In this document: positions 1 to 64,000 of the stretch, one piece after another | Layout of the letters: each line of letters starts with the position of its first letter | How positions within the stretch are numbered: position 1 is the stretch's first letter | Assembly (NCBI RefSeq): GCF_014054945.1 | Contig: NZ_CP059566.1 | Coordinates: forward strand, 562,036 to 626,035 | From: Neisseria sicca | GTDB lineage: Bacteria; Pseudomonadota; Gammaproteobacteria; Burkholderiales; Neisseriaceae | Length of the DNA: 64,000 nt | Direction of reading: 5' to 3' | Translations under genes and position numbers: made by a program | The notes under the pieces: model-generated | Told to the model about the DNA's origin: nothing | Database searches by the model: none | The model's input: only the letters and a program-made list of their open reading frames with translations

Positions 1-215
1 GGCATCGGCCAAACCGGCTTCTTCCAGCATTTCCATGCAGTGCGGCAGCAGGCTCTCGCCAATCACAAAGCGCGGAAAATGCTGTTTTTCCAGCGCGCAT
101 ACTTTGAAGCCCTGTTTGTTAAGCAGGGCGGAGGCAACCGAGCCTGACGGGCCTGCGCCGATGACGGCAACGTCAAATTGGTTGTGGGACTTTCGCAGAT
201 AAATGGTTTGGCATA
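1..215 (-). CDS. FAD-dependent oxidoreductase, N-terminal fragment (gene continues beyond window start)
   Basis: Reverse-strand translation gives ...NQFDVAVIGAGPSGSVASALLNKQGFKVCALEKQHFPRFVIGESLLPHCMEMLEEAGLAD, a GxGxxG FAD/NAD Rossmann motif. No in-frame ATG; the nearby ATG (rc of 213-215) is in another frame, so the start is uncertain or frameshifted. Confidence 0.45.
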
Positions 216-356
216 AAAGCGTAATTATAGAATTTTACAAGGCAGCCTGAAAATGGGGGAATGGAGTTTGAGGCTGCTTTTTGTTGAGTGGGTTGGGCAA
301 TTAATGCACGGATAATGCCCGATTTGCTTTACTTCAATAAAAAAAGCAGTCTGAAA

Positions 357-383
357 GGCCGTCTGAAAACTTTTCAGACGACC
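357..383 (-). terminator. DUS inverted-pair hairpin downstream of the HlyD-family gene
   Basis: ggccgtctgaaaac/ttttcagacgacc inverted DUS copies just 3' of the minus-strand CDS ending at 391. DUS pairs are known rho-independent terminators in Neisseria. Confidence 0.6.
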
Positions 384-390
384 TTTTACC

Positions 391-1545
391 TTACTTCGTA
401 GCAATGTTCACTTCCGCCGACATCCCCGGCGCGAGGCGTTCCAAATCCTGTTGCCCTGCGTCAAATACGATTTTTACGGCGATGCGTTGGGCGATTTTGA
501 CGAAGTTGCCCGTGCCGCTGTCGGCTTTAATCAGGCTGAATTCGGAAGCGGTGGCGGGCGAGATTTCGGCGACTTTGCCGCTGAACGCCTTGCCGCCGAG
601 TGCGTCGATACTCACGCTGGCACTCTGCCCGATTTTCACGTTGGCCATATCGGTTTCTTTGATGTTGGCGATGATCCAGCGTTCGGGCGGCACGACGGAC
701 ATCAGCTGCGTGCCCGCGCTCACAAGCTGCCCTTGTTTTACGCTGACTTCGCCGAGTTTGCCGCTGGCGGGCGCGTAAATCACAGTATGCCCCAAATCCT
801 GTTTTGCCAAGTCCAGCAGGGCTTGCGCGTTGGCGATGCCCGCCTGTGCGCCCTCGCGCCCTACGCCCGTGTTGATGATGTTCTGCTGCGCCACGGCGTA
901 TTGCTCCTGCGCCTGTTTCAGGCCCGCTTCGGCTTGTTTAACGGCGGTTTGCGCGGCATCGCGGCTGCTTTGCGACACGGCATCGGCACTCACCGCCTGT
1001 ATGCGCTGCCATTCGCGGCGGGCGCGGTCAAGCTGGGCGCGGGCGTTGTCAATCGCGGCTTGGTTGGCTTTGGAGACGGCGAGGGCGGAGGCTTTGTCCT
1101 GCGCGGTTTTGTTCAACGCCGCCTGCTGCCCCGCCAGCCCAGCTTCGGCTTGGGCGACTTTGGCGCGGTAGGGCGCGGGGTCGATTTCCACCAGCGGCTG
1201 CCCTGCTTTTACGTTGTCAAAATCGCGCACCAGCACTTTCTGCACATAGCCGCCCACGCGCGGGCTGACGGCGGTTACGCTGCCGCGCACATAGGCGTTG
1301 TTGGTGTAAACCTCGCCCATGCCGAAGGGCGGCAGGCGGAAGGCATACAGGGCAAGCACCACGCCGATTGCGCTGGCGGCGAGTATGCCGATGCTGCCGA
1401 AACGGTGTTTTTCAGGCTGCCATTGGGCGGGCTCTTGCGGCTCGGACGGGGTTTCAGACGACGTTTCAGGCTGCATCTCGGGCTGCGGCACGGCGGTTTT
1501 TGGGGATTCGGTGTCGGGTTGTTCGGGGGTGTCGGGTTGGGACAT
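391..1545 (-). CDS. HlyD-family membrane fusion protein of a tripartite efflux pump (EmrA/FarA-like)
   Basis: 384 aa. Pro/Glu-rich N-terminus, single TM (IGILAASAIGVVLALYAF), long coiled-coil (AQAEAGLAGQQAALNK... repeated), C-terminal beta-barrel region. Adjacent to an inner-membrane transporter gene. Confidence 0.8.
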   Translation of the reverse strand: MSQPDTPEQPDTESPKTAVPQPEMQPETSSETPSEPQEPAQWQPEKHRFGSIGILAASAIGVVLALYAFRLPPFGMGEVYTNNAYVRGSVTAVSPRVGGYVQKVLVRDFDNVKAGQPLVEIDPAPYRAKVAQAEAGLAGQQAALNKTAQDKASALAVSKANQAAIDNARAQLDRARREWQRIQAVSADAVSQSSRDAAQTAVKQAEAGLKQAQEQYAVAQQNIINTGVGREGAQAGIANAQALLDLAKQDLGHTVIYAPASGKLGEVSVKQGQLVSAGTQLMSVVPPERWIIANIKETDMANVKIGQSASVSIDALGGKAFSGKVAEISPATASEFSLIKADSGTGNFVKIAQRIAVKIVFDAGQQDLERLAPGMSAEVNIATK

Positions 1546-1631
1546 TTTTTGCTTTCCGTTGATTTGGGGGTTGATTCGGTTAATGGGTTGGTGCGGTGGT
1601 TTTCAGGCTGCCTTTAATGCCGTCTGAAACA

Positions 1632-3293
1632 CTATTTCCCCAACGCCGCAAACACTTTCGCCTTCTCCGCCGCCAGAATATCAATCTTGTAATAACGGCG
1701 GTACAGCCACAGGGCGACGGCGACGAGGGTCGATACCGCCGCCATCGCCGCCAGCAGCGCGAACAGGTCGCTGTATGCCGCCACCGACGCTTCTTTGCCC
1801 GCCTGCGCGGTGATTTGCGAGACGGCGCGGCCTTGCAGCAGCACCGGGTCGGAGAGGGTGGCGGAGAGGGCGGCGGCGTTGCGCTGGATGTCGGCGGCGA
1901 GCGCGGGGTTGGAGAGGGTCAGGTTTTGCGCGATGGCGGCGAGGTGGTCGCGGGTGCGGTAAGTTAAAAACGCGCTGAATGCCGCCGCACCCGCCAGCCC
2001 GCCGAGGGTTTGCGACAGGCCGAACACGGCGGAGAAGCTCATCATGTGGTCGGGGCTTTTCGCCAGCGCGCGCAGTGCGCCTTCAAGCATCATCGGCCCC
2101 ATAAACAGCAGCGAGGCAAAGGCAACGATAAACTGGCTGAAATAAAGTTGCGCGGGGCGGGTCTGCATGCCCACGCCGATTTCCAGCCACGCACCGAGGG
2201 CGAAACAGGCGAGCGCAACCATCACGGGGCGGCGGATGTCGTTGATATCCAGCAAAATCAGGCTGCCGACCACACCCGCCAGCATTCCGCCCGCAACAAT
2301 CAGGTAAAACGTGCTCATCTGCGCGCTGCCCACGCCCACCGCGCCCATCAGCCCCGCCGCGCCGACGGTCTGCTCCGAGGTCAAGAGCCGCGCCATCACG
2401 CCCATCACGGCGAAGATGAGGATTTGCGGCACGGTCATCCAGTGCCAGTCCAGCATCGGCTTGTGCCGCGTCGATTCGATGTACAACGCCAGCCCCGTCA
2501 GCCCCACACCGCCCGCGAGCAGCCAGCCGAGCCACTGCGTCGTCCACCACACCGTGCGCCCCTGCACGAGAAAGGCGCACAACAGCGCGATGCCGGAGGC
2601 GAACAGGGTAAAGCTGAGCGCGTCGGTCAGCGTGAACGATTTGCGCACGGTGATGCCGGGCGGCAGCGGCAGGGCGAACAGGCAGGCGGTGCAGGCGAGC
2701 GCGAGGGTAGCCTGAAAGGCGAACACGCCGTTGAGGTCGCCGTCGCCATACAGCAGCGGCACGAGGCTCTGCGCCAGCGGCGTGCCGACCTGCATCAGAC
2801 CCAGCCCGAACACCAGCCCGACCAGCTTTTTCGTGCCGGTAAAGCCCTGCATCATGTAGTAAATCGACAGCACCAGCAGGCCGCTGGCGGCGATTGCGGC
2901 GGCAACACACGCGATGAGTTCCACTTCGTAATGGTGATAAACCAGTTGCAGTAGGCTGGCGGCAAGCTGGGCGAACAGGGTGATGCGGACGAAGCGTTGC
3001 AGGCCATACGCCTTGCGGACTTTGAAAAAGAGGACGCTCATGCAGGCGTAAGCCATGAAATACGCCGCCTGAATCCAGCCGCCCTGCTGCAAATCGAGCG
3101 ACAAATCGCCGCGCAGCTGCGGCAGCGAGGCGGTGAGCAGCCCGTTTTGGAAGCCCGACGACAGCGCGAGTAATAAACCGATGGCAAGATACGCGAGCCG
3201 CCGCTTTTTCGGATGCTCGGGCGAGGCGGGCGAACCCGGCATAAAGGGCATTTCATGCGGCTTGAAGGTGTAGCCGCCGGATTGCAGGGGCAT
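1632..3293 (-). CDS. polytopic inner-membrane efflux transporter (MFS-type, EmrB/FarB-like by context; a FUSC-like family is not excluded)
   Basis: 553 aa, about 12-14 predicted TM helices, placed immediately upstream of (and in operon with) the HlyD-family gene. Start may be the internal MPFMPG Met. Confidence 0.6.
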   Translation of the reverse strand: MPLQSGGYTFKPHEMPFMPGSPASPEHPKKRRLAYLAIGLLLALSSGFQNGLLTASLPQLRGDLSLDLQQGGWIQAAYFMAYACMSVLFFKVRKAYGLQRFVRITLFAQLAASLLQLVYHHYEVELIACVAAAIAASGLLVLSIYYMMQGFTGTKKLVGLVFGLGLMQVGTPLAQSLVPLLYGDGDLNGVFAFQATLALACTACLFALPLPPGITVRKSFTLTDALSFTLFASGIALLCAFLVQGRTVWWTTQWLGWLLAGGVGLTGLALYIESTRHKPMLDWHWMTVPQILIFAVMGVMARLLTSEQTVGAAGLMGAVGVGSAQMSTFYLIVAGGMLAGVVGSLILLDINDIRRPVMVALACFALGAWLEIGVGMQTRPAQLYFSQFIVAFASLLFMGPMMLEGALRALAKSPDHMMSFSAVFGLSQTLGGLAGAAAFSAFLTYRTRDHLAAIAQNLTLSNPALAADIQRNAAALSATLSDPVLLQGRAVSQITAQAGKEASVAAYSDLFALLAAMAAVSTLVAVALWLYRRYYKIDILAAEKAKVFAALGK

Positions 3294-3345
3294 GGGGTTT
3301 CCTTTGGTGGGGTGGACGGGACAAAGTTTTAGATTTTTAGGCTAC

Positions 3346-4250
3346 CTCAGCTGTAGAAAATAACCGCATTGTTTACACCACAGGTTGAGAAAAGTAAGCC
3401 TGCAAGACCTCAAACGGCGTATCGCCGCCCAGACTACCGTGCGGCTTCACGGTGTTATAAAAGTTCGCAAATCGGCACAGCTCCTTTTGCCGGTGTTCCC
3501 GACTGTCAAAACTCTGCTTTTCGTGCCACATTTCCATAATCGTCCGAATAACCCTCTCGGCTTTGCCGTTGGTCTGCGGACGGGCTGGACGGGTAAACTT
3601 TTGATTGATGCCGTTTTCATAACAGGCAGTACCGAAAGCATGACTTGCCCCGCCTTTATATTCGCTGCCGTTGTCCGAATACACGCACTCGATCAAATAG
3701 GGGCAGGGTTCGATGACTTGTTCCGTTAGGAACTTGGCCGCACTGTCTGCGGTTTTGTCCGGCAGGATGGCGGCATACAGTTCTCTTGAGAAATCATCAA
3801 TGGCGACAAACAGGTAATCTCGTTTGTCGGTGGCTTTCTGACCTTTGAGCAGCGGCAGCCGTTTGGTATCGAGATGTACCAGCTCTCCGGGGTAGGATTT
3901 ATTGTAGCGTTTGGCCTGCCTTTTGAGTTTTTTCTGAATGCTGCGTTCTACCTTGGCTAGGCGTTTCATTCCGTACTTTGCCTGTTTGAAACGGTTGTTG
4001 GTGCTGGTTTGGGGTTTGAGCAGCCTACCCCTTGCGGCTTTAAGTGCGCGATAGATGGTGACACGGCTGACTTGGTAACGCCGTGCCAATGAGCTTACGC
4101 TTTCCTTCTCCTGTGTGTATGCTGTCCAAATGGCTTGGCGGTGGTGCGGGGTGAGGCGGGTATTTTTGTGCATGTTCATGTCAGTATTCTCCTGAAATAC
4201 TGTAAACAACGCTAGGGATTTCTACACCTTATTTGTCCGCCGCAAAACCT
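3346..4250 (-). mobile_element. IS1655-like insertion sequence (IS30 family), copy 1
   Basis: Transposase with the IS30-family DDE region (HLDTK...DNGSEY...NGKAERV). Terminal sequences (tgtagaaa...) match the second copy at 14807-15700 in inverted orientation. Confidence 0.75.
3373..4179 (-). CDS. IS30-family transposase (IS1655-like)
   Basis: MNMHKNTRLTPHHRQAIW...HTH N-terminus, DDE catalytic core. About 90% identical to the ORF at 14857-15663. Start set at the MNMHK Met, as in copy 2. Confidence 0.85.
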   Translation of the reverse strand: MNMHKNTRLTPHHRQAIWTAYTQEKESVSSLARRYQVSRVTIYRALKAARGRLLKPQTSTNNRFKQAKYGMKRLAKVERSIQKKLKRQAKRYNKSYPGELVHLDTKRLPLLKGQKATDKRDYLFVAIDDFSRELYAAILPDKTADSAAKFLTEQVIEPCPYLIECVYSDNGSEYKGGASHAFGTACYENGINQKFTRPARPQTNGKAERVIRTIMEMWHEKQSFDSREHRQKELCRFANFYNTVKPHGSLGGDTPFEVLQAYFSQPVV

Positions 4251-5659
4251 CCGCCAAAGGCGGTATTTAACGCCAGCCACGCGGTAAATAGCTTCGCCTG
4301 TGCCTGCGCCAGTTGCGCTTCGTTTTGCAGGGTTTCGTCCTGCGCGGCGAGCCAGTCAAGCTTGTTGTCCAGCCCCGCGCGGTAGCGGCTTTGCGCGGCG
4401 GCGGCGTTTTTGCGGGCCAGCGCGGTCATCTCGGTTTGGTCGCGCACGGCTGCGGCAGCGGTTTCGTATTGCGTCAGCGCGTCGGCCGCCTCGCGCAGGG
4501 CGGTGTAAACGTTTTTGTTGTAACGCGCCGCCTGCTCGTCAAACTCGGCTTCCTTGCGCGACAGGTTCGCCCGCAACGTGCCGGAAGTAAAAATCGGTAG
4601 GCTCACGCTCGGCAGCAGTCCGGCGAGAAACGACGACGAATGCGGCAGGTTGCCGATTTCCACATTGGACAAGCCGGCCAGCGCCTTGATGGTAATGTTC
4701 GGATAAAACTCGGTTTTCGCGCTGGCAACCAGATGGCGGCGGGCGGTCAGTGCCTCGCGCTGCGCCGCCAAATCGGGGCGTTTGCCGAGCAAATCGGCGG
4801 TGAGCTGCGACACGGGCGGTGCGGGGGTGGTGGTGGCGGGATTGGGCGTGAAAGTGTCCAACGCCTGCGCCGGTTGTCCTGTCAGCGCGGCAAGCGCGTG
4901 GCGCACTTGGGCAATATTGCCGTCCAAATCTGACAAGGCAGCCTGAAAACGGCTGTTGCCCTGTTGCACGGCATAGAGTTTGCTCGGTGCAAGTTGTCCT
5001 GCGCGAATCAGCTCGCGCACCACCTGCTCGCGTTCGCGATTCAACTGCGCCCGCTGCGCCACGCGCTGCCGCGTTTCCAGCAGCAACTGCCATTGGCGGT
5101 AATACGTCGCCACGCCCTGCGCCAGCAGCAGCCGCGTCTGCGCGATTTCGTATTCCACGGCGCGTTGCTGCCCCAGCGCAGCTTCCAGCTGGTGCTTGTA
5201 TTTGCCGAACACATCGGGCGACCATTGCCCTTGCAGTTGCAGCGATTCATAAGTGATATTGGTGCCGTGGTCGCCCAGCAGCCGCTTTTCCAAATCGCTG
5301 ATGAGTTCGGGCTTCTCGCGCTCGTTTACGCCGTCGCGGTGCAGCAGTGCGCCGCTCAGCCCCAATCCAATCTTCACGCCGCGCTGCGAATCCGCCAAAT
5401 CCGCCCCCGCCTGCGCCTGCCGCAAGCGCGCCTGTGCCGCCGCCAAATCGGGCGAACGCGCGAGGGCGGTGTCAATCAGGCTGTCGAGCTTGGCATCGTT
5501 GAGCGCACGCCACCATTGCGGCGCAATCGGCGGCTGCGAGCTGGCGGGCAGACCGAGCGTTTCGGCGGTTTCCACGGCGGCGGGGGTGTGCTTGGGATGA
5601 GTGGCGCAGCCCGAAAACAGTGCGGCACAGAGGAAAAATAAAGGGAAGCGTTTGAACAT
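4229..5659 (-). CDS. efflux outer-membrane lipoprotein, NodT/OprM family
   Basis: Real start MFKRFPLFFLCAALFSGC (lipobox LFSGC) at 5659. The six-frame ORF is extended upstream artefactually. Two OEP repeats with conserved coiled segments; C-terminus ...GGGFAADK. Confidence 0.8.
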   Translation of the reverse strand: MFKRFPLFFLCAALFSGCATHPKHTPAAVETAETLGLPASSQPPIAPQWWRALNDAKLDSLIDTALARSPDLAAAQARLRQAQAGADLADSQRGVKIGLGLSGALLHRDGVNEREKPELISDLEKRLLGDHGTNITYESLQLQGQWSPDVFGKYKHQLEAALGQQRAVEYEIAQTRLLLAQGVATYYRQWQLLLETRQRVAQRAQLNREREQVVRELIRAGQLAPSKLYAVQQGNSRFQAALSDLDGNIAQVRHALAALTGQPAQALDTFTPNPATTTPAPPVSQLTADLLGKRPDLAAQREALTARRHLVASAKTEFYPNITIKALAGLSNVEIGNLPHSSSFLAGLLPSVSLPIFTSGTLRANLSRKEAEFDEQAARYNKNVYTALREAADALTQYETAAAAVRDQTEMTALARKNAAAAQSRYRAGLDNKLDWLAAQDETLQNEAQLAQAQAKLFTAWLALNTAFGGGFAADK

Positions 5660-5877
5660 TTTGAAATATATATAAACAGGAATCGGGATGATTATAACGA
5701 AAAACGTATCGGGCGGGGGTTGGAAAACTTCAACGCAAAAGGCAGAGACCTTTGCAAAATTCCTTTTCCCCCAACAGCCGAAACCCAAACACAGGTTTTC
5801 GTCTATTTCCGCTCCTAATTACTCCTGATTTTACCCAAATACCCCCTTAATCCTCCCCGGATACCCGATAATCAGGC

Positions 5878-6962
5878 ATCCGGGCCGCCTTTTAGGCGGC
5901 AACAGGCACACTTAGCCTGTTAGCCGCTTTCAACAGGTTCAAACACATCGCCTTCAGATGGCTTTGCGCACTCACTTTGAGCAGACCAAAATAGGCTGCC
6001 CGGGCGTAGCGGAATTTACGGTGCAGCGTACCGAAGCTTTGTTCGACCACATAACGGGTCTTCGACAAATATCGGTTGCGTTTGGTTTGCGCCTCCGTCA
6101 GCGGACGGTTGCGGTGGGCTTTGCGCATAATGCCGTCTAACAACTGATGCTCTTTCAGATGTTGCCGGTTTTCCTTGCTGTCGTAGCCTTTGTCGGCATA
6201 GACGGTCGTACCTTCGGCAATGCCTTCCAACAAAGACGACAGATGGTTGCACTCATGGACATTGGCGGGGGTAATCTGCAGTTTCCCGATATAGCCTTCC
6301 TCATCGGTACGGGTATGTTGTTTGTAACCGAGTCTGTATAAACCGTTTTTCTTTGTCTAACGGGCATCTTTATCTTTGCTCGGTGTGGTTTGGCCGCTGA
6401 CTTGCCCTTCTTCATCGACTTCTATGGCCTGACGCTGTTTGCTGCCGGCGGTCTGAATAATGGTGGCATCAATGACGGCGGCGGATGCCTTCTCTACTTT
6501 TAGGTTTTTTTCGGCCAGTTGTCGGTTAATCAGTTCCGGCAATTCGGACAAGGTGTCGTCTTGCGCCAGCCAGTTGCGGTAGCGGCATAAGGTGCTGTAA
6601 TCGGGGATGCTCAGTTCGTCAAAACGGCAAAACAGGTTGAAGTCGATGCGGGTGATGAGGCTGTGTTCGAGTTCGGGATCGGAGAGGCTGTGCCATTGTC
6701 CGAGCAGGACGGCTTTGAACATGGACAACAGGGGATAGGCGGGACGGCCGCGGTGGTCTCTAAGGTAACGGGTTCTTTGACGATTCAGGTATTGTTCGAT
6801 CGGCTGCCAATCAATCACCTGATCCAACTTCAATAGTGGGAAGCGGTCGATGTGTTTGGCAATCATGGCTTGGGCGGTTTGCTGGAAGAAGGTGCTCATG
6901 AGAAATCCCCTAAATGTCTTGGTGGGAATTTAGGGGATTTTGGGGAATTTTGCAAAGGTCTC
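5878..6962 (-). mobile_element. IS1106-like element (IS5 family), copy A, transposase inactivated
   Basis: Ends ...gccgcctaaaaggcggcccggat and gagaaatcccctaaatgtcttggtggg...ttgcaaaggtctc. Transposase reading frame is interrupted. Confidence 0.75.
5892..6899 (-). pseudogene. IS1106 transposase pseudogene (single in-frame TAG, W->stop)
   Basis: ORFs 6357-6899 and 5892-6233 are in the same frame (1008 nt). The intact copy at 14338 reads gcccgttggacaaag, whereas here the sequence is gcccgttagacaaag. TGG->TAG at 6357-6359. Confidence 0.8.
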
Positions 6963-6992
6963 AATCCGCCTGTGTCAATAAAAGTGTAAAAA

Positions 6993-7023
6993 AGAGAAAC
7001 CTTATTTTATAAGGTTTCTCTCA
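6993..7023. repeat. stem-loop repeat agagaaacctta..taaggtttctct (copy 1 of 2)
   Basis: Perfect 12-bp inverted repeat. The same ~45-bp sequence (gtgtaaaaaagagaaacctt...ataaggtttctct) recurs at 23293-23337, where it acts as the ssb terminator. Confidence 0.6.
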
Positions 7024-7439
7024 TTTTTTTGTGTTATATTTTACAATATTTAATTATATGTAACTCAAAATGGTTGTTTCTATATTATAAAAAAATGTAA
7101 ATTGTATAATCGCTCAAAATCAATTAGTTGATTTTAATATTTCAATTTATCGCATAAATATGTAAAAATAAAGTGAAAAAGACCAAATTTTAGATCTTAT
7201 TTTTTACACGGCGTTATAATCTCGCGCACATTTTGTCACTATTTCGCTATCGTTTTGTCATCGCGCAATGACAAAATGGCTGCAAAGCGATATGCCAATC
7301 AACATCAAAACGCTCCATAGCAGCTCTGAACAGCAATTTGATAAAAGCATAAGGAATATCGCAAATACTTTACCGCCAAATTCCTTCCTATACACCGAGA
7401 TCTTTGCAAAATCCCCCTAAACTCCCACCAAGACATTTA

Positions 7440-7996
7440 GAGGATTTTCCATCGCTTCCCACTATTGAAGTTGGATCAAGTGATTGATTGGCAACCGATC
7501 GAACAGTACCTGAATCGTCAAAGAACCCGCTACCTTAGAGACCATCGTGGCCGTCCCGCCTATCCACTGCTGTCCATGTTCAAAGCCGTCCTGCTCGGAC
7601 AATGGCACAGCCTCTCTGATCCCGAACTCGAACACAGCCTCATCACCCGCATCGACTTCAACCTGTTTTGCCGTTTTGACGAACTGAGCATCCCCGATTA
7701 CAGCACCTTATGCCGCTACCGCAACTGGCTGGCGCAAGACGACACCCTGTCCGAATTGCTGGAACTGATTAACCGCCAACTGACCGAAAAAGGCCTAAAA
7801 ATAGAGAAAGCATCCGCCGCCGTCATTGACGCCACCATTATTCAAACTGCCGGCAGCAAACAGCGTCAGGCTATAGAAGTCGATGAAGAAGGACAAGTCA
7901 GCGGCCAAACCACACCGAGTAAGGACAAAGATGCCCGTTGGACAAAGAAAAACGGCCTCTACAAACTTGGTTACAAACAACATACCCGCACCGATT
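7440..7996 (+). mobile_element. IS1106-like element copy C, 3'-truncated
   Basis: Left end gagatctttgcaaaatccccctaaactcccaccaagacatttag. Transposase N-terminal 177 aa are identical in pattern to the other copies up to ...YKQHTRTD. Homology stops at 7996 and the ORF then runs into unrelated sequence. Confidence 0.75.
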
Positions 7997-8055
7997 CTGA
8001 AATCGCTTTCAGACGGCATTTCCGTATCAAGTGCGGTCGTTTTACAACCAGTTTT

Positions 8056-9399
8056 TTAGCAGCCCGCGAACAAATCGTTCAGCCCTTCGGCGATGGTCGG
8101 GTGGGTGAAGATTTGGTTTTTGATGTAGGTGGCGGGGATGCGGTGATCGATCGCCATTTTGAACAGGTTGATAATCTCGTGCGCTTCGGCGCAGAACAGG
8201 GTTACACCGAGAATTTCGCCGCTGTGCGCGTCCACCACGGCTTTGAGCAGGCCGTCGGTTTGGTTGAGGATTTTGGCTTTCGGAATTGCGTCGGCTTTCA
8301 GTTTCAACACTTTCACCTCGCGCCCCGATTGCTGCGCGGCGGTTTCGGTTAAGCCGATATGAGCGAGCGGCGGCTCGGTAAAGGTGGCGGTCGGGAACGG
8401 GGTGCGGTCGGCGCGGTTGCGTTTGCCGTCGCCGAAAAGCTGTTCGCGCACGATGCGGTAGTCGTCGAGCGAGATGTAGGTGAACATCGGGCTGCCCGCC
8501 ACGTCGCCCATCGCCCAGATGTGGTTTTTGCCTTGCACGCGCAGATGGTCGTCAACGAGGATGAAGCCGCGCTGGTCGGTTTTGATGCCCGCGTTTGTCA
8601 GACCCAATCCTTGCGTGTTCGGCACGCGCCCCACGCCCACCAACACCGCGTCGGCGGTAAATTCGCCTTGCGACGTGATGACGCTGGTGTCCGCCGTATT
8701 GTCGCGGAACGCTTCAATCTTCACGCCTTGCAACACCTTGATGCCTTTGCTGTTTAATACGCGCAGCATTTCTTCGGCGATGTCGCGATCTTCACGCGGC
8801 AGGAAGCGGTCGCCGCCGTCGAGAATGGTGATTTCGCTGCCGAAAGCGTGGAACATAAAGGCAAATTCCAAGCCGATGTAGCCGCCGCCGATGATGACGA
8901 GGCGGCGCGGGCGTTCGTTCAGCGCGAGCACACCGGTGCTGTCCAGTACGCGCGGGCTGTCTTCGCCCGCCACACCCAGGCGGCGCGGGGTGGCACCGGT
9001 GTTGATGAAAATGCGTTCGGCGGTAAGGGTTTGCTCGCCGCCGTCTGGGTCAGTCAGTTTGACCGTGCGATCGTCGAGAAACTCGGCGCGCGCGTTGAGC
9101 ACGGTTACGCCGTCCAGATTGTCCAGTTTGGCGAAATTGGCGGCGCGCAATTTCGGAATCAGGGTGTTTTTCGCGTTCATCGCCGCCGCAAACACTGCCG
9201 CTTTGTCGGCGTTATGCCCGCGCTGCTCGCTCTCGACAATCAGTTTTTTGCTGGGAATACAGCCGATGTTGATGCAAGTGCCGCCGTACATCTGCGCCGA
9301 CTGTTCCACCAGCACGACCTGCTGCCCGTGTTTCGCCAAATCTGCCGCCAGCGTTTTGCCCGCTTTGCCAAAGCCGATAATAAGATTTTGTGTGTGCAT
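8056..9399 (-). CDS. pyridine nucleotide-disulfide oxidoreductase (class I, RclA/YkgC-like or dihydrolipoamide-dehydrogenase-like)
   Basis: Start MHTQNLIIGFGKAGK (GxGxxG), redox-active CxxxxC (GGTCINIGCIPSK), second NAD-binding GxGxxG (VIIGGGYIGLE), C-terminal dimerisation domain. The six-frame ORF's upstream extension translates the IS1106-end remnant. Confidence 0.8.
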   Translation of the reverse strand: MHTQNLIIGFGKAGKTLAADLAKHGQQVVLVEQSAQMYGGTCINIGCIPSKKLIVESEQRGHNADKAAVFAAAMNAKNTLIPKLRAANFAKLDNLDGVTVLNARAEFLDDRTVKLTDPDGGEQTLTAERIFINTGATPRRLGVAGEDSPRVLDSTGVLALNERPRRLVIIGGGYIGLEFAFMFHAFGSEITILDGGDRFLPREDRDIAEEMLRVLNSKGIKVLQGVKIEAFRDNTADTSVITSQGEFTADAVLVGVGRVPNTQGLGLTNAGIKTDQRGFILVDDHLRVQGKNHIWAMGDVAGSPMFTYISLDDYRIVREQLFGDGKRNRADRTPFPTATFTEPPLAHIGLTETAAQQSGREVKVLKLKADAIPKAKILNQTDGLLKAVVDAHSGEILGVTLFCAEAHEIINLFKMAIDHRIPATYIKNQIFTHPTIAEGLNDLFAGC

Positions 9400-9460
9400 A
9401 ATTTGTCTCTGTGAAATGATGGATTGCGCGCCAATTATATACCTTATCGATTTATTTTTA

Positions 9461-9530
9461 CATGAGACCTTTGCAAAATCCCCCAAAATCCCACCAAGAC
9501 ATTTAGGGGATTTTGGGGGATTTTGCAAAG
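9461..9530. repeat. solo IS1106-terminus-derived miniature palindromic element
   Basis: tgagacctttgcaaaatcccccaaaatcccaccaagacatttagggga matches the IS1106 left end. It is followed by the inverted partner ggggattttgcaaagttctca. No transposase is present. Confidence 0.6.
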
Positions 9531-9535
9531 TTCTC

Positions 9536-9580
9536 AGGCCGTCTGAAACCCGGAATTAGGTTTTCAGACGGCCTTTTTTG
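9536..9580 (-). terminator. DUS inverted-pair terminator downstream of the LysR gene
   Basis: aggccgtctgaaacc...ggttttcagacggcct followed by a T-tract. Confidence 0.65.
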
Positions 9581-9617
9581 TTTTTCAGGCAGCTTTTTTG
9601 GAATGGCCGGCGGCATC

Positions 9618-10517
9618 TCAGACGGCCTTCCCCCACGCTTCCCCCATCATATCCACCAACGCCCGCACTTTGGGCGAGAGCTGTTTGCGGCTGGGATACA
9701 CCGCCATCACGGGCACGGGTTTGGATTGGAAATCATTTAAAACGCTTTTCAGGCTGCCTGAATCGAGGGCGGTTTGCACCAGATAATGCGGCAGTTGCAC
9801 GATGCCGAATGCGGACAGCGCGAGTTCCAGCAGGGCTTCGCCGTTGTCGGCGCTGAAGCGTCCGCTGCCTTGGAAGGTGGTTTCTTTGCCTTTTTGCTGG
9901 AAACGCCAGCGGCTGACGCGGCCGCCGTGTAGGAAATGCAGGCATTGGTGGTGTGCCAAATCGTCGGGGCTTTGCGGCGTGCCGTGTTGAACGAGATAGC
10001 CTGGGGCGGCGCAGGTGAGCATTTGCTGGCTGCCGACGGTGCGGGCGATCAGGCTGTCGAATTGGGGCGGGTTGCCGTTGCGCAGAGCGAGATCGTAGCC
10101 GTCTGAAATCAGGTCGGCGTAGTCGTCGGTGAGTGAGAGTTCGACGCTGGTTTGCGGATAGCGGTGGAGAAAATCCGCCAACAGCGGCGGCAAGATGGTT
10201 TTGCCCAACACCAGCGGCGCGCTGATTTTCAGACGGCCTTGCGGCTCGATGCTGCGTTGGGCAAGGCATTGCTCGGCGTTTTCCAGCTCTTCCAACACGG
10301 CGGTGCAGCGTTCGTAAAACAGCCGCCCTTCATCGGTGGGCGCAAGGTTGCGCGTATTGCGCTGCAAAAGGCGCACGTTCAACCGCGCTTCAAGGCGGGC
10401 GATGCGTTTGCCGATGGTGGAGCGGGTCAACCCGAGTTGTTTGGCGGCGGCGGTAAACGAGCCGCTTTTTACGCTGGCGACAAAGGCGGTCATATCGTTG
10501 AGATTGTTGAGTTCCAT
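9618..10517 (-). CDS. LysR-family transcriptional regulator
   Basis: Start MELNNLNDMTAFVASVKSGSFTAAAKQLGLTRSTIGKRIARLE (HTH) followed by a LysR substrate-binding domain. Divergent from the monooxygenase gene. Confidence 0.85.
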   Translation of the reverse strand: MELNNLNDMTAFVASVKSGSFTAAAKQLGLTRSTIGKRIARLEARLNVRLLQRNTRNLAPTDEGRLFYERCTAVLEELENAEQCLAQRSIEPQGRLKISAPLVLGKTILPPLLADFLHRYPQTSVELSLTDDYADLISDGYDLALRNGNPPQFDSLIARTVGSQQMLTCAAPGYLVQHGTPQSPDDLAHHQCLHFLHGGRVSRWRFQQKGKETTFQGSGRFSADNGEALLELALSAFGIVQLPHYLVQTALDSGSLKSVLNDFQSKPVPVMAVYPSRKQLSPKVRALVDMMGEAWGKAV

Positions 10518-10696
10518 AAATTTTTCTTGCGCAGATCGGGCATTTATGCCCGACAAATACAGGTAAATTTAAAAACGTCGGGCATCAATGCCCGACCTAC
10601 ATTTGGTATTTTCTTGCCCGAGATTAGGGAAGCACATTCCCGAATAAAACAAATATACTTCATCCCGTGCAAAAACACATCACAAGGAGCAAAAAA
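10518..10696. promoter_or_regulatory. divergent LysR / monooxygenase promoter region with paired palindromes
   Basis: Contains two copies of the palindrome gggcat(n)atgcccgac (10530-10548 and 10578-10600) and AGGAG 8 nt before the ATG at 10697. Typical arrangement for LysR autoregulated divergent pairs. Confidence 0.4.
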
Positions 10697-11662
10697 ATGA
10701 CTGCGCTGAAATTACCCGAACGCCTGCAAAACCATCGCGGTTTCGCCCGCACTTTCCAACCGGGCAAACTCACATTGGGCCTGATTGCGCCCTTCAAAGG
10801 CTATCCCGACAGCCCCGTGCCCGAAATGGACGACTTCGCCACCGTGATAAAAGCCGCCGACCAAAGCGGCATTGCCACGCTGTGGGTGCGCGATGTGCCG
10901 TTTTACGACCCGAGTTTTGGCGATGTCGCGCAGATTTACGACCCGTCGGTAACGCTGGGTTATCTCGCCGCGCTCACCCAAAACGTTGCGCTCGGCTCGG
11001 CGGGCTATGTGTCGCCGCTGCGCGAACCGGTGCTCACCGCCAAAGAAGCCGCGTCGGTGGAACAAATCAGCGGCGGCCGCTTCCTGCTCGGCTTGGCCAG
11101 CGGCGACCGTCCCACCGAATACCCCGCCTTTGCCTCCGATTTCAACAACCGCGCCGAACGCTACCGCGAAGCGTGGCAAATCATCCGCCGCCTGACGCAG
11201 GAAAAATTCCCCGCATTCAATAGCGAACACTACGGCAGATTCAGCGGCAATTTGGACTTGGTGCCCAAACCCGCACACGGTTTGCCGATGCTCGCCATTG
11301 GCCGCGCCCGCCAAGAGCTGGAATGGATTGCCCGCGAAAGCGACGCATGGATTTGGTACGGCATCGCCCCCGAAAAACTGGGCGACATCGTCAACACGCT
11401 CAAAGAATTGGGCGACGGCGAAACCTGGAAACCCTTTGGCGTGGCGAATTTCGTCGAACTCTTGGAAGACCCGAACGCGCCCGCCGAGTTCTACAATAAC
11501 ATCTACCTGCGCGGCGGCGCCAAAGGCATCGTCGAGTTTTGGCAGAAACAGCAGGCCGACGGCGTGGCACACATTACCGTGAACTTAAAACCCACACGGC
11601 GCGGCGCGCTGGAAACCATTCAGGATTTCGCCGAAAACGTGATACCGCATTTTGCGGTGTGA
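10697..11662 (+). CDS. luciferase-like (LLM-class) flavin-dependent monooxygenase/oxidoreductase
   Basis: 321 aa from MTALKLPERL. TIM-barrel LLM signature regions (TLWVRD..., GRFLLGLASGD, FNSEHYG). RBS aaggag upstream. Confidence 0.75.
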   Translation: MTALKLPERLQNHRGFARTFQPGKLTLGLIAPFKGYPDSPVPEMDDFATVIKAADQSGIATLWVRDVPFYDPSFGDVAQIYDPSVTLGYLAALTQNVALGSAGYVSPLREPVLTAKEAASVEQISGGRFLLGLASGDRPTEYPAFASDFNNRAERYREAWQIIRRLTQEKFPAFNSEHYGRFSGNLDLVPKPAHGLPMLAIGRARQELEWIARESDAWIWYGIAPEKLGDIVNTLKELGDGETWKPFGVANFVELLEDPNAPAEFYNNIYLRGGAKGIVEFWQKQQADGVAHITVNLKPTRRGALETIQDFAENVIPHFAV

Positions 11663-11697
11663 GATTTGGGGGTTTCAGGCTGCCTGAAATGCTAAAC

Positions 11698-11731
11698 GCC
11701 GTCTGAATCCATTTTTCAGACGGCTTTTTTG
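11698..11731 (+). terminator. DUS inverted-pair terminator
   Basis: gccgtctgaatccatttttcagacggc followed by a T-tract. Immediately 3' of the LLM gene. Confidence 0.65.
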
Positions 11732-11792
11732 TGTTACGGCGATTTTTCTTTATAATACGAAAAATTTTTATGAATTAACAAAGGCTGGAATT

Positions 11793-13556
11793 ATGGCAGT
11801 AGAAGCAGCTAACGGCGATTTATTGCACGTGGTGGAGTTATTGGGGGCGGCGGTAGTTGCCGTGCCGTTATTTAAACGTTTAGGTCTAGGCTCAATTCTG
11901 GGTTATTTGGCTGCGGGGCTGGTTATCGGACCCTTCGGATTAAAGCTCGTTACCGATTCCCACGCTATTTTGCATATTGCGGAATTCGGCGTGGTGATGT
12001 TTCTGTTTTTGATCGGGCTGGAAATGAAGCCGTCGCATTTATGGAAATTGCGTAATCAGATTTTCGGCTTGGGTACCCTGCAGGTGACGTTTTCCAGTCT
12101 GTTCCTTACCCAAATCGGGCTGGCTTACGGTTTTCCTTTAGTGATGTCGTTTATTTCGGCGGTAGGTTTTACACTCACCTCCACCGCAATGGTCATGCAG
12201 ATTATGGACGAACGTCATGAAATCAGCACACCGCAAGGTCAGCGCATTGTCTCCATTTTGCTGTTTGAAGATTTGCTGATTGTGCCCATGCTGGCGATTG
12301 TAGCATTTCTAGCACCCGATAATCCCAATGCCGTTGCCGATGCCGTACCGCTATGGCAGAAAATCGGTGTTGCCGCGCTTTCTTTGGCAGCGTTGATTGC
12401 GACAGGTATTTGGCTGCTCAATCCGCTGTTTAAAATTCTGGCAAAATCCAAAGCACGCGAGGTGATGACTGCCGCCGCGCTGCTGGTGGTACTCGGTGCG
12501 GCTTATTTAATGGAGCTGGGCGGTCTGTCTATGGCGATGGGTGCGTTTCTGGCGGGAGTGCTGCTGTCGGAATCCGACTTCCGTCATCAGCTTGAAGCGG
12601 ATATCGAACCGTTCCGAGGCCTTTTGCTCGGGCTGTTTTTCTTAGCTGTCGGGATGTCGCTGGATGTGGCAACGGTGCTCAATAACTGGAAGGTAATTCT
12701 TTCCGCCACTGTACTGATGATTATCTTGAAATGCCTTGCCATTTATGGAGTGGCGCGTTTTGCCAAAGCAAGCCATCGCACCGCGATACACCGCGCCGTA
12801 CTGATGTCGCAGGGCGGTGAATTCGCCTTCGTATTACTCGCCTCCGCTGCCGTACAACGGGCGATTAATGCGGAAGTGCTAGCGAATATGACGGCAATCG
12901 TGGTGCTCTCCATGATTATGACACCCTTCAGCGTTATGCTGTTCGACCGCTATTTCAAAGAACCCCGCGCAGCTGTGGCAGTGGATGATGTGGAAGAACA
13001 TGCGGGCGAACTCAACGGCAACGTGCTGATTATCGGATTCGGGCGCATGGGGCAGGTGGTCAGCCAAATGCCGCTAGCCTACGGTGCCACCATTTCCATT
13101 CTGGACAACGATCCCGACACCATCAACGTCGCACGCGAATACGGTTTCAAAGTCTATTACGGCGAAGCCACCCGCGCCGACGTGCTGCATGCCTGCGGCG
13201 TAGAACACACCGACATCGTAGCGGTATGCGTGGACGACGGAGAAAGTGCGGTCAGAATTGTGGAAAATATTCATCATATCAACCCGAACGCCAAGGTGTT
13301 CGTGCGCGCCTGGGACAGACGCAATGCGCTGGCCCTAGTGAAAGCGGAAGCGGATTTCGTAGTGCGCGAAACCTTCTATTCTTCCATGAAAATGGGCGAT
13401 GAAATCGTCAAGGCATTGGGTGCTAGCGTGCAGGAATTACGTGCCATACACGACAAAGTACGCGACGCCGACAAAGAACGCTTCGCTTTGGAAATTGCCG
13501 GCAAGGAATTTGAAGGGCGCAGATTACTATTGGGGAATATAAAGAAAAATTCGTAA
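11793..13556 (+). CDS. kefC: glutathione-regulated K+ efflux / CPA2 cation:proton antiporter with C-terminal TrkA-N (KTN) domain, KefB/KefC-like
   Basis: 587 aa. N-terminal 12-13 TM Na+/H+ exchanger domain. C-terminal Rossmann GxGxxG (LIIGFGRMGQVV) KTN NAD-binding domain. Confidence 0.8.
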   Translation: MAVEAANGDLLHVVELLGAAVVAVPLFKRLGLGSILGYLAAGLVIGPFGLKLVTDSHAILHIAEFGVVMFLFLIGLEMKPSHLWKLRNQIFGLGTLQVTFSSLFLTQIGLAYGFPLVMSFISAVGFTLTSTAMVMQIMDERHEISTPQGQRIVSILLFEDLLIVPMLAIVAFLAPDNPNAVADAVPLWQKIGVAALSLAALIATGIWLLNPLFKILAKSKAREVMTAAALLVVLGAAYLMELGGLSMAMGAFLAGVLLSESDFRHQLEADIEPFRGLLLGLFFLAVGMSLDVATVLNNWKVILSATVLMIILKCLAIYGVARFAKASHRTAIHRAVLMSQGGEFAFVLLASAAVQRAINAEVLANMTAIVVLSMIMTPFSVMLFDRYFKEPRAAVAVDDVEEHAGELNGNVLIIGFGRMGQVVSQMPLAYGATISILDNDPDTINVAREYGFKVYYGEATRADVLHACGVEHTDIVAVCVDDGESAVRIVENIHHINPNAKVFVRAWDRRNALALVKAEADFVVRETFYSSMKMGDEIVKALGASVQELRAIHDKVRDADKERFALEIAGKEFEGRRLLLGNIKKNS

Positions 13557-13962
13557 AATAGACCGCACTTTTGTAGCTGCAAGCGATGGAATTTAAGCGA
13601 AAAATTGCAAAAATTCCACCGCACTTTTTACGCCCGTTCGGAACGCAGGCGGTGTTGGCGGATGTTTTTCAGCAGGCGGAACAGTTCCGCCCACGCGGAG
13701 CGTTTCGGCTGCGGGGTGTTGCCTGTGCCGATGAGCTTCATTTGATAAGCATACCAGCCCAGTTCGAGAAAGCCGCCGAGCTTGCGATCGATGAATCCCA
13801 AGCCTGTGCGGACGGCGGGCAATTCCGCTTTTGCCAATCCGCCCGATAACATCCGTTGCGGCAAATCGGGAATGAGTGCAAATAGTATTTCAGACGGCCT
13901 TTTAAGGTTTCTACATCTATATTTTAGTCGGCGAACTGTTTTTTCATTCGTTCGCGTCGCTC

Positions 13963-14795
13963 TTGCGCTTCTACGGACAATGGCACAGCCTCTCCGATCC
14001 CGAACTCGAACACAGCCTCATCACCCGCATCGATTTCAACCTGTTTTGCCGTTTTGACGAGTTGAGCATCCCCGATTACAGCACCTTATGCCGCTACCGC
14101 AACTGGCTGGCGCAAGACGACACCCTGTCCGAATTGCTGGAACTGATTAACCGCCAACTGACCGAAAAAGGCCTAAAAATAGAGAAAGCATCCGCCGCCG
14201 TCATTGACGCCACCATTATTCAAACTGCCGGCAGCAAACAGCGTCAGGCTATAGAAGTCGATGAAGAAGGACAAGTCAGCGGCCAAACCACACCGAGTAA
14301 GGACAAAGATGCCCGTTGGACAAAGAAAAACGGCCTCTACAGACTCGGTTACAAACAACATACCCGTACCGATGAGGAAGGCTATATCGAGAAACTGCAC
14401 ATTACCCCCGCCAATACCCATGAGTGCAACCACCTGTTGCCTTTGCTGGAAGGTATAGCCAAAGATACGACCGTCTATGCCGACAAAGGCTACGACAGTG
14501 CGGAAAACCGGCAACATCTGAAAGAACATCAGTTGCTGGACGGCATTATGCGCAAAGCCCACCGCAACCGTCCGCTGACGGAAGCGCAAACCAAACGCAA
14601 CCGATATTTGTCGAAAACCCGTTATGTGGTGGAACAAAGCTTCGGTACGCTGCACCGTAAATTCCGCTATGCCCGGGCAGCCTATTTTGGTCTGGTTAAA
14701 GTGAGTGCACAAAGCCATCTAAAGGCGATGTGTTTAAACCTGTTGAAAGCGGCTAACAGGCTAAGTGTGCCTGTTGCCGCCTAAAAGGCGGCCCG
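13963..14795 (+). mobile_element. IS1106-like element copy B, 5'-truncated
   Basis: ORF begins inside the transposase (…QWHSLSDPELEHS) and runs to the native C-terminus ...LKAANRLSVPVAA. Right end gccgcctaaaaggcggcccggat. Confidence 0.75.
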
Positions 14796-14806
14796 GATCC
14801 CTTATT

Positions 14807-15700
14807 TGTAGAAACTAGTAGCGTTGTTTACAGTATTTCCAGGAGAATACTGAAACATGAACATGCACAAAAACACCCGTCTCACCCCGCACCACCGCCA
14901 AGCCATTTGGCTGGCCTACACGCAGGGGAAGGAAAGCGTCACCTCCCCGGCACGCCACTACCAAGTCAGCCGCATCACTATTTACCGCGCACTTAAAGCC
15001 GCAAGAGGCAGACTGCTCAAACCCCAAACCAGTACCAACAACCGTTTCAAACAGGCAAAGTACGGAATGAAACGCCTGGCCAAGGTAGAACGCGGCATTC
15101 AGGAAAAACTCAAAAGGCAGGCCAAACGCTACAATAAATCCTACCCCGGAGAGCTGGTACATCTCGATACCAAACGGCTGCCGCTGCTCAAAGGGCAGAA
15201 AGCCACCGATAAGCGGGATTACCTGTTTGTTGCCATCAACGATTTCTCAAGGGAGCTATACGCCGCCATTTTGCCGGACAAAACTGCAGACAGTGCCGCC
15301 AAATTTCTGACTGAACACCTGATTGATCCCTGCCCATACCTGATTGAGTGCGTTTACTCCGACAACGGTACGGAATATAAAGGCTCGGCCAACCATGCTT
15401 TCGGTGTAGCTTGTTATGAGAACGGGATTGGTCAAAAGTTTACCCGGGTTGCCCGTCCGCAGACCAACGGTAAGGCGGAACGGGTTATCCGCACCCTGAT
15501 GGAGATGTGGCATGAGAAACAGTTGTTTGACAGTCCGGAACACCGGCGAAAGGAGTTGTGCCGCTTTGTTAATTTCTATAACACTGTGAAGCCGCACCGC
15601 AGTTTGAACGGCGATACGCCGTTTGAGGTCTTGCAGGCTTATTTTTCTCAACCTGTGGTGTAAACAACGCAACGTTTTCCTACACAACAGGAGGGACAAG
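14807..15700 (+). mobile_element. IS1655-like insertion sequence (IS30 family), copy 2, inverted relative to copy 1
   Basis: Ends tgtagaaactagtagcgttgtttacagtatttcc... and ...tgtaaacaacgcaacgttttcctaca. Transposase 14857-15663. Confidence 0.75.
14857..15663 (+). CDS. IS30-family transposase (IS1655-like)
   Basis: 268 aa, about 90% identical to the 3373-4179 protein. DDE motif intact. Confidence 0.85.
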   Translation: MNMHKNTRLTPHHRQAIWLAYTQGKESVTSPARHYQVSRITIYRALKAARGRLLKPQTSTNNRFKQAKYGMKRLAKVERGIQEKLKRQAKRYNKSYPGELVHLDTKRLPLLKGQKATDKRDYLFVAINDFSRELYAAILPDKTADSAAKFLTEHLIDPCPYLIECVYSDNGTEYKGSANHAFGVACYENGIGQKFTRVARPQTNGKAERVIRTLMEMWHEKQLFDSPEHRRKELCRFVNFYNTVKPHRSLNGDTPFEVLQAYFSQPVV

Positions 15701-15775
15701 CAGTTTACGCTTACGCCTGTGCCGTTAAACGAGATCATTCATTTCATGCGGGACACTTGGCGGTATTGCTGATGC
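15701..15775 (+). pseudogene. 3' remnant of a metallophosphoesterase gene (paralogue of 29085-29957) truncated by IS1655 copy 2
   Basis: gacaagcagtttacgcttacgcctgtgccgttaaacgagatcattcatttcatgcgggacacttggcggtattgctgatg is about 85% identical to 29886-29965 (the end of the 29085-29957 CDS). The downstream hairpin ggacggattgaaaacccgtcc matches ggcggataaggaaatccgtcc. Confidence 0.6.
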
Positions 15776-15877
15776 AAAAAGGACGGATTGAAAACCCGTC
15801 CTTTTGTTTTGCCGACTGTTTTTCAGGCAGCCTGCACTATTCAAGGCTACCTGAAAATTCATCTCTAAAATAAAAGC

Positions 15878-16537
15878 TCATTCATTCAATGCTGTCAATC
15901 TCGCCCGAACTTTTGCAGCCGCATCTTCCGTGCTGTTGCCGACAATAACGTTTTGCTTGTCGTCGAAATACTGAACGGCAGGGAGGTCGCGCAGGAAGCT
16001 GTCAATATCCTGTGCGGTCAGGAAACGGCCGTGCATATCCCAGCCGACATTGAGGGCACGCCCTTTGACGGCGGCCATGCGGTCGTGCAGATGGCCGTAG
16101 AGGTGGTATAGGCCGTGGTGGATGCCGTCCCATTCGTATAAGGGATAGTGGCACAAAATCGCGGTATTGCCGATTTCGGGCAGTTTGAGCCGCAGGTAAT
16201 GGCTGGCGGACGAGAGCAACGGATGGCCGTCGGCTTTGCGCGTGTTGAGGAAATGTGCTTCGTTTTGCCGAATCAGGTAGTCGTGGTTGCCGTAAATCAA
16301 ATGGTGTTGCCCGTTAAGCCGTTGCAGCACGGCTTCGATGTGTGCGGGCTTTTTGGCAAAGCAGACATCGCCGAGGTTGTACACAGTGTCTTGCGGGGTA
16401 ACGACGCGGTTCCAGCAGTCGATCAGGTATTCGTTCAACTCGTCGGCGTTATCGCTTTGCAGGCGAAATTGCGGGCAGTATCGGGCGATGTTGGGATGGG
16501 AGAAGTGCCAGTCGGCTGTGAAATAGGTTTGAGGCAT
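15878..16537 (-). CDS. calcineurin-like metallophosphoesterase
   Basis: 219 aa. DWHFSH, GDVCF, GNHD, and GHLH motifs in canonical order. Confidence 0.75.
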   Translation of the reverse strand: MPQTYFTADWHFSHPNIARYCPQFRLQSDNADELNEYLIDCWNRVVTPQDTVYNLGDVCFAKKPAHIEAVLQRLNGQHHLIYGNHDYLIRQNEAHFLNTRKADGHPLLSSASHYLRLKLPEIGNTAILCHYPLYEWDGIHHGLYHLYGHLHDRMAAVKGRALNVGWDMHGRFLTAQDIDSFLRDLPAVQYFDDKQNVIVGNSTEDAAAKVRARLTALNE

Positions 16538-16650
16538 GGGATACTCGGTTTCTGGTCATCTGACAATGAAAAATAAGGTGCAGGCTGCTTTAGAGGTCGT
16601 CTGAAACGGAGTTGGGGCGATAAAAAGCAGCCTGCACTTTTTTTGCCCGC

Positions 16651-17490
16651 CTATCTGCCGGTCAATACCAACCGTTGGCAGAAGGCTTCCCAATCGGCAA
16701 GGGGCACAACGCGTTTGCCGTCTGCTAACCGGTGCACATCGGAAGCGCAGGCGGTGTGCCAATAGGTGTAAAACGGTAGTTTGGCGATGTCGGCTTCCGG
16801 TACGGCAGGGGCATTGTCTTGTCCTGGCGTATGCACAATCGGCAGGCCGAAATAGCTGTATTGGCCATCTGCGGCTTTGTCGCCTGTGTGGCCGGTTTGG
16901 CCGCGGTGTCTGCCGGTACGAACAAACCGTCGGCAGAATGCGTTCCAATCGTGCAGAAACACGGCGGCTTGTCCGTCTATCAGGCTTTGGGCCGAACCGA
17001 TGCTGCTGTCCCGCCAAAACAGGTAGAACGGCAATTCGGCGATGTGGCGTTCCATGACGACCGGACAATCGCCCTGTCCTGCCGGCTGCATCACCGGAAC
17101 GCCGAAACAGGCGGTTTCAGGCAAGGTATGTGCAGGCTGCATGAAGGCGTTTTGCAGGATAACGGCCGCTTCGGCAGGGTCGATACCCAAACTGTCTATG
17201 GCAGGCTGCAAGGTTGCAGGCAGGTCGCAAAAGCAACCTGCACCTTCCGGCAGGCAATATACCGAGTTGTGCGTATGAGCCAGCGGTGCCGCCCATAGGG
17301 TAACGGGCGAGGTGCGGATTCGGCTGCCTGCGGTAAAACGTCCCGAACCATCTTGGACGACTGTGCCGTACACCACGGCATACTCGGATTTACCGGGCGT
17401 GTGGTAGCACGTGAATGTCCAGTCGGTGAGCATGCAGGGGGATAGGGTGCTGTCGTGGGGATGTTCGGATGAGATGGGGGTGTTGGGCAT
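16651..17490 (-). CDS. hypothetical protein with two tandem ~45-aa repeats
   Basis: Repeats ELPFYLFWRDSSIGSAQSLIDGQAAVFLHDWNAFCRRFVRTGR and KLPFYTYWHTACASDVHRLADGKRVVPLADWEAFCQRLVLTGR. No recognisable family. Confidence 0.5.
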   Translation of the reverse strand: MPNTPISSEHPHDSTLSPCMLTDWTFTCYHTPGKSEYAVVYGTVVQDGSGRFTAGSRIRTSPVTLWAAPLAHTHNSVYCLPEGAGCFCDLPATLQPAIDSLGIDPAEAAVILQNAFMQPAHTLPETACFGVPVMQPAGQGDCPVVMERHIAELPFYLFWRDSSIGSAQSLIDGQAAVFLHDWNAFCRRFVRTGRHRGQTGHTGDKAADGQYSYFGLPIVHTPGQDNAPAVPEADIAKLPFYTYWHTACASDVHRLADGKRVVPLADWEAFCQRLVLTGR

Positions 17491-17985
17491 GGTTCATTCC
17501 TGAAATGGCGGGGTTTAGACAGCCACAGTCATTGCGAGGTATGCAGATTGCCTGAAATTTCGCGTTACACTTCAATCGCGCTCCTGTTCCGATAACCAGT
17601 TTGGACAATTATTTTTGGAATACCTTTGGGATTAATGATCATGCAGCAGTCTTAAATTTTTGCATACATGGCCGCGTGCTTGTCTCCGGCAAGACGTGAG
17701 CGAAGCTGAGCGAATCCATATTGTTAACAAAATTAAGATTTAGTGGAGGCTGCTGCAAGCTGCGGTGCGGGCTTGAGCGGAAAGTAGTTCAGTATAATAG
17801 TGTTTGACGCGCCATTAAACTGCTGTATCTCTCTGCCCGGAAGAAGTAGATGTTGACGAAAATTGTCTTCTACTCTACCCATCAAGAAGTTTAATAGGTG
17901 TGAAGAGATTGTCTGAAAATTGATTTTCAGACGATCTTTTGTAGAGACTACTATAGTAAAAATAATTTACCTTACATCCTATAAA

Positions 17986-18396
17986 TTACCTACGTTGACG
18001 GTTAACAGCAATAAGAGGCTTATTTAAAGTAACTTGGGTCATACCATGCATATATGCATTATATTGCCATACAATAAATTGCTGTTTATATCGCTCATTA
18101 ATTTCTTCCAAACGTTGTACCTGAGCTTTTAAATTCTTAACTTGCTTTTGCAGATAATCCATTGTTACATTCGGTTCTGGGTTAGCTTTTGCTTTTTCTT
18201 TAAGTATATGTTTTTGTTTGCTAAATGCCCCTTGTATATCTGAATAATTAGCTAGGGATTGTCTTTCAATACTTTTAACATTTAATAATTCTGAAACTTT
18301 GTGGCAAAGTAATTCCCAAGTTAATTTACCTTCCCAGGTCTTAATTAACATGATAATGTCTTCTAAACGTTCTTCTGTAACAAGAATTTTGGGCAT
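17986..18396 (-). CDS. small coiled-coil accessory protein (TnpC-like position)
   Basis: 136 aa. Start overlaps the recombinase-3 stop (18396/18398). C-terminal coiled-coil (KNLKAQVQRLEEINERYKQQ). Confidence 0.55.
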   Translation of the reverse strand: MPKILVTEERLEDIIMLIKTWEGKLTWELLCHKVSELLNVKSIERQSLANYSDIQGAFSKQKHILKEKAKANPEPNVTMDYLQKQVKNLKAQVQRLEEINERYKQQFIVWQYNAYMHGMTQVTLNKPLIAVNRQRR

Positions 18397-18397
18397 A

Positions 18398-20440
18398 TTA
18401 TAACTCCATTAGTCTATACAAATCATTGTCTAATTTAGCTGTATCTGGTTCTAGAATGTCTATATCCATTCCTTTTTCCTGTAAAGCTAATTTAACTGGG
18501 GAAGGGTCATACTCATCAGGAATTCGTAATAATGATCCATTTGGAATTTCCCGATTTTCTAAAAATGCAATTTTGGTTTTTATATGTGTTAATCTCCATC
18601 CCAAATTACTTATCCACCGATCTGCACCAAAAACACCTAATTTATGGTGCTCTCTCGCTTTATTAAATTGTTCTGTAAGTTGAATTTCTCTAAGCTTTAA
18701 TATTTCTAAAGATGATTCTAATCCTTTAATACAAACGAGTTCTTTACATGTTTCACAATCCCCATGGCGAGAGCATGGCGACATTGCATAATCATGTTCA
18801 CAAATGCCTATTTCCGTTATAGTTGCAATTCCAATTCTATTTTTTCCTAAGTCTTCATAGGTTACTGGAAGATTTAAATGAATTTTATCTAAAAGTGAAG
18901 CATACTCGGGAATAAGTAAATTCCGAACTGCTTCACTTTTTTCTTCTTCTGTCCTGTGATCATAAGCCTTATTATCTGCAATTCTAGCCCTCCCTGCCCA
19001 GTTCGCTAAAGTTAATTCATCCATTCCACCTCTCTCAGCTTTTGTACTTAACCAATGCCTTGCATTGTGTGATAGCAATCTAACAAACTCTCCTTTCGAA
19101 GTAGTTATACAATGCTTTTCCCATAATGATGTTTTAGGGCGTGTATCAGAATAGCAGAATCTATCATTAATAAGATTTACTGTTGGTAATATAAAAGAAA
19201 ATTTTTTAGGGAGAAAATTATCATGAAATTCATTTTCTCTGAATAATAATAAGGCTTCAGAAGCTTTAACGTTTTTATTTTTATCAATATATGGCCAGTA
19301 ATTGAATTTTGAGGTATATTTTTCGTATAAGTATTTCCCTAAAACATTGGGAGTTATAACACCACTATTTTCTTTCATTAACTTTTCAAACCACTTAGTT
19401 TTAATCCCATGCTTTCCATTAATTTCTAAAACCTTACCTATTTCTATTTCAGTTAAAGGTTTTTGAGGTAAATAATGGGATACTTGCATACCTTGATCTG
19501 GTGATATCATTACCGTGTTCGGATTTTCTTCCGCAAACTTTGCTGCTTTTCTTGCTAAAGCTCCTATATCTGTTAAACGTTTGACTGCTTCAATAATCAC
19601 ATCTTGCATGCTACTAGGAACCCATTTCAAACCCTCTTTTCCATTTTTTGCAGGTATCCATCGAATACCTAATTGCTTATTTCCTAGGCTATCTTCTTCC
19701 CATTCTAAGCAATTAACAGATAAAGACATCAACTCAGAACAACGAGATGGAGCAACCATAAGTAGAGCCATAACTGCTGTATAATACTCAGTTTCTTTAT
19801 CTAAATTTGGTGCATCATGAAAGAGTTTGGCTACCAACATCATTTCTTCATCTGTTGGCATTTTACTTGAACGGTATTCTTTTCCTCTTTCATCAAGCAA
19901 TATCGTTAAATCTCTAGGACGTTTATATGGGTTATTCCATAAAGACAAATTTGGAGTAATACCATTTTCACGACAAAAATCAAATAACTTCTCAAGTTGA
20001 TATCCTAATTTATTGACTGATTCAGTATCTTTTTTATATTTTTTCAATACAAGGGTTTCAACTTCATTAATGACTAAATTATCGAGTTGTAATATATCGC
20101 AATTGTCTTTTACATTGTATAAAGCCATTTCAACCATACGTAATGACTCAAGATGCCGTGATAATTGACGAACTGGTTGCTGAGAGTAAACATAACGAAT
20201 GTATGCTTTAGCAAAATCAATAAATGGTTCAGATAACGGCTCATATTGATAGGATGTAGATTTAACCCTATCTGTGGAAAAACGAACTTGAATGTTGTGA
20301 AGATTAAAGGTATCTCTCCATTGATTATTGTCCCAACAATCACTTCCGAAAGCTGTAAGTTTGTTTCTACAGAAAGTGATAAAATTTTCTAAACTGGATT
20401 TTGGATTCTCATGTACTTGGAAAAAAATTGTATTATTCAT
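18398..20440 (-). CDS. tyrosine recombinase 3 of 3 (large, TnpB-like)
   Basis: 680 aa. LLSHNARHWLST (RH motif), LANWAGRARIADNKAYDHRT (W/H...Y). Long N-terminal extension, as in Tn554 TnpB. Confidence 0.7.
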   Translation of the reverse strand: MNNTIFFQVHENPKSSLENFITFCRNKLTAFGSDCWDNNQWRDTFNLHNIQVRFSTDRVKSTSYQYEPLSEPFIDFAKAYIRYVYSQQPVRQLSRHLESLRMVEMALYNVKDNCDILQLDNLVINEVETLVLKKYKKDTESVNKLGYQLEKLFDFCRENGITPNLSLWNNPYKRPRDLTILLDERGKEYRSSKMPTDEEMMLVAKLFHDAPNLDKETEYYTAVMALLMVAPSRCSELMSLSVNCLEWEEDSLGNKQLGIRWIPAKNGKEGLKWVPSSMQDVIIEAVKRLTDIGALARKAAKFAEENPNTVMISPDQGMQVSHYLPQKPLTEIEIGKVLEINGKHGIKTKWFEKLMKENSGVITPNVLGKYLYEKYTSKFNYWPYIDKNKNVKASEALLLFRENEFHDNFLPKKFSFILPTVNLINDRFCYSDTRPKTSLWEKHCITTSKGEFVRLLSHNARHWLSTKAERGGMDELTLANWAGRARIADNKAYDHRTEEEKSEAVRNLLIPEYASLLDKIHLNLPVTYEDLGKNRIGIATITEIGICEHDYAMSPCSRHGDCETCKELVCIKGLESSLEILKLREIQLTEQFNKAREHHKLGVFGADRWISNLGWRLTHIKTKIAFLENREIPNGSLLRIPDEYDPSPVKLALQEKGMDIDILEPDTAKLDNDLYRLMEL

Positions 20441-20442
20441 AA

Positions 20443-21990
20443 TTAATGAGCCTCCATATTTTTTTTCATTTCATTACACGCTTGAACAACATATTCAACA
20501 GCCAATATAATACGATCCTTAGAAGATGCATAATCTATACTTTTAGTTCTTCTTAAACGTTCTTCTTTCTCTTTATACAGTTTATTTAATATTTGTTGAT
20601 GTGGACCATCAACCAAAGGTCTAAATTTAGGACATAAATAACAAGTCTCATAACCAGTTATACAAAAATCATTCGTCCCACATGCGCCTATAGTATCTAC
20701 TCCGTTATTAGTTATTAAAGATGTTGGATCAAATCCTCTCTCACTTTCATTCAAATTAGAAATAATTCTGCCAACAAATGCTTGGGCTAGTTTTCCCATT
20801 TCAGCACCCATAACGCGATCAATATATTGCACTGTATCCGCTGTATTTTCAGTATAGACTTTCACATTTTGTGTATCTGAGTGATCTAATAGTTCTGCTA
20901 TAATCGCTGCACCAACTCCTTTTCTCCCTAGGTTAGTTCCCCTTGTATGACGAAAACGTCTTGCATTAACATGAATGATTTCACCTGTCCGCTCTGAAAC
21001 AGCTTTTTGATGAATACAGAATTTTCGTAATGTGTTTTTCTCTAATGAAGATGTTGAGTAATGAAAAATATCTTTATCTAATAATGAAAGATCAAAACAC
21101 CTATTTTGTATATTCCTTTTCAAAGTATACCAATCGATAAACATTGGTAATCTCATTTTATAATCTGATATAAATGCTTCATCAACCAAACTAAGTAATT
21201 TTTTGTATTGATATTCTATGAAGTTTAAGAGAATTAAATACAAATCCTCTGTGATGGCAAGCTTTTTAAATGTTCCTCTAAATAACCCTCCTCTCTTTTT
21301 AGCCCTAGGGATATTTAGGAAATAATTCCATGTTCCTTGAGAAATTTCCTTTTTCAAGTCTTCAAATTTTAAATGGCGGATTTGAATAGGTCTTCTCGCG
21401 GTAGCTTGAAGTAAGTGAATATATGTATATGTTTCAAATGGAATAAGATCTTCTTTCCAAAGTCTAGCCAGCTCCGTCATTAAAGCCAAAATTTCATTTT
21501 CAGTAAATGCACCTGTATAAGGGCATCTCATTAATACCGCTTTACCTTTGTTGTTTCCACTCAAGGTAAAGCTTTCTAGCAGCAATGCAACTGATTCATC
21601 AACTCCATAATAACCATACTCATGCCATGAGAGCAAAAAACCTTTTAGTGCACCTAAATACCATTCATGATCTTTTCCTAATTTATTTTTCCAATCCAAG
21701 ATTATTGGCACGTTAATATTTTCTAATCTAGTTGAAATTACTAATCGTTGGAACTGTTGGTACATGTGAGATACGTGATAACTTGAATATTTTTCGGCAT
21801 ATATTGCTAATGTCTTTCTGAACCCTTCTAATGTTTTTTTATTAATTCCTAATATGTGTTTAGAAAAATTAATCTTTATTTCTTTGCTTATATGCCAAGA
21901 ATTTTCGTTTTCATCAAATACATATCCATCTCTAGATTGTCTAATAATTTTATTATGATTCATAATCATCAACCTTTTTTTGAAACTCAA
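20443..21990 (-). CDS. tyrosine recombinase 2 of 3
   Basis: 515 aa. HVNARRFRHTRGT (box II RHT) and LLDHSDTQNVKVYTE (H...Y). Overlaps the upstream gene by 38 nt. Confidence 0.75.
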   Translation of the reverse strand: MSFKKRLMIMNHNKIIRQSRDGYVFDENENSWHISKEIKINFSKHILGINKKTLEGFRKTLAIYAEKYSSYHVSHMYQQFQRLVISTRLENINVPIILDWKNKLGKDHEWYLGALKGFLLSWHEYGYYGVDESVALLLESFTLSGNNKGKAVLMRCPYTGAFTENEILALMTELARLWKEDLIPFETYTYIHLLQATARRPIQIRHLKFEDLKKEISQGTWNYFLNIPRAKKRGGLFRGTFKKLAITEDLYLILLNFIEYQYKKLLSLVDEAFISDYKMRLPMFIDWYTLKRNIQNRCFDLSLLDKDIFHYSTSSLEKNTLRKFCIHQKAVSERTGEIIHVNARRFRHTRGTNLGRKGVGAAIIAELLDHSDTQNVKVYTENTADTVQYIDRVMGAEMGKLAQAFVGRIISNLNESERGFDPTSLITNNGVDTIGACGTNDFCITGYETCYLCPKFRPLVDGPHQQILNKLYKEKEERLRRTKSIDYASSKDRIILAVEYVVQACNEMKKNMEAH

Positions 21991-23284
21991 TTTGAAGTTC
22001 TAATAATATCTTGTTAGCTTTTTCTCTAATATAACGTTGATTATAGAAATTACCTGATTTTTCTGACGTATGCCCCATGAGATGCTGTCTTATTTTTGCC
22101 TCTTTTTCAGGGGAGATAAAATCTTTATGGGAAGAATCATGATTTAAATTTTTATTATTCTTATCTACTTTTCGTGAAAAATATAAGTTCCATTCATGAC
22201 GAAAAATATGCGGATGAATAATAGAGAATCTTGGATCTACCTTTTTCATCGTTGGTACAATAACGTTGTCAAAAGAACTTGTACTAATTGGACTCCCTTG
22301 AGTTTTTCCTTTTCGATGAGTTACAAACAAATATGGATGTGTATTCGCATTGGGAACTTTAGAACGATAATTCATAATATAATCATTAAGTAGTTGAGCT
22401 ATCTTTTGTGATATTGGCAAGCGCCTTTCTTTAGTTTTACTAACTGCCTGAATTTTTCTTGTGTCAAATTTATCATCATGCGTTCGCTTTATTGTAACCG
22501 ATGGTTTAGCAGTCCCTATATCGATAAATGGTATTTGAAGTGATAATAGTTCTCCTCTTCTAATTCCTAATTCTTTCAGTAAGATAAACATTAAATGGTT
22601 TCTTTTTCTTATTCCGATATCTTGAAACGGATTATTAGGGTTTGAAAAGTTCGCAATAGACATAAACTCATCTAACAATCCATCGGGTAACTCACTTTCT
22701 GGTTTTATAGATAATGCTTTATGATTCTTAGGTCTTACTCCTTTAATTAGCGTAAGTAATTTTGTTAATTTTTTGATATATTCGTTAGATACACTTATTA
22801 CTTTAGATAGAAATAATATGTATTCTGAAAGTGTTGTTAGCCTATTATATTGGTGACTAAGGGATACAGACGAGTAAATATCAATAAATTGAGTTCGACC
22901 TTTCATTGACACACTTTTTTTTGTACTAATTACATTTTTTTGCTTTTTTACATTTATTCTCATATGTTGAATAAGAGATTCTAATTGATTTTCTGTTAAG
23001 AGTATCTCTTTATGAATCAGATCACTAATAACAAGATTATTCTCTTTTTCCCAGTTCATTAGCCATTGTATGGTTCCTAGTTTATTTCTAATGGTATTTA
23101 CTGCGGATTGATTACGTAGTTCTACTGTTACCCATAGGGTTGAATAAAAATCAGGTATACCAGTTTTCTCATTAACTAACAGGGAAAAGCGTTCTCCATT
23201 TGAAAACAGGATTGTTTCTAGTCTATACATATCTACTAAATTTACAGAGTTAATATATATAAATACTAACAAAGAAGATAACAA
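21953..23284 (-). CDS. tyrosine recombinase 1 of 3 (TnpA-like)
   Basis: 443 aa. C-terminal catalytic domain with R (GIRRGELLSL), HxxR (HPHIFRHEW) and H...Y (LMGHTSEKSGNFYNQRY). Confidence 0.75.
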   Translation of the reverse strand: MLSSLLVFIYINSVNLVDMYRLETILFSNGERFSLLVNEKTGIPDFYSTLWVTVELRNQSAVNTIRNKLGTIQWLMNWEKENNLVISDLIHKEILLTENQLESLIQHMRINVKKQKNVISTKKSVSMKGRTQFIDIYSSVSLSHQYNRLTTLSEYILFLSKVISVSNEYIKKLTKLLTLIKGVRPKNHKALSIKPESELPDGLLDEFMSIANFSNPNNPFQDIGIRKRNHLMFILLKELGIRRGELLSLQIPFIDIGTAKPSVTIKRTHDDKFDTRKIQAVSKTKERRLPISQKIAQLLNDYIMNYRSKVPNANTHPYLFVTHRKGKTQGSPISTSSFDNVIVPTMKKVDPRFSIIHPHIFRHEWNLYFSRKVDKNNKNLNHDSSHKDFISPEKEAKIRQHLMGHTSEKSGNFYNQRYIREKANKILLELQIEFQKKVDDYES

Positions 23285-23292
23285 AAGTCAAA

Positions 23293-23340
23293 ATATGTGT
23301 AAAAAAAGAGAAACCTTGCTATATAAGGTTTCTCTGGGTT
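23293..23340 (-). terminator. ssb rho-independent terminator (stem-loop repeat copy 2 of 2)
   Basis: agagaaaccttgctatataaggtttctct, 40 bp 3' of the ssb stop. Same sequence as 6993-7023. Confidence 0.7.
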
Positions 23341-23379
23341 TTAATGATTTATTTTTTACAAAATTCAAGTATACAGAAT

Positions 23380-23895
23380 TCAGAACGGAATATCGTCGTC
23401 GATGTCCTCGACAGGGGCTGCCGGTGCGGCGGGAGCTTGGCGGCGGGGGGCGGCAGGGGGTTCTTGGTTTTGCGGGGCGGCTTGGTATTGTTGTTGTGGC
23501 GCTTGTTGTTGGTAGCTGCCTTGGCTGTAACCGCCGTCGTCGTAAGGTGCGCCGCCGCTGTTGTCGTTGCGGCCGCCGAGCATTTTCATTTCATTGGCGA
23601 TAATGTCGTATGCGGTACGTTCGATGCCGTCTTTGCCTTGGTATTTACGGCTTTGGATGCGGCCTTCCAGATAAACTTGGCTGCCTTTTTTCAGGTATTG
23701 CCCAGCGATTTCGGCGAGGCGGCGGTACATAGTGATGTTGTGCCACTCGGTGCGTTCCACGCGCTGGCCGTTGCGGTCGTTCCAGGTTTCGCTGGTGGCG
23801 ACGCTGAAATTGCAGACGGCTTCGCCGTTGGGCATATAGCGGACTTCGGGGTCGCGACCGAGACGGCCGATAAGGATGACTTTGTTCAATGACAT
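23380..23895 (-). CDS. ssb: single-stranded DNA-binding protein
   Basis: OB-fold N-terminus ([38 protein letters not shown]), Gly/Gln/Pro-rich linker, acidic tip DIDDDIPF. Confidence 0.95.
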
Positions 23896-23898
23896 TTT

Positions 23899-25281
23899 TT
23901 AAACTCCTGTGATGATGTTTTCGGCGGCCTCTTGGTCAAATCCTTTTTGCAACGCCTTGATGTAAATAGTTTGTTTGTCTGCGCTGAAGGTAATGCTTTC
24001 GACGCCTTCGACTTGGGACAATGCTTGGTAGAGCGAATCGTGTTTTTCCTGCCATGCGGGGCTGACGGGATAGCTGAGGTTTTTGACGGGTTTGGGCGCG
24101 GGCGCGAGCACGGCGATGACCAGCCATAGCAGCATCAACACGCTGCAAAAGGTGAAAACGCCTGCAAAGCCGTATTGTTGAAACAGCCATCCGCCGCTTG
24201 CGCCGCCTACAAACAGCCCGACGGACTGCATGGTATTGTAAACGCCCATCGCTGTGCCTTTCAAATCGGCCGGCGCAATCTTAGATACCATGGACGGCAG
24301 GCTGGCTTCCAATACGTTGAAGCCGATAAAGTAAACGACCAGATAGGCGGTAATCAGCCAAATCGAGTGCATGCCGAACAATAAGCCGATTTGCGCCGCT
24401 GCGATGCAGGCGATGCCGAGGATGAAGACTTGCTTGAGCTTGTTGCGGGTTTCGCCGATGATGATGAGGGGGATCATAATCACCAGCCCTGCAATAGTCG
24501 AGGGCAGATAGACTTTCCAATGCTGGATTTTTTCCAAACCGAGCTGCGTCATGGCAAAAGGCAGGGCGGTGAATAACGCCATTTGTGCGGCGTGCAGCGC
24601 GAAAATGCCGAAATCCAAGTTGAGAAGCTGGCGGTCTCGGAGGACTTCGCCCATGCGAGAGGGCTGCGCCTGTGTGTCTTCGTGCAGCTTGGACACTTCG
24701 GGATCAGGAGTCATCCAAGCGACAACGCCTATGCTGATGACGGTCAGGATGCCGGTCAGCATAAACAATCCGGGAACGCCGATAATGTCGGCAATCATCG
24801 GGGCGACCACAAGGCTGACGGAAAAGGTCAAGCCTATGCTCAAACCTATCATCGCCATTGCGCGGGTACGCACGCCGTCTCGGGTCAAGTCGGCAAGCAG
24901 CGCGGTCACTGCGGCGCTGACTGCGCCCGCCCCTTGAATGGCGCGCGCGGCAACCAGCATAGGCAATGAGTTGGCGGCGGCGGCAAGAAAACTACCGGCG
25001 GCAAAGACAATCAGTCCGACATAAATGGTTTTTTTGCGTCCGAATTTATCGGAGGCGATGCCCAAAGGCAGTTGCAGCAAAGCCTGCGTCAGTCCGTAGA
25101 TACCCATTGCCAGACCGACCAAGGTTTTGTTGTTTTCCGCGCCGGGCAACGAGGCGGCATATAAGGACAAAACGGGGAGAACCAAGAACATCCCCAACAT
25201 ACGCAGTGCGTAAACGCCGGAGAGGGTGGTGCTGGCACGCCATTCGTGCGGGAACATTTGGATGCGGGTGTCTTTTGCCAT
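23899..25281 (-). CDS. MFS transporter with an extra C-terminal soluble domain
   Basis: 460 aa, 12 TM helices, MFS motif-A-like GIASDKFGRKK, roughly 70-aa C-terminal tail. Confidence 0.7.
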   Translation of the reverse strand: MAKDTRIQMFPHEWRASTTLSGVYALRMLGMFLVLPVLSLYAASLPGAENNKTLVGLAMGIYGLTQALLQLPLGIASDKFGRKKTIYVGLIVFAAGSFLAAAANSLPMLVAARAIQGAGAVSAAVTALLADLTRDGVRTRAMAMIGLSIGLTFSVSLVVAPMIADIIGVPGLFMLTGILTVISIGVVAWMTPDPEVSKLHEDTQAQPSRMGEVLRDRQLLNLDFGIFALHAAQMALFTALPFAMTQLGLEKIQHWKVYLPSTIAGLVIMIPLIIIGETRNKLKQVFILGIACIAAAQIGLLFGMHSIWLITAYLVVYFIGFNVLEASLPSMVSKIAPADLKGTAMGVYNTMQSVGLFVGGASGGWLFQQYGFAGVFTFCSVLMLLWLVIAVLAPAPKPVKNLSYPVSPAWQEKHDSLYQALSQVEGVESITFSADKQTIYIKALQKGFDQEAAENIITGV

Positions 25282-25409
25282 AAACGGTTTTTCAGACGAC
25301 CCGGTAGAATTTTGAGGTCGTCTGAAATTTTAAAATTATCAGATGTGCGGATTATACAGGATTCAAAAGGGTTTGCATTTGCACGGGCGCAGCCGTTTAT
25401 ACCCCGCGG

Positions 25410-26051
25410 TCAGCCCCATTGCCAGCGGTTGCGCCATGCGCCCAAGACGGCGTTGGGGTATTTGTTGCTGCCCAGGCTGCCGTTGAATCGCGCCAAAGCG
25501 CGGACGATGTTGCCTTTTTCGATATTGTTGTAGTGGCGCAGGATGGTGCAGCCGTAGCGCAGGTTGGTGCGGATGTCGAACAGGTTGTGCGAAGGTTTGC
25601 CGATATAGTTTTTCCAAAACGGCATGACCTGCATCAGCCCGCGCGCGCCCACGCCGCTGATGGCGTATTGGCGGAACGCGCTCTCGACTTCGATCAAGCC
25701 CAAAATCACTTGGGTATTCAACCCCGCGCGGCTGCTTTCGTATTGGATGTTGACCAGCAGGCGGCGGCGTTCGGCGGCATCGGGAACGTAGCGGGCAAGG
25801 CGGGAAGACATTGCCGCCAGCCAGCGTTCGCCTTCGTTTGGATCGGCGAACACGAGGCGCGGCGGATTGACATTGTTGATGGAGCTGCGCATCACTGAAG
25901 CGACATCGTCGGCAAGCGTTTCTTCGCGTTGCGCACCGGCGAGTGCGGCTGCCGGGCTGAGCAGCAATGCGCCGCCAGCCAGTAAAAAGCGGCGGCGGGA
26001 CGGGGATTCGGGCGTGAGGATAAGGTTTTCCGTTTTCATGTGTACTGTCAT
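25410..26051 (-). CDS. lytic transglycosylase (SLT domain), Tat/Sec-exported
   Basis: RRRFLLAGGALLLSPAAALA signal. SLT catalytic region ...EVESAFRQYAISGVGARGLMQV... Confidence 0.8.
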   Translation of the reverse strand: MTVHMKTENLILTPESPSRRRFLLAGGALLLSPAAALAGAQREETLADDVASVMRSSINNVNPPRLVFADPNEGERWLAAMSSRLARYVPDAAERRRLLVNIQYESSRAGLNTQVILGLIEVESAFRQYAISGVGARGLMQVMPFWKNYIGKPSHNLFDIRTNLRYGCTILRHYNNIEKGNIVRALARFNGSLGSNKYPNAVLGAWRNRWQWG

Positions 26052-26319
26052 TCGTTTAGTCGGTTTAAAGGTCGTCTGAAAACCCTATTTTTGTTTTCAG
26101 ACGACCTTTTGACGTTTGCAAAACGGGTATTATAAGAATATCTCCGTGCAGAATCAAAGGTGGCGTACATCATTGATGAGCAGATTGACTTGAAACAGAC
26201 AATGCGTGATACATCAATACGGTGCAATATTGCGGCGGTTTAAAGTTGATCTGCGATATTGTCAATCAACGGCGGGACAGAGTAACATTAGAGCTTCGTT
26301 TATCCACCGGTATTTCTTC

Positions 26320-27828
26320 ATGACCACTACGCCCACCAACGTCCTGGCATCCGTCGATTTAGGTTCCAACAGCTTCCGCCTCCAAGTTTGCGAAAACAAC
26401 AACGGACAACTGAAAGTCATCGATTCCTTCAAACAAATGGTGCGTTTTGCCGCCGGTTTGGACGAACATAAAAACCTCGACGAAGCATCACAAGAGCGCG
26501 CCTTGGACTGTTTGGCAAAATTCGGCGAACGGCTGCGCGGGTTCAAACCCGAACAAGTGCGCGTTGTGGCGACCAATACCTTCCGCGTAGCAAAAAATAT
26601 CGCCCAATTCCTACCCAAAGCCGAAGCCGCACTGGGCTTCCCCATCGAAATCATCGCAGGCCGTGAAGAAGCCCGCCTCATTTACACCGGCGTCGTCCAC
26701 ACCCTACCGCCCAACGGCGACAAGATGCTCGTCATCGACATCGGCGGCGGCTCGACCGAATTCGTCATCGGCTCCGACCTCCAGCCGCTCGCTACCGAAA
26801 GCCTGCCCTTAGGCTGCGTCACTTACAGCCTGCGTTTCTTCCAAAACAAAATCACCGCCAAAGACTTCCAAGCCGCCATCTCTGCCGCACGTAACGAAAT
26901 CCAGCGCATCAGCAAACTCATGAAGCGTACAGGTTGGGATTTCGCCATCGGCACATCCGGCTCCGCCAAATCCATCCGCGACCTCATCGCCGCCGAGCTG
27001 CCCCAAGAAGCCGACATCACCTACAAAGGCATGCGCTACCTCGCCGACCGCATCATTGAAGCCGGTTCCGTCAAAAAAGCCAAATTCGAAAGCCTCAAGC
27101 CCGAACGCGTGGAAGTGTTCGCCGGCGGACTGGCCGTCATGATGGCAGCGTTTGAAGAACTCGAACTCACCAAAATGACCGTTACCGAAGCCGCCCTGCG
27201 CGACGGCGTATTCTACGATCTGATTGGGCGAGGTTTGAACGAAGACATGCGCGATCAGACGACCGCTGAGTTCCAAAACCGCTACCACGTCAGCCTCAAC
27301 CAAGCCAAACGCGTCGCCGAAACCGCGCAAGCCTTTATGGACAGCCTGTGCCACGCCAAAAACGTAACCGTCCAAGACCTTGCCCAATGGCAACAATACC
27401 TCGGCTGGGCAGGCAGACTGCACGAAATCGGACTCGACATCGCCCACACCGGCTACCACAAACACTCCGCCTACATCCTCGAAAACGCCGATATGCCCGG
27501 CTTCTCCCGCAAAGAACAAACCATACTCGCGCAACTGGTCATCGGACACCGCGGCGACATGAAAAAAATGGCGGACATCGTCGGTAGCAGCGAAATGCTT
27601 TGGTACGCCGTCCTTTCCCTGCGCCTCGCCGCACTTTTCTGCCGCGCCCGCCTGCCTTTGGATCTGCCGCCGCAAACCCAACTGCGCGCCGACGAAACCG
27701 GCAAAGGCTTCATCCTGCGCATCAGCCAAAACTGGCTCGAACAACACCCCCTAATCGCCGCCGCGCTCGACTACGAAAGCGCGCAATGGCAAAAGATCGA
27801 TATGCCTTTCAACGTGCAGCCTCAATAG
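26320..27828 (+). CDS. ppx: exopolyphosphatase / guanosine pentaphosphate phosphohydrolase (Ppx/GppA family)
   Basis: Start MTTTPTNVLASVDLGSNSFRL (ASKHA fold phosphate-1 motif), DIGGGSTEF (phosphate-2). 502 aa. Confidence 0.85.
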   Translation: MTTTPTNVLASVDLGSNSFRLQVCENNNGQLKVIDSFKQMVRFAAGLDEHKNLDEASQERALDCLAKFGERLRGFKPEQVRVVATNTFRVAKNIAQFLPKAEAALGFPIEIIAGREEARLIYTGVVHTLPPNGDKMLVIDIGGGSTEFVIGSDLQPLATESLPLGCVTYSLRFFQNKITAKDFQAAISAARNEIQRISKLMKRTGWDFAIGTSGSAKSIRDLIAAELPQEADITYKGMRYLADRIIEAGSVKKAKFESLKPERVEVFAGGLAVMMAAFEELELTKMTVTEAALRDGVFYDLIGRGLNEDMRDQTTAEFQNRYHVSLNQAKRVAETAQAFMDSLCHAKNVTVQDLAQWQQYLGWAGRLHEIGLDIAHTGYHKHSAYILENADMPGFSRKEQTILAQLVIGHRGDMKKMADIVGSSEMLWYAVLSLRLAALFCRARLPLDLPPQTQLRADETGKGFILRISQNWLEQHPLIAAALDYESAQWQKIDMPFNVQPQ

Positions 27829-27841
27829 GGCTGAAAATAGT

Positions 27842-27881
27842 AAAAAGGTCGTCTGAAAATTAGATTCAGACGACCTTTTTG
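27842..27881 (+). terminator. DUS (mucDUS dialect) inverted-pair terminator
   Basis: aaaaaggtcgtctgaaaattagattcagacgacctttttg. Confidence 0.65.
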
Positions 27882-28108
27882 TTATTTGCAGGGATGTCGT
27901 GATTTGAGATAAGGATTTTGAATCCAATATTTTTTAGTATTTGAAACAGGTCGATAAGGGCTGACCCATCAGATATTTTATCAATGGGTATGGTTTGGGA
28001 TGAAGCATGGGCTTTCCTCAATAAATCACTCAAACATAATGTTCTAACACATCGATAGTGTTTCCTATTTAAGATTAAGCAAGTAAAAAACGTTTATCGT
28101 TTGCTGCT

Positions 28109-29012
28109 ATAGTAAATTAAAAACAAAATAGTACAATACTCAACTTTGAAGGTTTAACCATGGCATACTCTGCGGACTTAAGAAACAAAGCTTTAAACTA
28201 TTACGAACAATGCAAAAACATCAGCCAAACCGCAGCAACGTTTAACTTGTCAAGAAACACGCTTTACCTGTGGATTCGCCTTAAAAAACAAACAGGCAGC
28301 CTAAAACATCAAGTTACCGGTCTAAATGCCGTCAAATTGGATAGGCAAAAACTGGCTCAATATGTTGAGCAACACCAGGATGCCTATCTGCATGAAATCG
28401 CCAAACATTTTGATTGTACGCCAGCCGCCGTTTGCTATGCACTCAAACAGATGGGGATGACGCGCAAAAAAAGACCACCACTTACAAAGAACAAGACCCG
28501 GCCAAAGTAACGCATTATTTGACACAACTGGCCGAATTTTCCGACTACCAACGTGTTTATTTGGATGAAACAGGATTTGACCGCTACCTGTTCCGTCCCT
28601 ATGCCCGTAGCCTGAGAGGGCAAATAGTGAAAGCGCAGATAAGTGGAAAAAGATACCGACGCTTATCTCTGGTGTCCGCACAAGTCGGCAACCGGCTGAT
28701 TGCTCCGATGGTTTATCAAAATACGATGACCGGAGTCTTTTTTGAAGCGTGGTTTCAGCAATGCCTACTGCCCGCATTGACTCAAAAATCGGTGATTATT
28801 TTAGATAATGCACGATTTCACCGTATGGGTGTCTTACGGGAAATGGCGGAAAAATTGGGACATAAGGTATTGCCTCTTGCACCTTATTCACCTGAGCTCA
28901 ACCCGATTGAGAAGGTGTGGGCGAATATTAAGCGGTATCTGCGAACCGTATTGTCTGATTACGCCCGATTTGACGATGCGTTACTGTCCTATTTTGATTT
29001 TAATTGACTATA
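28109..29012 (+). mobile_element. IS630-family insertion sequence
   Basis: Imperfect 22-bp terminal inverted repeats (tatagtaaattaaaaacaaaat / attttgattttaattgactata), each abutting TA. Two overlapping transposase ORFs. Confidence 0.7.
28160..29007 (+). CDS. IS630-family transposase, orfA/orfB joined by programmed -1 frameshift
   Basis: orfA 28160-28510 (HTH). orfB 28414-29007 (DDE: DETGF...DNARFH...SPELNPIEKVW). Slippery A7G (aaaaaaag) at 28463-28470 lies in the overlap. Confidence 0.7.
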
Positions 29013-29084
29013 AAATGTGTCTTATATTTAAGGTGTCGGTATGTCCGCCTCCTCATTTCCATTCATTTGATTGAAATTTCTCCC

Positions 29085-29957
29085 ATGCTCCGTTTCGCTC
29101 TATTCGCCGATATACATGGCAAATTCTTACTTCCTTTTAAGCTGGTACATCACTACCAGCAAATTACAGGCAAAAGCATAGATTTGATTCTCCAATGTGG
29201 TGATATGGGTGCTTTCCCCAGTAAAGATTGTATGGATAAAGCCACCTTGCGTCATGCTGCAAAAGATCGCAATGAATTGGGATTTATGGACGATTTTGTG
29301 CAACCGAATCCTCAAATCGCCCGATTTCTCGATAAACTTAATATCGATATGCTTTGCGTACGTGGCAATCATGAAGATCATGGTTTTTTAGACGAATTAG
29401 AACGGCAAAGCGAGCAGGCTGCTTTTACCATTGATGCTTATGAGCGCGTTTGGGTACTCAAAACGGGGGATTCGTTTGTGTTTCAAAAAGGAGGAGAATC
29501 GCTGGAAATAATCGGCATCGGCCGTATTGGCGATAGAAAACAACGACCTCATGGCGAATTTATCCAAGAATATGAACGTCAGAATCTGCGCCGTTTGGTT
29601 AAAGATTGCCTGAAAAGCAAACATGACCCCGATGTGCTGATTACGCATGATAAGTTTGGTGACAGCCAGCGCGGTTATGGCTCTGTTGAAATTGCAGAAG
29701 TGATGGATAAGCTTGCTTTTGCCTACCATTTTTACGGACATACTGGAGAAGCATATCAGCAAAATTTGGCAGACAACGGCATTACACAGTCGGTAAAAAT
29801 TAAAGAATTGGAATTTGACGGAGAGGGTAAGTTGTCGGAGGGGTGTATGTTGATTTTGGAAGTAGAGCAGCAGAAGGGTGACAAGCATTTTACGCTTTCA
29901 CCTGTACCATTAAACGAGATTATCCATTTTATGCGGGATACTTGGCGATATTACTGA
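29085..29957 (+). CDS. calcineurin-like metallophosphoesterase
   Basis: Start MLRFALFADIHG. GDMGAF, RGNHEDH and GHTG motifs. 290 aa. Confidence 0.7.
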   Translation: MLRFALFADIHGKFLLPFKLVHHYQQITGKSIDLILQCGDMGAFPSKDCMDKATLRHAAKDRNELGFMDDFVQPNPQIARFLDKLNIDMLCVRGNHEDHGFLDELERQSEQAAFTIDAYERVWVLKTGDSFVFQKGGESLEIIGIGRIGDRKQRPHGEFIQEYERQNLRRLVKDCLKSKHDPDVLITHDKFGDSQRGYGSVEIAEVMDKLAFAYHFYGHTGEAYQQNLADNGITQSVKIKELEFDGEGKLSEGCMLILEVEQQKGDKHFTLSPVPLNEIIHFMRDTWRYY

Positions 29958-30308
29958 TGTAAAAGGGGCGGATAAGGAAATCCGTCCTTTTATTTTGGTT
30001 GATTGTTTTAGATAGTTCGAACCCTTAATGATATTTGATTTGGAACCGCTGTAAGAAATGGTAACGGCAAAGGTAGTAGAGGCATTATCGGCTAATGGGC
30101 TGCTTAATAGTGCTCGGAATGAATGGCAAACAACTTACTAAATCAATATTTGTTTTCAGGCTGTCTTTTTAATACAATCTGTCCATGCTTTTCAAAGCGA
30201 TTAGCAGCGGCTCTGCGTGTTTAGCGGCAGGCAGAACTGTGCGGGCGGCGTGCCGATTCCGCATCCTGCGCTACGAAAGTGGCGGAAAGCAGAAAACCAA
30301 AAGCAAAA

Positions 30309-30380
30309 GCGTGTTTCGTCTAGTGGATAAGACGGCGGGCAACGGGTCCGCAAACGTGGGTTCGAATCCCATAGCACAAA
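30309..30380 (+). tRNA. tRNA-like sequence 1 (possible pseudo-tRNA; anticodon-loop caACGgg with A33)
   Basis: D-arm tcgtctagtggataagac, T-arm gtgggttcgaatcccat. Acceptor gcgtgtt/agcacaa, with two terminal mismatches and no CCA. Confidence 0.35.
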
Positions 30381-30388
30381 GCTGATGG

Positions 30389-30461
30389 AAGTGTTTAGCT
30401 CACTCGGTAGAGCATCAGAATTTCATTCTGACGGTAGCGGGTTCGATTCCCGCAACACAAG
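30389..30461 (+). tRNA. tRNA-like sequence 2 (anticodon TTC, Glu-like; atypical acceptor stem)
   Basis: D-arm tagctcactcggtagagca, anticodon arm tcaga-atTTCat-tctga, T-arm gcgggttcgattcccgc. Acceptor aagtgtt/aacacaa with two A-A mismatches and no CCA. Confidence 0.4.
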
Positions 30462-30463
30462 CA

Positions 30464-30539
30464 TTTGAATTAGCTCATTGGGTAGAGCAAAGGACTCATA
30501 ATCCTTGTGTAACAGGTTCGATTCCTGTATTCAAAACCA
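30464..30539 (+). tRNA. tRNA with CAT anticodon (Met or Ile2), encoded CCA
   Basis: Full cloverleaf: acceptor tttgaat/attcaaa, D-arm tagctcattgggtagagca, anticodon arm aagga-ctCATaa-tcctt, T-arm acaggttcgattcctgt, discriminator A + CCA. U1-A72 is unusual. Confidence 0.55.
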
Positions 30540-31007
30540 AGCCTGTCGGGGCTTTATCCGACACTATCCTGTCACGATAGAAAATGGTTTGTAAAACCGA
30601 CATTTATTGGTCTCAAAAACCAAAAACGCAGTACCGCAACCTGCTGCTGCCGCTTTCTGCGCGGCGCGGTGTCGGACGGCGTTTCAGGCAGCCTGCACCA
30701 TTGGGGTCGTCTGAAACCTATCCGCCGCCACACCGCAAGGACAACGGGCAAGGCTTGCGGCCCGGCTGACGCAAAGGCGGGCATGTTACCGGCGCACGGC
30801 AAAACGGTTTAGGCAAGATGTGAAACTTAAGCCCTGCGCTGCTTTCATGCTCCCCGATACACACACGGGCGCGCCGCCTCTGGCTGTTGCACAAGCGGCA
30901 GCGGCAGGTTGCCCCTATTTCTTCGGGTTGCCGTTTTCAGGCGGCCTGAAACGGGATTTGGGGCAACGGAAATGCCCAAGTCCAATCCATTTTAAAAAGG
31001 AAACGTC

Positions 31008-32993
31008 ATGTTCAAAAATTTCGTCGTCAAACCCACCGAACACCTTATCGTTCTGCTGGATGGCAGCCTGCACACCGTTCTCAATGCGGGGAAACACACT
31101 ATTTGGCATTGGGGCAAGGAAATTGAAACACACAAACAGGACGCGACCGTGCTGCATGTGCAGTGGAACGGCATCGGCAGTTTGTTGAAAATCGCTTCGG
31201 AACGCAAAAAGGCAGAAAAATTCCTGCAAATTGTCCATAACCCTGCCGGACACAATACACTGGTATGGCACGATGAAATGCCCGTATTCACCATAACCGA
31301 CAATACGGACTATTGGGCGTTTTTCCGTCCTGAAAAAGGCGAATTGAACACGCTCACGCTGGCGCACAACGAATACTGGCTGCCTGAAAACGTGCAGGAA
31401 ACGCTGCTGTTGCGCAACCAAGTGCCGTCAAACTGCGAGAAATTTGTTGTGGAGCAACACGAACGCCTGCTTATCCGCATCAACGGGCGTTTGCAGCGCG
31501 TGCTGGGCGAAGGGCGGTATCTGCTGCAAAGCAAGGCGAGAGCGAAAAATAACGAAATTGAAATCGAACGGCAACACACCGCCAACGCAATGTATCATCA
31601 ATGGGAAGACGCGCAGAAATGGGCGAAAGAGCAGCCTGAAAATCCGCAATGGCTGGTGCTGGAAAGCCCTGTGGGGCAAAACACGTTGGCGTGGCATCAG
31701 GATTTTGGCGCAAAGGTCGTGGCAAGCGGCGAACACGCAGCGTTTTGGTTGCCGGAAAATGGCGAAATCGAAACGCACACGCAGCCGAAAACCGAATACT
31801 GGCTGCCCGAAAATGTGCAGGCTGCTTTGCTGGCACACATCACGTTGGACAAACCCCTGCAAAAATATACCGTTAAAGCCAACGAATGCCTGCTGATTAC
31901 CGAGCGCAACCGCCTGATGCGCGTGCTGGGCGAAGGCGATTATGTGCTGCTGTTGGGCGAGGAACATAAAGCCCTGTTTGCCGATACAGGCATACCCGTG
32001 TATGAAAATACGGCGCAACTGGCGCAATGGGCGGCGCAAAATCCCGAACTCGCAGCGGCGCATTGGCAGCGCGTGGAAGCCGGCGAAAACGAATTGCTGC
32101 TGTGGTCGCAAAACGGCAAGCTGCAAAACCTGATCCGCCCCAAAGAAACAGCGTGGTTCTGGCGCGAAGCGGCTCAGCCGTATGAAATCCAACGTATTGA
32201 TTTATCCCAAGGTTTAGCAATCGATGCGGATACAGTGAAGCAGTTGCAGAACATCAATTTCGGCGGCCATCCTGTGTTTAAAAATGCAGTGCACACGGTA
32301 AACGTACCCGAACACCATCAGGGATTGGTCTATATCGACAACGTGCAGCAACCGCCTCTGACGCAGGGGCGTTACCACTATTGGCTGGTAAACCAGACGG
32401 TCGGCAGCCAAGTGGCGGATTTGCGTTTGCAGACTTGCGAAGTATCGGGACAGGAGCTGCTGACTGAAGATAAGGTTACCGTACGCGCCAATGTGGTGTG
32501 CAACTACCGGATTACGGACGCGCCCAAATGGTTTGCCCAGCATCAATCGCCCGAAGAATATCTCTACCGCGAATTGCAGTTCGCCATCCGCGCGCTCATC
32601 GGCAGTAAAAGTATGGACACACTGTTGGCGGACAAACAGGGCTTGGATACGGAGCTGACCGCGCTCATCCGCGCCAAAGTGCCGCTGGGCGCGGAAATCG
32701 ACAGTGCAGGTGTGAAAGACATTATCCTACCGGGCGAAATCCGCAGCATCTTAACGCGCGTAGTGGAAGCCGAAAAATCCGCCCAAGCCAACAACATCCG
32801 CCGCCGCGAGGAAACCGCCGCCACACGCTCGCTGCTGAACACCGCGCGCGTGATGGAGGAAAACCCGACTGCCCTGCGGCTGAAAGAATTGGAAACATTG
32901 GAAAAAGTTACCGAGAAAATCGACAAGATTTCCGTGTACGGCGGATTGGACGGCGTGTTGAAGGGCTTGATTAATATTCAGCAGCCGAAATAG
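31008..32993 (+). CDS. SPFH/band-7 (stomatin/prohibitin-like) domain protein with three N-terminal ~120-aa repeats
   Basis: C-terminal ~220 aa have the SPFH pattern (VTVRANVVCNYRITD...LGAEIDSAGVKDIILPGEI...EAEKSAQANNIRRREETAA). N-terminal region has three degenerate repeats, each containing (Y/F)WLPEN and RVLGEG(R/D)Y. Confidence 0.65.
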   Translation: MFKNFVVKPTEHLIVLLDGSLHTVLNAGKHTIWHWGKEIETHKQDATVLHVQWNGIGSLLKIASERKKAEKFLQIVHNPAGHNTLVWHDEMPVFTITDNTDYWAFFRPEKGELNTLTLAHNEYWLPENVQETLLLRNQVPSNCEKFVVEQHERLLIRINGRLQRVLGEGRYLLQSKARAKNNEIEIERQHTANAMYHQWEDAQKWAKEQPENPQWLVLESPVGQNTLAWHQDFGAKVVASGEHAAFWLPENGEIETHTQPKTEYWLPENVQAALLAHITLDKPLQKYTVKANECLLITERNRLMRVLGEGDYVLLLGEEHKALFADTGIPVYENTAQLAQWAAQNPELAAAHWQRVEAGENELLLWSQNGKLQNLIRPKETAWFWREAAQPYEIQRIDLSQGLAIDADTVKQLQNINFGGHPVFKNAVHTVNVPEHHQGLVYIDNVQQPPLTQGRYHYWLVNQTVGSQVADLRLQTCEVSGQELLTEDKVTVRANVVCNYRITDAPKWFAQHQSPEEYLYRELQFAIRALIGSKSMDTLLADKQGLDTELTALIRAKVPLGAEIDSAGVKDIILPGEIRSILTRVVEAEKSAQANNIRRREETAATRSLLNTARVMEENPTALRLKELETLEKVTEKIDKISVYGGLDGVLKGLINIQQPK

Positions 32994-33340
32994 GATTTTT
33001 GGCCGCCTGAACACGCCGCACGGCAGAAAAGCAGCCTGTACTTGGAAATTTGGAAGTGCAGGCTGCTTTTTTGGATAAAGTGTATGAGGTCTTTGCAATA
33101 ATATAAGTTACTAAATTTTTATGCTCAATATCATTTCCAAAATGAAAAACCTTTCTGATTTTTCCTACTTTTTACTCAATATCAGAAAGGTTTTAGTTAA
33201 TTGAAAATTTTTTGGCGTACTCTTAGGTGCCAAATTTCGTTAATAGACCATTTTTGCAAAGGTCTCTGTAAGTGGCTTTCTCAAATATGAGCTTTTCTGA
33301 CATTGCAGTAATAGATTGCGAAGTAGGATTTATTGAACAT

Positions 33341-33814
33341 TCAATACAAAATATGTTTCTTTAAATAGCCTGATTCAATCAGTGGGAAAACATCAGACAG
33401 CGGGGAAATCAATTTAACATCTGCGTGATGAATCATTACGTGTTCATTTTGGTTTAATTCATTCTTATATCTTCTGTACAAATTTTTATCATTATCGAAA
33501 AACCAAACTAAAGCATATATCTTCCCATGAATATTTTTTGATTCATGATATAACTTTCTAAATTTATCTCTATTTCCTTCTTTATTCAATCTTTCAAAGC
33601 TATTGCTTTGCGTGGATTTCGACCCTTCTTCTCCAATTAATTTACTTTCCAATGCTTTGGCATGGGCTAATCTTGAAACATCACTATCATTTTTACCTGA
33701 ACGAAAATTCATATTTCCTCCGGCTATTGCCGTAGTTAAGAAAAATAAACCTAACAGAGCTATGAGCATTTTCTGCCATTTCGTTTTGTCGGTTTTAAAA
33801 ATGAGGATTCCCAT
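33341..33814 (-). CDS. hypothetical secreted protein, low GC
   Basis: 157 aa, N-terminal signal/TM (MLIALLGLFFLTTAIAGG). The gene and surrounding ~700 bp are about 35% GC. Confidence 0.5.
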   Translation of the reverse strand: MGILIFKTDKTKWQKMLIALLGLFFLTTAIAGGNMNFRSGKNDSDVSRLAHAKALESKLIGEEGSKSTQSNSFERLNKEGNRDKFRKLYHESKNIHGKIYALVWFFDNDKNLYRRYKNELNQNEHVMIHHADVKLISPLSDVFPLIESGYLKKHILY

Positions 33815-33870
33815 AATAATGCTCCTTTCTGAGAGGTCGTCTGAAAAATCATTTTCAGACGACCTGAACT

Positions 33871-34116
33871 TTATTGCGGCAAGACAAGATTGTCTAACGT
33901 CAGATCCGCATCGCGCAAGCTTTGTATGTATTGCTCAAACACGGTTTGATAATCGTCCGACTGTATCACAGCGGAAAACATCGGTTGCTGAGGATGCTCG
34001 CCCTCGGGCAGTTCGATTAGCACGGCTTTGCCTTCCAAGTCGGCACATGTCGTCTGAAAACGGGGAAGGACAGAGGAAGGTTGTGGCGTGGCAGTAAGGT
34101 GGAGTTCGTAATACAT
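33871..34116 (-). CDS. small hypothetical protein
   Basis: 81-aa ORF with normal GC. Flanked by a DUS pair upstream (33830-33870). Confidence 0.4.
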   Translation of the reverse strand: MYYELHLTATPQPSSVLPRFQTTCADLEGKAVLIELPEGEHPQQPMFSAVIQSDDYQTVFEQYIQSLRDADLTLDNLVLPQ

Positions 34117-34138
34117 GGTTTCGGACGACCTTAATGTT

Positions 34139-34870
34139 CTAGGTTGTTTCGTTTATTTGTTTCGGTAGGCCGGATTGCAGGAAATCGGACATTTCGCGAT
34201 AAAACGTCATAACGGTTTTCATGTTTTGCCGTTCCGGTTCGCTTGTTTGAGGTCGAATGTTTATTTCATCTATCAATTCGCGCAACGGGCGGCGTTTGGT
34301 GGGATTGGCTTCGTCCAATATAAAATACAGAATTCCCCCGTCTTGTATCAACCTGCGGCGGGCATCCATTATATGACTGTTAAAAAATAGATTTTGAATC
34401 AGATTGGTGCGTTGTTCATCATTTTGTGGAGGTTTAGCGGTCTCAGGAAGCAACACGGTTTTGTTGCATATGCAGGACTGAGACTGATTGAGCGCAAAAA
34501 CGGGCAGGTAAAACATCATTAACATTGCCTTCAGAATGTCGCAGAAATGCTCTTCAGCCTCGTCATCGCCCTGCTGCAGACAAGCGGGAAGTTGGCAGGT
34601 TTGAAGGGTAAAGTCACATTCGCTGCGGCCTGTAGGCAAACCCAGTCCCAGATCCAAATAAAAATGACCGTCCAGTTCGATAAAATGCCATGGTGCGCGG
34701 TTGGCGCGTACGCGCGGCAGATGCAGATAGGGATTGCGGCAAATCCTTAGGTACAGGCGGATCAGATGGGCAATATTACCGCAATAAGCAGGGTTGAGTT
34801 GACGTACGCGGTTAATGCGGACGATCTTTTCTTTTGGACGGAGGAAGCAGGGCGGTTGTTTGGTTTTCAT
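34139..34870 (-). CDS. hypothetical protein
   Basis: 243-aa ORF, Cys-rich. No family recognised. Confidence 0.45.
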   Translation of the reverse strand: MKTKQPPCFLRPKEKIVRINRVRQLNPAYCGNIAHLIRLYLRICRNPYLHLPRVRANRAPWHFIELDGHFYLDLGLGLPTGRSECDFTLQTCQLPACLQQGDDEAEEHFCDILKAMLMMFYLPVFALNQSQSCICNKTVLLPETAKPPQNDEQRTNLIQNLFFNSHIMDARRRLIQDGGILYFILDEANPTKRRPLRELIDEINIRPQTSEPERQNMKTVMTFYREMSDFLQSGLPKQINETT

Positions 34871-34950
34871 TAGAATGGTTGGGTGGTTTTTGTCGTAGCC
34901 AGGTGTGTTTAAATTAGTTTGGCGTAGGGGGGGCGGTACGCACGCGGTTT

Positions 34951-35041
34951 ATTCTGTTAAGATGACCTCAATACTTTCTTTGAGGGTATATGAAATATTT
35001 GCTTTTTAACAACACCTTATTACTGGTCAACATGGAGGTTG
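34951..35041. repeat. ~90-bp repeat, copy 1 (ctcaatactttctttgagg...tttaacaa...aacatggagg)
   Basis: Shares about 75% identity with 35711-35800. Contains hairpin cctcaa-N8-ttgagg. Confidence 0.55.
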
Positions 35042-35379
35042 CCTGAAACACAACTTTCAGACAACCTTTATTGTAATGTGTTCAGCCGTCGTAACACCTA
35101 CGACGCATTAGACAACCTGATCTACCGCAGCTACCCGACGGCGAAAACCAATATGGCCTAGAAAACCAGCTCGTCCGCACCGAAATCAAAAAGCCCGCCG
35201 GGCCATACCAAGATTTAGACATACACCTAAGAGGTTACTAGCAAGACTATTTCAAAAAGTAGTCAGCAGCAAAAGAAGAAAGAATTAGAGGTGTCAGTGG
35301 AGTATATGTTAGAGACAGCAAAAGCTTGGTTTATGTTGAAGGAATATTCGAAATTATTAGATTACCTTAGGAGATTATC

Positions 35380-35703
35380 ATGGATGTGACATTATTTAAT
35401 TTTCAGACATTTTGGGAGGCAAACGCTGATGAAGACTATCGTGAAGATATTATCAGAATGTCTATTGCACTTATGACATTTCTTAAAAAGAATAGTTTAC
35501 TTATTGATATTGAACCCTTTAATGAGGATGGCTCTATCAAAGAAGATTTGATCATTCGAAAATCCAATGTAACTGATGAAGGATTCCAATTATTTGTTAA
35601 ACCAGTAAATAATTGGTGGAATGCTTTGGATAGGGGAACTCCTCCTGAGAAAGTTACTATTTTGGAGAATGGCTTGAAAAAAATTCGGGCTGCGAAAAAG
35701 TAA
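35380..35703 (+). CDS. small hypothetical protein, low GC (immunity-protein-like cassette)
   Basis: 107 aa, about 33% GC, strong RBS (aggagattatcATG). Bracketed by the two ~90-bp repeat copies. Confidence 0.5.
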   Translation: MDVTLFNFQTFWEANADEDYREDIIRMSIALMTFLKKNSLLIDIEPFNEDGSIKEDLIIRKSNVTDEGFQLFVKPVNNWWNALDRGTPPEKVTILENGLKKIRAAKK

Positions 35704-35710
35704 TTTTATA

Positions 35711-35800
35711 GTTCAGACGATCTCAATACTTTCTTTGAGGTCGTCTGAACTATTTGTTCTTTAACAATATTACTAGCAGTTAACATAGAGGTCGTCTGAA
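35711..35800. repeat. ~90-bp repeat, copy 2 (DUS-containing variant)
   Basis: gatctcaatactttctttgaggtcgtctgaac...tttaacaatattactagcagttaacatagaggtcgtctgaaaacc. Confidence 0.55.
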
Positions 35801-35909
35801 AACCGAATCCAAAGTCGTCTGAAAATCTACTTCGAACCCCATCAAGCATTTATAATCCTGCTTTTCAGACGACCTTTTGAACATCCGTTCTCTCAATAAA
35901 ATTGACCTT

Positions 35910-36536
35910 ATGAAACCCAAATTCATCACTCTGGACGGCATAGACGGCGCGGGCAAATCGACCAATCTTGCCGTTATCCGCCGATGGTTCGAATCCCACG
36001 ACCTTCCCGTATTGTTCACCCGCGAGCCGGGCGGTACGCCTGTCGGCGAGGCTTTGCGCGAAATTTTGTTGAACCCTGAAACCAAGGCGGGATTGCGCGC
36101 GGAGACGTTGATGATGTTTGCCGCGCGGCAGCAGCATCTGGAAGACGTTATCCTGCCTGCGCTGGCAGACGGCATTCATGTCGTTTCCGACCGTTTTACC
36201 GATGCGACTTTCGCGTATCAGGGTGGCGGGCGCGGCGTACCCCTGCAAGATATTGAAATGTTGGAAAATTGGGTGCAGGGCGGGTTTGGTCCTGATTTGA
36301 CGTTGCTGCTGGACGTGCCGCTGGAAGTGTCGATGGCGCGTATCGGGCAGACGCGCGAGAAAGACCGTTTCGAGCAGGAGCAGGCGGATTTTTTCACCCG
36401 CGTGCGTGCTGTTTATCTCGAACGCGCCGCCGCGCATCCCGAACGCTACGCGCTTATCGACGGCAACCGGAGTTTGGAAGAGGTGAGGGCGGATATCGAA
36501 CATGCGTTGGCGCGCAGTTTCGGTATGGATGTTTAA
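35910..36536 (+). CDS. tmk: thymidylate kinase
   Basis: MKPKFITLDGIDGAGKST P-loop. DRF/TDATFAYQ LID region. Confidence 0.9.
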   Translation: MKPKFITLDGIDGAGKSTNLAVIRRWFESHDLPVLFTREPGGTPVGEALREILLNPETKAGLRAETLMMFAARQQHLEDVILPALADGIHVVSDRFTDATFAYQGGGRGVPLQDIEMLENWVQGGFGPDLTLLLDVPLEVSMARIGQTREKDRFEQEQADFFTRVRAVYLERAAAHPERYALIDGNRSLEEVRADIEHALARSFGMDV

Positions 36537-36757
36537 AACCGAATGAAGGTCGTCTGAAAGGATACGTTTTTGCTTTGAGGTTGTTTGTTTCAGATGAAAA
36601 TAGCGGTATGCGCCGCATTGGGAACATGGTAAAATTACACGCTATTACAAAATAGGTTTATTTGTTAATAAATAAGCCGCTTTGTAATGCCAAACGTCCC
36701 GAAACCAACGTTTCAGACGACCTCGTCTCAACATCTCTCTCGCAACAGGATCGAAAA

Positions 36758-38038
36758 ATGGAAAACTCATTAAAAGAAGCCGCACTGAAATTTCACGAAT
36801 TCCCCGTGCCGGGTAAAGTCTCCGTTACCCCCACCAAATCGCTGGCCACGTCCAAAGACTTGGCTTTGGCGTACTCGCCGGGCGTTGCGGCTCCTTGTAT
36901 GGAAATCCATGCCGATCCGCAAAATGCGTACAAATATACCGCCAAAGGCAACTTGGTTGCCGTGATTTCCAACGGTACCGCCGTTTTGGGCTTGGGCAAC
37001 ATCGGCGCGTTGGCGGGCAAACCTGTGATGGAAGGCAAAGGCGTATTGTTTAAAAAATTCGCCGGTGTGGACGTATTCGACATCGAAATCGATGAAAAAG
37101 ACCCGCAAAAACTGGTGGACATCATCGCCGCGTTGGAACCGACTTTCGGCGGCATCAACCTCGAAGACATTAAAGCGCCTGAATGCTTCTACATCGAACG
37201 CGAATTGCGCAAACGCTGCAAAATCCCCGTATTCCACGACGACCAACACGGTACCGCCATCATTACCGCCGCCGCCGTATTGAATGCCCTGCGCTATACC
37301 GGCCGCAAAATCGAGGAAGCGACCTTGGTTTGCTCCGGCGCGGGTGCGGCTGCGATTGCCTGCTTGAACCAACTGCTCGATTTGGGTTTGAAACGCGAAA
37401 ACGTTACCGTTTGCGACTCCAAAGGCGTGATTTACAAAACCCGCGAAGACAAAGACCGTATGGACGAGTCCAAACAGTTCTACGCCATTGAAGACAACGG
37501 TCAACGCGTGCTTGCCGATGCCGTCAAAGGCAAAGACATCTTCTTGGGCCTCTCCGGCGCGAACCTGCTGACGCCTGAAATGCTGAACACCATGAACGCC
37601 AAGCCTATCGTGTTCGCCATGGCAAACCCGAACCCGGAAATCCTGCCGCCGCTGGCAAAAGAAACCCGTCCTGACGTGGTCATCGGTACCGGCCGTTCCG
37701 ACTTCCCGAATCAAGTGAACAACGTATTGTGCTTCCCGTTCATCTTCCGCGGCGCGTTGGACGTCGGCGCGACGACCATCAACGAAGAAATGAAACGCGC
37801 CTGCGTCTATGCCTTGGCGGATTTGGCGAAAGAAGAAGTAACTGAAGAAGTGGTTGCCGCTTACGGTAAAAAATTCGAATTCGGCGCGGAATACCTGATT
37901 CCGACCCCGTTCGACTCACGCCTGCTGCCGCGCGTTGCTTCGGCTGCCGCCAAAGCTGCGATGGAAAGCGGCGTGGCAACCCGTCCGATTGCAGACTTGG
38001 AAGCCTACGCTGCCAAACTGAGCGAATGGAAACTGTAA
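36758..38038 (+). CDS. NAD(P)-dependent malic enzyme (short form)
   Basis: Start [15 protein letters not shown]. Malic enzyme signatures: [56 protein letters not shown]. Confidence 0.85.
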
Positions 38039-38066
38039 TCCGGTTTTAATTTGAATGTGGTGTAGA

Positions 38067-38102
38067 AAAGGTCGTCTGAAAATTTTCAGACGACCTTTTT
38101 GT
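38067..38102. terminator. bidirectional DUS-pair terminator between the malic enzyme gene and aroA
   Basis: aaaaggtcgtctgaaaattttcagacgaccttttt. Confidence 0.65.
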
Positions 38103-38123
38103 TTGGGTAAATGTCTTCCTACT

Positions 38124-39422
38124 TTAAACCGCGTCGGTCAGCGATGAGAACACTTCAAAATAAGTCGGGAAGGTTTTATGGGTGCATTTCGGGTCGTTGA
38201 TGACGACGGGTACGCCCAACAGGGAAACCAGCGAGAAACACATCGCCATGCGGTGGTCGTCGTAAGTGTCGATGACGGCGTCGGGCGTCAGTGTTTCAGG
38301 CGGGGTGATGTGAATCGCTTCGGCTTCTTCGACGACTTTCGCACCAAGTTTGCGCAACTCGTTTGCCATCGCGGCGATGCGGTCGGTTTCCTTGACGCGC
38401 CATGACCCGATGTTGCGCAGCGTACAGGTTTGTCCTGTGGCAAGCGCGACGATGGCGAGGGTCATGGCGGCATCGGGGATATGGTTCGCATCCAAATCAA
38501 AGGCTTGGACGGCACGTTCTTTCGGACGCGAGACTTCGACGAAGTTTTCGCCCCAAACCACATCCGCACCGATTTTTTCCAGCTCGCGGGCAAAGGCGAC
38601 ATCGCCCTGTATGCTGTTTGCGCCAATGCCGGTAACGCGGACGGGCGTAGCGGCAATCAAGCCGGCAGCGAGGAAATAGGACGCGCTGGAGGCATCGCCT
38701 TCGACGTGCAGGTGTTCGGGCGCGTGGTAGCGGGTATCTGCGGGGATTTTGAAGACGCGGTAGTCTTCATTGGCAACCTGTACGCCGAATTGCGCCATCA
38801 GTTTCAAAGTGATGTCGATGTAAGGCTTGGAAATCAACTCGCCGACCATACGGATTTCAAATGCCTGCCCGGTCAGCGGTAACGCCATCAAGAGGGCGGT
38901 CAGAAACTGGCTGGACACATTGCCTTTAATCGGAATCACACGCTCGCCGCGGTCTTGGCGCTCGCCGATATGAAGCGGTGGATAGTGTTCGTTGCCGAGA
39001 TATTCGACATCGGCGCCGGCAATCCGCAGCGCATCGACCAAATCGCCGATAGGGCGTTCGTGCATACGCGCAACGCCGTGCAGATGATAATCGCCGCCCA
39101 AAACGGCAAGTGCGGCAGTCAGCGGACGGAACGCCGTTCCCGCGTTGCCTAAAAACAAATCGGCAGTGCGGTTTGGAAATTGTCCGCCTGTGCCGTGAAC
39201 TTTCAGACGACCTTCGGCAAGATATTCGATTTCAACGCCGAGTTTATCGAGCGCTTCTAACATACGGTCGGTATCGTCGGATTTGAGCAGGGAATGGATT
39301 TCGCAAGTGTTGTCGGACAAGGCGGCAAGCAGCAGGGTGCGGTTGCTGATGCTTTTGGAACCGGGCAGGGCGACGGTGGCGGGTTTGAGCGAGGCGGCGG
39401 GGAGGCGGATGGATTCGGTCAT
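38124..39422 (-). CDS. aroA: 3-phosphoshikimate 1-carboxyvinyltransferase (EPSP synthase)
   Basis: Start [21 protein letters not shown] motif, with [13 protein letters not shown] and RVKETDR further on. Confidence 0.9.
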
Positions 39423-39716
39423 GATGGTCGTTTGGGAAGCGGAAACAGAAAACGGCATTATACGGCAGGGAGGGGTCGTCTGAAAAACATGGCTGCTGCA
39501 ATTCGATAACCGCAGAGTTTGTTTTTGAATGGTTTCGGTATCTTAAAACGTTCAAACAAGGCAAGGTAACATCCGAATGGTTTGTCGATGCGCGCAACCT
39601 TGCCAACCGCACCGCACGTCCGCAAAACTCCATGTTGAAATATATCGCACCGCTGCCGGGCCGCTCCGTCCGCGTAGGCGTCAGAATGAATTTCTAAGTT
39701 TGGAATAAAATAAACC

Positions 39717-39741
39717 GGATTCCTTTGATGGGAATCCGGTT
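39717..39741 (-). terminator. dRS3-like hairpin (ggattcc-N7-ggaatcc) 3' of the phosphatase-like gene
   Basis: ccggattcctttgatgggaatccgg followed by a T-tract. Confidence 0.5.
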
Positions 39742-39834
39742 TTTCTTTTCGATGATTGGATTTTCAGACGACCTTTGGGGTCGTCTGAAACCTTATTTAT
39801 GCCCTTTACCTTCTTTTATTCAGAGCCTTATATG

Positions 39835-40161
39835 CTAGCTGTCAGACAAATACGGCTCGACGCTTTCCTTCAATATCTCGATCAATTCTTCGTCCATATA
39901 GCGGTAATCGTCAGGAATGTCCAAAACAATGATTTCCTTATGCTGCAAAGCGCGGGGAAACTGCGCCGACAGGCGGTTTTTATGCTTTTGTTCCATCACA
40001 AAAATCTTATCCGACCATGCGATGTCGTTGATGGAAACGGTGTGCCGTGCGTTAGGGCTTGTGCCTGCGGAACGGGTCTGTACGTTCGGATAGCGTCGGA
40101 ATACCGCTTCAGCAGTGGGGCTGCGCCATTGGTTGCGGCTGCAAATAAAAAGTGCGTTCAT
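39835..40161 (-). CDS. low-molecular-weight phosphotyrosine-phosphatase-like protein (short)
   Basis: N-terminal P-loop CSRNQWRS (CX5R(S/T)) at residues 7-14. Only 108 aa, shorter than typical LMW-PTPs. Confidence 0.55.
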   Translation of the reverse strand: MNALFICSRNQWRSPTAEAVFRRYPNVQTRSAGTSPNARHTVSINDIAWSDKIFVMEQKHKNRLSAQFPRALQHKEIIVLDIPDDYRYMDEELIEILKESVEPYLSDS

Positions 40162-40232
40162 AGAAATTAAAAAAGGCGGAGAAATATCCGCCTTGTGAAA
40201 ATCATCTCGATTGAGTCGAAATGTGTTTTAAG

Positions 40233-40448
40233 TTAATCAAACCATTCGGCTTCAAATTCATGCTGCCTGAAGGGGTAAACAAAGCCCAGTTTTTGCGCGC
40301 GTTTGACTTTATTCCTGCGGAAATACATCAAATCCCACTTTTTCTCGAGCTTACCCTCAGAAGGGTTTTTGCCGTGTACGCGATGGCTGGGTCGTTTTGC
40401 TTGATGCCGCCGCCATGCACGGCTGCGACTGTGGTCTAAATTGTCCAT
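40233..40448 (-). CDS. small basic hypothetical protein
   Basis: 71-aa ORF rich in Arg/Lys. Confidence 0.35.
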   Translation of the reverse strand: MDNLDHSRSRAWRRHQAKRPSHRVHGKNPSEGKLEKKWDLMYFRRNKVKRAQKLGFVYPFRQHEFEAEWFD

Positions 40449-40616
40449 TATCTGCTTTCTAACTTCGTTTCGGAAATCGGGTTCAGCAGCCGCGATTTTT
40501 TCTGTGTTCGATTATTCAGCAAGAAAAAGGAAAATCGGATTGTAGCCAAATTAGCTTGACGATACAAGCATTTGACCGTCGTTGTGGAACAGGTCGTCTG
40601 AAATGCGAGACGCCAT

Positions 40617-41930
40617 TTACTTCTGCTTATCCAACGCTTCCTCATCCAGCGATTTCAACCATTCCAGCTTTTCGCCGATTTTGATTTCCAGCCCGCGCGG
40701 GACGGGTTGGTAGAAATCCGGTTCGTCCAAGCCGTCGGGCATATAGCTTTCGCCGGCGGCGTAGGCGTTCGGTTCGTCGTGGGCGTAGCGGTATTCGCGT
40801 CCGTAGCCCAATTCTTTCATCAACTTGGTCGGGGCGTTGCGCAGGTGGACGGGCACTTCGTCGCTGGCGTTTTCTTTGACGAAGCGGCGCATTTGGTTGT
40901 ATGCCTTGTAGCCCGCGTTGGATTTCGCGGCGGCGGCAAGGTACAACACGGCTTGCGCCAGCGCGAGTTCGCCTTCGGGCGAGCCTAAGCGTTCAAAGGT
41001 GGCGGCGGCATCATTGGCGATTTGGAAGGCGCGCGGGTCGGCAAGCCCGATGTCCTCCCACGCCATGCGCACGATGCGGCGGGCAAGGTAGCGCGGGTCG
41101 GTGCCGCCGTCGAGCATACGGCAGAACCAATACAGCGCGGCATTCGGATGCGAACCGCGTACTGATTTATGCAGGGCGGAGATTTGGTTGTAGAAACTCT
41201 CGCCGCCTTTGTCGAAACGGCGGATTTGCGCGCCGAGGCTGTCGGCGAGAAATTCGGCGGTCAGGGTTTTCAGACGACGTGTGTCGGCGGCGCGTAAAAG
41301 TTGCTCCAATAAATTCAACAATCTGCGCGCATCGCCGTCGGCGGTATTGACGAGCAGCTCCTGCGCATCGGCTTCAATCGTGAAATCCCGGTATTCGGGC
41401 AATGCCAATACTTTGGCAATCAGTTTCTTGAGGTCGTCTGAAGACAAGGATTGCAAAACATACACCTGCGCGCGGCTCAACAGCGCGGGATTGACTTCAA
41501 ACGACGGATTTTCCGTAGTCGCGCCGATAAAGGTCAGCAAACCGCTTTCGACATGGGGCAAAAACGCGTCCTGCTGCGCCTTGTTGAAGCGGTGGACTTC
41601 ATCGACAAACAAAATCGTCGCGCGTCCCTGCTGCAAGGCGATTTCTGCCTTGTCGATTGCCTCGCGTATGTCCTTCACGCCGGAGAATACGGCGGAAACA
41701 GGCAGAAACTGGGCATTGAAACTCTGCGCCAAAATCCGCGCCAACGTCGTCTTGCCCACGCCCGGCGGCCCCCACAGCAACATAGAATGCGGTTTCCCGC
41801 CTTCCACCGCCACACGCAGCGGCTTGCCTTCGCCGATTAAATGCTGCTGCCCGATAACGTCATCAAGCGTATGCGGGCGCAGGCGTTCGGCAAGCGGCGC
41901 ATCGGGTTGGCGGGTGAAAAGGTCGGACAT
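40617..41930 (-). CDS. rarA: replication-associated recombination protein A (AAA+ ATPase RarA/MgsA)
   Basis: LRPHTLDDVIGQQHL, Walker A GPPGVGKTT, Walker B ILFVDEVHRFNKAQQD. C-terminal MgsA domain. Confidence 0.9.
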   Translation of the reverse strand: MSDLFTRQPDAPLAERLRPHTLDDVIGQQHLIGEGKPLRVAVEGGKPHSMLLWGPPGVGKTTLARILAQSFNAQFLPVSAVFSGVKDIREAIDKAEIALQQGRATILFVDEVHRFNKAQQDAFLPHVESGLLTFIGATTENPSFEVNPALLSRAQVYVLQSLSSDDLKKLIAKVLALPEYRDFTIEADAQELLVNTADGDARRLLNLLEQLLRAADTRRLKTLTAEFLADSLGAQIRRFDKGGESFYNQISALHKSVRGSHPNAALYWFCRMLDGGTDPRYLARRIVRMAWEDIGLADPRAFQIANDAAATFERLGSPEGELALAQAVLYLAAAAKSNAGYKAYNQMRRFVKENASDEVPVHLRNAPTKLMKELGYGREYRYAHDEPNAYAAGESYMPDGLDEPDFYQPVPRGLEIKIGEKLEWLKSLDEEALDKQK

Positions 41931-41994
41931 GGCGGTTTCCGTGAAAGAGGGTTTTCAGACGACGTGGATTATAGCAGGTCGTCTGAAAGGAGGA

Positions 41995-43407
41995 TTAACG
42001 CTCTTTGGGCATAATATCAATATAGTTTTCATTCAAAATTTGCAGGAATTTCCCACTGATAACGATACATTCTGTTGCTAATTTTGCGGCTTCCTTTTTT
42101 CCTTTGTTGTTTTCAACAGTTGGTGGGCAGAAGACCTTAGTGTCGCCTAAGTTCCAAGCCATGTAGCCGTATAGGGCGTTGTTGCGTTGTTCGGGGATTG
42201 AAGAACAGGTAATGTCTTTTTCTACTTTTTCTTTTTCTGAGAGCACAGAGCATTTAAATTTCTGTTTTAACTTGAATAAGTCATTTTTATCAATCCCACT
42301 AGTTTCTTGCAAGCCATTGTTTTGTTGAAAATTATTGTGTAATAAATACCATGAAGAGTTTTGTGGTATTTCTGTAAAACGAACTGGATAAAGCATACGC
42401 ACAGAAAAATTTTCAGATAGTATTACTATCAAGAGTAATGAAAAAAAAGCAATCATACAAGGAAATATAAGAACTTTCTTATGATCATTTTTATTGTTTT
42501 TTTGGTGGCGAATGAAGCGAGAGACTAAGAAGACATTCAATAGCATCATTATGCCGAGAAAAAGTAAGTATAAGTATTGAGTTTCTTCTCCAGGCAACCA
42601 ATCGTTAGTCATTATTATAAAAACTAAGGAGTATAAAAATGTTGTAGCAGATGAGAGTATAATTATCATTATAAAGAGTATTAATGTAGTAATTTCCTCT
42701 GTTATCTTATTTTTTCTTTTTTTATTCTTATTTTTAGAAAAATAATTTTTTAATTTTTTTAAAAAATCAATAATTTTAATTATATATATATTTTTTATAT
42801 CATTATTTGAAAATATTATTAAATAAATTAAAGCTGGAATAGTAAAAATAATGATTATAGGAAACAAGATCAATGCTGATACTAGGTAGTATATTGCATA
42901 GAAAATAAATTTTAATATAAAAATTTCAATATCTTTCCTGTTTTTTATTGTTATTTGAATTAAATATACACTCACAGGGAGAAAAATAGCGATATATGAA
43001 ATATATTCTAATATGATTTTAGGAAGATCATTGGATAAATATATATATGTAATTATTGCTATAAATGTTAAAGGAGCTATGGATAAGCATGGTAGCAGAT
43101 TTTTAATAGCTATTTTTTCCTGTTTAACATCTTTCGATAAAGGGATAAGTATGTGAGGGAAAATATATGGGCTAATAAGGGCTATTATTGTTAATACAAA
43201 TGTGATTAAAATAGATGCTAGACTAGAAGGATTTGATATTGCATCGGTAAAAACACTTGGCTGCCGGATGAAAGATAAGTAGCTGTAGGAAAGAAAGCCG
43301 CCTAATATCACTCCTGCTGAAGCTAAAATTGTTATCGATTTGCCGATTATTTCCAAGACTTCAACAAATGAAGATTTTTTCTTTGGTTTGTACATTTTGA
43401 ATACCAC
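41995..43407 (-). CDS. very low-GC (~28%) polytopic membrane protein of unknown function
   Basis: 470 aa, roughly 10 hydrophobic helices rich in I/L/F/Y, Lys-rich loops, C-terminal ~130-aa soluble domain. Flanked on both sides by DUS copies. Confidence 0.6.
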   Translation of the reverse strand: MVFKMYKPKKKSSFVEVLEIIGKSITILASAGVILGGFLSYSYLSFIRQPSVFTDAISNPSSLASILITFVLTIIALISPYIFPHILIPLSKDVKQEKIAIKNLLPCLSIAPLTFIAIITYIYLSNDLPKIILEYISYIAIFLPVSVYLIQITIKNRKDIEIFILKFIFYAIYYLVSALILFPIIIIFTIPALIYLIIFSNNDIKNIYIIKIIDFLKKLKNYFSKNKNKKRKNKITEEITTLILFIMIIILSSATTFLYSLVFIIMTNDWLPGEETQYLYLLFLGIMMLLNVFLVSRFIRHQKNNKNDHKKVLIFPCMIAFFSLLLIVILSENFSVRMLYPVRFTEIPQNSSWYLLHNNFQQNNGLQETSGIDKNDLFKLKQKFKCSVLSEKEKVEKDITCSSIPEQRNNALYGYMAWNLGDTKVFCPPTVENNKGKKEAAKLATECIVISGKFLQILNENYIDIMPKER

Positions 43408-43552
43408 TCCTTATTTCTATAAGATCATTCAATATTTTCCAAATTATACCCCACGTCTCCCAATCCCCCATCTCACACTGCTTACGGTATAATACGCGTT
43501 TGTTTAAAGACTTTGCGGGGCGTTTCAGACGACCTTGCGGCAAGGGATGGTT

Positions 43553-43930
43553 ATGAATATGAAAAAGATGGTCGCCGTTGCTTCTGTGGCGGTGTTGTTG
43601 GGCGGTTGCGCTTATGATGCTGACTCGGCGTTCGGCGGTTTGGGCGGCGGTACGGGGATTGGCGGCAGCGTGGTGAAAATGGCGGTTGATCATCAATGCC
43701 GTTCGGAGTTGAACAAGCGTAATGAGTGGCGTTTGATTGCGCTGACGATGAGCGCGGACAAACAGCGCGAGTGGGAAGACAAAATCTGCGGCTGCGCGAG
43801 CGAGGAGGCGCCGAATCAGGTGTCCGCGCAAGAGTTGATGGATGTTTTGAATCCTTCTTCGCGCGATCGTGCGATTGCGTCGGTAACGGTGAAAACCGTC
43901 AATGCTTGTTTCAAGCGTTTGTATAGATAA
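43553..43930 (+). CDS. small lipoprotein of unknown function
   Basis: MNMKKMVAVASVAVLLGGC lipobox. 125 aa. Confidence 0.6.
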   Translation: MNMKKMVAVASVAVLLGGCAYDADSAFGGLGGGTGIGGSVVKMAVDHQCRSELNKRNEWRLIALTMSADKQREWEDKICGCASEEAPNQVSAQELMDVLNPSSRDRAIASVTVKTVNACFKRLYR

Positions 43931-44073
43931 TGTTTTTCAGACGACCTCTGTGTATCGGGGTCGTCTGAAAGTTTATAGTGGATTAAGGTCGGGATAGGGT
44001 GGCTTGCGGGATTGTTCGCTGGCAGGTTTCCTGTTTTGATTGGCAATATTTTTGTTTTTATAGAGAAGAAATC

Positions 44074-45486
44074 ATGAAATATATCAGTACGCGCGGCGAG
44101 ACGGCGCATAAACCATTTAGCGAGGTTTTGTTGATGGGGCTTGCGCCCGACGGCGGTTTGATGCTGCCGGAGCGTTATCCGCAGGTCAGCCGCGAGACTT
44201 TGGACAAGTGGCGCGGTTTGAGCTATCCGGAGCTGGCGTTTGAGGTGATGAGCCTGTTTGTAACGGATATTCCGGCGGACGATTTGCGCGATATTGTGAA
44301 CCGTACTTATACGGAAGCGGCGTTCGGCTCTAAGGAAATCACGCCTGTGCGTACTTTGTCCGACGGTATCAAAATCCAAGCCCTGTCCAACGGCCCGACG
44401 CTGGCGTTCAAGGATATGGCGATGCAGTTTTTGGGCAATGCGTTTGAATATGTGTTGAACAAAAAGGGCAGGGAACTCAATATCTTGGGCGCAACCAGCG
44501 GCGATACGGGTTCGGCTGCGGAATATGCGTTGCGCGGTAAAAAGGGCGTGAATGTATTTATGCTGTCACCCGACGGCAAAATGAGCGCGTTCCAACGTGC
44601 GCAGATGTACAGTCTGCAAGACGAGAATATCCACAATATCGCCGTGAAGGGGATGTTTGACGATTGTCAGGACATTGTGAAGGCGGTGCAGAACGATGCC
44701 GCGTTCAAGGAAAAATACCATATCGGTACGGTCAATTCGATCAACTGGGGACGCATCGTCGCGCAAGTGGTTTATTATTTTGCGGGCTATTTCAAGGCGA
44801 CGCAAAGCAATGACGAGCAGGTCAGCTTCTGCGTGCCGAGCGGCAACTTCGGCAACGTTTGCGCGGGACACATTGCCAAACAGATGGGCCTGCCTATCCG
44901 CCGCCTGATTGTTGCGACCAATGAAAACGATGTGTTGGACGAGTTTTTCAAAACCGGCGCATACCGCCCGCGCAACAGCGAGCATACTTATGTTACCTCC
45001 AGCCCGTCTATGGACATTTCCAAAGCGTCCAACTTCGAGCGTTTCGTGTTCGACCTGATGGATCGCGATCCTCAGGAAATCAATACGCTGTGGGCGGAAG
45101 TCGCGGCGGGCAAGGGCTTTGATTTGCAGTTTGCCTTGGAAAAAGTCGGCGGCAAATATGGCTTTACTTCAGGCAAATCTACCCACGCCGACCGCCTCGC
45201 CACCATCAAACAGGTTTACGAGCAAGACAAAGAACTCATCGACCCGCACACTGCCGACGGCGTAAAAGTCGCCCGCGAAGTGCGCGAAGAAGGGGAAACG
45301 GTTGTTTGTTTGGAAACCGCGTTGGCAGCGAAATTCGATGCGACCATACACGAAGCCGTCGGCGATGTCGCCATTCCGCGCCCCGCCGCGCTGGAAGGTT
45401 TGGAAAAATTGCCGCAACGCGTCCGAGTCGTGCCGAACAATGCAGCCGCCGTCAAAGAAATCATCCGCGAAACGTTAGACAAGTAA
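44074..45486 (+). CDS. thrC: threonine synthase
   Basis: Start MKYISTRGE. PLP site region GPTLAFKDMAMQFLG. 470 aa. Confidence 0.9.
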   Translation: MKYISTRGETAHKPFSEVLLMGLAPDGGLMLPERYPQVSRETLDKWRGLSYPELAFEVMSLFVTDIPADDLRDIVNRTYTEAAFGSKEITPVRTLSDGIKIQALSNGPTLAFKDMAMQFLGNAFEYVLNKKGRELNILGATSGDTGSAAEYALRGKKGVNVFMLSPDGKMSAFQRAQMYSLQDENIHNIAVKGMFDDCQDIVKAVQNDAAFKEKYHIGTVNSINWGRIVAQVVYYFAGYFKATQSNDEQVSFCVPSGNFGNVCAGHIAKQMGLPIRRLIVATNENDVLDEFFKTGAYRPRNSEHTYVTSSPSMDISKASNFERFVFDLMDRDPQEINTLWAEVAAGKGFDLQFALEKVGGKYGFTSGKSTHADRLATIKQVYEQDKELIDPHTADGVKVAREVREEGETVVCLETALAAKFDATIHEAVGDVAIPRPAALEGLEKLPQRVRVVPNNAAAVKEIIRETLDK

Positions 45487-45496
45487 TGCGTTGACC

Positions 45497-45530
45497 GAGA
45501 GGTCGTCTGAAAAGTTTCAGACGACCTCTG
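45497..45530 (+). terminator. DUS-pair terminator after thrC
   Basis: gagaggtcgtctgaaaagtttcagacgacctctg. Confidence 0.65.
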
Positions 45531-45694
45531 CCAGACAGCAAGCATTGTGATGATAAATATTTTCGTTTAAAATTGCGCGTTTGCTCTAATTCGGCATTAT
45601 CTATTCACAGGCGAGAGAGGTCGTCTGAAAACCCTTTTAAACCATCATCCGCCCGACCCGCGCGATCAGACGGATTTACCGACAGGAAACTCAA

Positions 45695-46471
45695 ATGGCA
45701 GCATTCAATACCCAAAAAGTATTGTCCGTACACCACTGGACGGATGCGTATTTCACCTTTACCTGCACCCGCGACGAATCGTTGCGCTTCGAAAACGGCC
45801 AATTCGTCATGGTCGGATTGATGGTGGACGGCAAGCCGCTGATGCGCGCATACAGCGTCGCCTCCGCCAACTGGGAAGAACACCTCGAATTTTTCAGCAT
45901 TAAAGTTCAAGACGGCCCTCTGACCAGCCGCCTGCAACACCTTAAAGTCGGCGACGACGTGTTAATCAGCAAAAAACCGACCGGAACTTTGGTTGCCGGC
46001 GACCTGAATCCCGGCAAACACCTTTACCTGCTGAGTACCGGTACCGGCATCGCCCCTTTCTTGAGCATCACCAAAGACCCCGAAATTTACGAGCAATTTG
46101 AAAAAATCATCCTCGTACACGGCGTGCGCTACAAAAAAGATTTGGCGTACTACGACCGCTTCACCAAAGAATTGCCCGAACACGAATACCTCGGCGACTT
46201 GGTTAAAGAAAAACTGATTTACTACCCCATCGTTTCCCGCGAAGACTACGAACACCACGGCCGCCTGACCGACCTGATGGTAAGCGGCAAACTGTTTGAA
46301 GACATCGGTCTGCCCAAAATCAACCCGCAAGACGACCGCGCCATGCTGTGCGGCAGCCCGGCCATGCTGAAAGACACCTGCAAAGTTCTGGACGATTTCG
46401 GTCTGACTGTCTCTCCGAAAACCGGTGTACGCGGCGACTACCTGATTGAGCGCGCGTTTGTGGATCAATAA
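45695..46471 (+). CDS. fpr: ferredoxin-NADP+ reductase
   Basis: FAD-binding RAYSVAS, NAD(P) site LLSTGTGIAPF. 258 aa. Confidence 0.85.
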   Translation: MAAFNTQKVLSVHHWTDAYFTFTCTRDESLRFENGQFVMVGLMVDGKPLMRAYSVASANWEEHLEFFSIKVQDGPLTSRLQHLKVGDDVLISKKPTGTLVAGDLNPGKHLYLLSTGTGIAPFLSITKDPEIYEQFEKIILVHGVRYKKDLAYYDRFTKELPEHEYLGDLVKEKLIYYPIVSREDYEHHGRLTDLMVSGKLFEDIGLPKINPQDDRAMLCGSPAMLKDTCKVLDDFGLTVSPKTGVRGDYLIERAFVDQ

Positions 46472-46617
46472 GGGTTTTAGCAGTAATGGAAATATAGCGA
46501 GGCAGAACTTGTCATCAGGTTCTGCCTCGCTATAAATCCATTATTTACCAAAATTCAAGTTTCGCTCAATCTCTAAAATATCCCCTCAGACGGTTCAACA
46601 GACTTCCCATTCTTATC

Positions 46618-47109
46618 ATGTACGATGTCAACACCCACGATGTCCGCCGATTTTTCGCACACGTTTGGAAACATCGCCTGACCCCGATGCAACTGGATGC
46701 ACTTCAGCTTAACGCCCTCCGTATCATCGAATCTCATCCCGAATACGCCCATTATCTTGAAAACATTGAAGATTATTTAGATAAAAACTGGCTGCCGGAA
46801 GATGGGGAGAGCAATCCTTTTTTACACATGTCGCTGCATCTTTCCCTTCAAGAGCAGGCAGCCATCGACCAGCCACCGGGCATACGGGCGATTCACGGGC
46901 AACTTTGCGCACGTTATAACAACGACTGGGTGCGCGCCGAGCATGACATGATGGATGCGCTGGCGGAAACCATTTGGGAAGCGCAACGATACGGACGCGG
47001 TTTGGATGTCAATGCCTATATGACCCGGTTGCGTAAATTAGTCGGTTTAGGGCAGGAGGAAAACGCCCGTATCAATCCGCATGAAGTGAATGCTAAATTT
47101 GACGAATGA
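46618..47109 (+). CDS. conserved hypothetical protein (DUF1841-like)
   Basis: 163-aa ORF with normal GC. Confidence 0.5.
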   Translation: MYDVNTHDVRRFFAHVWKHRLTPMQLDALQLNALRIIESHPEYAHYLENIEDYLDKNWLPEDGESNPFLHMSLHLSLQEQAAIDQPPGIRAIHGQLCARYNNDWVRAEHDMMDALAETIWEAQRYGRGLDVNAYMTRLRKLVGLGQEENARINPHEVNAKFDE

Positions 47110-47461
47110 AAAAGTTTTCTATGTGATGGAAGATAATGATTTTGAGGTCGTTGAAACGTTGTTTTCAGACGACCTTACAGTTTTGTAGTTTTTTGATTTA
47201 ACCTGAAATTTTTTATGTAGATATTGCTTTTTTTAATGAAAAGTACGATAAAAACTTCCCATTTCTAGTTTTCCATCTTCAGACAGTAATAAGAGTATAG
47301 AACTTAGTCCAATGGAAAATAGTATGGGTTTCATTATTATGCCTACTCCTTGTAAATATATAATCATATGTTCTGATTCTATTGTATGATAAGTAGCTGG
47401 TTGCTACCTAAAAAGTTAAGCAGCAAAGGCAATTAATTATTTTACAAACAAAGGCATACAC

Positions 47462-47830
47462 ATGGATTTCGAGATTAAACTAGAAACTAACTTTAGGGAC
47501 TGGTTGATGGCTGTAAGTCGGGAGGATATCCCGCATGATCTTGCGGCCTGGTCGTTCGAGTTGGCCGAGCCTTACCAAATCACTCTAGTCGGTTCAACCT
47601 ATTTCGACGAGAACGATAATGATTGGGCATGTCCGGATGACGATAATTTTCATCCTATGGCTGCTGCGCCCGACTTATCTGTGTTGTATGGTCAAAACTG
47701 GGAAATTGTATTGGAAACAGTCATTAAAATCGTGCGGAAACTGACAGTTGAATTGCCAGACCTCGCCGTTTTTCGAGTACCTCACATCGCAGCAGGATTT
47801 GTTGATGGTGATTTAGTGTTGATTCGTTGA
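47462..47830 (+). CDS. hypothetical acidic protein
   Basis: 122 aa, followed by a DUS-pair terminator (47827-47868). Confidence 0.45.
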   Translation: MDFEIKLETNFRDWLMAVSREDIPHDLAAWSFELAEPYQITLVGSTYFDENDNDWACPDDDNFHPMAAAPDLSVLYGQNWEIVLETVIKIVRKLTVELPDLAVFRVPHIAAGFVDGDLVLIR

Positions 47831-48020
47831 TTTCAGACGACCTTCCTTTCTTTTCAGGTCGTCTGAAAAATGAACTGTAGCCATATAAGCCGCACGAAAT
47901 AAGCCGATATGTCCGAGAAACAGGCGCGATTTTGGGTCGGCGGGTTTGACGATGAAAAAGAATGTACCACCGGCAATGAATTTTCTGCGATCGTATTATG
48001 AGGAAGGCGTCCTATGATTA

Positions 48021-48458
48021 CTAAGTTACTTTATTATTAAGCTGTGTTTTAATGAAATCAAAAATTTTCCTGTCAGCAACATGATTCAAATCTAAGAATG
48101 ATAAATATTGGCAGTTGCCATTCGGACAGGGCAAAAATAAAAATTCATAAGCAATATCTTCTATATCTGTTATTGTTAAATCACTAAATTGAAAATTAGT
48201 TGTTACCACATTTAACATATTGTTATTTTTGATTGATTCCAGTTCCAAAAGATTATCAAATTCATCTTCTAAAAGACTAGAATTCTCTCCGATAAGAATT
48301 ATCCAAAATAAAGGATATTGTTTAATCGATTCAAATAAATTATTGCAATTTATTGTTTTTAGGAAGTTTTGACTGATTAAAGCCACGATAGGCTTATCTT
48401 TTTTTATTTTAATCTTTCTGAAATTCGAATCTAGATTTATATTCAGATAATCAATCAT
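48021..48458 (-). CDS. hypothetical protein, low GC
   Basis: 145 aa, about 30% GC. Confidence 0.45.
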   Translation of the reverse strand: MIDYLNINLDSNFRKIKIKKDKPIVALISQNFLKTINCNNLFESIKQYPLFWIILIGENSSLLEDEFDNLLELESIKNNNMLNVVTTNFQFSDLTITDIEDIAYEFLFLPCPNGNCQYLSFLDLNHVADRKIFDFIKTQLNNKVT

Positions 48459-48560
48459 TATAGTTACTCCTTTGGAACACCGGAAATAATCCGCATCATC
48501 AGGCAGCAGCGTTCAAACGGCATGGATATTGTTTTCACACATCCATATAGGCTGCACTCA

Positions 48561-48958
48561 ATAAGCTTGGTGTAGGTCGGATTCTCGAATCCGACATTTT
48601 GGGCTATATCAATGGAAGCACAATCGAAAAGAACGATATTTCCAGCAATTTTCAATTTGTAGCGTGGGCTATGCCCACGAAAATACGAAAGGTCGTCTGA
48701 AACCTGTACGCAGGCTTTCAGACGACCTCAGCTTTACAAAAACAACCCGTGGGCAGAGCCCACGCTACGGTTAACTCAACGTATCGCCGTCTCCAAAACT
48801 CCTCCGCTGAGAATGCAAAAAGGCCTCAACTTATTATTGCAACGACCTCAGGCGTAGGTCGGATTCTCGAATCCGACATTTTGGGCATTGCTGCAATGAA
48901 TTGCAATGATGGGAGTGTTAAAGGTTTTGTCGGATACAAGTATCCGACCTACGCTTGC
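48561..48958. repeat. array of palindromic repeats (gcgtaggtcggattctcgaatccgacattttgggc x2 direct, plus one inverted partial copy) interleaved with cgtgggc-N-gcccacg hairpins and a DUS pair
   Basis: Copies at 48561-48605 and 48852-48896. Inverted partial copy gtcggatacaagtatccgacctacgc at 48931-48958. Hairpins at 48662-48680 and 48741-48760. NIME-like intergenic mosaic. Confidence 0.6.
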
Positions 48959-49115
48959 TTGCTGAAAGTTTAAAACAATGGTTTGAGAACGGCAAAAAAC
49001 GCGTGCGTACGTACCACGTACATCCCACACATCGGTTTTAAAATTTGTGCCACCCGCAGGAGGAGGGTGTGGTGCAGCCACGCACGCGGTTGGTGGAGAT
49101 GCAGGCTACGGCTTG

Positions 49116-50123
49116 CTACGTTCGCTTTATCAACTTCTCTATATCTTTTATATAATCACTCTTACCAAATATATTCGGATCATATAATCGATGACACTTA
49201 ATAAGCAACCTATTGAAGTTCCTATTAGCCAACAATTTTAGAGGCATATGTTCCAAAAAAGAATATCTTTCAAGAAGTTTTATATATGGTTGATATGATT
49301 CTGTATCTTCTCTATACGCAGTTATTGCCAGTAATTGTAATAATCTAAAATCAATCGATGCTCTAACAATATTACTATATTTTTTTTCCTCATCATCTAA
49401 ATTTCCTTTACCATATGATAACGAATTAACAAATTTTAAAACTTGATATAGATATAAAGAAAATTGATTAAATTCAATAAAATCTTTATCCACTCTCTTT
49501 TGAATATATTCAAATTTAGGAAAATTTATATCACCTTCCTCATAATAATAAATTAAATCATCAGTACTATCAAAATGATACCCGATATTATTCATTAAAT
49601 TATCTATAATATTATCAACAAATCCTTTTTTTACATCTTTTCCTAAAGATTTATCAAATACCACCACTTCTTTATTTAATATTTTTGAACATAACTGATT
49701 GAGCTGGTTGAGCATTGAAAAGAAGGTTGTTTCAAACTGTTGCTGCTTAAATATCTTTGATTGTTCAGCTAACAATTTTTCGGACTCCTCCTGTGCCTTT
49801 GCACTTCTTGATAATTCTTCTCTTGTTGCTTTTAATTCCTCAACTTGCAACTTGATACTATCTTTTTGTAATTTAATCGTATCAAGTTGCAATTTGATGG
49901 TATATAACAAAGCAATAAAAGTAGCACAGGCAAAAATTGGATTTAATACACCTCCAATATAATCTCCAAATTGCCCCCATTGCTCAGGAGATGTACTTAA
50001 CTTTCTATTTCCAAATGTAAAATAATATAATAAAAGTACGAGTAAAATTGATATGCCAACCAAACCAATTAATCCCTCATACCATTTAATTTCATATATC
50101 TTTTCTTGTTCCTTGTTCATCAT
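49116..50123 (-). CDS. low-GC membrane-anchored coiled-coil protein, candidate abortive-infection protein (putAbiC-like)
   Basis: 335 aa. Two N-terminal TM helices (LIGLVGISILLVLLLYYF; VLNPIFACATFIALLYTI), then a heptad-rich region (LQLDTIKLQKDSIKLQVEELKATREELSRSAKAQEESEKLLAEQSKIFKQQQ), then a Tyr/Asn/Lys-rich C-terminal domain. About 28% GC. Confidence 0.45.
   Translation of the reverse strand: MMNKEQEKIYEIKWYEGLIGLVGISILLVLLLYYFTFGNRKLSTSPEQWGQFGDYIGGVLNPIFACATFIALLYTIKLQLDTIKLQKDSIKLQVEELKATREELSRSAKAQEESEKLLAEQSKIFKQQQFETTFFSMLNQLNQLCSKILNKEVVVFDKSLGKDVKKGFVDNIIDNLMNNIGYHFDSTDDLIYYYEEGDINFPKFEYIQKRVDKDFIEFNQFSLYLYQVLKFVNSLSYGKGNLDDEEKKYSNIVRASIDFRLLQLLAITAYREDTESYQPYIKLLERYSFLEHMPLKLLANRNFNRLLIKCHRLYDPNIFGKSDYIKDIEKLIKRT

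Positions 50124-64000: not shown

Follow-up and report, generated by a model that had tools for sequence, protein, structure and literature searches.

The left edge of the window (the whole 64,000-nucleotide stretch of Neisseria sicca DNA analysed here) carries an efflux operon on the minus strand. It encodes an EmrA/HlyD-type periplasmic adaptor (391-1545; NCBIfam TIGR00998, E 5e-66), an MFS efflux transporter of 553 aa (1632-3293; Pfam MFS_1) and a NodT-type outer-membrane efflux lipoprotein of 476 aa (4229-5659, MFKRF...LFSGC; TIGR01845, E 2e-81), whose true start and lipobox were set by comparison with homologues. The segment 1-5745 has 59.8% GC and GCAGCCTGAA-type DUS, and is 98.5-98.7% identical to a Kingella oralis locus with flanks of the same GC content and DUS type. 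Judged by this match, the operon resembles an import from K. oralis. A full-length IS1106-type element of 1218 bp (5745-6962, minus strand) lies where the K. oralis-like operon meets the ssb region. It is 95% identical to an intact copy in locus L091 and has no target-site duplication (TSD). When analyzed by tblastn, residues 1-335 of its transposase were recovered in one frame with a single stop interrupting (..DKDAR*TKKNG..). Its transposase shares a 90% protein cluster with 'IS1106A3 transposase' (IS1106, IS5 family) and with IS5-family transposases of N. meningitidis.

To the right, positions ~7068 to 23375 are a 16.3-kb genomic island of the GInt type, as assigned by architecture and Pfam matches. 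Its parts are a ginABCD-like operon by ssb, cargo, and an AT-rich far end, the 3' end of the island (7068-7396; 329 bp, 31.6% GC). The operon (17986-23284, minus strand, 31.7% GC) comprises ginA-like (21953-23284), ginB-like (20443-21990), ginC-like (18398-20440) and ginD-like (17986-18396) genes. The three large proteins match Pfam Phage_integrase (E 5e-10, 4e-9 and 2e-3, the third being the weakest), and the 136-aa GinD-like protein that follows them gave no domain match. Cargo at 15878-17490 (minus strand) encodes a 219-aa 'phosphoesterase' (15878-16537) and a 279-aa protein (16651-17490). Both genes come after ginD in the GInt copies L101-L110, except in L108, which has the 279-aa gene alone.

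The target gene of the island is ssb (23380-23895, minus strand; 171 aa, C-terminus ...DDDIPF*; Pfam SSB in related loci). Local alignment revealed an imperfect direct repeat of ~100 bp that spans the ssb stop codon. Its left copy (6974-7073, attL side) is chromosomal ssb-downstream sequence, does not differ from the unoccupied site of L093/L094 as far as ...AACTCA, and aligns with the island-borne right copy (23287-23388, attR side), which overlaps the stop codon. In the empty sites L093, L094 and L097, found in N. mucosa/sicca-type contigs, window position 7067 is joined straight to 23287. This agrees with the island boundary at 7065-7069, which recurs in N. subflava L111 and N. elongata L119. 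A host whose flanking DNA has many GCAGCCTGCA-type DUS carries the island backbone too, with 99.7% identity; there, a flanking protein belongs to a cluster of at least 90% identity with one named Kingella denitrificans; another island copy elsewhere has Thoeris genes as cargo.

According to their 2017 description, GInts carry at one end an operon in which three genes of the tyrosine-recombinase type, the last of them degenerate, are joined by a small gene; their cargo varies, their far end is AT-rich, and they insert site-specifically between imperfect repeats. Several unrelated ones insert at the end of ssb (PMC5385486). The main text of that paper does not mention Neisseria as a host. The island resembles GInts in gene order, variable cargo, the AT-rich end of ~0.3 kb, imperfect repeats and the ssb-end site, but GInt repeats are 10-11 nt long (PMC5385486), whereas here they consist of ~100 bp of diverged ssb-downstream sequence. 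It also resembles SEs, whose four core genes, placed at one end, encode tyrosine recombinases and a small auxiliary protein among others. In SEs, however, the degenerate recombinase-fold gene (tfp) is the second, while the weakest integrase match here is the third, as in GInts; SEs have been found only in Gammaproteobacteria.

Nested in the island cargo is a decayed 7.4-kb unit bounded by IS1106 (7397-14806). Its left end is an IS1106 5' fragment with the outer inverted repeat (7397-7995, plus strand; positions 21-65 and 118-660 of the reference IS1106), and the truncation point at 7995 is common to all copies in other genera. The 3' fragment (13974-14806, plus strand; reference positions 261-1093) has lost its last 125 bp and the outer repeat to an IS481 element described below. 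Since the right end is destroyed, a TSD of the unit cannot be shown in the window; intact right ends are present in L011, L115, L118 and L120. The terminal repeats of IS1106 are GAGACCTTTGCAAAA. Both fragments lie in direct orientation with a 400-bp overlap, suggesting that the cargo may have entered an IS1106 through a single crossover. As neither fragment encodes a whole transposase, movement would need IS1106 transposase in trans. The three defective IS1106 copies that had been recognized from the letters alone are thus a nonsense copy (5745-6962), a copy 3'-truncated at 7995 and one 5'-truncated at 13974. A solo miniature element of IS1106 ends, previously placed at 9461-9530, is also real: by BLAST against the IS1106 reference, two left-end repeats occupy 9464-9535 (72 bp) and abut AGGCCGTCTGAA.

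The gene content named earlier for this region (efflux outer-membrane protein, RclA-like flavoprotein oxidoreductase, LysR, LLM oxidoreductase and KefC) is indeed present. Within the unit, the RclA-like FAD disulfide oxidoreductase (8056-9399, minus strand; 447 aa) scores 546 bits with NF040477 (RclA) and 494 bits with NF041853 (HOSCN reductase), both under the NCBIfam equivalog cut-offs; the exact protein is found in 1561 index blocks. It is followed by a LysR-family regulator (9618-10556, minus strand; NCBIfam YafC-like, E 9e-68), a luciferase-like (LLM class) oxidoreductase of the TIGR03571 family (10667-11662, plus strand; 346 bits against a cut-off of 304) and a KefC/KefB-type glutathione-gated K+ efflux protein (11793-13556, plus strand; NF002924, E 1e-161). 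The exact KefC protein occurs in N. sicca, K. oralis and Pasteurellaceae contexts.

The unit also differs from its host in uptake sequences. GCCGTCTGAA was found at 358, 1619, 8008, 9538, 9563, 10098, 10228, 11698, 11715 and 13889. The unit contains 8 GCCGTCTGAA (GCC) and 0 GTCGTCTGAA (GTC), compared to 2 and 50, respectively, to the right of the island (p = 1.8e-8); from 16.5 kb onward, the window has 51 GTCGTCTGAA versus 2 GCCGTCTGAA. The switch of dialect reported by the sequence-only reading is therefore real, although four DUS had been missed and one position was off by 7 bases. All eight GCC-type DUS of the IS-flanked segment fall within the unit, against a GTC host background, indicating that the hint of an import from a foreign dialect was right but that the boundaries are those of the unit and not of the IS-flanked segment. 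N. subflava and N. elongata, which have the unit with both ends intact, bear GCC-type DUS in its flanks. In addition, a 79-bp spacer (13557-13635, 41.8% GC) holds two Haemophilus-type USS cores (13562 and 13618), and the unit has 4 such USS where 0.06 are expected. It carries, then, GCCGTCTGAA DUS of another Neisseria lineage plus Haemophilus-type USS. Islands with atypical DUS are known from commensal Neisseria (ICENmu, PMC7371117; DUS dialects, PMC3630211). As in the ICENmu case, an AG-DUS (GCC) block in an AG-mucDUS (GTC) host marks imported DNA. Unlike ICENmu, the block is no ICE: it is small, is bounded by IS ends, lies inside a GInt and has Pasteurellaceae USS as well.

Two further insertion sequences flank the stretch that holds the outer-membrane protein gene and the genes of the unit. 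The left one (3352-4226, minus strand; 875 bp, transposase 3373-4179) matches NF033577 with E 6e-58, and the right one (14807-15684, plus strand; 878 bp, transposase 14857-15663) with E 4e-53. Both 268-aa transposase ORFs lie exactly where an inverted pair had been reported. That pair had been assigned to IS30/IS1655, which is wrong: apart from the NF033577 matches, the identical proteins WP_003760186 (left) and WP_003755186 (right) bear the NCBI name 'IS481 family transposase'. With IS1655/IS30 they share a DDE (rve-fold) transposase, a similar size and a weak N-terminal HTH_38 match; however, the IS481-family match is strong, and no IS30-family model (E<=0.001) is among the matches listed for the flanking transposases. 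The host is N. sicca and not N. meningitidis, of which IS1655 and IS1106 had been called typical.

The left IS481 element, with terminal repeats TGTAGAAA...TTTCTACA, lies 2 nt past the stop codon of the outer-membrane protein gene and splits the efflux operon between this gene and the MFS gene. IS-free haplotypes have a 251-bp intergenic stretch where the window has 44 bp and the element, indicating that the insertion is not clean. The right element sits inside the IS1106 3' fragment; on its outer side it borders a metallophosphoesterase gene that is truncated here and intact in L104. Neither copy has a TSD at its ends, and none was found when ends were swapped between copies. A composite transposon, or a segment inverting by recombination, had been proposed for the inverted pair and the 10.6 kb between. 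Two related copies in inverted orientation would fit this, and a 91-bp identical run together with a ~200-bp stretch at 94-99% identity could in principle support RecA recombination. We nevertheless consider it very improbable, with transposition largely refuted. Besides the absence of a TSD, the DNA identity is 85.5-86%, not the ~90% given before (90.7% is the protein identity), and at 85.5% the copies are different IS variants. The left copy would also turn an outer-membrane protein gene of the operon it splits into 'cargo'.

Related genomes point in the same direction. The window has both copies; the complete N. mucosa genomes L114 and L116 have only the right one, with this 10.6 kb at the corresponding position and synteny otherwise unchanged; L093 has only the left one and no island at all; L094 and L097 have neither. 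The left copy is absent from L094-L098 and from L114/L116. The exact MFS protein recurs in many contexts, with and without an adjacent IS. No inverted junction was seen in the contexts of the MFS, KefC, RclA and GinC proteins (10 places each). Because all four presence/absence combinations occur, the IS481 copies are independent insertions: unrelated later arrivals whose inverted orientation is coincidental.

Whole or partial copies of the IS1106-bounded unit, 96-99% identical to it, were found in N. mucosa, N. subflava, N. elongata, Aggregatibacter, Haemophilus parainfluenzae, Cardiobacterium hominis and Kingella oralis. At least six genera of three families have it or a part of it. Many of these loci are metagenome contigs that end at IS1106 repeats, as chimeric assemblies or contamination might produce. 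We regard such an artefact as next to impossible, since the unit or parts of it are present in isolates, namely complete N. mucosa (CP028150, CP197397) and C. hominis (LR134365) genomes and drafts of N. elongata, A. kilianii and H. parainfluenzae, and since both flanks of every copy show the uptake-sequence type of the named host.

Homology with the other genera stops to the base at the IS1106 terminal repeats, in unrelated loci. A complete unit in Aggregatibacter (L011, 7587 bp) has a 5-bp duplication, AAATA, that restores the neighbouring host tandem-repeat junction, and one in N. subflava (L120, 7590 bp) has the 5-bp duplication AGGCC. Further complete-ended copies, in N. elongata (L115) and A. 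kilianii (L118), likewise lie at different loci. Thus, two of the four complete-ended full-length copies have a TSD; none was found for a shorter two-ended variant (L153) or for any single IS1106 copy in the fetched loci, so that these loci gave no calibration of the normal IS1106 TSD length. Alternatively, the rclA-lysR-LLM-kefC block may not be a transposon at all, having moved only as a passenger of GInts and by natural transformation followed by recombination, homologous or illegitimate, resident IS1106 copies being among the possible substrates. All hosts are oral taxa, natural competence is established in several of these genera, and the block bears DUS and USS. In K. oralis, C. hominis and H. 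parainfluenzae, incomplete versions stop at points other than IS ends, so that recombination following transformation must also move pieces. The two complete copies without a TSD, the defects of both IS1106 fragments and the location of the unit inside a GInt in A. kilianii and N. subflava L111 too speak for this route. As a sole explanation, we think it rather unlikely. It would make the 5-bp duplications coincidental, against base-exact ends in unrelated loci of different families, the host junction rebuilt in L011 with exactly 5 duplicated bases and the second duplication in L120, and the sites share no flanking homology for recombination.

IS1106-associated rearrangements have been described in Neisseria (e.g. 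PMC3454330), and IS1106 is a rearrangement junction here as well. In this case, however, a 6-kb gene cassette is enclosed by two overlapping copies, both of them truncated; it acts as one unit and also occurs outside the genus, in Pasteurellaceae and Cardiobacterium. Like composite transposons of the Tn5/Tn10 type, it has IS-derived ends, passenger genes, many sites and, in two copies, a target duplication. In contrast to these, its arms are in direct orientation, overlap by 400 bp and are both defective, which makes it non-autonomous.

Taken together, the segment is probably a nested mosaic of independent mobile layers in the N. sicca chromosome rather than the cargo of an IS pair. First, site-specific recombination would have placed a GInt-type island at the ssb stop codon. 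The second layer would be the IS1106-bounded rclA-like-lysR-LLM-kefC unit within its cargo. One IS481 copy may then have entered the right IS1106 fragment and, with an adjacent rearrangement, removed the right end of the transposon, and the efflux operon may have received a different IS481 variant between its outer-membrane protein gene and its MFS gene.

The kinds of element involved are already known, and the spread across families is of moderate interest. If the two IS1106 arms recombined, the cargo would be lost and a single IS1106 sequence of complete length would be restored. Based on family matches, the genes of the unit plausibly protect against host oxidants (HOSCN, HOCl) and electrophiles, and its nearly identical copies show that this putative defence cassette has spread among several genera of mouth bacteria.

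Repeat finding and open reading frame listing recovered two inverted IS copies with 268-aa transposase genes at 3373-4179 (-) and 14857-15663 (+), exactly where the sequence-only reading had placed them. By alignment, the elements extend over 3352-4226 (-) and 14807-15684 (+). They share 85.5% identity at the DNA level and 90.7% at the protein level, with a longest identical run of 91 bp, and no further copy was found within the window. The terminal inverted repeats of both copies read TGTAGAAA(n5)..GTTGTTTACA paired with TGTAAACAA..TTTCTACA. The assignment of this pair to the IS30 family (IS1655) turned out to be wrong. No IS30-family model was listed for the transposases at E ≤ 0.001, and the best match of both was the IS481 model NF033577 (E 6e-58 and 4e-53; 196.5 and 180.7 bits, which is under the curated 224 bits because the alignment covers profile positions 104-283 only). 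Pfam rve and rve_3 were also matched, and NCBI records of N. sicca and N. mucosa give the name 'IS481 family transposase' to proteins identical to both transposases.

Within an operon for efflux (genes for the outer-membrane protein, MFS and EmrA), the left IS481 copy lies 2 nt past the stop of the outer-membrane protein gene. The right copy sits in an IS1106 fragment (14806/14807), and bordering it on the far side is a metallophosphoesterase gene that is truncated here but intact in the comparison locus L104. A target-site duplication (TSD) was found at neither copy, in direct or inversion-swapped combination. It had been proposed that the two copies bound a composite transposon or an invertible segment. 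We looked up the contexts of the exact MFS, KefC, GinC and RclA proteins, 10 places each. Both IS481 copies are present in the window, only the right one in two complete N. mucosa genomes (L114 and L116) in which the gene order is otherwise the same, only the left one in locus L093, which lacks the island described below, and neither in loci L094 and L097. Hence, the copies vary independently, and the synteny of the two N. mucosa genomes is kept without the left copy. Inverted junctions were not seen in any context of the four proteins. The four presence/absence combinations together with the missing outer TSD speak against an IS481-bounded composite, and with no inverted junctions among these contexts the composite-transposon reading was rejected; inversion between the copies is only a theoretical possibility.

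A clean empty site of the left copy, with the pre-insertion sequence, was not recovered among the IS-free haplotypes and locus L092. In the IS481-free haplotypes (L094, L095 and L114; equivalent of 3307-4227), the outer-membrane protein and MFS genes are separated by a 251-bp intergenic stretch that bears an inverted ATTCCCGCGCAGGCGGGAAT-type repeat; its place is taken by 44 bp of unrelated sequence in the IS-bearing haplotype. L092 contains the same 44 bp, the IS-side flank, followed by unrelated DNA that forms a restriction-modification/DndB island.

Comparison of the same loci revealed a different boundary. In L093, L094 and L097, window position 7067 is directly joined to 23287 (empty sites), and thus the window carries a 16.3-kb insertion. 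This insertion is flanked by direct repeats of about 100 bp that match imperfectly (6974-7073 and 23287-23388), and the repeat spans the stop codon of ssb (protein end ...DDDIPF). Adjoining ssb are three consecutive genes for proteins of 443, 515 and 680 aa with Phage_integrase matches (E 5e-10, 4e-9 and 2e-3). A gene for a 136-aa protein comes next, and the whole block, a ginABCD-like operon at 17986-23284 (-), has 31.7% GC. At its far end (7068-7396), the island has an AT-rich stretch of 329 bp with 31.6% GC. By definition, a GInt has three parts, namely a ginABCD operon, the cargo and, as its other end, 0.2-0.4 kb of AT-rich DNA, and the end of ssb is the insertion site of several unrelated GInts (PMC5385486). 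Judged by architecture and profile matches, namely the integrase trio with its small gene, the AT-rich end, the repeats and the empty site, the island is of the GInt type. As in GInts, the weakest integrase match is that of the third gene, whereas the compared four-core-gene elements (SEs) differ in this respect.

The island boundary (7065-7069) was found again in N. subflava and N. elongata loci. In locus L108, the GInt backbone matches window 16650-23268 at 99.7% identity. The flanks of this locus are rich in Neisseria uptake sequences (DUS), all of the GCAGCCTGCA type, and a protein encoded in them clusters at 90% with one named for Kingella denitrificans. Therefore, the island itself crosses genera. 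The same GInt backbone was observed in L104 (14669-19309), where a metallophosphoesterase and a Thoeris pair (ThsA Macro, ThsB TIR) replace IS481 and the IS1106 unit.

This IS1106 unit (7397-14806) lies within the island cargo. The three IS1106 copies and the miniature element are present as had been described: a full-length copy of 1218 bp at 5745-6962 (-) with one in-frame stop, a 5' fragment with the outer repeat at 7397-7995 (+), a 3' fragment in the same orientation at 13974-14806 (+), and an element of 72 bp made of two IS1106 ends at 9464-9535. The family is identified by the IS5-family model NF033581 (E 7e-69) and by a 90% cluster shared with 'IS1106A3 transposase', and the ends of the 1218-bp copy are GAGACCTTTGCAAAA. 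The genes reported between the IS481 copies were likewise recovered; they encode a NodT-type outer-membrane protein, an RclA-like flavoprotein, LysR, an LLM oxidoreductase and KefC. The two fragments that enclose the unit overlap by 400 bp (reference positions 261-660): the left arm comprises IS positions 1-660 and the right arm 261-1218. As neither arm holds the full 335-aa ORF, the unit encodes no functional transposase. The overlap suggests that the cargo entered an IS1106 via a single crossover, and arm-to-arm recombination would rebuild an IS1106 sequence of complete length. Only the left unit end survives in the window because IS481 cuts the right end at 14806. Here, the unit is immobile, its left arm having a small deletion and its right end being lost to the IS481 insertion.

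The switch in DUS dialect noticed along the window is real. GCCGTCTGAA (GCC type) occurs 10 times in the first 14 kb, and from 16.5 kb on there are 51 GTCGTCTGAA (GTC type) versus 2 GCCGTCTGAA. GTCGTCTGAA is AG-mucDUS, the dialect native to both N. sicca and N. mucosa (PMC3630211), and look-ups of exact proteins assigned the window to N. sicca. The IS1106 unit contains 8 GCC-type and no GTC-type DUS, and the region to the right of the island contains 2 and 50, respectively (Fisher p = 1.8e-8). The suggestion drawn from this switch, that the segment between the IS481 copies had been imported, was right about the foreign DNA but not about its limits: all eight GCC-type DUS of that segment (8/8) fall at 7397-14806 and are thus confined to the IS1106 unit. 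The dialect anomaly correctly flagged imported DNA. In addition, cores of the Haemophilus-type uptake sequence (USS; AAGTGCGGT) were found at 8029, 13244, 13562 and 13618. All four are in the unit and they are the only ones in the 64-kb window, with 0.06 expected. Two of them belong to the spacer downstream of kefC, 79 bp with 41.8% GC, which Pasteurellaceae copies also have. King/sim-type DUS also occur in the unit. Elsewhere, clusters of GCAGCCTGCA (king3-type) and GCTGCCTGAA DUS were observed at 15800-17200 and 30600-33100 in a background that is otherwise GTCGTCTGAA; these may be further imported patches.

The efflux operon (emrA, MFS, outer-membrane protein; 1-5745) contains five GCAGCCTGAA-type DUS and has 59.8% GC. 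It shares 98.5-98.7% identity with a K. oralis locus whose flanks match, and it is also found in N. bacilliformis. Its limit falls precisely on the IS1106 (-) copy, a junction element that lacks a TSD. The operon looks like a separate import. The uptake signals of the unit and the K. oralis-like efflux operon therefore indicate that imports from several oral genera have been pieced together in the left third of the window. Further to the right, an IS630-family element of about 900 bp (28110-29010) is missing from L094 and L097, where the sequences on either side have a 2-bp overlap (TA-type duplication), and a 98% identical copy is located elsewhere in the ATCC 29256 draft. Two low-GC stretches at 42000-44000 (35%) and 48000-50000 (34%), compared to a background of about 51%, may be further islands.

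The exact KefC and RclA-like proteins are present in many genomes, and there the homology to the window stops to the base at the IS1106 termini. With 1561 index blocks of public assemblies listing the exact RclA-like protein, the cassette is common. In a KefC search of species-representative genomes, the close relatives among the matches listed were from Pasteurellaceae only; the Neisseria hosts of the KefC and RclA-like proteins come from exact-protein look-ups. Hosts of unit copies were assigned by record names, names of flanking proteins and the uptake-sequence type of the flanks. Only 4 differences separate the ATCC 29256 draft (L002) from the window between 6.0 and 16.5 kb, where the two are essentially identical. 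The draft probably comes from the same strain or a sister strain and was thus not counted as an independent comparator.

Both outer IS1106 repeats are present at four loci. The complete unit of an uncultured Aggregatibacter (L011) measures 7587 bp and is flanked by the 5-bp duplication AAATA. Successive units of a host tandem repeat flank it and, with this duplication, rebuild the intact junction GGTTAAATAACGTTCC. The N. subflava unit (L120) measures 7590 bp and has the 5-bp duplication AGGCC, inside a DUS. The complete units of N. elongata (L115) and A. kilianii (L118) have no duplication, and the latter sits directly downstream of ginD of a GInt that is 83% identical to that of the window. 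In total, unit sites with distinct flanking genes were found in N. subflava, N. elongata (two), Aggregatibacter (two) and N. sicca/mucosa. Among full-length single IS1106 copies in the compared loci, no TSD was found, all being the same copy or recombinant junctions. Metagenomes yielded only two variants of further two-ended units, neither with a TSD, and most contigs there break at the IS1106 repeats. Based on the two duplications and the exact boundaries at the IS ends, we conclude that the unit is probably a non-autonomous composite transposon. A limited literature search retrieved no earlier account of it or of an IS1106 composite outside Neisseria.

Partial units were found in Kingella oralis (lysR-LLM-kefC), Cardiobacterium hominis (LLM-lysR-rclA with an IS1106 fragment) and H. 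parainfluenzae (rclA and kefC with IS1106 fragments). From such copies we conclude that the unit also moves piecemeal by recombination. In two H. parainfluenzae loci (L013 and L014), lysR-LLM gives way to roughly 300 bp from the 5' part of IS1106, located where the miniature element lies, and the breakpoints of this variant coincide with the DUS pair 11698/11715. It was also observed that IS1106 ends repeatedly adjoin AGGCCGTCTGAA, both at the miniature element (9536-9547) and at the N. subflava unit, where a DUS begins with the duplicated bases AGGCC. DUS may be a target preference of IS1106.

The RclA-like protein scores under the NCBIfam equivalog cut-offs both for RclA (546 bits versus 740) and for the HOSCN reductase MerA (494 versus 650). 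It is a family relative with an activity predicted from sequence. KefC-type systems respond to electrophiles. E. coli RclA is a hypothiocyanite reductase, and RclA-type enzymes reduce HOSCN (PMC9335216). A role of the unit genes in tolerance to host oxidants is plausible.

Taken together, the observations of the sequence-only reading largely held, as did its import hint, which applies to a different unit; its family name and its mechanism did not. An inverted IS pair may look plausible yet be coincidental, and the real mobile units emerged from population comparison. The GInt, the IS1106-derived composite and the IS481 element are all of known kinds; the noteworthy part is the distribution of one defined cassette across families. 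The range of ssb-targeting GInts now includes commensal Neisseria and Kingella, one copy carrying Thoeris defence genes. We put forward, tentatively and with more doubt than confidence, that the unit might be a non-autonomous 'shuttle' transposon of the human oral microbiome: with the signals of two competence systems, Neisseria DUS and Pasteurellaceae USS, it would be taken up by both lineages, lodge via transposition or in ssb-targeting GInts, and spread tolerance to oxidants from saliva and neutrophils (HOSCN, HOCl) and to electrophiles across at least three families. The unit represents a concrete route of gene exchange among oral Neisseriaceae, Pasteurellaceae and Cardiobacterium, with genes that are plausibly selected by host oxidants.

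What the first reader, a model, noticed from the sequence alone, without database searches (positions are those of the whole stretch)
17945..23340. Low-GC island with three consecutive tyrosine recombinases plus a small coiled-coil protein, inserted at the ssb terminator
Four overlapping minus-strand genes (443, 515, 680 and 136 aa) sit in a ~5.3 kb block of about 30% GC, while flanking DNA is 50-55% GC. All three large proteins carry the R...HxxR...H/W...Y catalytic signature of tyrosine recombinases (HPHIFRHEW/GHTS..FYNQRY; FRHTRGT/LLDHS..VYTE; ARHWLST/NWAGR..AYDHRT). The architecture looks like a Tn554-type transposon (two Y-recombinases of about 360 and 630 aa plus TnpC of about 125 aa) with an extra recombinase. 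It is equally like a recombinase-in-trio (RIT) element followed by a TnpC-like fourth gene. I do not recognise this exact configuration from Neisseria. The first gene begins about 10 bp beyond the ssb terminator hairpin. This suggests site-specific integration just 3' of ssb, possibly with read-through expression. No cargo gene is present, so this may be a minimal site-specific mobile module.
Basis: partly seen in the sequence, partly recalled or inferred. Interest (0 to 1): 0.85.

Follow-up and report, generated by a model that had tools for sequence, protein, structure and literature searches.

The report
Three-integrase island (GInt) at ssb
The low-GC block is the four-gene recombination module of a known kind of mobile genomic island (a GInt, also called a Tn6571-family element); the island sits on the last codons of the ssb gene and is about 16 kb long with stress-resistance cargo, so it is a well-preserved but ordinary example that I found no published description of in Neisseria.

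Summary
Four overlapping minus-strand genes (425/443, 508/515, 680 and 136 aa) lie in DNA of 32% GC next to ssb.

- This is the ginABCD module of a GInt (Bardaji 2017), a class already known to prefer the 3' end of ssb. It is not a RIT element, not Tn554 in the strict sense, and not an SE.
- The junction is at the ssb stop codon (attL core CCGTTCTGA, 23388-23380). The "ssb terminator" hairpin belongs to the element and recurs, with compensatory changes, in relatives from the other host groups compared.
- The element is not cargo-less. The 207 bp after ginD, including a second hairpin, are conserved element DNA.
- The conserved AT-rich right end (…TATAGAAACAACC-CCATTTTGA) lies at 7235-7065, so the island spans about 16.3 kb.
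- The cargo comprises two unknown genes, two IS copies and one IS fragment, a KefC-like exporter, an LLM oxidoreductase, a LysR regulator and an RclA-like reductase. It is almost free of the host's uptake sequence.

In all 32 related genome loci with enough upstream DNA, ssb lies directly upstream of ginA. Genomes with the identical SSB protein but no island exist.

Verdict: a new member of a known kind, of low to moderate interest.

The parts
23380..23388 (-). attL core CCGTTCTGA: the last two codons (Pro-Phe) and the stop codon of ssb. It is an imperfect direct repeat of the attR core.
   Evidence: Homology to five empty sites ends at 23376. Every related locus has the same CCN-TTY-TRA junction. 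It matches the att repeats published for ssb-inserted GInts.
23231..23379 (-). Left end of the element. It holds the terminal motif ATTCTGTATAC, a TGTAAAAAATAAA motif, a terminator hairpin at 23307-23335 followed by a T run, and a promoter-like site (TTGACT at 23291-23286, TAGTAT at 23268-23263).
   Evidence: This architecture is conserved after ssb in Neisseriaceae, Pasteurellaceae and marine Gammaproteobacteria, and on E. coli and P. aeruginosa plasmids. Hairpin and promoter scans. Five of six predicted stem pairs show compensatory changes.
21953..23230 (-). ginA, an ordinary-size tyrosine recombinase (425 aa from the ATG; the ORF opens at the TTG at 23284).
   Evidence: Pfam Phage_integrase E = 4.8e-10. 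Invariant R224, K265, H341, R344, H345, Y396. Matches the first gene of the pPAD8, pETN48 and pCF39S operons at E = 1e-33 to 3e-68.
20443..21990 (-). ginB, a tyrosine recombinase with a C-terminal four-Cys cluster (508 aa from the ATG at 21969).
   Evidence: NCBIfam NF041502 site-specific integrase, 553 bits, full length. Pfam Phage_integrase E = 4.3e-9. Invariant R193, K224, R340, Y372 and C430, C436, C443, C446.
18398..20440 (-). ginC, a large (680 aa) protein with a tyrosine-recombinase fold and a C-terminal Cys/His cluster.
17986..18396 (-). ginD, a small all-helical protein (136 aa) with a long C-terminal helix and no recognised domain.
   Evidence: Only coiled-coil-type noise in Pfam. 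The family alignment has invariant W21, W27, R45, Q46 and the motif F107..W110-Q-x-N-A. The single-sequence model is all-helical but of low confidence. Matches the fourth gene of the pETN48, pPAD8 and pCF39S operons at E = 4e-14 to 2e-25.
17784..17985 (-). Conserved segment after ginD, with a terminator-like hairpin at 17907-17936. This is element DNA, not host DNA.
   Evidence: It is 97% identical over 207 bp (17784-17990) in elements of Pasteurella, Aggregatibacter, Bisgaard taxon 45 and Moraxella; after it the cargo differs between elements. Fold.
15693..17783 (-). Cargo module 1: a 279-aa protein with an internal repeat (16651-17490) and a 219-aa protein with D-x-H / GD / GNHD motifs like those of metallophosphoesterases (15878-16537). 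Both are of unknown function.
   Evidence: The module follows ginD in other Neisseria, Kingella and Eikenella at 88-98% protein identity, while the flanking MFS transporter protein is only 62-87% identical. It lies inside a GInt that is bounded by its own right end in N. uirgultaei. It also occurs elsewhere in the same genome. No family hits. It contains uptake-sequence variants of the Kingella, Eikenella and Simonsiella types (the type names are from memory).
13963..15691 (+). Two IS copies inside the cargo: an IS5-family copy (transposase ORF 13963-14784) and an rve-type IS (14800-15691, transposase 14857-15663, 33-nt terminal inverted repeats).
   Evidence: Several related contigs diverge from the window at 15685-15693.
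7996..13962 (.). Cargo module 2: a KefC/KefB-like K+ efflux protein (11793-13556, +), an LLM-class oxidoreductase (10667-11662, +), a LysR regulator (9618-10556, -), and a flavoprotein reductase resembling RclA and hypothiocyanous-acid reductase (8056-9528, -).
   Evidence: The module carries 8 of the window's 12 canonical DUS and all 4 Haemophilus-type USS, but none of the host's 53 mucDUS copies. The same genes, at 95-99% identity, are linked to the same right end in metagenome contigs, some behind an ssb only 52% identical.
7453..7995 (.). Fragment of an IS5-family element between the cargo and the right end.
   Evidence: BLAST matches to the other IS5 copies in the window.
7074..7235 (-). 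Conserved AT-rich right end (GC 0.23) ending in TATAGAAACAACC, with repeated TGTAAAA/TTTTTAC motifs.
   Evidence: BLAST to the right ends of Pasteurellaceae elements (75-79% identity). In an eight-element alignment TATAGAAACAACC is invariant. Sequence.
7065..7073 (-). attR core CCATTTTGA, which again reads Pro-Phe-stop.
   Evidence: Contigs L012 and L013 are collinear with the window up to 7069 and then continue with different DNA, a canonical DUS-pair hairpin.
6969..7064 (-). Left-end remnant of a second GInt in tandem (GTTACATATAA…, hairpin, TTGACAC), cut by an IS5-family element that occupies about 5744-6968.
   Evidence: No second set of gin genes is present in the window.

Best explanation
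What it is. The flagged block is the recombination module (ginA, ginB, ginC, ginD) of a GInt, a "genomic island with three integrases", also called a Tn6571-family element. The host is a Neisseria of the sicca/mucosa group. The island is integrated at the 3' end of the chromosomal ssb gene and runs from the attL core (23388-23380) to the attR core (7073-7065), about 16.3 kb. Its parts, in order, are:
- a left end carrying its own terminator and promoter;
- ginABCD;
- a conserved 0.2-kb segment after ginD;
- about 10.5 kb of cargo;
- a conserved AT-rich right end.

How it most likely works. These steps are inferred from published work on GInts, not shown here. The four Gin proteins together recombine a 9-bp core (CCN-TTY-TRA) on the circular form of the element with the identical sequence that encodes the conserved Pro-Phe-stop end of SSB. 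Because the element's own core also reads Pro-Phe-stop, integration leaves the SSB protein unchanged. It also regenerates a target at attR, which allows tandem build-up of elements. After insertion the element's own hairpin ends ssb transcription, and a promoter-like site just downstream of it would drive the gin operon. Excision would reverse the reaction and give a circle.

State of this copy. All four genes are intact, so it may still be active. Activity was not tested.
For: Architecture and proteins.

Literature:
- GInts are defined by ginABCD, then cargo, then a short AT-rich 3' end. All four genes are needed for excision and integration. Six of eleven example GInts are at the end of ssb, with attL overlapping the gene end and the product unchanged. 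Published att repeats include CCGTTCTAAT/CCGTTTTGAAT and CCGTTTTTAATT (PMC5385486).
- GInt blocks occur in 2.5% of betaproteobacterial replicons (PMC10214605).

Left junction:
- Five contigs encode the identical SSB protein but lack the island, and their homology to the window stops at 23376.
- The left end, hairpin included, is conserved in the 20 other elements compared and on E. coli and P. aeruginosa plasmids. The stem shows compensatory changes.

Target specificity: ssb lies directly upstream of ginA in 32 of 32 genome loci with enough upstream DNA, and also after plasmid ssb genes.

Right side:
- The 207 bp after ginD are 97% identical in Pasteurellaceae and Moraxella elements.
- A 14.3-kb element is 99.6-99.8% identical in three Pasteurellaceae genera, and this defines a right end that finishes in TATAGAAACAACC plus the core.
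- The same right end is in the window at 7235-7065. Contigs L012 and L013 stop matching the window exactly there.

Independent support for the boundaries: only 1 of the window's 53 copies of the host uptake sequence lies inside the 16.3 kb (expected 17.8, P about 3e-7).

Family assignment: each Gin protein matches, gene for gene, the four proteins of the pPAD8, pETN48 and pCF39S operons (E = 4e-14 to 1e-113). None matches SE proteins significantly (best E = 0.003).

Mobility: in contig L017 the flank is 82% identical to the window while the left end, ginA and ginB are 99-100% identical.
Against: - No excised circle or attI junction of this exact element was found.
- I could not compare the proteins directly with the type GInts of Pseudomonas stutzeri or P. 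syringae, because no sequence was available in the collections. Membership therefore rests on architecture, target, att sequence and the lack of similarity to SE.
- GinC here keeps the first Arg and the Tyr. Published accounts say the first Arg is missing from GinC (PMC5385486), that GinC lacks the RHRY motif, and that most GinC proteins lack the catalytic Tyr (PMC10214605).
- The cargo is rearrangement-prone. The p279/p219 module is duplicated elsewhere in the genome. In assembly GCA_000174655.1 the gin module and the right end lie on different contigs. The present 16.3-kb unit may therefore be a recombinant rather than what was originally integrated.
- Most Neisseria copies have broken ginA, ginB or ginC, so the lineage is largely decaying.
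Confidence: 0.85

Rival explanations
1. One reading: a minimal, cargo-less mobile module of about 5.4 kb, bounded at about 17945 and 23340, and integrated just beyond the native terminator of ssb.
For: The GC drop coincides with these limits. Hairpins sit at both limits. The second hairpin looks like a Neisseria uptake-sequence pair.
Against: Both hairpins are conserved element DNA in hosts that do not use that uptake sequence. Empty sites diverge from the window at the stop codon, not after the hairpin. The family's conserved right end is absent near 17945 and present at 7235-7065. The host uptake sequence is nearly absent over the whole 16.3 kb.
Confidence: 0.03
2. The 23388-7065 interval is a chimera, not one transposable unit. 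The gin module and the right end would come from different tandem GInts, or would have been joined by recombination between duplicated p279/p219 modules and IS copies, so the present structure may never have moved as a whole. This refines the main explanation rather than replacing it.
For: A second left-end remnant lies right after attR. Right end-to-left end junctions are common in metagenome contigs. In GCA_000174655.1 the same cargo and right end follow an AAA_14/DUF4143 gene and a second copy of the p279/p219 pair on another contig, while the gin module is followed by an RHS gene. Two IS copies and an IS fragment lie inside the cargo. Cargo module 1 and cargo module 2 carry different uptake-sequence types.
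Against: Metagenome contigs L008 and L009 carry the window's arrangement from ssb through the gin genes into the cargo, and L012 and L013 carry it from ginB through the right end; after the right end L012 and L013 continue with different DNA. In N. uirgultaei the p279/p219 module lies inside a GInt with its own right end.
Confidence: 0.25
3. [quoted passage not shown]
For: The gene number and protein sizes are nearly the same: 429, 576, 679 and 140 aa in the SE of pHNAH8I-1. The large third protein keeps an R-H-R-Y set, like IntB.
Against: There is no significant BLASTP similarity to IntA, Tfp, IntB or Srap (best E = 0.003), while the matches to non-SE four-gene operons are strong. The middle protein keeps catalytic R, K, R and Y, whereas Tfp is reported to lack RHRY. 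SE synteny blocks were found only in Gammaproteobacteria. The ssb-end target is a reported GInt trait.
Confidence: 0.03
4. It is a RIT (recombinase-in-trio) element, or Tn554 in the strict sense with an extra gene.
For: Three adjacent tyrosine-recombinase genes, plus a small protein the size of TnpC.
Against: RIT elements have three recombinases of 315-410 aa, 34-bp terminal inverted repeats and no fourth gene. Here two of the three recombinases are 508 and 680 aa, a fourth gene is conserved, and the ends show no inverted repeat above chance. Tn554 has three genes, and its reported hosts are Staphylococcus and Enterococcus.
Confidence: 0.02

Closest known systems
GInts inserted at the end of ssb (Ralstonia solanacearum PSI07, Shewanella baltica BA175, P. 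syringae UMAF0158 and AZ84488, Opitutus terrae; Bardaji et al. 2017, PMC5385486)
   Same: A four-gene operon of three integrase-like genes plus a small helical protein at the attL end. Cargo starts after the fourth gene. The 3' end is short and AT-rich. Insertion overlaps the ssb stop codon and leaves SSB unchanged. The imperfect direct repeats are of the CCGTTYTRA type. No transfer genes are present.
   Different: The host genus is new: I found no Neisseria example in the searchable literature. GinC here keeps all the Arg, His, Arg and Tyr positions, whereas GinC is described as lacking the first Arg or the whole motif. Direct sequence comparison with these published elements could not be run.
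Type GInts of Pseudomonas (the Pht-PAI of P. syringae pv. phaseolicola 1448A; the P. stutzeri DSM 4166 GInt), also called Tn6571-family transposons
   Same: The ginABCD organisation. All four genes were shown experimentally to be essential. A circular intermediate forms. The proposed cut is staggered by 6 nt.
   Different: [quoted passage not shown] Bardaji reports less than 35% protein identity in comparisons among the ssb-inserted GInts themselves. Here function is only inferred.
Strand-biased circularizing integrative elements (SE-6283, SE-6945, the tmexCD-toprJ SEs; PMC10214605)
   Same: Four core genes of nearly the same sizes at the left end, site-specific insertion, no transfer genes, and short imperfect terminal repeats.
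   Different: No detectable sequence similarity. The middle protein keeps its catalytic residues. The host class differs. No evidence is available on strand bias or footprints.
Tn554 family (tnpA, tnpB, tnpC)
   Same: [quoted passage not shown] One database groups ginABCD elements as Tn554-family subfamilies.
   Different: Tn554 has three genes, not four. Its known hosts are Gram-positive. Its target differs. Homology was not tested here.

Membership tests
GInt | A co-oriented four-gene operon at one end of the island: three tyrosine-recombinase-type proteins followed by a small helical protein. | tested here: met
GInt | Tripartite structure: gin operon, then variable cargo starting just after ginD, then a short AT-rich 3' end. 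| tested here: met
   The cargo differs between elements from 207 bp after ginD onward. The conserved right end has GC 0.23.
GInt | Site-specific insertion flanked by imperfect direct repeats of 10-17 nt; for the ssb group, attL overlaps the gene end without changing the protein. | tested here: met
   attL is CCGTTCTGA and attR is CCATTTTGA, a 9-bp core, which is slightly shorter than the published 10-17 nt. Empty sites. ssb lies upstream in 32 of 32 loci. Published repeats.
GInt | Sequence homology of the four proteins to GinA-D of accepted GInts. | tested here: inconclusive
   No reference Pseudomonas sequences were available. There is gene-for-gene homology to the four-gene operons of pPAD8, pETN48 and pCF39S (E = 4e-14 to 1e-113) and none to SE proteins.
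GInt | Excision to a circle and integration, both requiring all four genes. | not testable with these tools
   Shown only for Pseudomonas GInts. The metagenome search for the circle junction of this element found nothing.
GInt (a reported trait, not part of the definition) | GinC lacks the first catalytic Arg (Bardaji); it lacks the RHRY motif, and most GinC proteins lack the catalytic Tyr (Idola). | tested here: not met
   R233, H458, R461 and Y493 are invariant from 100% down to 26% identity. The assignment is by motif context; no residue-level structural superposition was possible.
SE | Homologues of IntA, Tfp, IntB and Srap. | tested here: not met
   BLASTP against the SE of pHNAH8I-1 gave a best E of 0.003 and no full-length match.
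SE | The second protein (Tfp) lacks the catalytic RHRY motif. | tested here: not met
   GinB keeps R193, K224, R340 and Y372 across the family.
SE | Imperfect terminal inverted repeats of 13-19 bp, a 6-bp footprint, and no empty site after circularisation. | tested here: inconclusive
   Only a short imperfect match of about 9 bp (TTCTRTAT) lies near both ends. Footprints and strand bias need experiments.
RIT | Exactly three tyrosine recombinases of about 315-410 aa, with no fourth conserved gene. | tested here: not met
   The proteins are 425, 508 and 680 aa, plus the conserved 136-aa GinD.
RIT | Terminal inverted repeats (34 bp according to PMC10214605). | tested here: not met
Left end against the reverse complement of the right end scored 14, against 15.3 +/- 2.6 for shuffles.
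Tn554 | Three genes, tnpA, tnpB and tnpC, all required for transposition. | tested here: not met
   Four conserved genes are present here.
Tn554 | Sequence homology to TnpA, TnpB and TnpC. | not tested
   No Tn554 sequence was fetched. The literature reports only a predicted-structure correspondence of TnpC to GinD and Srap.

The most novel reading that the evidence does not exclude
In this ssb-tail clade of GInts all three Gin recombinases may be catalytically competent. GinC keeps Arg, Lys, His, Arg and Tyr down to 26% identity, which conflicts with published descriptions. The attachment core mimics the near-universal Pro-Phe-stop end of ssb. Together these would give a three-recombinase machine with a target present in almost any bacterial chromosome and in many plasmids. 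That would explain near-identical elements in Pasteurellaceae, Moraxella and Neisseriaceae, and relatives behind plasmid ssb genes. The close (at least 75% identity) clade sits almost wholly in naturally competent families, so natural transformation may be its means of transfer.
Probability: 0.3. Interest if true: 0.55.

Novelty: new member of a known kind. Interest (0 to 1): 0.3.

Why it matters
GInts carry resistance, virulence and anti-phage genes but have no known means of transfer, and they have been studied mostly in Pseudomonas. This locus matters for four modest reasons:
- It shows a complete copy, with all four genes intact, in a human oral Neisseria.
- It links that copy to elements shared among Pasteurellaceae, Moraxella and other Neisseriaceae.
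- It gives exact ends and conserved end motifs for the ssb-targeting group.
- It shows that a GC-based island call finds only the recombination module and misses two thirds of the island.

The cargo (an RclA/hypothiocyanite-reductase-like enzyme, a KefC-like exporter, an oxidoreductase and a LysR regulator) would suit life in saliva. That reading is an inference from family names only.

Tried and rejected
- I first took the hairpin at 17907-17936 for a native Neisseria uptake-sequence terminator, with CGTCTGAA next to it as attR. I rejected this when the same 207 bp turned up at 97% identity in Pasteurellaceae and Moraxella elements.
- A pattern search for attR (CCGTTYTRAAT, one mismatch) missed the real site, which differs at two positions.
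- Repeat finding over 13000-23450 showed no meaningful terminal repeats.
- An exact-protein look-up of the 279-aa protein found nothing on record.
- A search of solved structures by sequence with the GinC profile found nothing relevant.
- The single-sequence AlphaFold model of GinD was of low confidence (pLDDT 49). Its weak DUF6262 hit is not supported across the family (3 of 16 members).
- The accession numbers tried for the SE reference plasmids pSEA1 and pBT2436 were not in the plasmid collection, nor was MK347425 under that form. pHNAH8I-1, found as NZ_MK347425, was used instead.
- The circle junction of this exact element was absent from metagenome contigs.
- The idea that the elements are enriched in uptake sequences to promote their own uptake is not supported. 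The gin modules have none, and the islands are poorer in them than their flanks.
- PADLOC found no defence-system match for the two unknown cargo proteins.

Full report
**1. Observation**

The window has four abutting or overlapping minus-strand ORFs at 21953-23284, 20443-21990, 18398-20440 and 17986-18396. They encode 443, 515, 680 and 136 aa, with likely ATG starts giving 425 and 508 aa for the first two. GC falls to 0.26-0.36 across them. It is 0.316 over 17784-23379, against 0.51 on the ssb side and about 0.54-0.55 in the DNA after ginD.

Pfam Phage_integrase is significant for the first two proteins and weak for the third. The second protein matches NCBIfam NF041502, "site-specific integrase", over its full length at 553 bits. 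The fourth protein has only coiled-coil-type noise.

**2. What the architecture is**

Three integrase-like genes plus a small helical protein at the end of an island is the published definition of a GInt, a "genomic island with three integrases" carrying ginABCD (Bardaji et al. 2017, PMC5385486). In that paper all four genes were shown to be essential for excision and integration. Cargo of 2.5-70 kb follows ginD, and the element ends in a short AT-rich stretch. [quoted passage not shown] In those, attL overlaps the end of the gene, the protein is unchanged, and the flanking repeats include CCGTTCTAAT/CCGTTTTGAAT and CCGTTTTTAATT.

A sister class, the SEs (intA-tfp-intB-srap), has the same layout but no detectable sequence similarity to GInts. 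GInt blocks were counted in 2.5% of betaproteobacterial replicons (PMC10214605). GInts are also called Tn6571-family transposons, and one database files them in the Tn554 family. I found no paper that mentions them in Neisseria.

**3. Left junction**

Contigs that encode exactly the same SSB protein fall into two groups, occupied and empty. The empty contigs are 95-97% identical to the window on the ssb side, and that homology stops at 23376. The sequences diverge at the stop codon:
- empty site: CCGTTTTGA-GTTCATAAAC
- window: CCGTTCTGA-ATTCTGTATAC

It is present after ssb in the 20 other elements compared. These come from Neisseria, Kingella, Haemophilus, Aggregatibacter, Histophilus, Actinobacillus and marine Gammaproteobacteria. 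Its stem differs between them but still pairs. It is followed by a promoter-like TTGACT-17-TAGTAT. The same layout of core, TGTAAAG motif and hairpin follows the plasmid ssb genes of E. coli pETN48 and P. aeruginosa pPAD8. The hairpin is therefore part of the element.

**4. Target specificity**

A scan of one genome per species with a GinC alignment returned 41 loci. In all 32 loci with enough upstream DNA, ssb lies directly upstream of ginA. GinC has close relatives at 75-88% protein identity in Pasteurellaceae (Rodentibacter, Histophilus, Pasteurella, Haemophilus, Aggregatibacter), at 79% in Moraxella, and at 73-100% in other Neisseriaceae. Relatives at 50-58% occur in Shewanella, Vibrio, Idiomarina and Colwellia.

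**5. Right side**

The 207 bp after ginD, including the hairpin at 17907-17936, are 97% identical in elements of Pasteurella, Aggregatibacter, Bisgaard taxon 45 and Moraxella. After that point the cargo differs between elements.

A 14.3-kb metal-resistance element is 99.6-99.8% identical in three Pasteurellaceae genera. Its homology ends sharply at a conserved stretch of about 200 bp, AT-rich, that finishes in TATAGAAACAACC followed by CCGTTYTRA. The same right end occurs in several other elements.

In the window it lies at 7235-7065, ending in …TATAGAAACAACC-ATTTTGA. Metagenome contigs L012 and L013 are collinear with the window from ginB to 7069 and then continue with different DNA, a canonical uptake-sequence pair hairpin. 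The island therefore spans 23388-7065, about 16.3 kb.

All the attR cores seen read Pro-Phe-stop in synonymous codons: CCA TTT TGA, CCC TTC TAA, CCT TTT TAA and CCG TTC TGA.

**6. Independent support for the boundaries**

The host's uptake sequence, GTCGTCTGAA (the N. mucosa-type dialect; the name is from memory), occurs 53 times in the window. Only one copy is inside the island, where 17.8 would be expected (P about 3e-7), and no other copy lies between 1454 and 25290.

Eight of the window's twelve canonical GCCGTCTGAA copies lie in cargo module 2. So do all four Haemophilus-type USS cores; chance expectation is 0.5, and none of 100 shuffles reached four. Variants of the Kingella, Eikenella and Simonsiella types lie in cargo module 1. 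The whole interval is therefore foreign to this genome, even though most of it has host-like GC.

**7. Cargo**

- Two unknown proteins of 279 and 219 aa, with no family hits.
- An rve-type IS, an IS5-family copy and an IS5 fragment.
- A KefC/KefB-like K+ efflux protein.
- A TIGR03571-class LLM oxidoreductase.
- A LysR regulator.
- A flavoprotein whose best matches are RclA and hypothiocyanous-acid reductase; both scores are below the curated cut-offs.

The 279/219 pair follows ginD in other Neisseria, Kingella and Eikenella at far higher identity than the flanking genes show. It also exists as a second copy elsewhere in assembly GCA_000174655.1. There that second copy, not the gin module, is joined to the rest of the cargo and the right end. 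The unit seen in this window may therefore be a recombinant. That is my main reservation, and it is the second rival explanation.

**8. GInt or SE**

Each of the four proteins matches, gene for gene and over most or all of its length, the four proteins of the operons on pPAD8, pETN48 and pCF39S (E = 4e-14 to 1e-113). None matches IntA, Tfp, IntB or Srap of the tmexCD1 SE on pHNAH8I-1 (best E = 0.003). The middle protein keeps its catalytic Arg, Lys, Arg and Tyr, unlike Tfp.

Together with the ssb-end target and the att sequence, this places the element among GInts. I could not compare it directly with the Pseudomonas type elements, so that row of the membership test is marked inconclusive.

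RIT is excluded by the gene number, the protein sizes and the absence of a terminal inverted repeat.

**9. Proteins**

- GinA has the full R-K-H-R-H-Y set.
- GinB keeps R, K, R and Y; its second His is present in all sequences inspected, but the first His position is not conserved.
- GinC keeps R233, K265, H458, R461 and Y493, with R484 where His or Trp usually sits.

**10. Mechanism**

Inferred from the GInt literature: the Gin proteins recombine the 9-bp core on the circular form of the element with the identical Pro-Phe-stop sequence at the end of ssb.

Shown here:
- the exact junctions;
- the conserved ends;
- the preserved SSB reading frame;
- the element-borne terminator and promoter-like site;
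- a regenerated target at attR with a second left-end remnant in tandem.

Right end-to-left end junctions occur in 27 metagenome contigs. The copy in this window has four intact genes, whereas most sister copies carry frameshifts. Evidence of movement between species comes from contig L017, where the flank is 82% identical to the window but the left end, ginA and ginB are 99-100% identical. The gin operons are also mosaic: in L015 and L022 ginA is 76-77% identical while ginC is 99-100%.

**11. Verdict**

This is a real feature, correctly spotted as a recombinase-based integrative element at ssb, but it belongs to a known class. Its ends were misplaced and its cargo was missed. It is a new member of a known kind, of low to moderate interest.

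Noticed in passing
window 1-64000; island 7065-23388: Uptake-sequence dialects mark out the island. The host type GTCGTCTGAA occurs 53 times but only once inside the island. Eight of the twelve canonical GCCGTCTGAA copies and all four Haemophilus-type USS cores (8029, 13244, 13562, 13618) lie in cargo module 2. Variants of the Kingella, Eikenella and Simonsiella types lie at 15822-17131.
   Followed up: yes
window 6969-7064, with an IS at about 5744-6968: Right after attR lies the left end of a second, different GInt (GTTACATATAA…, hairpin, TTGACAC), cut by an IS5-family element. No second set of gin genes is in the window. This indicates tandem build-up at the regenerated ssb-like core.
   Followed up: partly
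window 15693-17511; L011 9018-10660: The gene pair encoding the 279/282-aa and 219-aa proteins is a repeated module. In GCA_000174655.1 and in several metagenome contigs a second copy follows an AAA_14/DUF4143 ATPase gene, sometimes near a RepB gene. The 279-aa protein has an internal repeat. Function is unknown.
   Followed up: partly
L040 7058-21372; L031; L021 (Pasteurella multocida CP084164.1): A 14.3-kb GInt carrying arsenic, cadmium/lead and copper resistance genes is 99.6-99.8% identical in Aggregatibacter kilianii, Bisgaard taxon 45 and Pasteurella multocida, and partly present in Moraxella caviae. Its cargo holds two Neisseria DUS, one Hin-type USS and two Apl-type USS.
   Followed up: partly
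L015, L017 and L022 against window 17986-23379: The gin operons are mosaic. L015 and L022 have ginC 99-100% identical to the window's, but ginA only 76-77% and the left end only 71-73%. L017 has a flank 82% identical but a left end, ginA and ginB 99-100% identical. Recombination breakpoints fall inside ginB.
   Followed up: partly
L071 3149-6538; L078: Metagenome contigs with a Pasteurellaceae-like ssb (52% identical) carry the window's KefC-like gene at 98-99% identity and the GInt right end, but no gin genes. The same sequence of about 55 bp follows both the ssb stop codon and the right end. This may be a gin-less derivative.
   Followed up: partly
L063 (E. coli plasmid pETN48, NC_014615.1, 144734-156826): A distant gin operon (about 30-40% identity) sits right after the plasmid ssb gene. 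An IS3 element lies between ginB and ginC, and an Avs4 anti-phage nuclease gene is the first cargo gene. Thirty-seven E. coli plasmids have a GinC homologue, and the E. coli ones listed are about 31-32% identical.
   Followed up: partly
L023 about 4590-4697 (inside ginB): An insertion of about 105 bp in ginB of an uncultured Neisseria matches an intergenic repeat in the empty-site contig L001 (18238-18395). It looks like a small mobile repeat.
   Followed up: no
window 20443-21969 (GinB residues 430-446); 18398-20440 (GinC residues 547-570): Both larger recombinases carry invariant Cys-rich clusters after the catalytic Tyr (C430/C436/C443/C446 in GinB; C547/H549/C556/C562/C565/C570 in GinC). 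These may bind zinc. Canonical tyrosine recombinases do not, to my knowledge (from memory), have such clusters.
   Followed up: partly
window 29056-29997: A metallophosphoesterase gene on the other side of ssb is 79-80% identical to the sequence that follows the 219-aa gene in other contexts (L014, L018-L020). This suggests a paralogous copy linked to the repeated module.
   Followed up: no

What the first reader, a model, noticed from the sequence alone, without database searches (positions are those of the whole stretch)
30300..30545. Tandem array of three tRNA-like sequences with non-canonical acceptor stems
Three forward-strand cloverleaf-like units lie head to tail (30309-30380, 30389-30461, 30464-30539). 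Unit 3 is a complete tRNA with anticodon CAT and an encoded CCA, but it starts with U1-A72. Units 1 and 2 have good D, anticodon (TTC in unit 2) and T arms. However, their acceptor stems have two terminal mismatches (gcgtgtt/agcacaa; aagtgtt/aacacaa) and lack CCA, and unit 1 has A33. They could be pseudo-tRNAs, tRNA-derived structural elements, or a phage or mobile-element-type tRNA cluster. The array sits beside an IS630 copy and a duplicated metallophosphoesterase gene, which is consistent with an integration hot spot.
Basis: seen in the sequence. Interest (0 to 1): 0.55.

Follow-up and report, generated by a model that had tools for sequence, protein, structure and literature searches.

The report
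tRNA mimics of a Band-7 module
The three odd tRNA-like genes are neither broken tRNAs nor a phage cluster: they are the RNA half of a small cassette whose protein half is a soluble stomatin-like (Band-7/SPFH) protein, a pairing predicted by computer in bacterial RNA-repair operons but never studied experimentally.

Summary
ARAGORN and Rfam both call three head-to-tail tRNA-like units at the stated coordinates. U1 and U2 have 1-72 and 2-71 mismatches and no CCA, and U1 has A33. U3 is canonical and carries ACCA.

They are not a pseudo-tRNA or integration hot spot. They lie about 470 nt upstream of a 661-aa soluble SPFH/Band-7 gene. Together these form a roughly 2.9-kb cassette (about 30140-33070) that stays intact in oral Neisseria strains whose flanking genes differ.

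Homologues of this protein in other Proteobacteria are also directly preceded by tRNA-like units, usually arranged as RtcR | tRNA-like(s) - Band-7 - RtcB (-RtcA) - RlaP. [quoted passage not shown]

A frayed acceptor end is a family trait: the outer three pairs are unpaired in about half of 24 units.

In Neisseria populations, U2 and U3 vary about 5-9 times less than synonymous sites. The U1 'anticodon' loop is hypervariable in both sequence and length.

The Neisseria version has three units and a triple-repeat protein. It has no RtcB or RtcR within 64 kb. I rate it a new variant of a known, uncharacterised kind.

The parts
30140..33070 (+). Whole cassette: upstream region, three tRNA-like units, leader, SPFH/Band-7 gene and terminator
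   Evidence: blastn homology to Neisseria loci with different left and/or right flanks starts at 30131-30140 and ends at 33070-33073 (L036, L039, L040, L041, L042).
30150..30178 (+). Candidate sigma-70 promoter TTGTTT-N17-TACAAT (weak -35)
   Evidence: Read by eye. The consensus scan did not report it, so it is unverified. No sigma-54 promoter is present (at chance level). The upstream gene has its own 12-bp terminator at 29962-29991, so the cassette needs its own promoter.
30309..30380 (+). U1: tRNA-like unit with a 5-bp acceptor stem (G1.A72, C2.A71), A33, no CCA, and a hypervariable 'anticodon' loop and D loop
   Evidence: ARAGORN; Rfam 34.3 bits. Loop alleles CAACGGG, CATAGGG, CATTAGG and CATTAATTAGG in 28 arrays. 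Loop pi is 0.37 against 0.062 at synonymous sites.
30389..30461 (+). U2: tRNA-like unit with a Lys/Phe-type D arm, loop AUUUCAU (UUC), 5-bp acceptor stem (A1.A72, A2.A71), no CCA; nearly invariant in the population
   Evidence: 51.4 bits, local 3-68. pi 0.011. AA/AA ends in all 27 arrays that matched the search pattern, and also in L054 by direct reading. Same body plus UUC loop sits upstream of SPFH homologues in 12 other loci.
30464..30539 (+). U3: canonical-looking tRNA (CAU) with a 7-bp acceptor stem, A73 and encoded CCA; 37% GC; nearly invariant
   Evidence: 67.7 bits. pi 0.007. The loop is CTCATAA in 26 of the 27 pattern-matched arrays (L054 also has it) and CTTATAA in L031.
30540..31007 (+). 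Leader between the array and the SPFH start codon; begins with hairpin TGTCGG-N8-CCGACA (30547-30566)
   Evidence: Sequence. pi about 0.05, close to neutral. No Rfam family at E<=10 other than noise.
31008..32993 (+). 661-aa soluble SPFH/Band-7 ('slipin') protein: three ~141-aa N-terminal repeats, an SPFH domain (433-602) and a C-terminal long helix
   Evidence: Pfam Band_7, 2.4e-22. 100% identical to the N. sicca ATCC 29256 protein. 34-47% identical to the RtcB-linked homologues. Repeats. No TM segment. AF2 model and stomatin/HflK/MVP fold matches.
33027..33070 (+). Terminator hairpin AAAAGCAGCCTG...CAGGCTGCTTTT closing the cassette
   Evidence: Sequence and conservation at the right boundary in all strains.

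Best explanation
The three units are the non-coding RNA component of a self-contained tRNA-mimic + Band-7/SPFH cassette. [quoted passage not shown]

Shown:
- The units have a tRNA cloverleaf.
- They always lie immediately upstream of, and on the same strand as, an orthologous SPFH gene.
- U2 and U3 are under strong purifying selection.
- Frayed acceptor ends and absence of CCA recur in the family, and anticodons are not conserved in it.
- The protein is soluble and has the SPFH + long-helix architecture of ring- or cage-forming stomatin/HflK/prohibitin proteins.

Inferred:
- The array is transcribed with the SPFH gene from its own promoter and is cut by the tRNA-processing enzymes into tRNA-shaped RNAs.
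- These RNAs are not used as ordinary decoders (at least not U1 and U2). Instead they bind the SPFH oligomer as cofactors or adaptors, as Y RNAs do for Ro60. The resulting particle would recognise or handle damaged tRNA.
- In canonical loci the particle would work with RtcB, RtcA and RlaP after RtcR senses cleaved tRNA. In Neisseria it would work without a linked ligase.
- The conserved core is the pair U2 (frayed, no CCA) + U3 (intact, CCA). U1 is an extra, weakly constrained copy.
For: Detection.

Linkage: a DNA pattern taken only from U2 (D arm, UUC loop, T loop) hit 23 places in 185,579 genomes, and 13 of them have a homologue of the window's SPFH protein directly downstream. In L011, L019, L024 and L030 the order is RtcR | tRNA-like - Band_7 - RtcB (NCBIfam RtcR equivalog 773 bits).

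Unbiased converse: starting from SPFH homologues, 4 of the 6 loci that have upstream sequence show an Rfam tRNA hit 200-370 nt upstream (L048, L049, L051, L053). By eye, the other two (L050, L052) keep a T-arm-like hairpin. Context is RtcR/sigma-54 promoter, RtcB, RtcA and RlaP.

Fold: in 24 units the D, anticodon and T stems are 99, 95.5 and 100% paired, 19 of 21 pairs show double-sided changes, and 0 of 500 shuffles reach the observed score. The outer three acceptor pairs are unpaired in 10-11 units.

Selection.

Cassette integrity with varying flanks.

Protein.

Literature: b7a-tRNA adjacent to Band-7 and RtcB was predicted by Burroughs & Aravind 2016 and described as not validated (bioRxiv 10.1101/312249). 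A P. aeruginosa SPFH gene lies inside the rtc locus (PMC13086221). RtcR is activated by 5' tRNA halves ending in 2',3'-cyclic phosphate (PMC7790460).
Against: - No RtcB or RtcR in the 64-kb window or in any of the Neisseria loci (tblastn), so the link to RNA repair is by homology only.
- Nothing shows expression, processing or protein binding.
- The original 2016 paper could not be read, so I could not compare my units with its b7a-tRNA sequences. Membership rests on the secondary description.
- U3 is indistinguishable from a real tRNA and may simply be one.
- U1 shows a C.A mismatch in its anticodon stem in 3 of 10 loci. It may be decaying rather than functional.
- My genome scan imposed the UUC loop, so UUC is not a family feature.
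Confidence: 0.75

Rival explanations
1. Decoy or bait (same identity, different mechanism). The tRNA mimics are sacrificial targets for anticodon-loop or acceptor-end tRNases (polymorphic toxins, phage or prophage nucleases). They would either soak up the nuclease or, once cut, report the attack. The variable U1 loop would track the attackers.
For: The U1 loop has at least 4 alleles, differing by 2-3 adjacent substitutions or a 4-nt insertion, between otherwise near-invariant stems. Loop pi is 0.37, about 6 times the synonymous level. Four alleles occur among 10 loci that encode the identical protein. Family anticodons are diverse. In Salmonella, cut tRNA halves are the signal that activates RtcR (PMC7790460).
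Against: U2 and U3, the conserved core, barely vary in their loops (one variant each among the 27 arrays tabulated). U1 also carries a stem-breaking variant, and all its alleles have A33, so it is a poor mimic of a real anticodon loop. A slippage hot spot (ATTA duplication) could explain part of the variation. No nuclease gene is linked.
Confidence: 0.2
2. Cis-acting leader. The cloverleaves serve only as processing or stability signals (RNase P / RNase E entry or 5'-end protection) or as a regulatory element for the SPFH mRNA, with no function for the released RNAs.
For: The units are always on the same strand and upstream of the gene. In canonical loci they lie between the sigma-54 promoter and the start codon, within a long structured leader.
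Against: The 470-nt stretch between array and start codon evolves nearly neutrally. Full tertiary-interaction nucleotides (G18 G19, T-loop GTTCRA) and an encoded CCA are kept, which a mere cleavage signal would not need.
Confidence: 0.12
3. Ordinary tRNA operon. These are working tRNA-Arg, tRNA-Glu and tRNA-Met genes of the host that happen to lie upstream of an SPFH gene.
For: All three pass the Rfam gathering score. U3 is fully canonical, with A73-CCA. Units are separated by 8 and 2-3 nt, as in tRNA operons (from knowledge: E. coli thrU-tyrU-glyT-thrT-tufB).
Against: - U1 has A33, and in some strains an 11-nt loop or the triplets UUA or UAG.
- Judged against the E. coli GluRS identity set recalled from knowledge, U2 lacks G1-C72, U2-A71, U11-A24, the 13-22-46 triple and the deletion of 47. 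It has a Lys/Phe-type D arm, two terminal mismatches and no CCA.
- The U3 anticodon is UAU in L031.
- The linkage to one SPFH clade across three proteobacterial classes would then be a coincidence.
Confidence: 0.05
4. Remnant of a phage or mobile-element tRNA cluster at an integration hot spot.
For: U3 has low GC (37%). IS630 lies 1.3 kb upstream. Flanks differ between strains. The window is a mosaic of GC content.
Against: No integrase or phage genes next to it. No homologous unit in IMG/VR. The phage BLAST hits are generic tRNA similarity at 79% over 38% of the query. The IS630 is strain-specific. U2 and U3 are under purifying selection.
Confidence: 0.04

Closest known systems
b7a-tRNA (band-7-associated tRNA) with Band-7/SPFH protein in RtcB RNA-repair systems (Burroughs & Aravind, NAR 2016; known to me through bioRxiv 10.1101/312249 and my own recollection of the abstract)
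   Same: A tRNA-like cloverleaf RNA encoded next to a Band-7 gene. The window's Band-7 protein is 34-47% identical to the RtcB-linked ones. The tRNA-like units share the UAGCUCA...GGUAGAGCA D arm and GGUUCGA T loop.
   Different: No RtcB, RtcA, RlaP or RtcR within 64 kb, and no sigma-54 promoter. Three tandem units instead of one or two. The protein has three N-terminal repeats (661 aa against about 378). U1 loop hypervariability and the population data have not, to my knowledge, been described.
Rsr (Ro60) with YrlA/YrlB Y RNAs in the Salmonella rsr-yrlBA-rtcBA operon
   Same: A tRNA-mimicking ncRNA without a free, usable CCA end, encoded beside a ring-shaped RNA-binding or scaffold protein in an RtcR-controlled operon. 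The role in RNA repair or decay is proposed and the exact function is unknown.
   Different: YrlA is one RNA in which the tRNA-like domain is fused to a Ro60-binding stem. Rfam YrlA scores only 20.8-23.8 bits here against a gathering score of 69. The partner protein is SPFH, not TROVE.
Vault particle (major vault protein + vault RNAs)
tRNA arrays of phages and mobile elements / tRNA genes cotranscribed with protein genes (e.g. E. coli tufB operon; from knowledge)
   Same: Head-to-tail tRNA units a few nucleotides apart, upstream of a protein gene on one strand.
   Different: Those are decoding tRNAs with intact acceptor stems and 7-nt loops with U33. Here two of the three units fail those criteria, and the set is tied to a single protein family.

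Membership tests
Canonical tRNA (Rfam RF00005) | Cloverleaf scoring above the gathering threshold | tested here: met
   34.3, 51.4 and 67.7 bits against 29. ARAGORN calls all three.
Canonical tRNA (Rfam RF00005) | 7-bp acceptor stem, 7-nt anticodon loop with U33, and 3' N73-CCA (encoded or addable on a paired end) | tested here: not met
   U1 and U2 have 1-72 and 2-71 unpaired and no CCA. U1 has A33, and an 11-nt loop in some strains. Only U3 meets all of these.
Canonical tRNA (Rfam RF00005) | Aminoacylation and use in decoding | not testable with these tools
   Needs acid-gel Northern blots or tRNA-seq of charged species.
b7a-tRNA / Band-7 RNA-repair module | tRNA-like RNA encoded immediately beside a Band-7/SPFH gene | tested here: met
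   The array ends 469 nt upstream of the SPFH start codon, on the same strand. This arrangement holds in every Neisseria locus that extends far enough.
b7a-tRNA / Band-7 RNA-repair module | The Band-7 protein belongs to the clade that is linked to RtcB | tested here: met
   34-47% identity over 315-412 aa, including the N-terminal non-Pfam domain, to proteins that sit between RtcR and RtcB.
b7a-tRNA / Band-7 RNA-repair module | Linkage to RtcB ligase (and RtcR, RtcA, RlaP) | tested here: not met
   tblastn with RtcB and RtcR finds nothing in the window or in 17 Neisseriaceae loci. The rest of the genome was not available.
b7a-tRNA / Band-7 RNA-repair module | Sequence or structure match to the b7a-tRNA alignment of the original paper | not tested
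   The paper is not held and there is no Rfam family for it.
YrlA / bacterial Y RNA | Rfam RF02553 match and adjacency to Rsr (Ro60/TROVE) | tested here: not met
   20.8-23.8 bits against a gathering score of 69, and the hits span a T arm plus the next unit's D arm. Neighbouring proteins are Metallophos and Band_7, not TROVE.
Phage / integrative-element tRNA cluster | Integrase, phage genes or att repeats nearby; homologues in viral contigs | tested here: not met
   Neighbours. IMG/VR pattern scans gave 0 or only non-tRNA chance matches.
tmRNA | tRNA-like domain plus tag reading frame | tested here: not met
   ARAGORN reports no tmRNA. Rfam tmRNA_permuted scores 13 bits.

The most novel reading that the evidence does not exclude
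The Neisseria cassette is a free-standing ribonucleoprotein. A soluble SPFH ring or cage (stomatin/HflK-like, with MVP-like repeated N-terminal domains) would carry two conserved tRNA mimics, one with a CCA end and one with a frayed end. A third mimic's anticodon-like loop would be kept polymorphic in the population as bait for tRNA-cutting toxins. This would be a bacterial, vault/Ro-like tRNA-surveillance or anti-tRNase immunity particle that works without a dedicated ligase.
Probability: 0.15. Interest if true: 0.85.

Novelty: new variant of a known kind. Interest (0 to 1): 0.55.

Why it matters
The Band-7/b7a-tRNA pairing is a ten-year-old computational prediction. The library searched here held no experimental follow-up.

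A minimal cassette of RNAs plus one protein, in a cultivable and naturally transformable commensal (N. sicca ATCC 29256), separates the RNP from RtcB/RtcR. That makes its function directly testable.

If the RNAs do bind an SPFH oligomer, the result would extend this family from membrane scaffolds to an RNA-binding role. It would also add a third bacterial-to-eukaryotic parallel alongside Ro-Y RNA and vault-vtRNA.

On the practical side, genome annotators will call these units tRNA-Arg, tRNA-Glu and tRNA-Met (or tRNA-Stop/Ile in L031). That distorts tRNA-set and codon-usage analyses.

Tried and rejected
- **Phage origin.** blastn against 50,697 phage records gave only generic 79% tRNA similarity. 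IMG/VR scans with U1, U2 and U3 patterns gave nothing tRNA-like.
- **First version of the genome pattern.** I miscounted one N and it did not match the window. It was corrected.
- **Metallophosphoesterase as part of the system.** Rejected as an obligatory part. It has its own strong terminator and is absent upstream of the cassette in L036 and L039-L042. A Metallophos gene does sit beside RtcR in P. luteoviolacea, so a loose association is not excluded.
- **Apparent 52-58% protein identity with a near-identical array in L035 and L037.** I briefly read this as horizontal transfer. The nucleotide identity is 88.6% (L035) and 97.2% (L037), so the low figures are frameshift artefacts of error-prone assemblies. 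L035, L037 and L044 were therefore excluded from the allele counts.
- **Sigma-54 promoter in Neisseria.** Only a 2-mismatch match lacking the -12 GC, at chance frequency.
- **YrlA, tmRNA and other Rfam families.** All below threshold.
- **PADLOC defence models.** No meaningful hit for the SPFH protein or its neighbours.
- **Thermodynamic fold of the whole leader.** It does not reproduce cloverleaves (z = -2.1) and is uninformative.
- **AbiEii-like gene downstream.** The hit is precomputed and 'weak', seen in L054. Pfam on the window's corresponding ORFs gave nothing even at E<=1.
- **Conchiformibius L025.** It has three paralogous units with perfect acceptor stems downstream of ftsH, but the contig ends before any SPFH gene could be seen.

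Full report
**1. The observation**

ARAGORN finds only three tRNA genes in the 64-kb window, all on the + strand: 30309-30380 (Arg-ACG), 30389-30462 (Glu-UUC) and 30464-30539 (Met-CAU). Rfam's tRNA model scores them 34.3, 51.4 and 67.7 bits against a gathering score of 29.

For U2 the model matches only positions 3-68. For U1 the alignment flags pairs 1-72 and 2-71 as non-standard.

Reading the sequence directly gives:

| Unit | Acceptor stem | Anticodon loop | Tail after position 72 |
|---|---|---|---|
| U1 | GCGTGTT/AGCACAA | CAACGGG (A33) | A, no CCA |
| U2 | AAGTGTT/AACACAA | AUUUCAU | G-CA |
| U3 | UUUGAAU/AUUCAAA (seven pairs) | CUCAUAA | A-CCA |

**2. Surroundings**

Upstream lie Ppx/GppA (26206-27828), an IS630 copy (28160-29007) and a metallophosphoesterase gene (29004-29957). 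The metallophosphoesterase gene is followed by a strong 12-bp terminator at 29962-29991.

Downstream, starting 469 nt after U3, is a 661-aa ORF (31008-32993). Its only Pfam domain is Band_7/SPFH, at residues 433-602.

The IS630 is absent from otherwise syntenic Neisseria loci. The 'duplicated' metallophosphoesterase is only a 28-aa fragment at 15683-15766. The protein is 100% identical to one from Neisseria sicca ATCC 29256.

**3. What the units are linked to**

I scanned one genome per species (185,579 genomes) with a pattern taken only from U2: GGTAGAGCA-N6-TTTCA-N15-GTTCGA. It gave 23 hits.

Thirteen of these have a homologue of the window's SPFH protein immediately downstream. They include Aliikangiella, Photobacterium, Luteimonas, Rhizobacter, a Hyphomonadaceae MAG and other Neisseria. 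In L011, L019, L024 and L030 the gene order is RtcR (divergent) | tRNA-like unit(s) - Band_7 - RtcB.

That scan imposed the UUC loop, so I also went the other way. A profile of five of these proteins retrieved more than 7,800 relatives, annotated 'slipin family protein'. I fetched seven of their loci. In L047 the contig starts 128 nt before the gene, so upstream sequence is available for six.

Vibrio quintilis, Pseudoalteromonas luteoviolacea and the metagenomic loci show: RtcR, a TGGCAC-N5-TTG sigma-54 promoter, a roughly 600-nt non-coding stretch, Band_7, RtcB, sometimes RtcA, and the RlaP nucleotidyltransferase.

Four of the six loci have an Rfam tRNA hit 200-370 nt upstream of the Band-7 start. 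The ARAGORN anticodons in three of these were CCG, GAU and GAC. The other two loci keep a T-arm hairpin. The anticodon is therefore not conserved in the family.

**4. Identity**

[quoted passage not shown] I could not obtain the original paper. A 2026 paper notes an SPFH gene inside the P. aeruginosa rtc locus but does not mention any RNA. No other paper in the library mentions b7a-tRNA.

**5. Family anatomy**

I aligned 24 units from 14 loci. All but U1 share the D arm UAGCUCA...GGUAGAGCA and the T arm GGUUCGAnUCC.

Counting a standard cloverleaf on this alignment gives:
- D, anticodon and T stems 99, 95.5 and 100% paired.
- Double-sided changes at 19 of 21 pairs. No shuffle out of 500 reaches the observed covariation, and sliding the partners drops pairing to 33-45%.
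- Good pairing for the four inner acceptor pairs, but pairs 1-72, 2-71 and 3-70 are unpaired in 10-11 units.

Rfam likewise aligns many of these units only locally, at positions 3-68, 4-67, 5-66 or 6-65. The 'non-canonical acceptor stem' is therefore a property of the family and not an accident of this genome.

Units with intact stems tend to carry N73-CCA: Nsic_U3, L012_a and L013_a. Aliik_b and Pslut also carry it, though only 5 of their 7 acceptor pairs form. The most frayed units do not carry N73-CCA. This suggests a two-RNA design of one CCA-bearing and one frayed unit. That is an observation on few loci, not a rule.

**6. Population data in Neisseria**

A metagenome scan and look-ups of near-identical proteins gave 28 usable arrays.

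In ten loci with full coverage, nucleotide diversity (pi) was as follows:

| Region | pi |
|---|---|
| SPFH third codon positions | 0.062 |
| Leader | 0.050 |
| U2 | 0.011 |
| U3 | 0.007 |
| U1 overall | 0.109 |
| U1 anticodon loop | 0.37 |
| U1 D loop | 0.25 |

Among ten loci that encode the identical protein P0008, U2 and U3 together have one variable column in 148 nt. The 3' leader has 0.076 variable columns per nt.

The U1 loop, between the stems GCGGG and UCCGC, exists as CAACGGG (12 arrays), CAUAGGG (9), CAUUAGG (3) and CAUUAAUUAGG (4). All alleles keep C32-A33 and a 3' GG. Four of these alleles occur with the identical protein.

U1's stems change at about the neutral rate, and 3 of 10 loci carry a C.A mismatch in its anticodon stem. 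Therefore U2 and U3 are clearly functional. U1 is weakly constrained, and its loops vary faster than neutral sites. Either diversifying selection or a slippage hot spot could cause that.

Single variants change the U2 loop to AUUGGGU (L045) and the U3 anticodon to UAU (L031). ARAGORN then labels the L031 units 'tRNA-Stop' and 'tRNA-Ile'.

**7. The cassette**

Homology between strains with different left and right neighbours runs from about 30140 to 33070. This stretch holds about 170 nt upstream of U1, the array, the leader, the SPFH gene and a terminator hairpin (33027-33070).

A possible sigma-70 promoter (TTGTTT-N17-TACAAT, 30150-30178) is visible by eye, but the consensus scan did not report it. 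There is no sigma-54 promoter.

tblastn finds no RtcB or RtcR in the window or in any Neisseria locus. The metallophosphoesterase is not part of the cassette.

**8. The protein**

It has no hydrophobic segment; the maximum Kyte-Doolittle 19-residue mean is 0.85. It has three ~141-aa N-terminal repeats. Relatives have one repeat (about 378 aa), two (about 540 aa) or three (660-745 aa).

From established knowledge, all solved SPFH proteins with such a helix form large rings or cages. A soluble oligomeric scaffold is thus a reasonable inference, but it has not been shown.

**9. Mechanism**

Shown: linkage, fold, selection and the family traits above.

Inferred: the array is transcribed with the gene and processed into tRNA-shaped RNAs. 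At least U2 and U3 act with the SPFH oligomer, as Y RNAs do with Ro60.

In canonical loci this would happen after RtcR has sensed 5' tRNA halves ending in 2',3'-cyclic phosphate (PMC7790460), and alongside RtcB, RtcA and RlaP.

I hold the identity at about 0.75-0.85. For the specific mechanism, the cofactor/adaptor reading is about 0.35. The rivals are a decoy or bait role (0.2) and a purely cis-acting leader (0.12). An ordinary tRNA operon (0.05) and a phage or hot-spot remnant (0.04) are poorly supported.

**10. Verdict**

The finding is real. The interpretation as pseudo-tRNAs at an integration hot spot is not supported. The element belongs to a computationally predicted but uncharacterised class.

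The Neisseria version is a distinct variant: three units, a triple-repeat protein, no linked ligase or regulator, and a polymorphic loop.

Interest is moderate to good, mainly because this minimal cassette makes an old prediction testable.

Noticed in passing
L048-L053, about 3530-4000 (intergenic RtcR | Band_7): The canonical leaders look like a large composite ncRNA. After a sigma-54 promoter comes a conserved 5' module (gamma: CCGGTGCG..CTGTAA..CACGTATGCCG; beta: CCGCCGGTGC..CTGCATGCCGCGCC). Next comes a T-arm-only 'half tRNA', then a full tRNA-like unit. In the betaproteobacterial loci this is followed by GGTCGAAAGACC..CGCCGAAYGCG. None of this matches an Rfam family.
   Followed up: partly
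L049 3700-3727; L053 3766-3793; L023 (Luteimonas) just 3' of the UUC unit: Directly after the frayed tRNA-like unit there is a 5-bp stem with a 7-nt loop that looks like a free-standing anticodon stem-loop (CTGGA-CTACGAA-TCCAG, CTGGA-CTTGAAA-TCCAG, CCAGA-CTGTGAA-TCTGG).
   Followed up: no
L053 2019-2862 and L049 2176-2805: Arrays of 8 and 3 canonical-looking tRNA genes (Glu, Asp, Phe, Arg, Tyr, His, Leu, Gln / Glu, Arg, Gln), followed by an HNH-endonuclease gene, take the place of RtcR upstream of the b7a unit - Band_7 - RtcB - RlaP.
   Followed up: no
L025 5126-5349 (Conchiformibius MAG): Three paralogous units with anticodons UCU, UUC and UUU share almost the same perfect acceptor stem (TTTGAAT/ATTCAAA) as the window's U3. 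They lie just downstream of ftsH, and the contig ends before any SPFH gene could be seen.
   Followed up: partly
window 28160-29007: The IS630-family element (HTH_Tnp_IS630 + DDE_3 in two overlapping frames) is inserted between Ppx/GppA and the metallophosphoesterase gene. It is absent at this site in L026, L031 and L034. The first 17 codons of the 29004 ORF are not shared with the other strains.
   Followed up: partly
window 15683-15766: A 28-aa stretch 79% identical to the C-terminus of the metallophosphoesterase. This is the only basis for the 'duplicated' gene.
   Followed up: partly
window 33100-36500 (GC 0.35-0.48), ORFs 33341-33814(-), 33871-34116(-), 34139-34870(-): A low-GC block lies right after the cassette, and its ORFs have no Pfam, NCBIfam or PADLOC match. 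In the near-identical locus L054 the gene at the position of 33871-34780 is a single 303-aa product with a precomputed 'weak' AbiEii hit, so the window's copy may be split.
   Followed up: partly
window 18001-23000, 42001-43000, 48001-50000: Several islands of 28-33% GC sit in a 50-60% GC background, suggesting a mosaic, horizontally supplemented region.
   Followed up: no
L031 (record titled Neisseria meningitidis strain 1273_NMEN): This locus is 98.8% identical to the N. sicca-type window over 3.1 kb and carries the cassette. The species label of the record may be wrong, or the contig may be a contaminant.
   Followed up: no
L051 278-1717 (P. luteoviolacea): A 479-aa Metallophos gene lies next to RtcR in a canonical Band_7-RtcB-RtcA-RlaP locus. 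This echoes the metallophosphoesterase beside the Neisseria cassette and may or may not be coincidence.
   Followed up: no

What the first reader, a model, noticed from the sequence alone, without database searches (positions are those of the whole stretch)
41940..43530. Single-gene very low-GC insertion encoding a 470-aa polytopic membrane protein between rarA and the lipoprotein/thrC genes
GC is about 28%, against about 55% in neighbouring rarA. The gene is bracketed by DUS copies on both sides (41956-41997 and 43520-43535). The protein has roughly 10 TM helices and Lys-rich loops, plus a C-terminal soluble domain (...CSVLSEKEKVEKDITCSS...FCPPTVENNKGKKEAAKLATECIVISGK). This clearly looks horizontally acquired. 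The function is unknown. Candidates include bacteriocin or phage-exclusion immunity, a CAAX-protease-like protein, or an O-antigen or teichoic-acid-type polymerase remnant.
Basis: seen in the sequence. Interest (0 to 1): 0.55.

Follow-up and report, generated by a model that had tools for sequence, protein, structure and literature searches.

The report
Hypervariable AT-rich Neisseria membrane gene
This very AT-rich gene is not a fresh insertion but the resident copy of an undescribed, extremely variable inner-membrane protein that commensal Neisseria keep in one fixed chromosomal slot and swap between strains and species, a pattern typical of genes involved in conflicts with phages or rival bacteria.

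Summary
A 466/470-aa ORF (41995-43395/43407, minus strand) has 28.7% GC, against 58.6% in rarA. It has about 9 TM helices and a Cys-containing periplasmic C-terminal domain.

The reading as a recent DUS-bracketed insertion is only partly right. DUS occur about once per kb throughout the window. The gene sits in the same slot (thrC, lipoprotein, gene, rarA) in 37 of 39 related loci. The two empty sites keep its promoter and last codons, so they are deletions.

The protein belongs to a family absent from Pfam, NCBIfam, PADLOC and PHROGs, with no fold match. It is found only in Neisseria and Moraxella, always as a solo AT-rich gene between housekeeping genes.

It is a mosaic. The TM1-TM2 hairpin and the periplasmic domain are conserved (dN/dS about 0.1, dS about 1). 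They flank a polytopic core with at least 10 mutually unalignable types and 5-9 TM. Alleles are older than their flanks and have crossed species; DUS dialects mark import from mucosa/sicca donors.

Function is unknown. My best inference (about 0.4) is a conflict-related exclusion or immunity-type membrane protein.

The parts
41995..43395 (-). Coding sequence of the hypervariable membrane protein. It is 466 aa from the ATG at 43395; the mechanical ORF extends to a GTG at 43407, giving 470 aa. Residue numbers used in this report follow the 470-aa numbering.
   Evidence: The ORF is intact in 33 of 37 occupied related loci. dN/dS is below 1 in all modules.
43120..43377 (-). Conserved module 1 (residues about 11-96). 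It comprises TM1, a short periplasmic loop/helix (S.FPD...PSS) and TM2 (..PY.F). G36, Y43 and L44 are nearly invariant.
   Evidence: AlphaFold pLDDT is 88-96. dN/dS is about 0.08 within allele types.
42388..43119 (-). Hypervariable polytopic core (residues about 97-340). In this allele it holds about 7 TM and Lys-rich cytoplasmic loops, with 24% GC and GC3 21%. It is a rare 'long-core' type.
   Evidence: Identity across 116 relatives is 3-15%, with large indels. No column is invariant in 90 diverse members. There are at least 10 core types, and only 19% of pairs are BLAST-detectable. dN/dS is about 0.25-0.35 within a type.
41998..42387 (-). Conserved periplasmic C-terminal domain (residues 341-470). 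Motifs are RF.E.P..SSWYLLHN, NALYGYMAWNLG.TKVFCP and EC.VI.GK.LQ. C427 and C447 are invariant; C386 and C401 are a second Cys pair restricted to the Neisseria subgroup.
   Evidence: Conservation is 90-99% across 116 relatives. For the invariant residues. dN/dS is 0.11 with median dS 0.97. pLDDT is mostly 88-96. The domain recovers 126 cluster representatives, in which it is always C-terminal.
43407..43448 (-). Expression signals: a -10 box TATAAT (43443-43448) and the AAGGAG ribosome-binding site (43407-43412). All alleles share the upstream sequence exactly as far as this -10 box and diverge right after it.
   Evidence: comparison of 12 alleles. The simple promoter scan did not flag the site because there is no good -35.
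41954..41987 (.). Inverted pair of mucosa-dialect DUS between the stop codon and the rarA start. It is the likely terminator of the gene. Its 14-nt loop contains TATAAT.
   Evidence: It is conserved in every allele and in the empty sites.
43524..43533 (-). Single mucosa-dialect DUS in the 145-bp divergent promoter region shared with the lipoprotein gene.
40617..41930 (-). rarA (mgsA), the downstream flank. It acts as the right-hand homology arm for allele exchange and has hitch-hiked across species.
   Evidence: rarA dS is 0.15 against N. elongata, while thrC dS is 1.17.
43553..43930 (+). Divergently transcribed 125-aa lipoprotein gene. It is a genus-wide core gene and the left-hand homology arm, not a dedicated partner of the membrane gene.

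Best explanation
SHOWN. The gene is the resident allele of a cassette-like, hypervariable locus and not a new insertion. It encodes a polytopic inner-membrane protein of an undescribed family restricted to Neisseria and Moraxella.

The protein is a mosaic of these modules:
- an optional hydrophilic cytoplasmic N-tail (absent in this allele);
- a conserved TM1-loop-TM2 hairpin;
- a core of about 3-7 further TM helices that exists in many mutually unalignable, very AT-rich types;
- a strongly constrained, disulfide-bonded periplasmic domain of about 125 aa;
- an optional conserved C-extension (absent in this allele).

Alleles are exchanged by transformation and homologous recombination. The homology arms are the shared promoter and lipoprotein gene on one side and the conserved C-domain and rarA on the other. 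Breakpoints also fall inside the gene. Allelic lineages predate the divergence of the genomes that carry them. The same alleles occur in different species, and the gene is occasionally deleted.

INFERRED. The conserved periplasmic assembly (hairpin tip plus C-domain) does the common biochemical job. The variable membrane-embedded core sets a specificity that is kept diverse by frequency-dependent selection. The most likely role is a self-contained exclusion or immunity-type barrier against an antagonist that must engage or cross the inner membrane, such as phage genome entry or a membrane-acting bacteriocin or contact-delivered toxin.

I put about 0.85 on the evolutionary and structural description and about 0.4 on the conflict-related function. 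The confidence given for this explanation is for the whole statement.
For: Same slot: the order thrC, lipoprotein, gene, rarA holds in 37 of 39 loci.

Deletion scars: empty sites L034 and L037 retain about 107 nt of the gene's promoter region, including its -10 box, plus CAAGAGCGTTAATCC, which is the last codons and stop. Never-occupied sites in other species lack both.

Mosaic conservation.

Constraint: the C-domain has dN/dS 0.11 at median dS 0.97. The core has dN/dS about 0.3.

Alleles older than the background: C-domain dS is 0.9-1.4 between genomes whose thrC, lipoprotein gene, rarA and fpr differ by dS 0.05-0.24.

Intragenic recombination: in the same pair, C-domain dS is 0.28 and core dS 0.08.

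Cross-species alleles: N. sicca 4320 and N. elongata ATCC 25295 have core dS 0.10 but thrC dS 1.17. N. subflava L005 and a mucosa-group contig L031 have core dS 0.012.

DUS-dialect marker: in subflava, flavescens and elongata contigs the lipoprotein-to-rarA segment carries mucosa-dialect DUS (for example 5 mucosa to 0 canonical) while the outer flanks carry the canonical dialect (0 to 6; 0 to 8). Dialect logic and species assignment come from PMC7371117.

Diversity: at least 10 core types among 88 cluster representatives, and 316 or more clusters at 90% identity.

Topology: K+R counts are 28 inside and 2 outside. The loop before the last TM is the more positive side in 53 family members and the less positive in 10. 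A Cys pair is invariant.

Hallmarks shared with conflict genes: the gene is dispensable, shows presence/absence polymorphism, is a solo AT-rich gene at different housekeeping junctions in different lineages, and sits at a junction that is an insertion hotspot.
Against: - There is no functional evidence of any kind.
- PADLOC and PHROGs give no recurring match for any of 90 members, and no IMG/VR phage contig carries the domain.
- No toxin, bacteriocin, secretion or prophage gene is linked in any of four genomic contexts.
- The variable part is almost entirely transmembrane or cytoplasmic, not periplasm-exposed.
- Averaged dN/dS in the core is about 0.3, so there is no sign of pervasive positive selection.
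- Many of the compared genomes are separate GTDB species clusters within a species complex. Part of the 'polymorphism' is therefore between close species rather than within one.
- My TM-parity test across alleles was inconclusive.
Confidence: 0.45

Rival explanations
1. Fast-evolving membrane anchor. The protein's only function lies in the conserved TM1-TM2 hairpin and the periplasmic domain, for instance an envelope-associated binding or maintenance role. The extra TM helices are a weakly constrained spacer. They drift rapidly toward AT-rich, FLINKY-rich sequence and gain or lose helix pairs. The deep 'types' reflect ordinary divergence among the many oral Neisseria species, shuffled by frequent transformation, with no frequency-dependent selection.
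For: - All invariant residues lie in the two conserved modules and none in the core.
- dN/dS is 0.09 in the conserved modules and about 0.3 in the core, and never clearly above 1.
- TM number varies from 5 to 9.
- C-domain dS between types (1-2.5) is of the same order as thrC dS between Neisseria species groups (1.2-2.5).
- GC3 is lowest (21%) exactly where alleles can no longer recombine with each other.
Against: - Adjacent genes in the same genomes show no comparably deep imports: thrC, fpr and the lipoprotein gene all have dS 0.05-0.24 within the mucosa/sicca complex. Neutral import should therefore be rare, and harder still across an unalignable core.
- The locus was imported into every non-mucosa carrier examined, 5 of 5.
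- The core still shows purifying selection (dN/dS about 0.3), so it is not mere filler.
- The gene is dispensable in some strains.
Confidence: 0.3
2. One reading: a recent horizontal insertion of a single foreign gene from a low-GC donor into this strain, delimited by the flanking DUS.
For: - The gene has 28.7% GC against about 55-59% in its neighbours.
- The junction is empty in other Neisseria species and in two close relatives.
- The family also occurs in Moraxella, so intergeneric transfer has happened at some time.
Against: - The slot is occupied in 37 of 39 loci across several species.
- The empty sites in close relatives are deletion scars.
- dS is saturated between alleles resident at the same slot.
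- AT-richness is a family trait in every host: 25.5% against 55-57%, 34% against 55-58%, and 34% against 44-46%.
- DUS density is about one per kb everywhere.
- There are no integrase, transposase, att site or direct repeats at the borders.
Confidence: 0.1
3. A divergent member of a known polytopic enzyme or transporter family: CAAX/CPBP protease-type bacteriocin immunity protein, Wzy-type repeat-unit polymerase, or MFS transporter (the label some NCBI records give it).
For: - It is polytopic, AT-rich and hyperdiverse, like wzy genes.
- Two N. subflava and N. flavescens records are auto-labelled 'MFS transporter'.
- One of 90 members touches TIGR04370 at E = 0.004.
Against: - No Pfam or NCBIfam family recurs among 90 members, and all hits are scattered and sub-threshold.
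- No conserved residue exists in the TM core where such enzymes carry their catalytic motifs.
- The TM number is not fixed.
- No glycan-synthesis neighbours appear in any context.
- There is no fold match.
Confidence: 0.03
4. Spurious or decaying ORF in AT-rich intergenic DNA.
For: - The ORF is not called in the complete genome CP028150.1.
- A few relatives have interrupted reading frames.
Against: - The ORF is intact in 33 of 37 occupied loci.
- dN/dS is 0.1-0.3.
- The architecture is conserved from Neisseria to Moraxella.
- The interrupted copies are mostly in MAGs, with indels in A/T runs.
Confidence: 0.02

Closest known systems
Wzy/Wzx O-antigen and capsule repeat-unit processing genes
   Same: They are polytopic inner-membrane proteins and markedly AT-rich relative to the genome. 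They exist as many mutually unalignable forms at one fixed locus and are replaced by homologous recombination in conserved flanks. (Properties of wzy/wzx are from my own knowledge.)
   Different: wzy and wzx sit inside glycan-synthesis clusters, whereas this gene is solo between housekeeping genes. No Wzy_C or TIGR04370 membership was found. This protein also has two highly conserved terminal modules flanking the variable part, and its TM number changes between alleles.
Immunity proteins of pore-forming colicins and other membrane-acting bacteriocins
   Same: They are small-to-medium polytopic inner-membrane proteins whose specificity resides in transmembrane helices. They are polymorphic, dispensable and horizontally exchanged. 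(From my own knowledge.)
   Different: Those are encoded next to their toxin and have 3-4 TM and no periplasmic domain. Here no toxin is linked in any context, the protein has 5-9 TM plus a conserved 125-aa periplasmic domain, and no sequence match was found.
Phage superinfection-exclusion membrane proteins (such as P22 SieA, T4 Imm, HK97 gp15)
   Same: They are single-gene inner-membrane barriers that act without a partner. They are typically AT-rich and lack recognisable domains. (From my own knowledge.)
   Different: Those are prophage- or phage-encoded. This gene is chromosomal at housekeeping junctions, absent from IMG/VR contigs, and has no PHROG match.
Polymorphic self-recognition membrane determinants (Proteus IdsD/IdsE, Myxococcus TraA)
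   Same: Allelic specificity is encoded in a variable stretch of a membrane protein between conserved regions, and many alleles are maintained in a population. (From my own knowledge.)
   Different: Those work with identified partners and secretion or exchange machinery, and none is linked here. The resemblance is conceptual only and was not tested.

Membership tests
CAAX/CPBP intramembrane protease-type immunity proteins (Pfam PF02517) | Match to the PF02517 profile | tested here: not met
   No hit for the window protein or for any of 90 diverse family members.
CAAX/CPBP intramembrane protease-type immunity proteins (Pfam PF02517) | Conserved catalytic Glu and His motifs inside TM helices | tested here: not met
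   No invariant or nearly invariant residue anywhere in the core, residues 97-340.
Wzy-type oligosaccharide repeat-unit polymerase / O-antigen ligase | Profile match (Wzy_C, O-ag_pol_Wzy, TIGR04370) | tested here: not met
   No Pfam hit. One of 90 members hits TIGR04370 at E = 0.004, far below cut-off.
Wzy-type oligosaccharide repeat-unit polymerase / O-antigen ligase | Location within a glycan-biosynthesis gene cluster | tested here: not met
   Neighbours are thrC, a lipoprotein gene and rarA here. Elsewhere they are polA and gyrB, infB and sdaA, or an ABC-F gene and VanY.
MFS transporter (the label on some NCBI records) | PF07690 match and a fixed 12-TM (6+6) architecture | tested here: not met
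   No MFS_1 hit in 90 members. TM number varies between 5 and 9. True MFS proteins in the same window score E = 1e-60.
Catalogued anti-phage defence systems (PADLOC-DB v2) | Match to a defence-protein profile | tested here: not met
   two single sub-threshold hits among 90 members.
Catalogued anti-phage defence systems (PADLOC-DB v2) | Residence in a defence island | tested here: inconclusive
   An AbiC-like ORF lies 5.7 kb away (49116-50123). It is separated from the gene by thrC, fpr and a DUF1841 gene, and it is not linked in other loci.
Phage superinfection-exclusion proteins | Encoded by a phage or prophage, or matching a phage protein family | tested here: not met
   No relative in IMG/VR. 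No recurring PHROG. No prophage genes in any context.
Bacteriocin / polymorphic-toxin immunity protein | Adjacent cognate toxin gene | tested here: not met
   None in four different genomic contexts. An orphan-immunity role is not excluded.
Bacteriocin / polymorphic-toxin immunity protein | Allele-specific protection against a toxin | not testable with these tools
   This needs competition or killing assays.
Recently acquired genomic islet | Atypical base composition | tested here: met
   28.7% GC against 48.2% for the window and 58.6% for rarA.
Recently acquired genomic islet | Strain-specific presence, with pristine empty sites in close relatives | tested here: not met
   Occupied in 37 of 39 loci. 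The two empty sites keep the promoter and the last codons of the gene.
Recently acquired genomic islet | Mobility genes, att sites or target-site duplications at the borders | tested here: not met
   None in 41850-43650. The borders are the shared -10 box and the DUS-pair terminator.
Balanced, trans-species polymorphic cassette locus | Allelic lineages older than the flanking genome | tested here: met
   C-domain dS is 0.9-1.4, against flank dS of 0.05-0.24 in the same genome pairs.
Balanced, trans-species polymorphic cassette locus | Same allele in different species, and exchange through conserved flanks | tested here: met
   Core dS is 0.10 between N. sicca and N. elongata and 0.012 between N. 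subflava and a mucosa-group contig. The DUS-dialect switch is confined to the lipoprotein-to-rarA segment.
Balanced, trans-species polymorphic cassette locus | Positive or frequency-dependent selection on the variable part | tested here: inconclusive
   Region-averaged dN/dS is 0.25-0.35, with a few pairs at 0.9-1.1 on small counts. Site models and population statistics were not run.

The most novel reading that the evidence does not exclude
This is a previously unrecognised class of solo, self-contained specificity determinant of mucosal Neisseria and Moraxella. A constant periplasmic module is coupled to a swappable, membrane-embedded hypervariable core, and the alleles are kept as an ancient trans-species polymorphism. 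It would act in phage exclusion, in resistance to membrane-acting toxins, or in kin discrimination. Its extreme and persistent AT-richness would arise because the unalignable cores escape recombination-associated GC enrichment, not because they arrived recently.
Probability: 0.3. Interest if true: 0.75.

Novelty: new variant of a known kind. Interest (0 to 1): 0.55.

Why it matters
- It is a clear counter-example to the rule that low GC means recent horizontal acquisition. An AT-rich gene can be an old resident whose composition is a stable family trait.
- It uncovers an undescribed protein family with hundreds of 90%-identity clusters in oral and nasopharyngeal Neisseria and in Moraxella. The family is missing from Pfam, NCBIfam, PADLOC and PHROGs, is sometimes not even called as a gene, and is sometimes mislabelled 'MFS transporter'.
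- The locus appears highly polymorphic and prone to interspecies exchange in commensal Neisseria. That makes it a candidate strain marker for oral-microbiome studies and a candidate determinant of phage or interbacterial conflict, in a genus where such determinants shape gene flow toward the pathogens.
- The hypothesis is directly testable by allele swaps at a well-defined slot in naturally transformable bacteria.

Tried and rejected
- Pfam, NCBIfam, PADLOC and PHROGs on the window protein and on 90 diverse members gave no recurring family.
- PDB sequence profiles for the C-domain and the full length gave nothing.
- The AlphaFold model of the isolated C-domain from a shallow alignment had pLDDT 53 and was unusable, so it was not searched.
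- The afdb50 library was not available.
- A BLAST coverage profile without composition correction was uninformative, because hydrophobic segments align everywhere. It was replaced by MAFFT column statistics.
- The TM-parity test with a home-made hydropathy counter gave 64 odd against 43 even. It was inconclusive because 28-32-residue hydrophobic stretches are ambiguous. I replaced it with positive-inside counts.
- Phase variation is unsupported. This allele has a single T8 tract, and the frameshifted relatives are mostly MAGs with indels in A/T runs.
- No dedicated partner was found among neighbours. The lipoprotein is a genus-wide core gene that is present with or without the membrane gene. 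The AbiC-like and recombinase islets in the window are not linked to the gene in other genomes.
- Three literature searches found no description of the family.
Full report
WHAT IS THERE. The window is from a Neisseria of the mucosa/sicca group. It holds 53 copies of GTCGTCTGAA, the core of AG-mucDUS, which is the native dialect of N. mucosa according to PMC7371117. It also holds 12 canonical GCCGTCTGAA. About 0.1 of each is expected by chance. N. sicca C2010005502 (L011) and the complete genome CP028150.1 (L038) carry the same gene at 99-100% identity.

The ORF runs 41995..43407 on the minus strand, 470 aa from a GTG. That GTG overlaps the AAGGAG ribosome-binding site, so the ATG at 43395 (466 aa) is the likely start, as called in related contigs. 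The gene is 28.7% GC with GC3 27%. rarA is 58.6% with GC3 72%, and the window is 48.2%. This is the deepest 1-kb trough in the window. DUS lie at 41954-41987 (an inverted pair, the probable terminator) and at 43524-43533. With about one DUS per kb and inverted pairs at most gene ends, this bracketing is background.

THE PROTEIN. Hydropathy, the positive-inside rule and the AlphaFold model together give about 9 TM helices with the N-terminus in the cytoplasm and the C-terminus outside. K+R counts are 28 in cytoplasm-assigned loops and 2 in periplasm-assigned loops. One cytoplasmic loop of 33 residues carries 12 K/R. The last 130 residues carry four cysteines and lie in the periplasm.

A MOSAIC FAMILY. 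The large protein search returned 316 clusters, all from commensal Neisseria. They are 410-540 aa long, yet most match over only 25-45% of the query. Column statistics over 117 sequences show three zones:
- Residues 350-460 are 90-99% conserved.
- Residues 11-70 are moderately conserved.
- Residues 71-340 are essentially unalignable, with 3-15% identity and large indels.

An exhaustive profile search with the conserved domain found 126 representatives at 50% identity. In nearly all full-length ones the domain is C-terminal in a 370-530 aa polytopic protein. These distant members keep the same plan. Named members come only from Neisseria (sicca, mucosa, subflava, flavescens, elongata, dentiae, lisongii and unnamed species) and Moraxella (cuniculi, lacunata, bovoculi, oculi). 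They are labelled 'hypothetical', 'membrane protein' or, without support, 'MFS transporter'.

Across 90 diverse members, every invariant or near-invariant residue lies in one of two places. Some are in TM1 (G36, Y43, L44). The rest are in the C-domain (E346, W353, Y354, F384, G414, Y415, A417, W418, N419, L420, G421, K424, F426, C427, P428, C447, I450). The core has none.

The cores fall into at least 10 deep types, and only 19% of pairs are BLAST-detectable. Most are 85-129 aa, giving about 5 TM in total. The window's allele belongs to a rarer class of about 248 aa, giving about 9 TM. Many alleles also carry a hydrophilic cytoplasmic N-tail of about 95 aa and/or a well-conserved C-extension of about 90 aa with its own Cys pair. 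These occur in different combinations, and the window's allele has neither.

A FIXED SLOT, NOT A FRESH INSERTION. In every related contig with enough flank, the order is thrC, 125-aa lipoprotein gene, this gene, rarA, even where the wider neighbourhood differs. Of 39 lipoprotein-to-rarA intervals, 37 are occupied. All occupied intervals are 30-37% GC, and 33 have an intact ORF of at least 400 aa.

All alleles share the upstream sequence exactly as far as the -10 box (GGTATAAT) and diverge immediately after it. At the 3' end there are two forms. The short form stops (...PKER*) right at the DUS-pair terminator. The long form carries the C-extension and a dRS3-like repeat.

I used the window's exact RarA protein as a probe and found two contigs (L034, L037) with only 214 bp between the lipoprotein gene and rarA. 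These empty sites retain about 107 nt of the gene's promoter region including its -10 box. Just before the terminator they read CAAGAGCGTTAATCC, which is the last codons and stop of a short-form allele. They are therefore deletion derivatives.

Other Neisseria have a junction that was never occupied (115 bp, no scar; L053-L055). True N. meningitidis carries an unrelated 4.7-kb insert there, with a LysR regulator, a DUF3360 protein and small ORFs. The junction is thus an insertion hotspot in the genus, and the gene is accessory at genus level. The lipoprotein is a genus-wide core gene and not a dedicated partner.

OLD ALLELES THAT CROSS SPECIES. The conserved domain has median dS 0.97, dN 0.11 and dN/dS 0.11. 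It is old and strongly constrained, not recently homogenised. Between the same genomes of the mucosa/sicca complex, thrC, the lipoprotein gene, rarA and fpr differ by only dS 0.05-0.24, while the C-domain reaches 0.9-1.4. The allelic lineages therefore predate the genomes that carry them.

Within an allele type the core has dN/dS of about 0.25-0.35. That is weaker constraint than in the conserved modules, but it is not positive selection. The C-domain can have a higher dS than the core in the same pair (0.28 against 0.08), so recombination breakpoints lie inside the gene.

Nearly the same core occurs in different species. N. sicca 4320 and N. elongata ATCC 25295 have core dS 0.10, while thrC dS is 1.17. 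N. subflava L005 and mucosa-group contig L031 have core dS 0.012. rarA has hitch-hiked: N. elongata rarA has dS 0.15 against the window.

The DUS dialect gives an independent marker. In subflava-group, flavescens and elongata contigs the outer flanks carry the canonical dialect: mucosa-type to canonical counts are 0 to 6 in L025 and 0 to 8 in L028. The lipoprotein-to-rarA segment carries the mucosa dialect: 5 to 0 and 4 to 1. By the logic set out in PMC7371117, this marks import from mucosa/sicca-type donors. The record labelled 'N. meningitidis 1273_NMEN' that carries the gene is a known mislabel, and its closest relative is N. mucosa.

LOW GC IS A FAMILY TRAIT. Distant members sit as solo genes at other housekeeping junctions: after polA in N. 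elongata, after infB in N. dentiae, and between an ABC-F gene and a VanY gene in Moraxella cuniculi. They are just as AT-rich relative to their hosts: 25.5% against 55-57%, 34% against 55-58%, and 34% against 44-46%. Within the window's allele, GC3 is lowest (21%) in the core and 33-37% in the modules that can still recombine between alleles. One possible reason, which is inference only, is that unalignable cores escape recombination-associated GC enrichment.

HOW IT MOST LIKELY WORKS. What is shown:
- a real, constrained gene;
- N-in/C-out polytopic topology;
- two conserved modules that face or reach the periplasm (the TM1-TM2 hairpin and the disulfide-bonded C-domain);
- a swappable hypervariable membrane core;
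- exchange through conserved flanks;
- ancient alleles shared across species;
- occasional deletion.

What is inferred: the conserved periplasmic assembly performs the common task, and the core sets a specificity kept diverse by frequency-dependent selection. The most probable role is a self-contained exclusion or immunity-type barrier against something that must engage or cross the inner membrane, such as phage genome entry or a membrane-acting bacteriocin or delivered toxin. I put about 0.4 on this.

The evidence against it is real:
- no match to any defence or phage library;
- no linked toxin or prophage;
- no phage carriage;
- the variable part is transmembrane or cytoplasmic;
- averaged dN/dS is about 0.3.

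The main rival (about 0.3) is that the core is a weakly constrained, fast-drifting spacer, and that the diversity reflects species-level divergence shuffled by transformation. Against that rival, adjacent genes show no comparably deep imports, and all five non-mucosa carriers examined had imported this segment. Enzyme or transporter readings (CAAX, Wzy, MFS) failed their membership tests. A spurious ORF is excluded by the selection signal.

VERDICT. The feature is a resident allele of an undescribed hypervariable membrane-protein family. The behaviour of the locus resembles known cassette-type polymorphic loci, but the architecture is not one I can file under a known family: a solo gene with constant ends and a swappable polytopic core of variable TM number. 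Interest is moderate (0.55). It is well documented at the evolutionary level, its function is open, and it is directly testable.

Noticed in passing
window 1600-14000: This segment carries only the canonical DUS dialect (GCCGTCTGAA at 1619, 8008, 9538, 9563, 10098, 10228, 11698, 11715 and 13889) and no mucosa-dialect copy, unlike the rest of the window. It encodes HlyD/MFS/OEP efflux genes interrupted by an IS, an oxidoreductase, a LysR regulator, a luciferase-like monooxygenase and a Na+/H+ exchanger. IS transposases at 13963-15663 bound it. It is probably a block imported from another dialect group.
   Followed up: partly
window 16600-25300 (AT-rich part 17400-23700): This is the largest DUS-free gap in the window (8.7 kb) and is AT-rich (minimum 29% GC). 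It holds two tandem tyrosine recombinases (20443-21990 and 21953-23284, minus strand), then a 680-aa ORF (18398-20440) and a 136-aa ORF with no Pfam match, all next to an MFS transporter gene. It looks like an integrated mobile element.
   Followed up: partly
window 47000-50600; ORF 49116-50123 (-): This is a second AT-rich islet (minimum 28% GC), between the DUF1841 gene and uvrB. It encodes a 335-aa protein with a putAbiC (putative phage abortive infection) domain at E = 2.7e-7, plus two small ORFs with no match. Related loci have other content at this position (DUF1963 or SIR2 genes).
   Followed up: partly
L050-L052 (N. meningitidis) and L053-L055, at the rarA/lipoprotein junction: The junction that holds the membrane gene here is empty (115 bp, one canonical DUS) in some Neisseria. 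In N. meningitidis it holds an unrelated 4.7-kb insert with small ORFs, a LysR regulator and a DUF3360 membrane protein. It is a genus-wide insertion hotspot.
   Followed up: partly
L028 (N. elongata ATCC 25295), rarA at 6945-8255: RarA is 99% identical to the window's (dS 0.15), while ThrC is 81% identical (dS 1.17) and the lipoprotein 60%. The housekeeping gene rarA has been carried across species together with the variable gene.
   Followed up: yes
window 41964-41977: The 14-nt loop of the DUS-pair terminator (CTGCTATAATCCAC on the minus strand) contains a perfect TATAAT about 30 nt upstream of the rarA start codon. It could serve as the rarA -10 element. It is conserved in all alleles and in the empty sites.
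   Followed up: no
L008, L024, L025, L028-L030, downstream of long-form alleles: Long-form alleles are followed by a dRS3-like inverted repeat (ATTCCCGCCTGCGCGGGAAT) before the DUS-pair terminator. Short-form alleles, such as the window's, lack it.
   Followed up: no
L038 (CP028150.1, complete genome) 3524-4936; P0467 and P0470: There are annotation gaps. The identical 470-aa ORF is not called as a gene in this complete genome. Family members in N. subflava and N. flavescens records are labelled 'MFS transporter', which has no profile support.
   Followed up: yes
L044-L046 (N. elongata, polA locus) versus L028 (N. elongata, rarA locus): N. elongata strains carry family members at two different chromosomal sites: a distant 424-aa form after polA, and a mucosa-type 532-aa form at the rarA slot. 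I did not check whether a single genome holds both.
   Followed up: no
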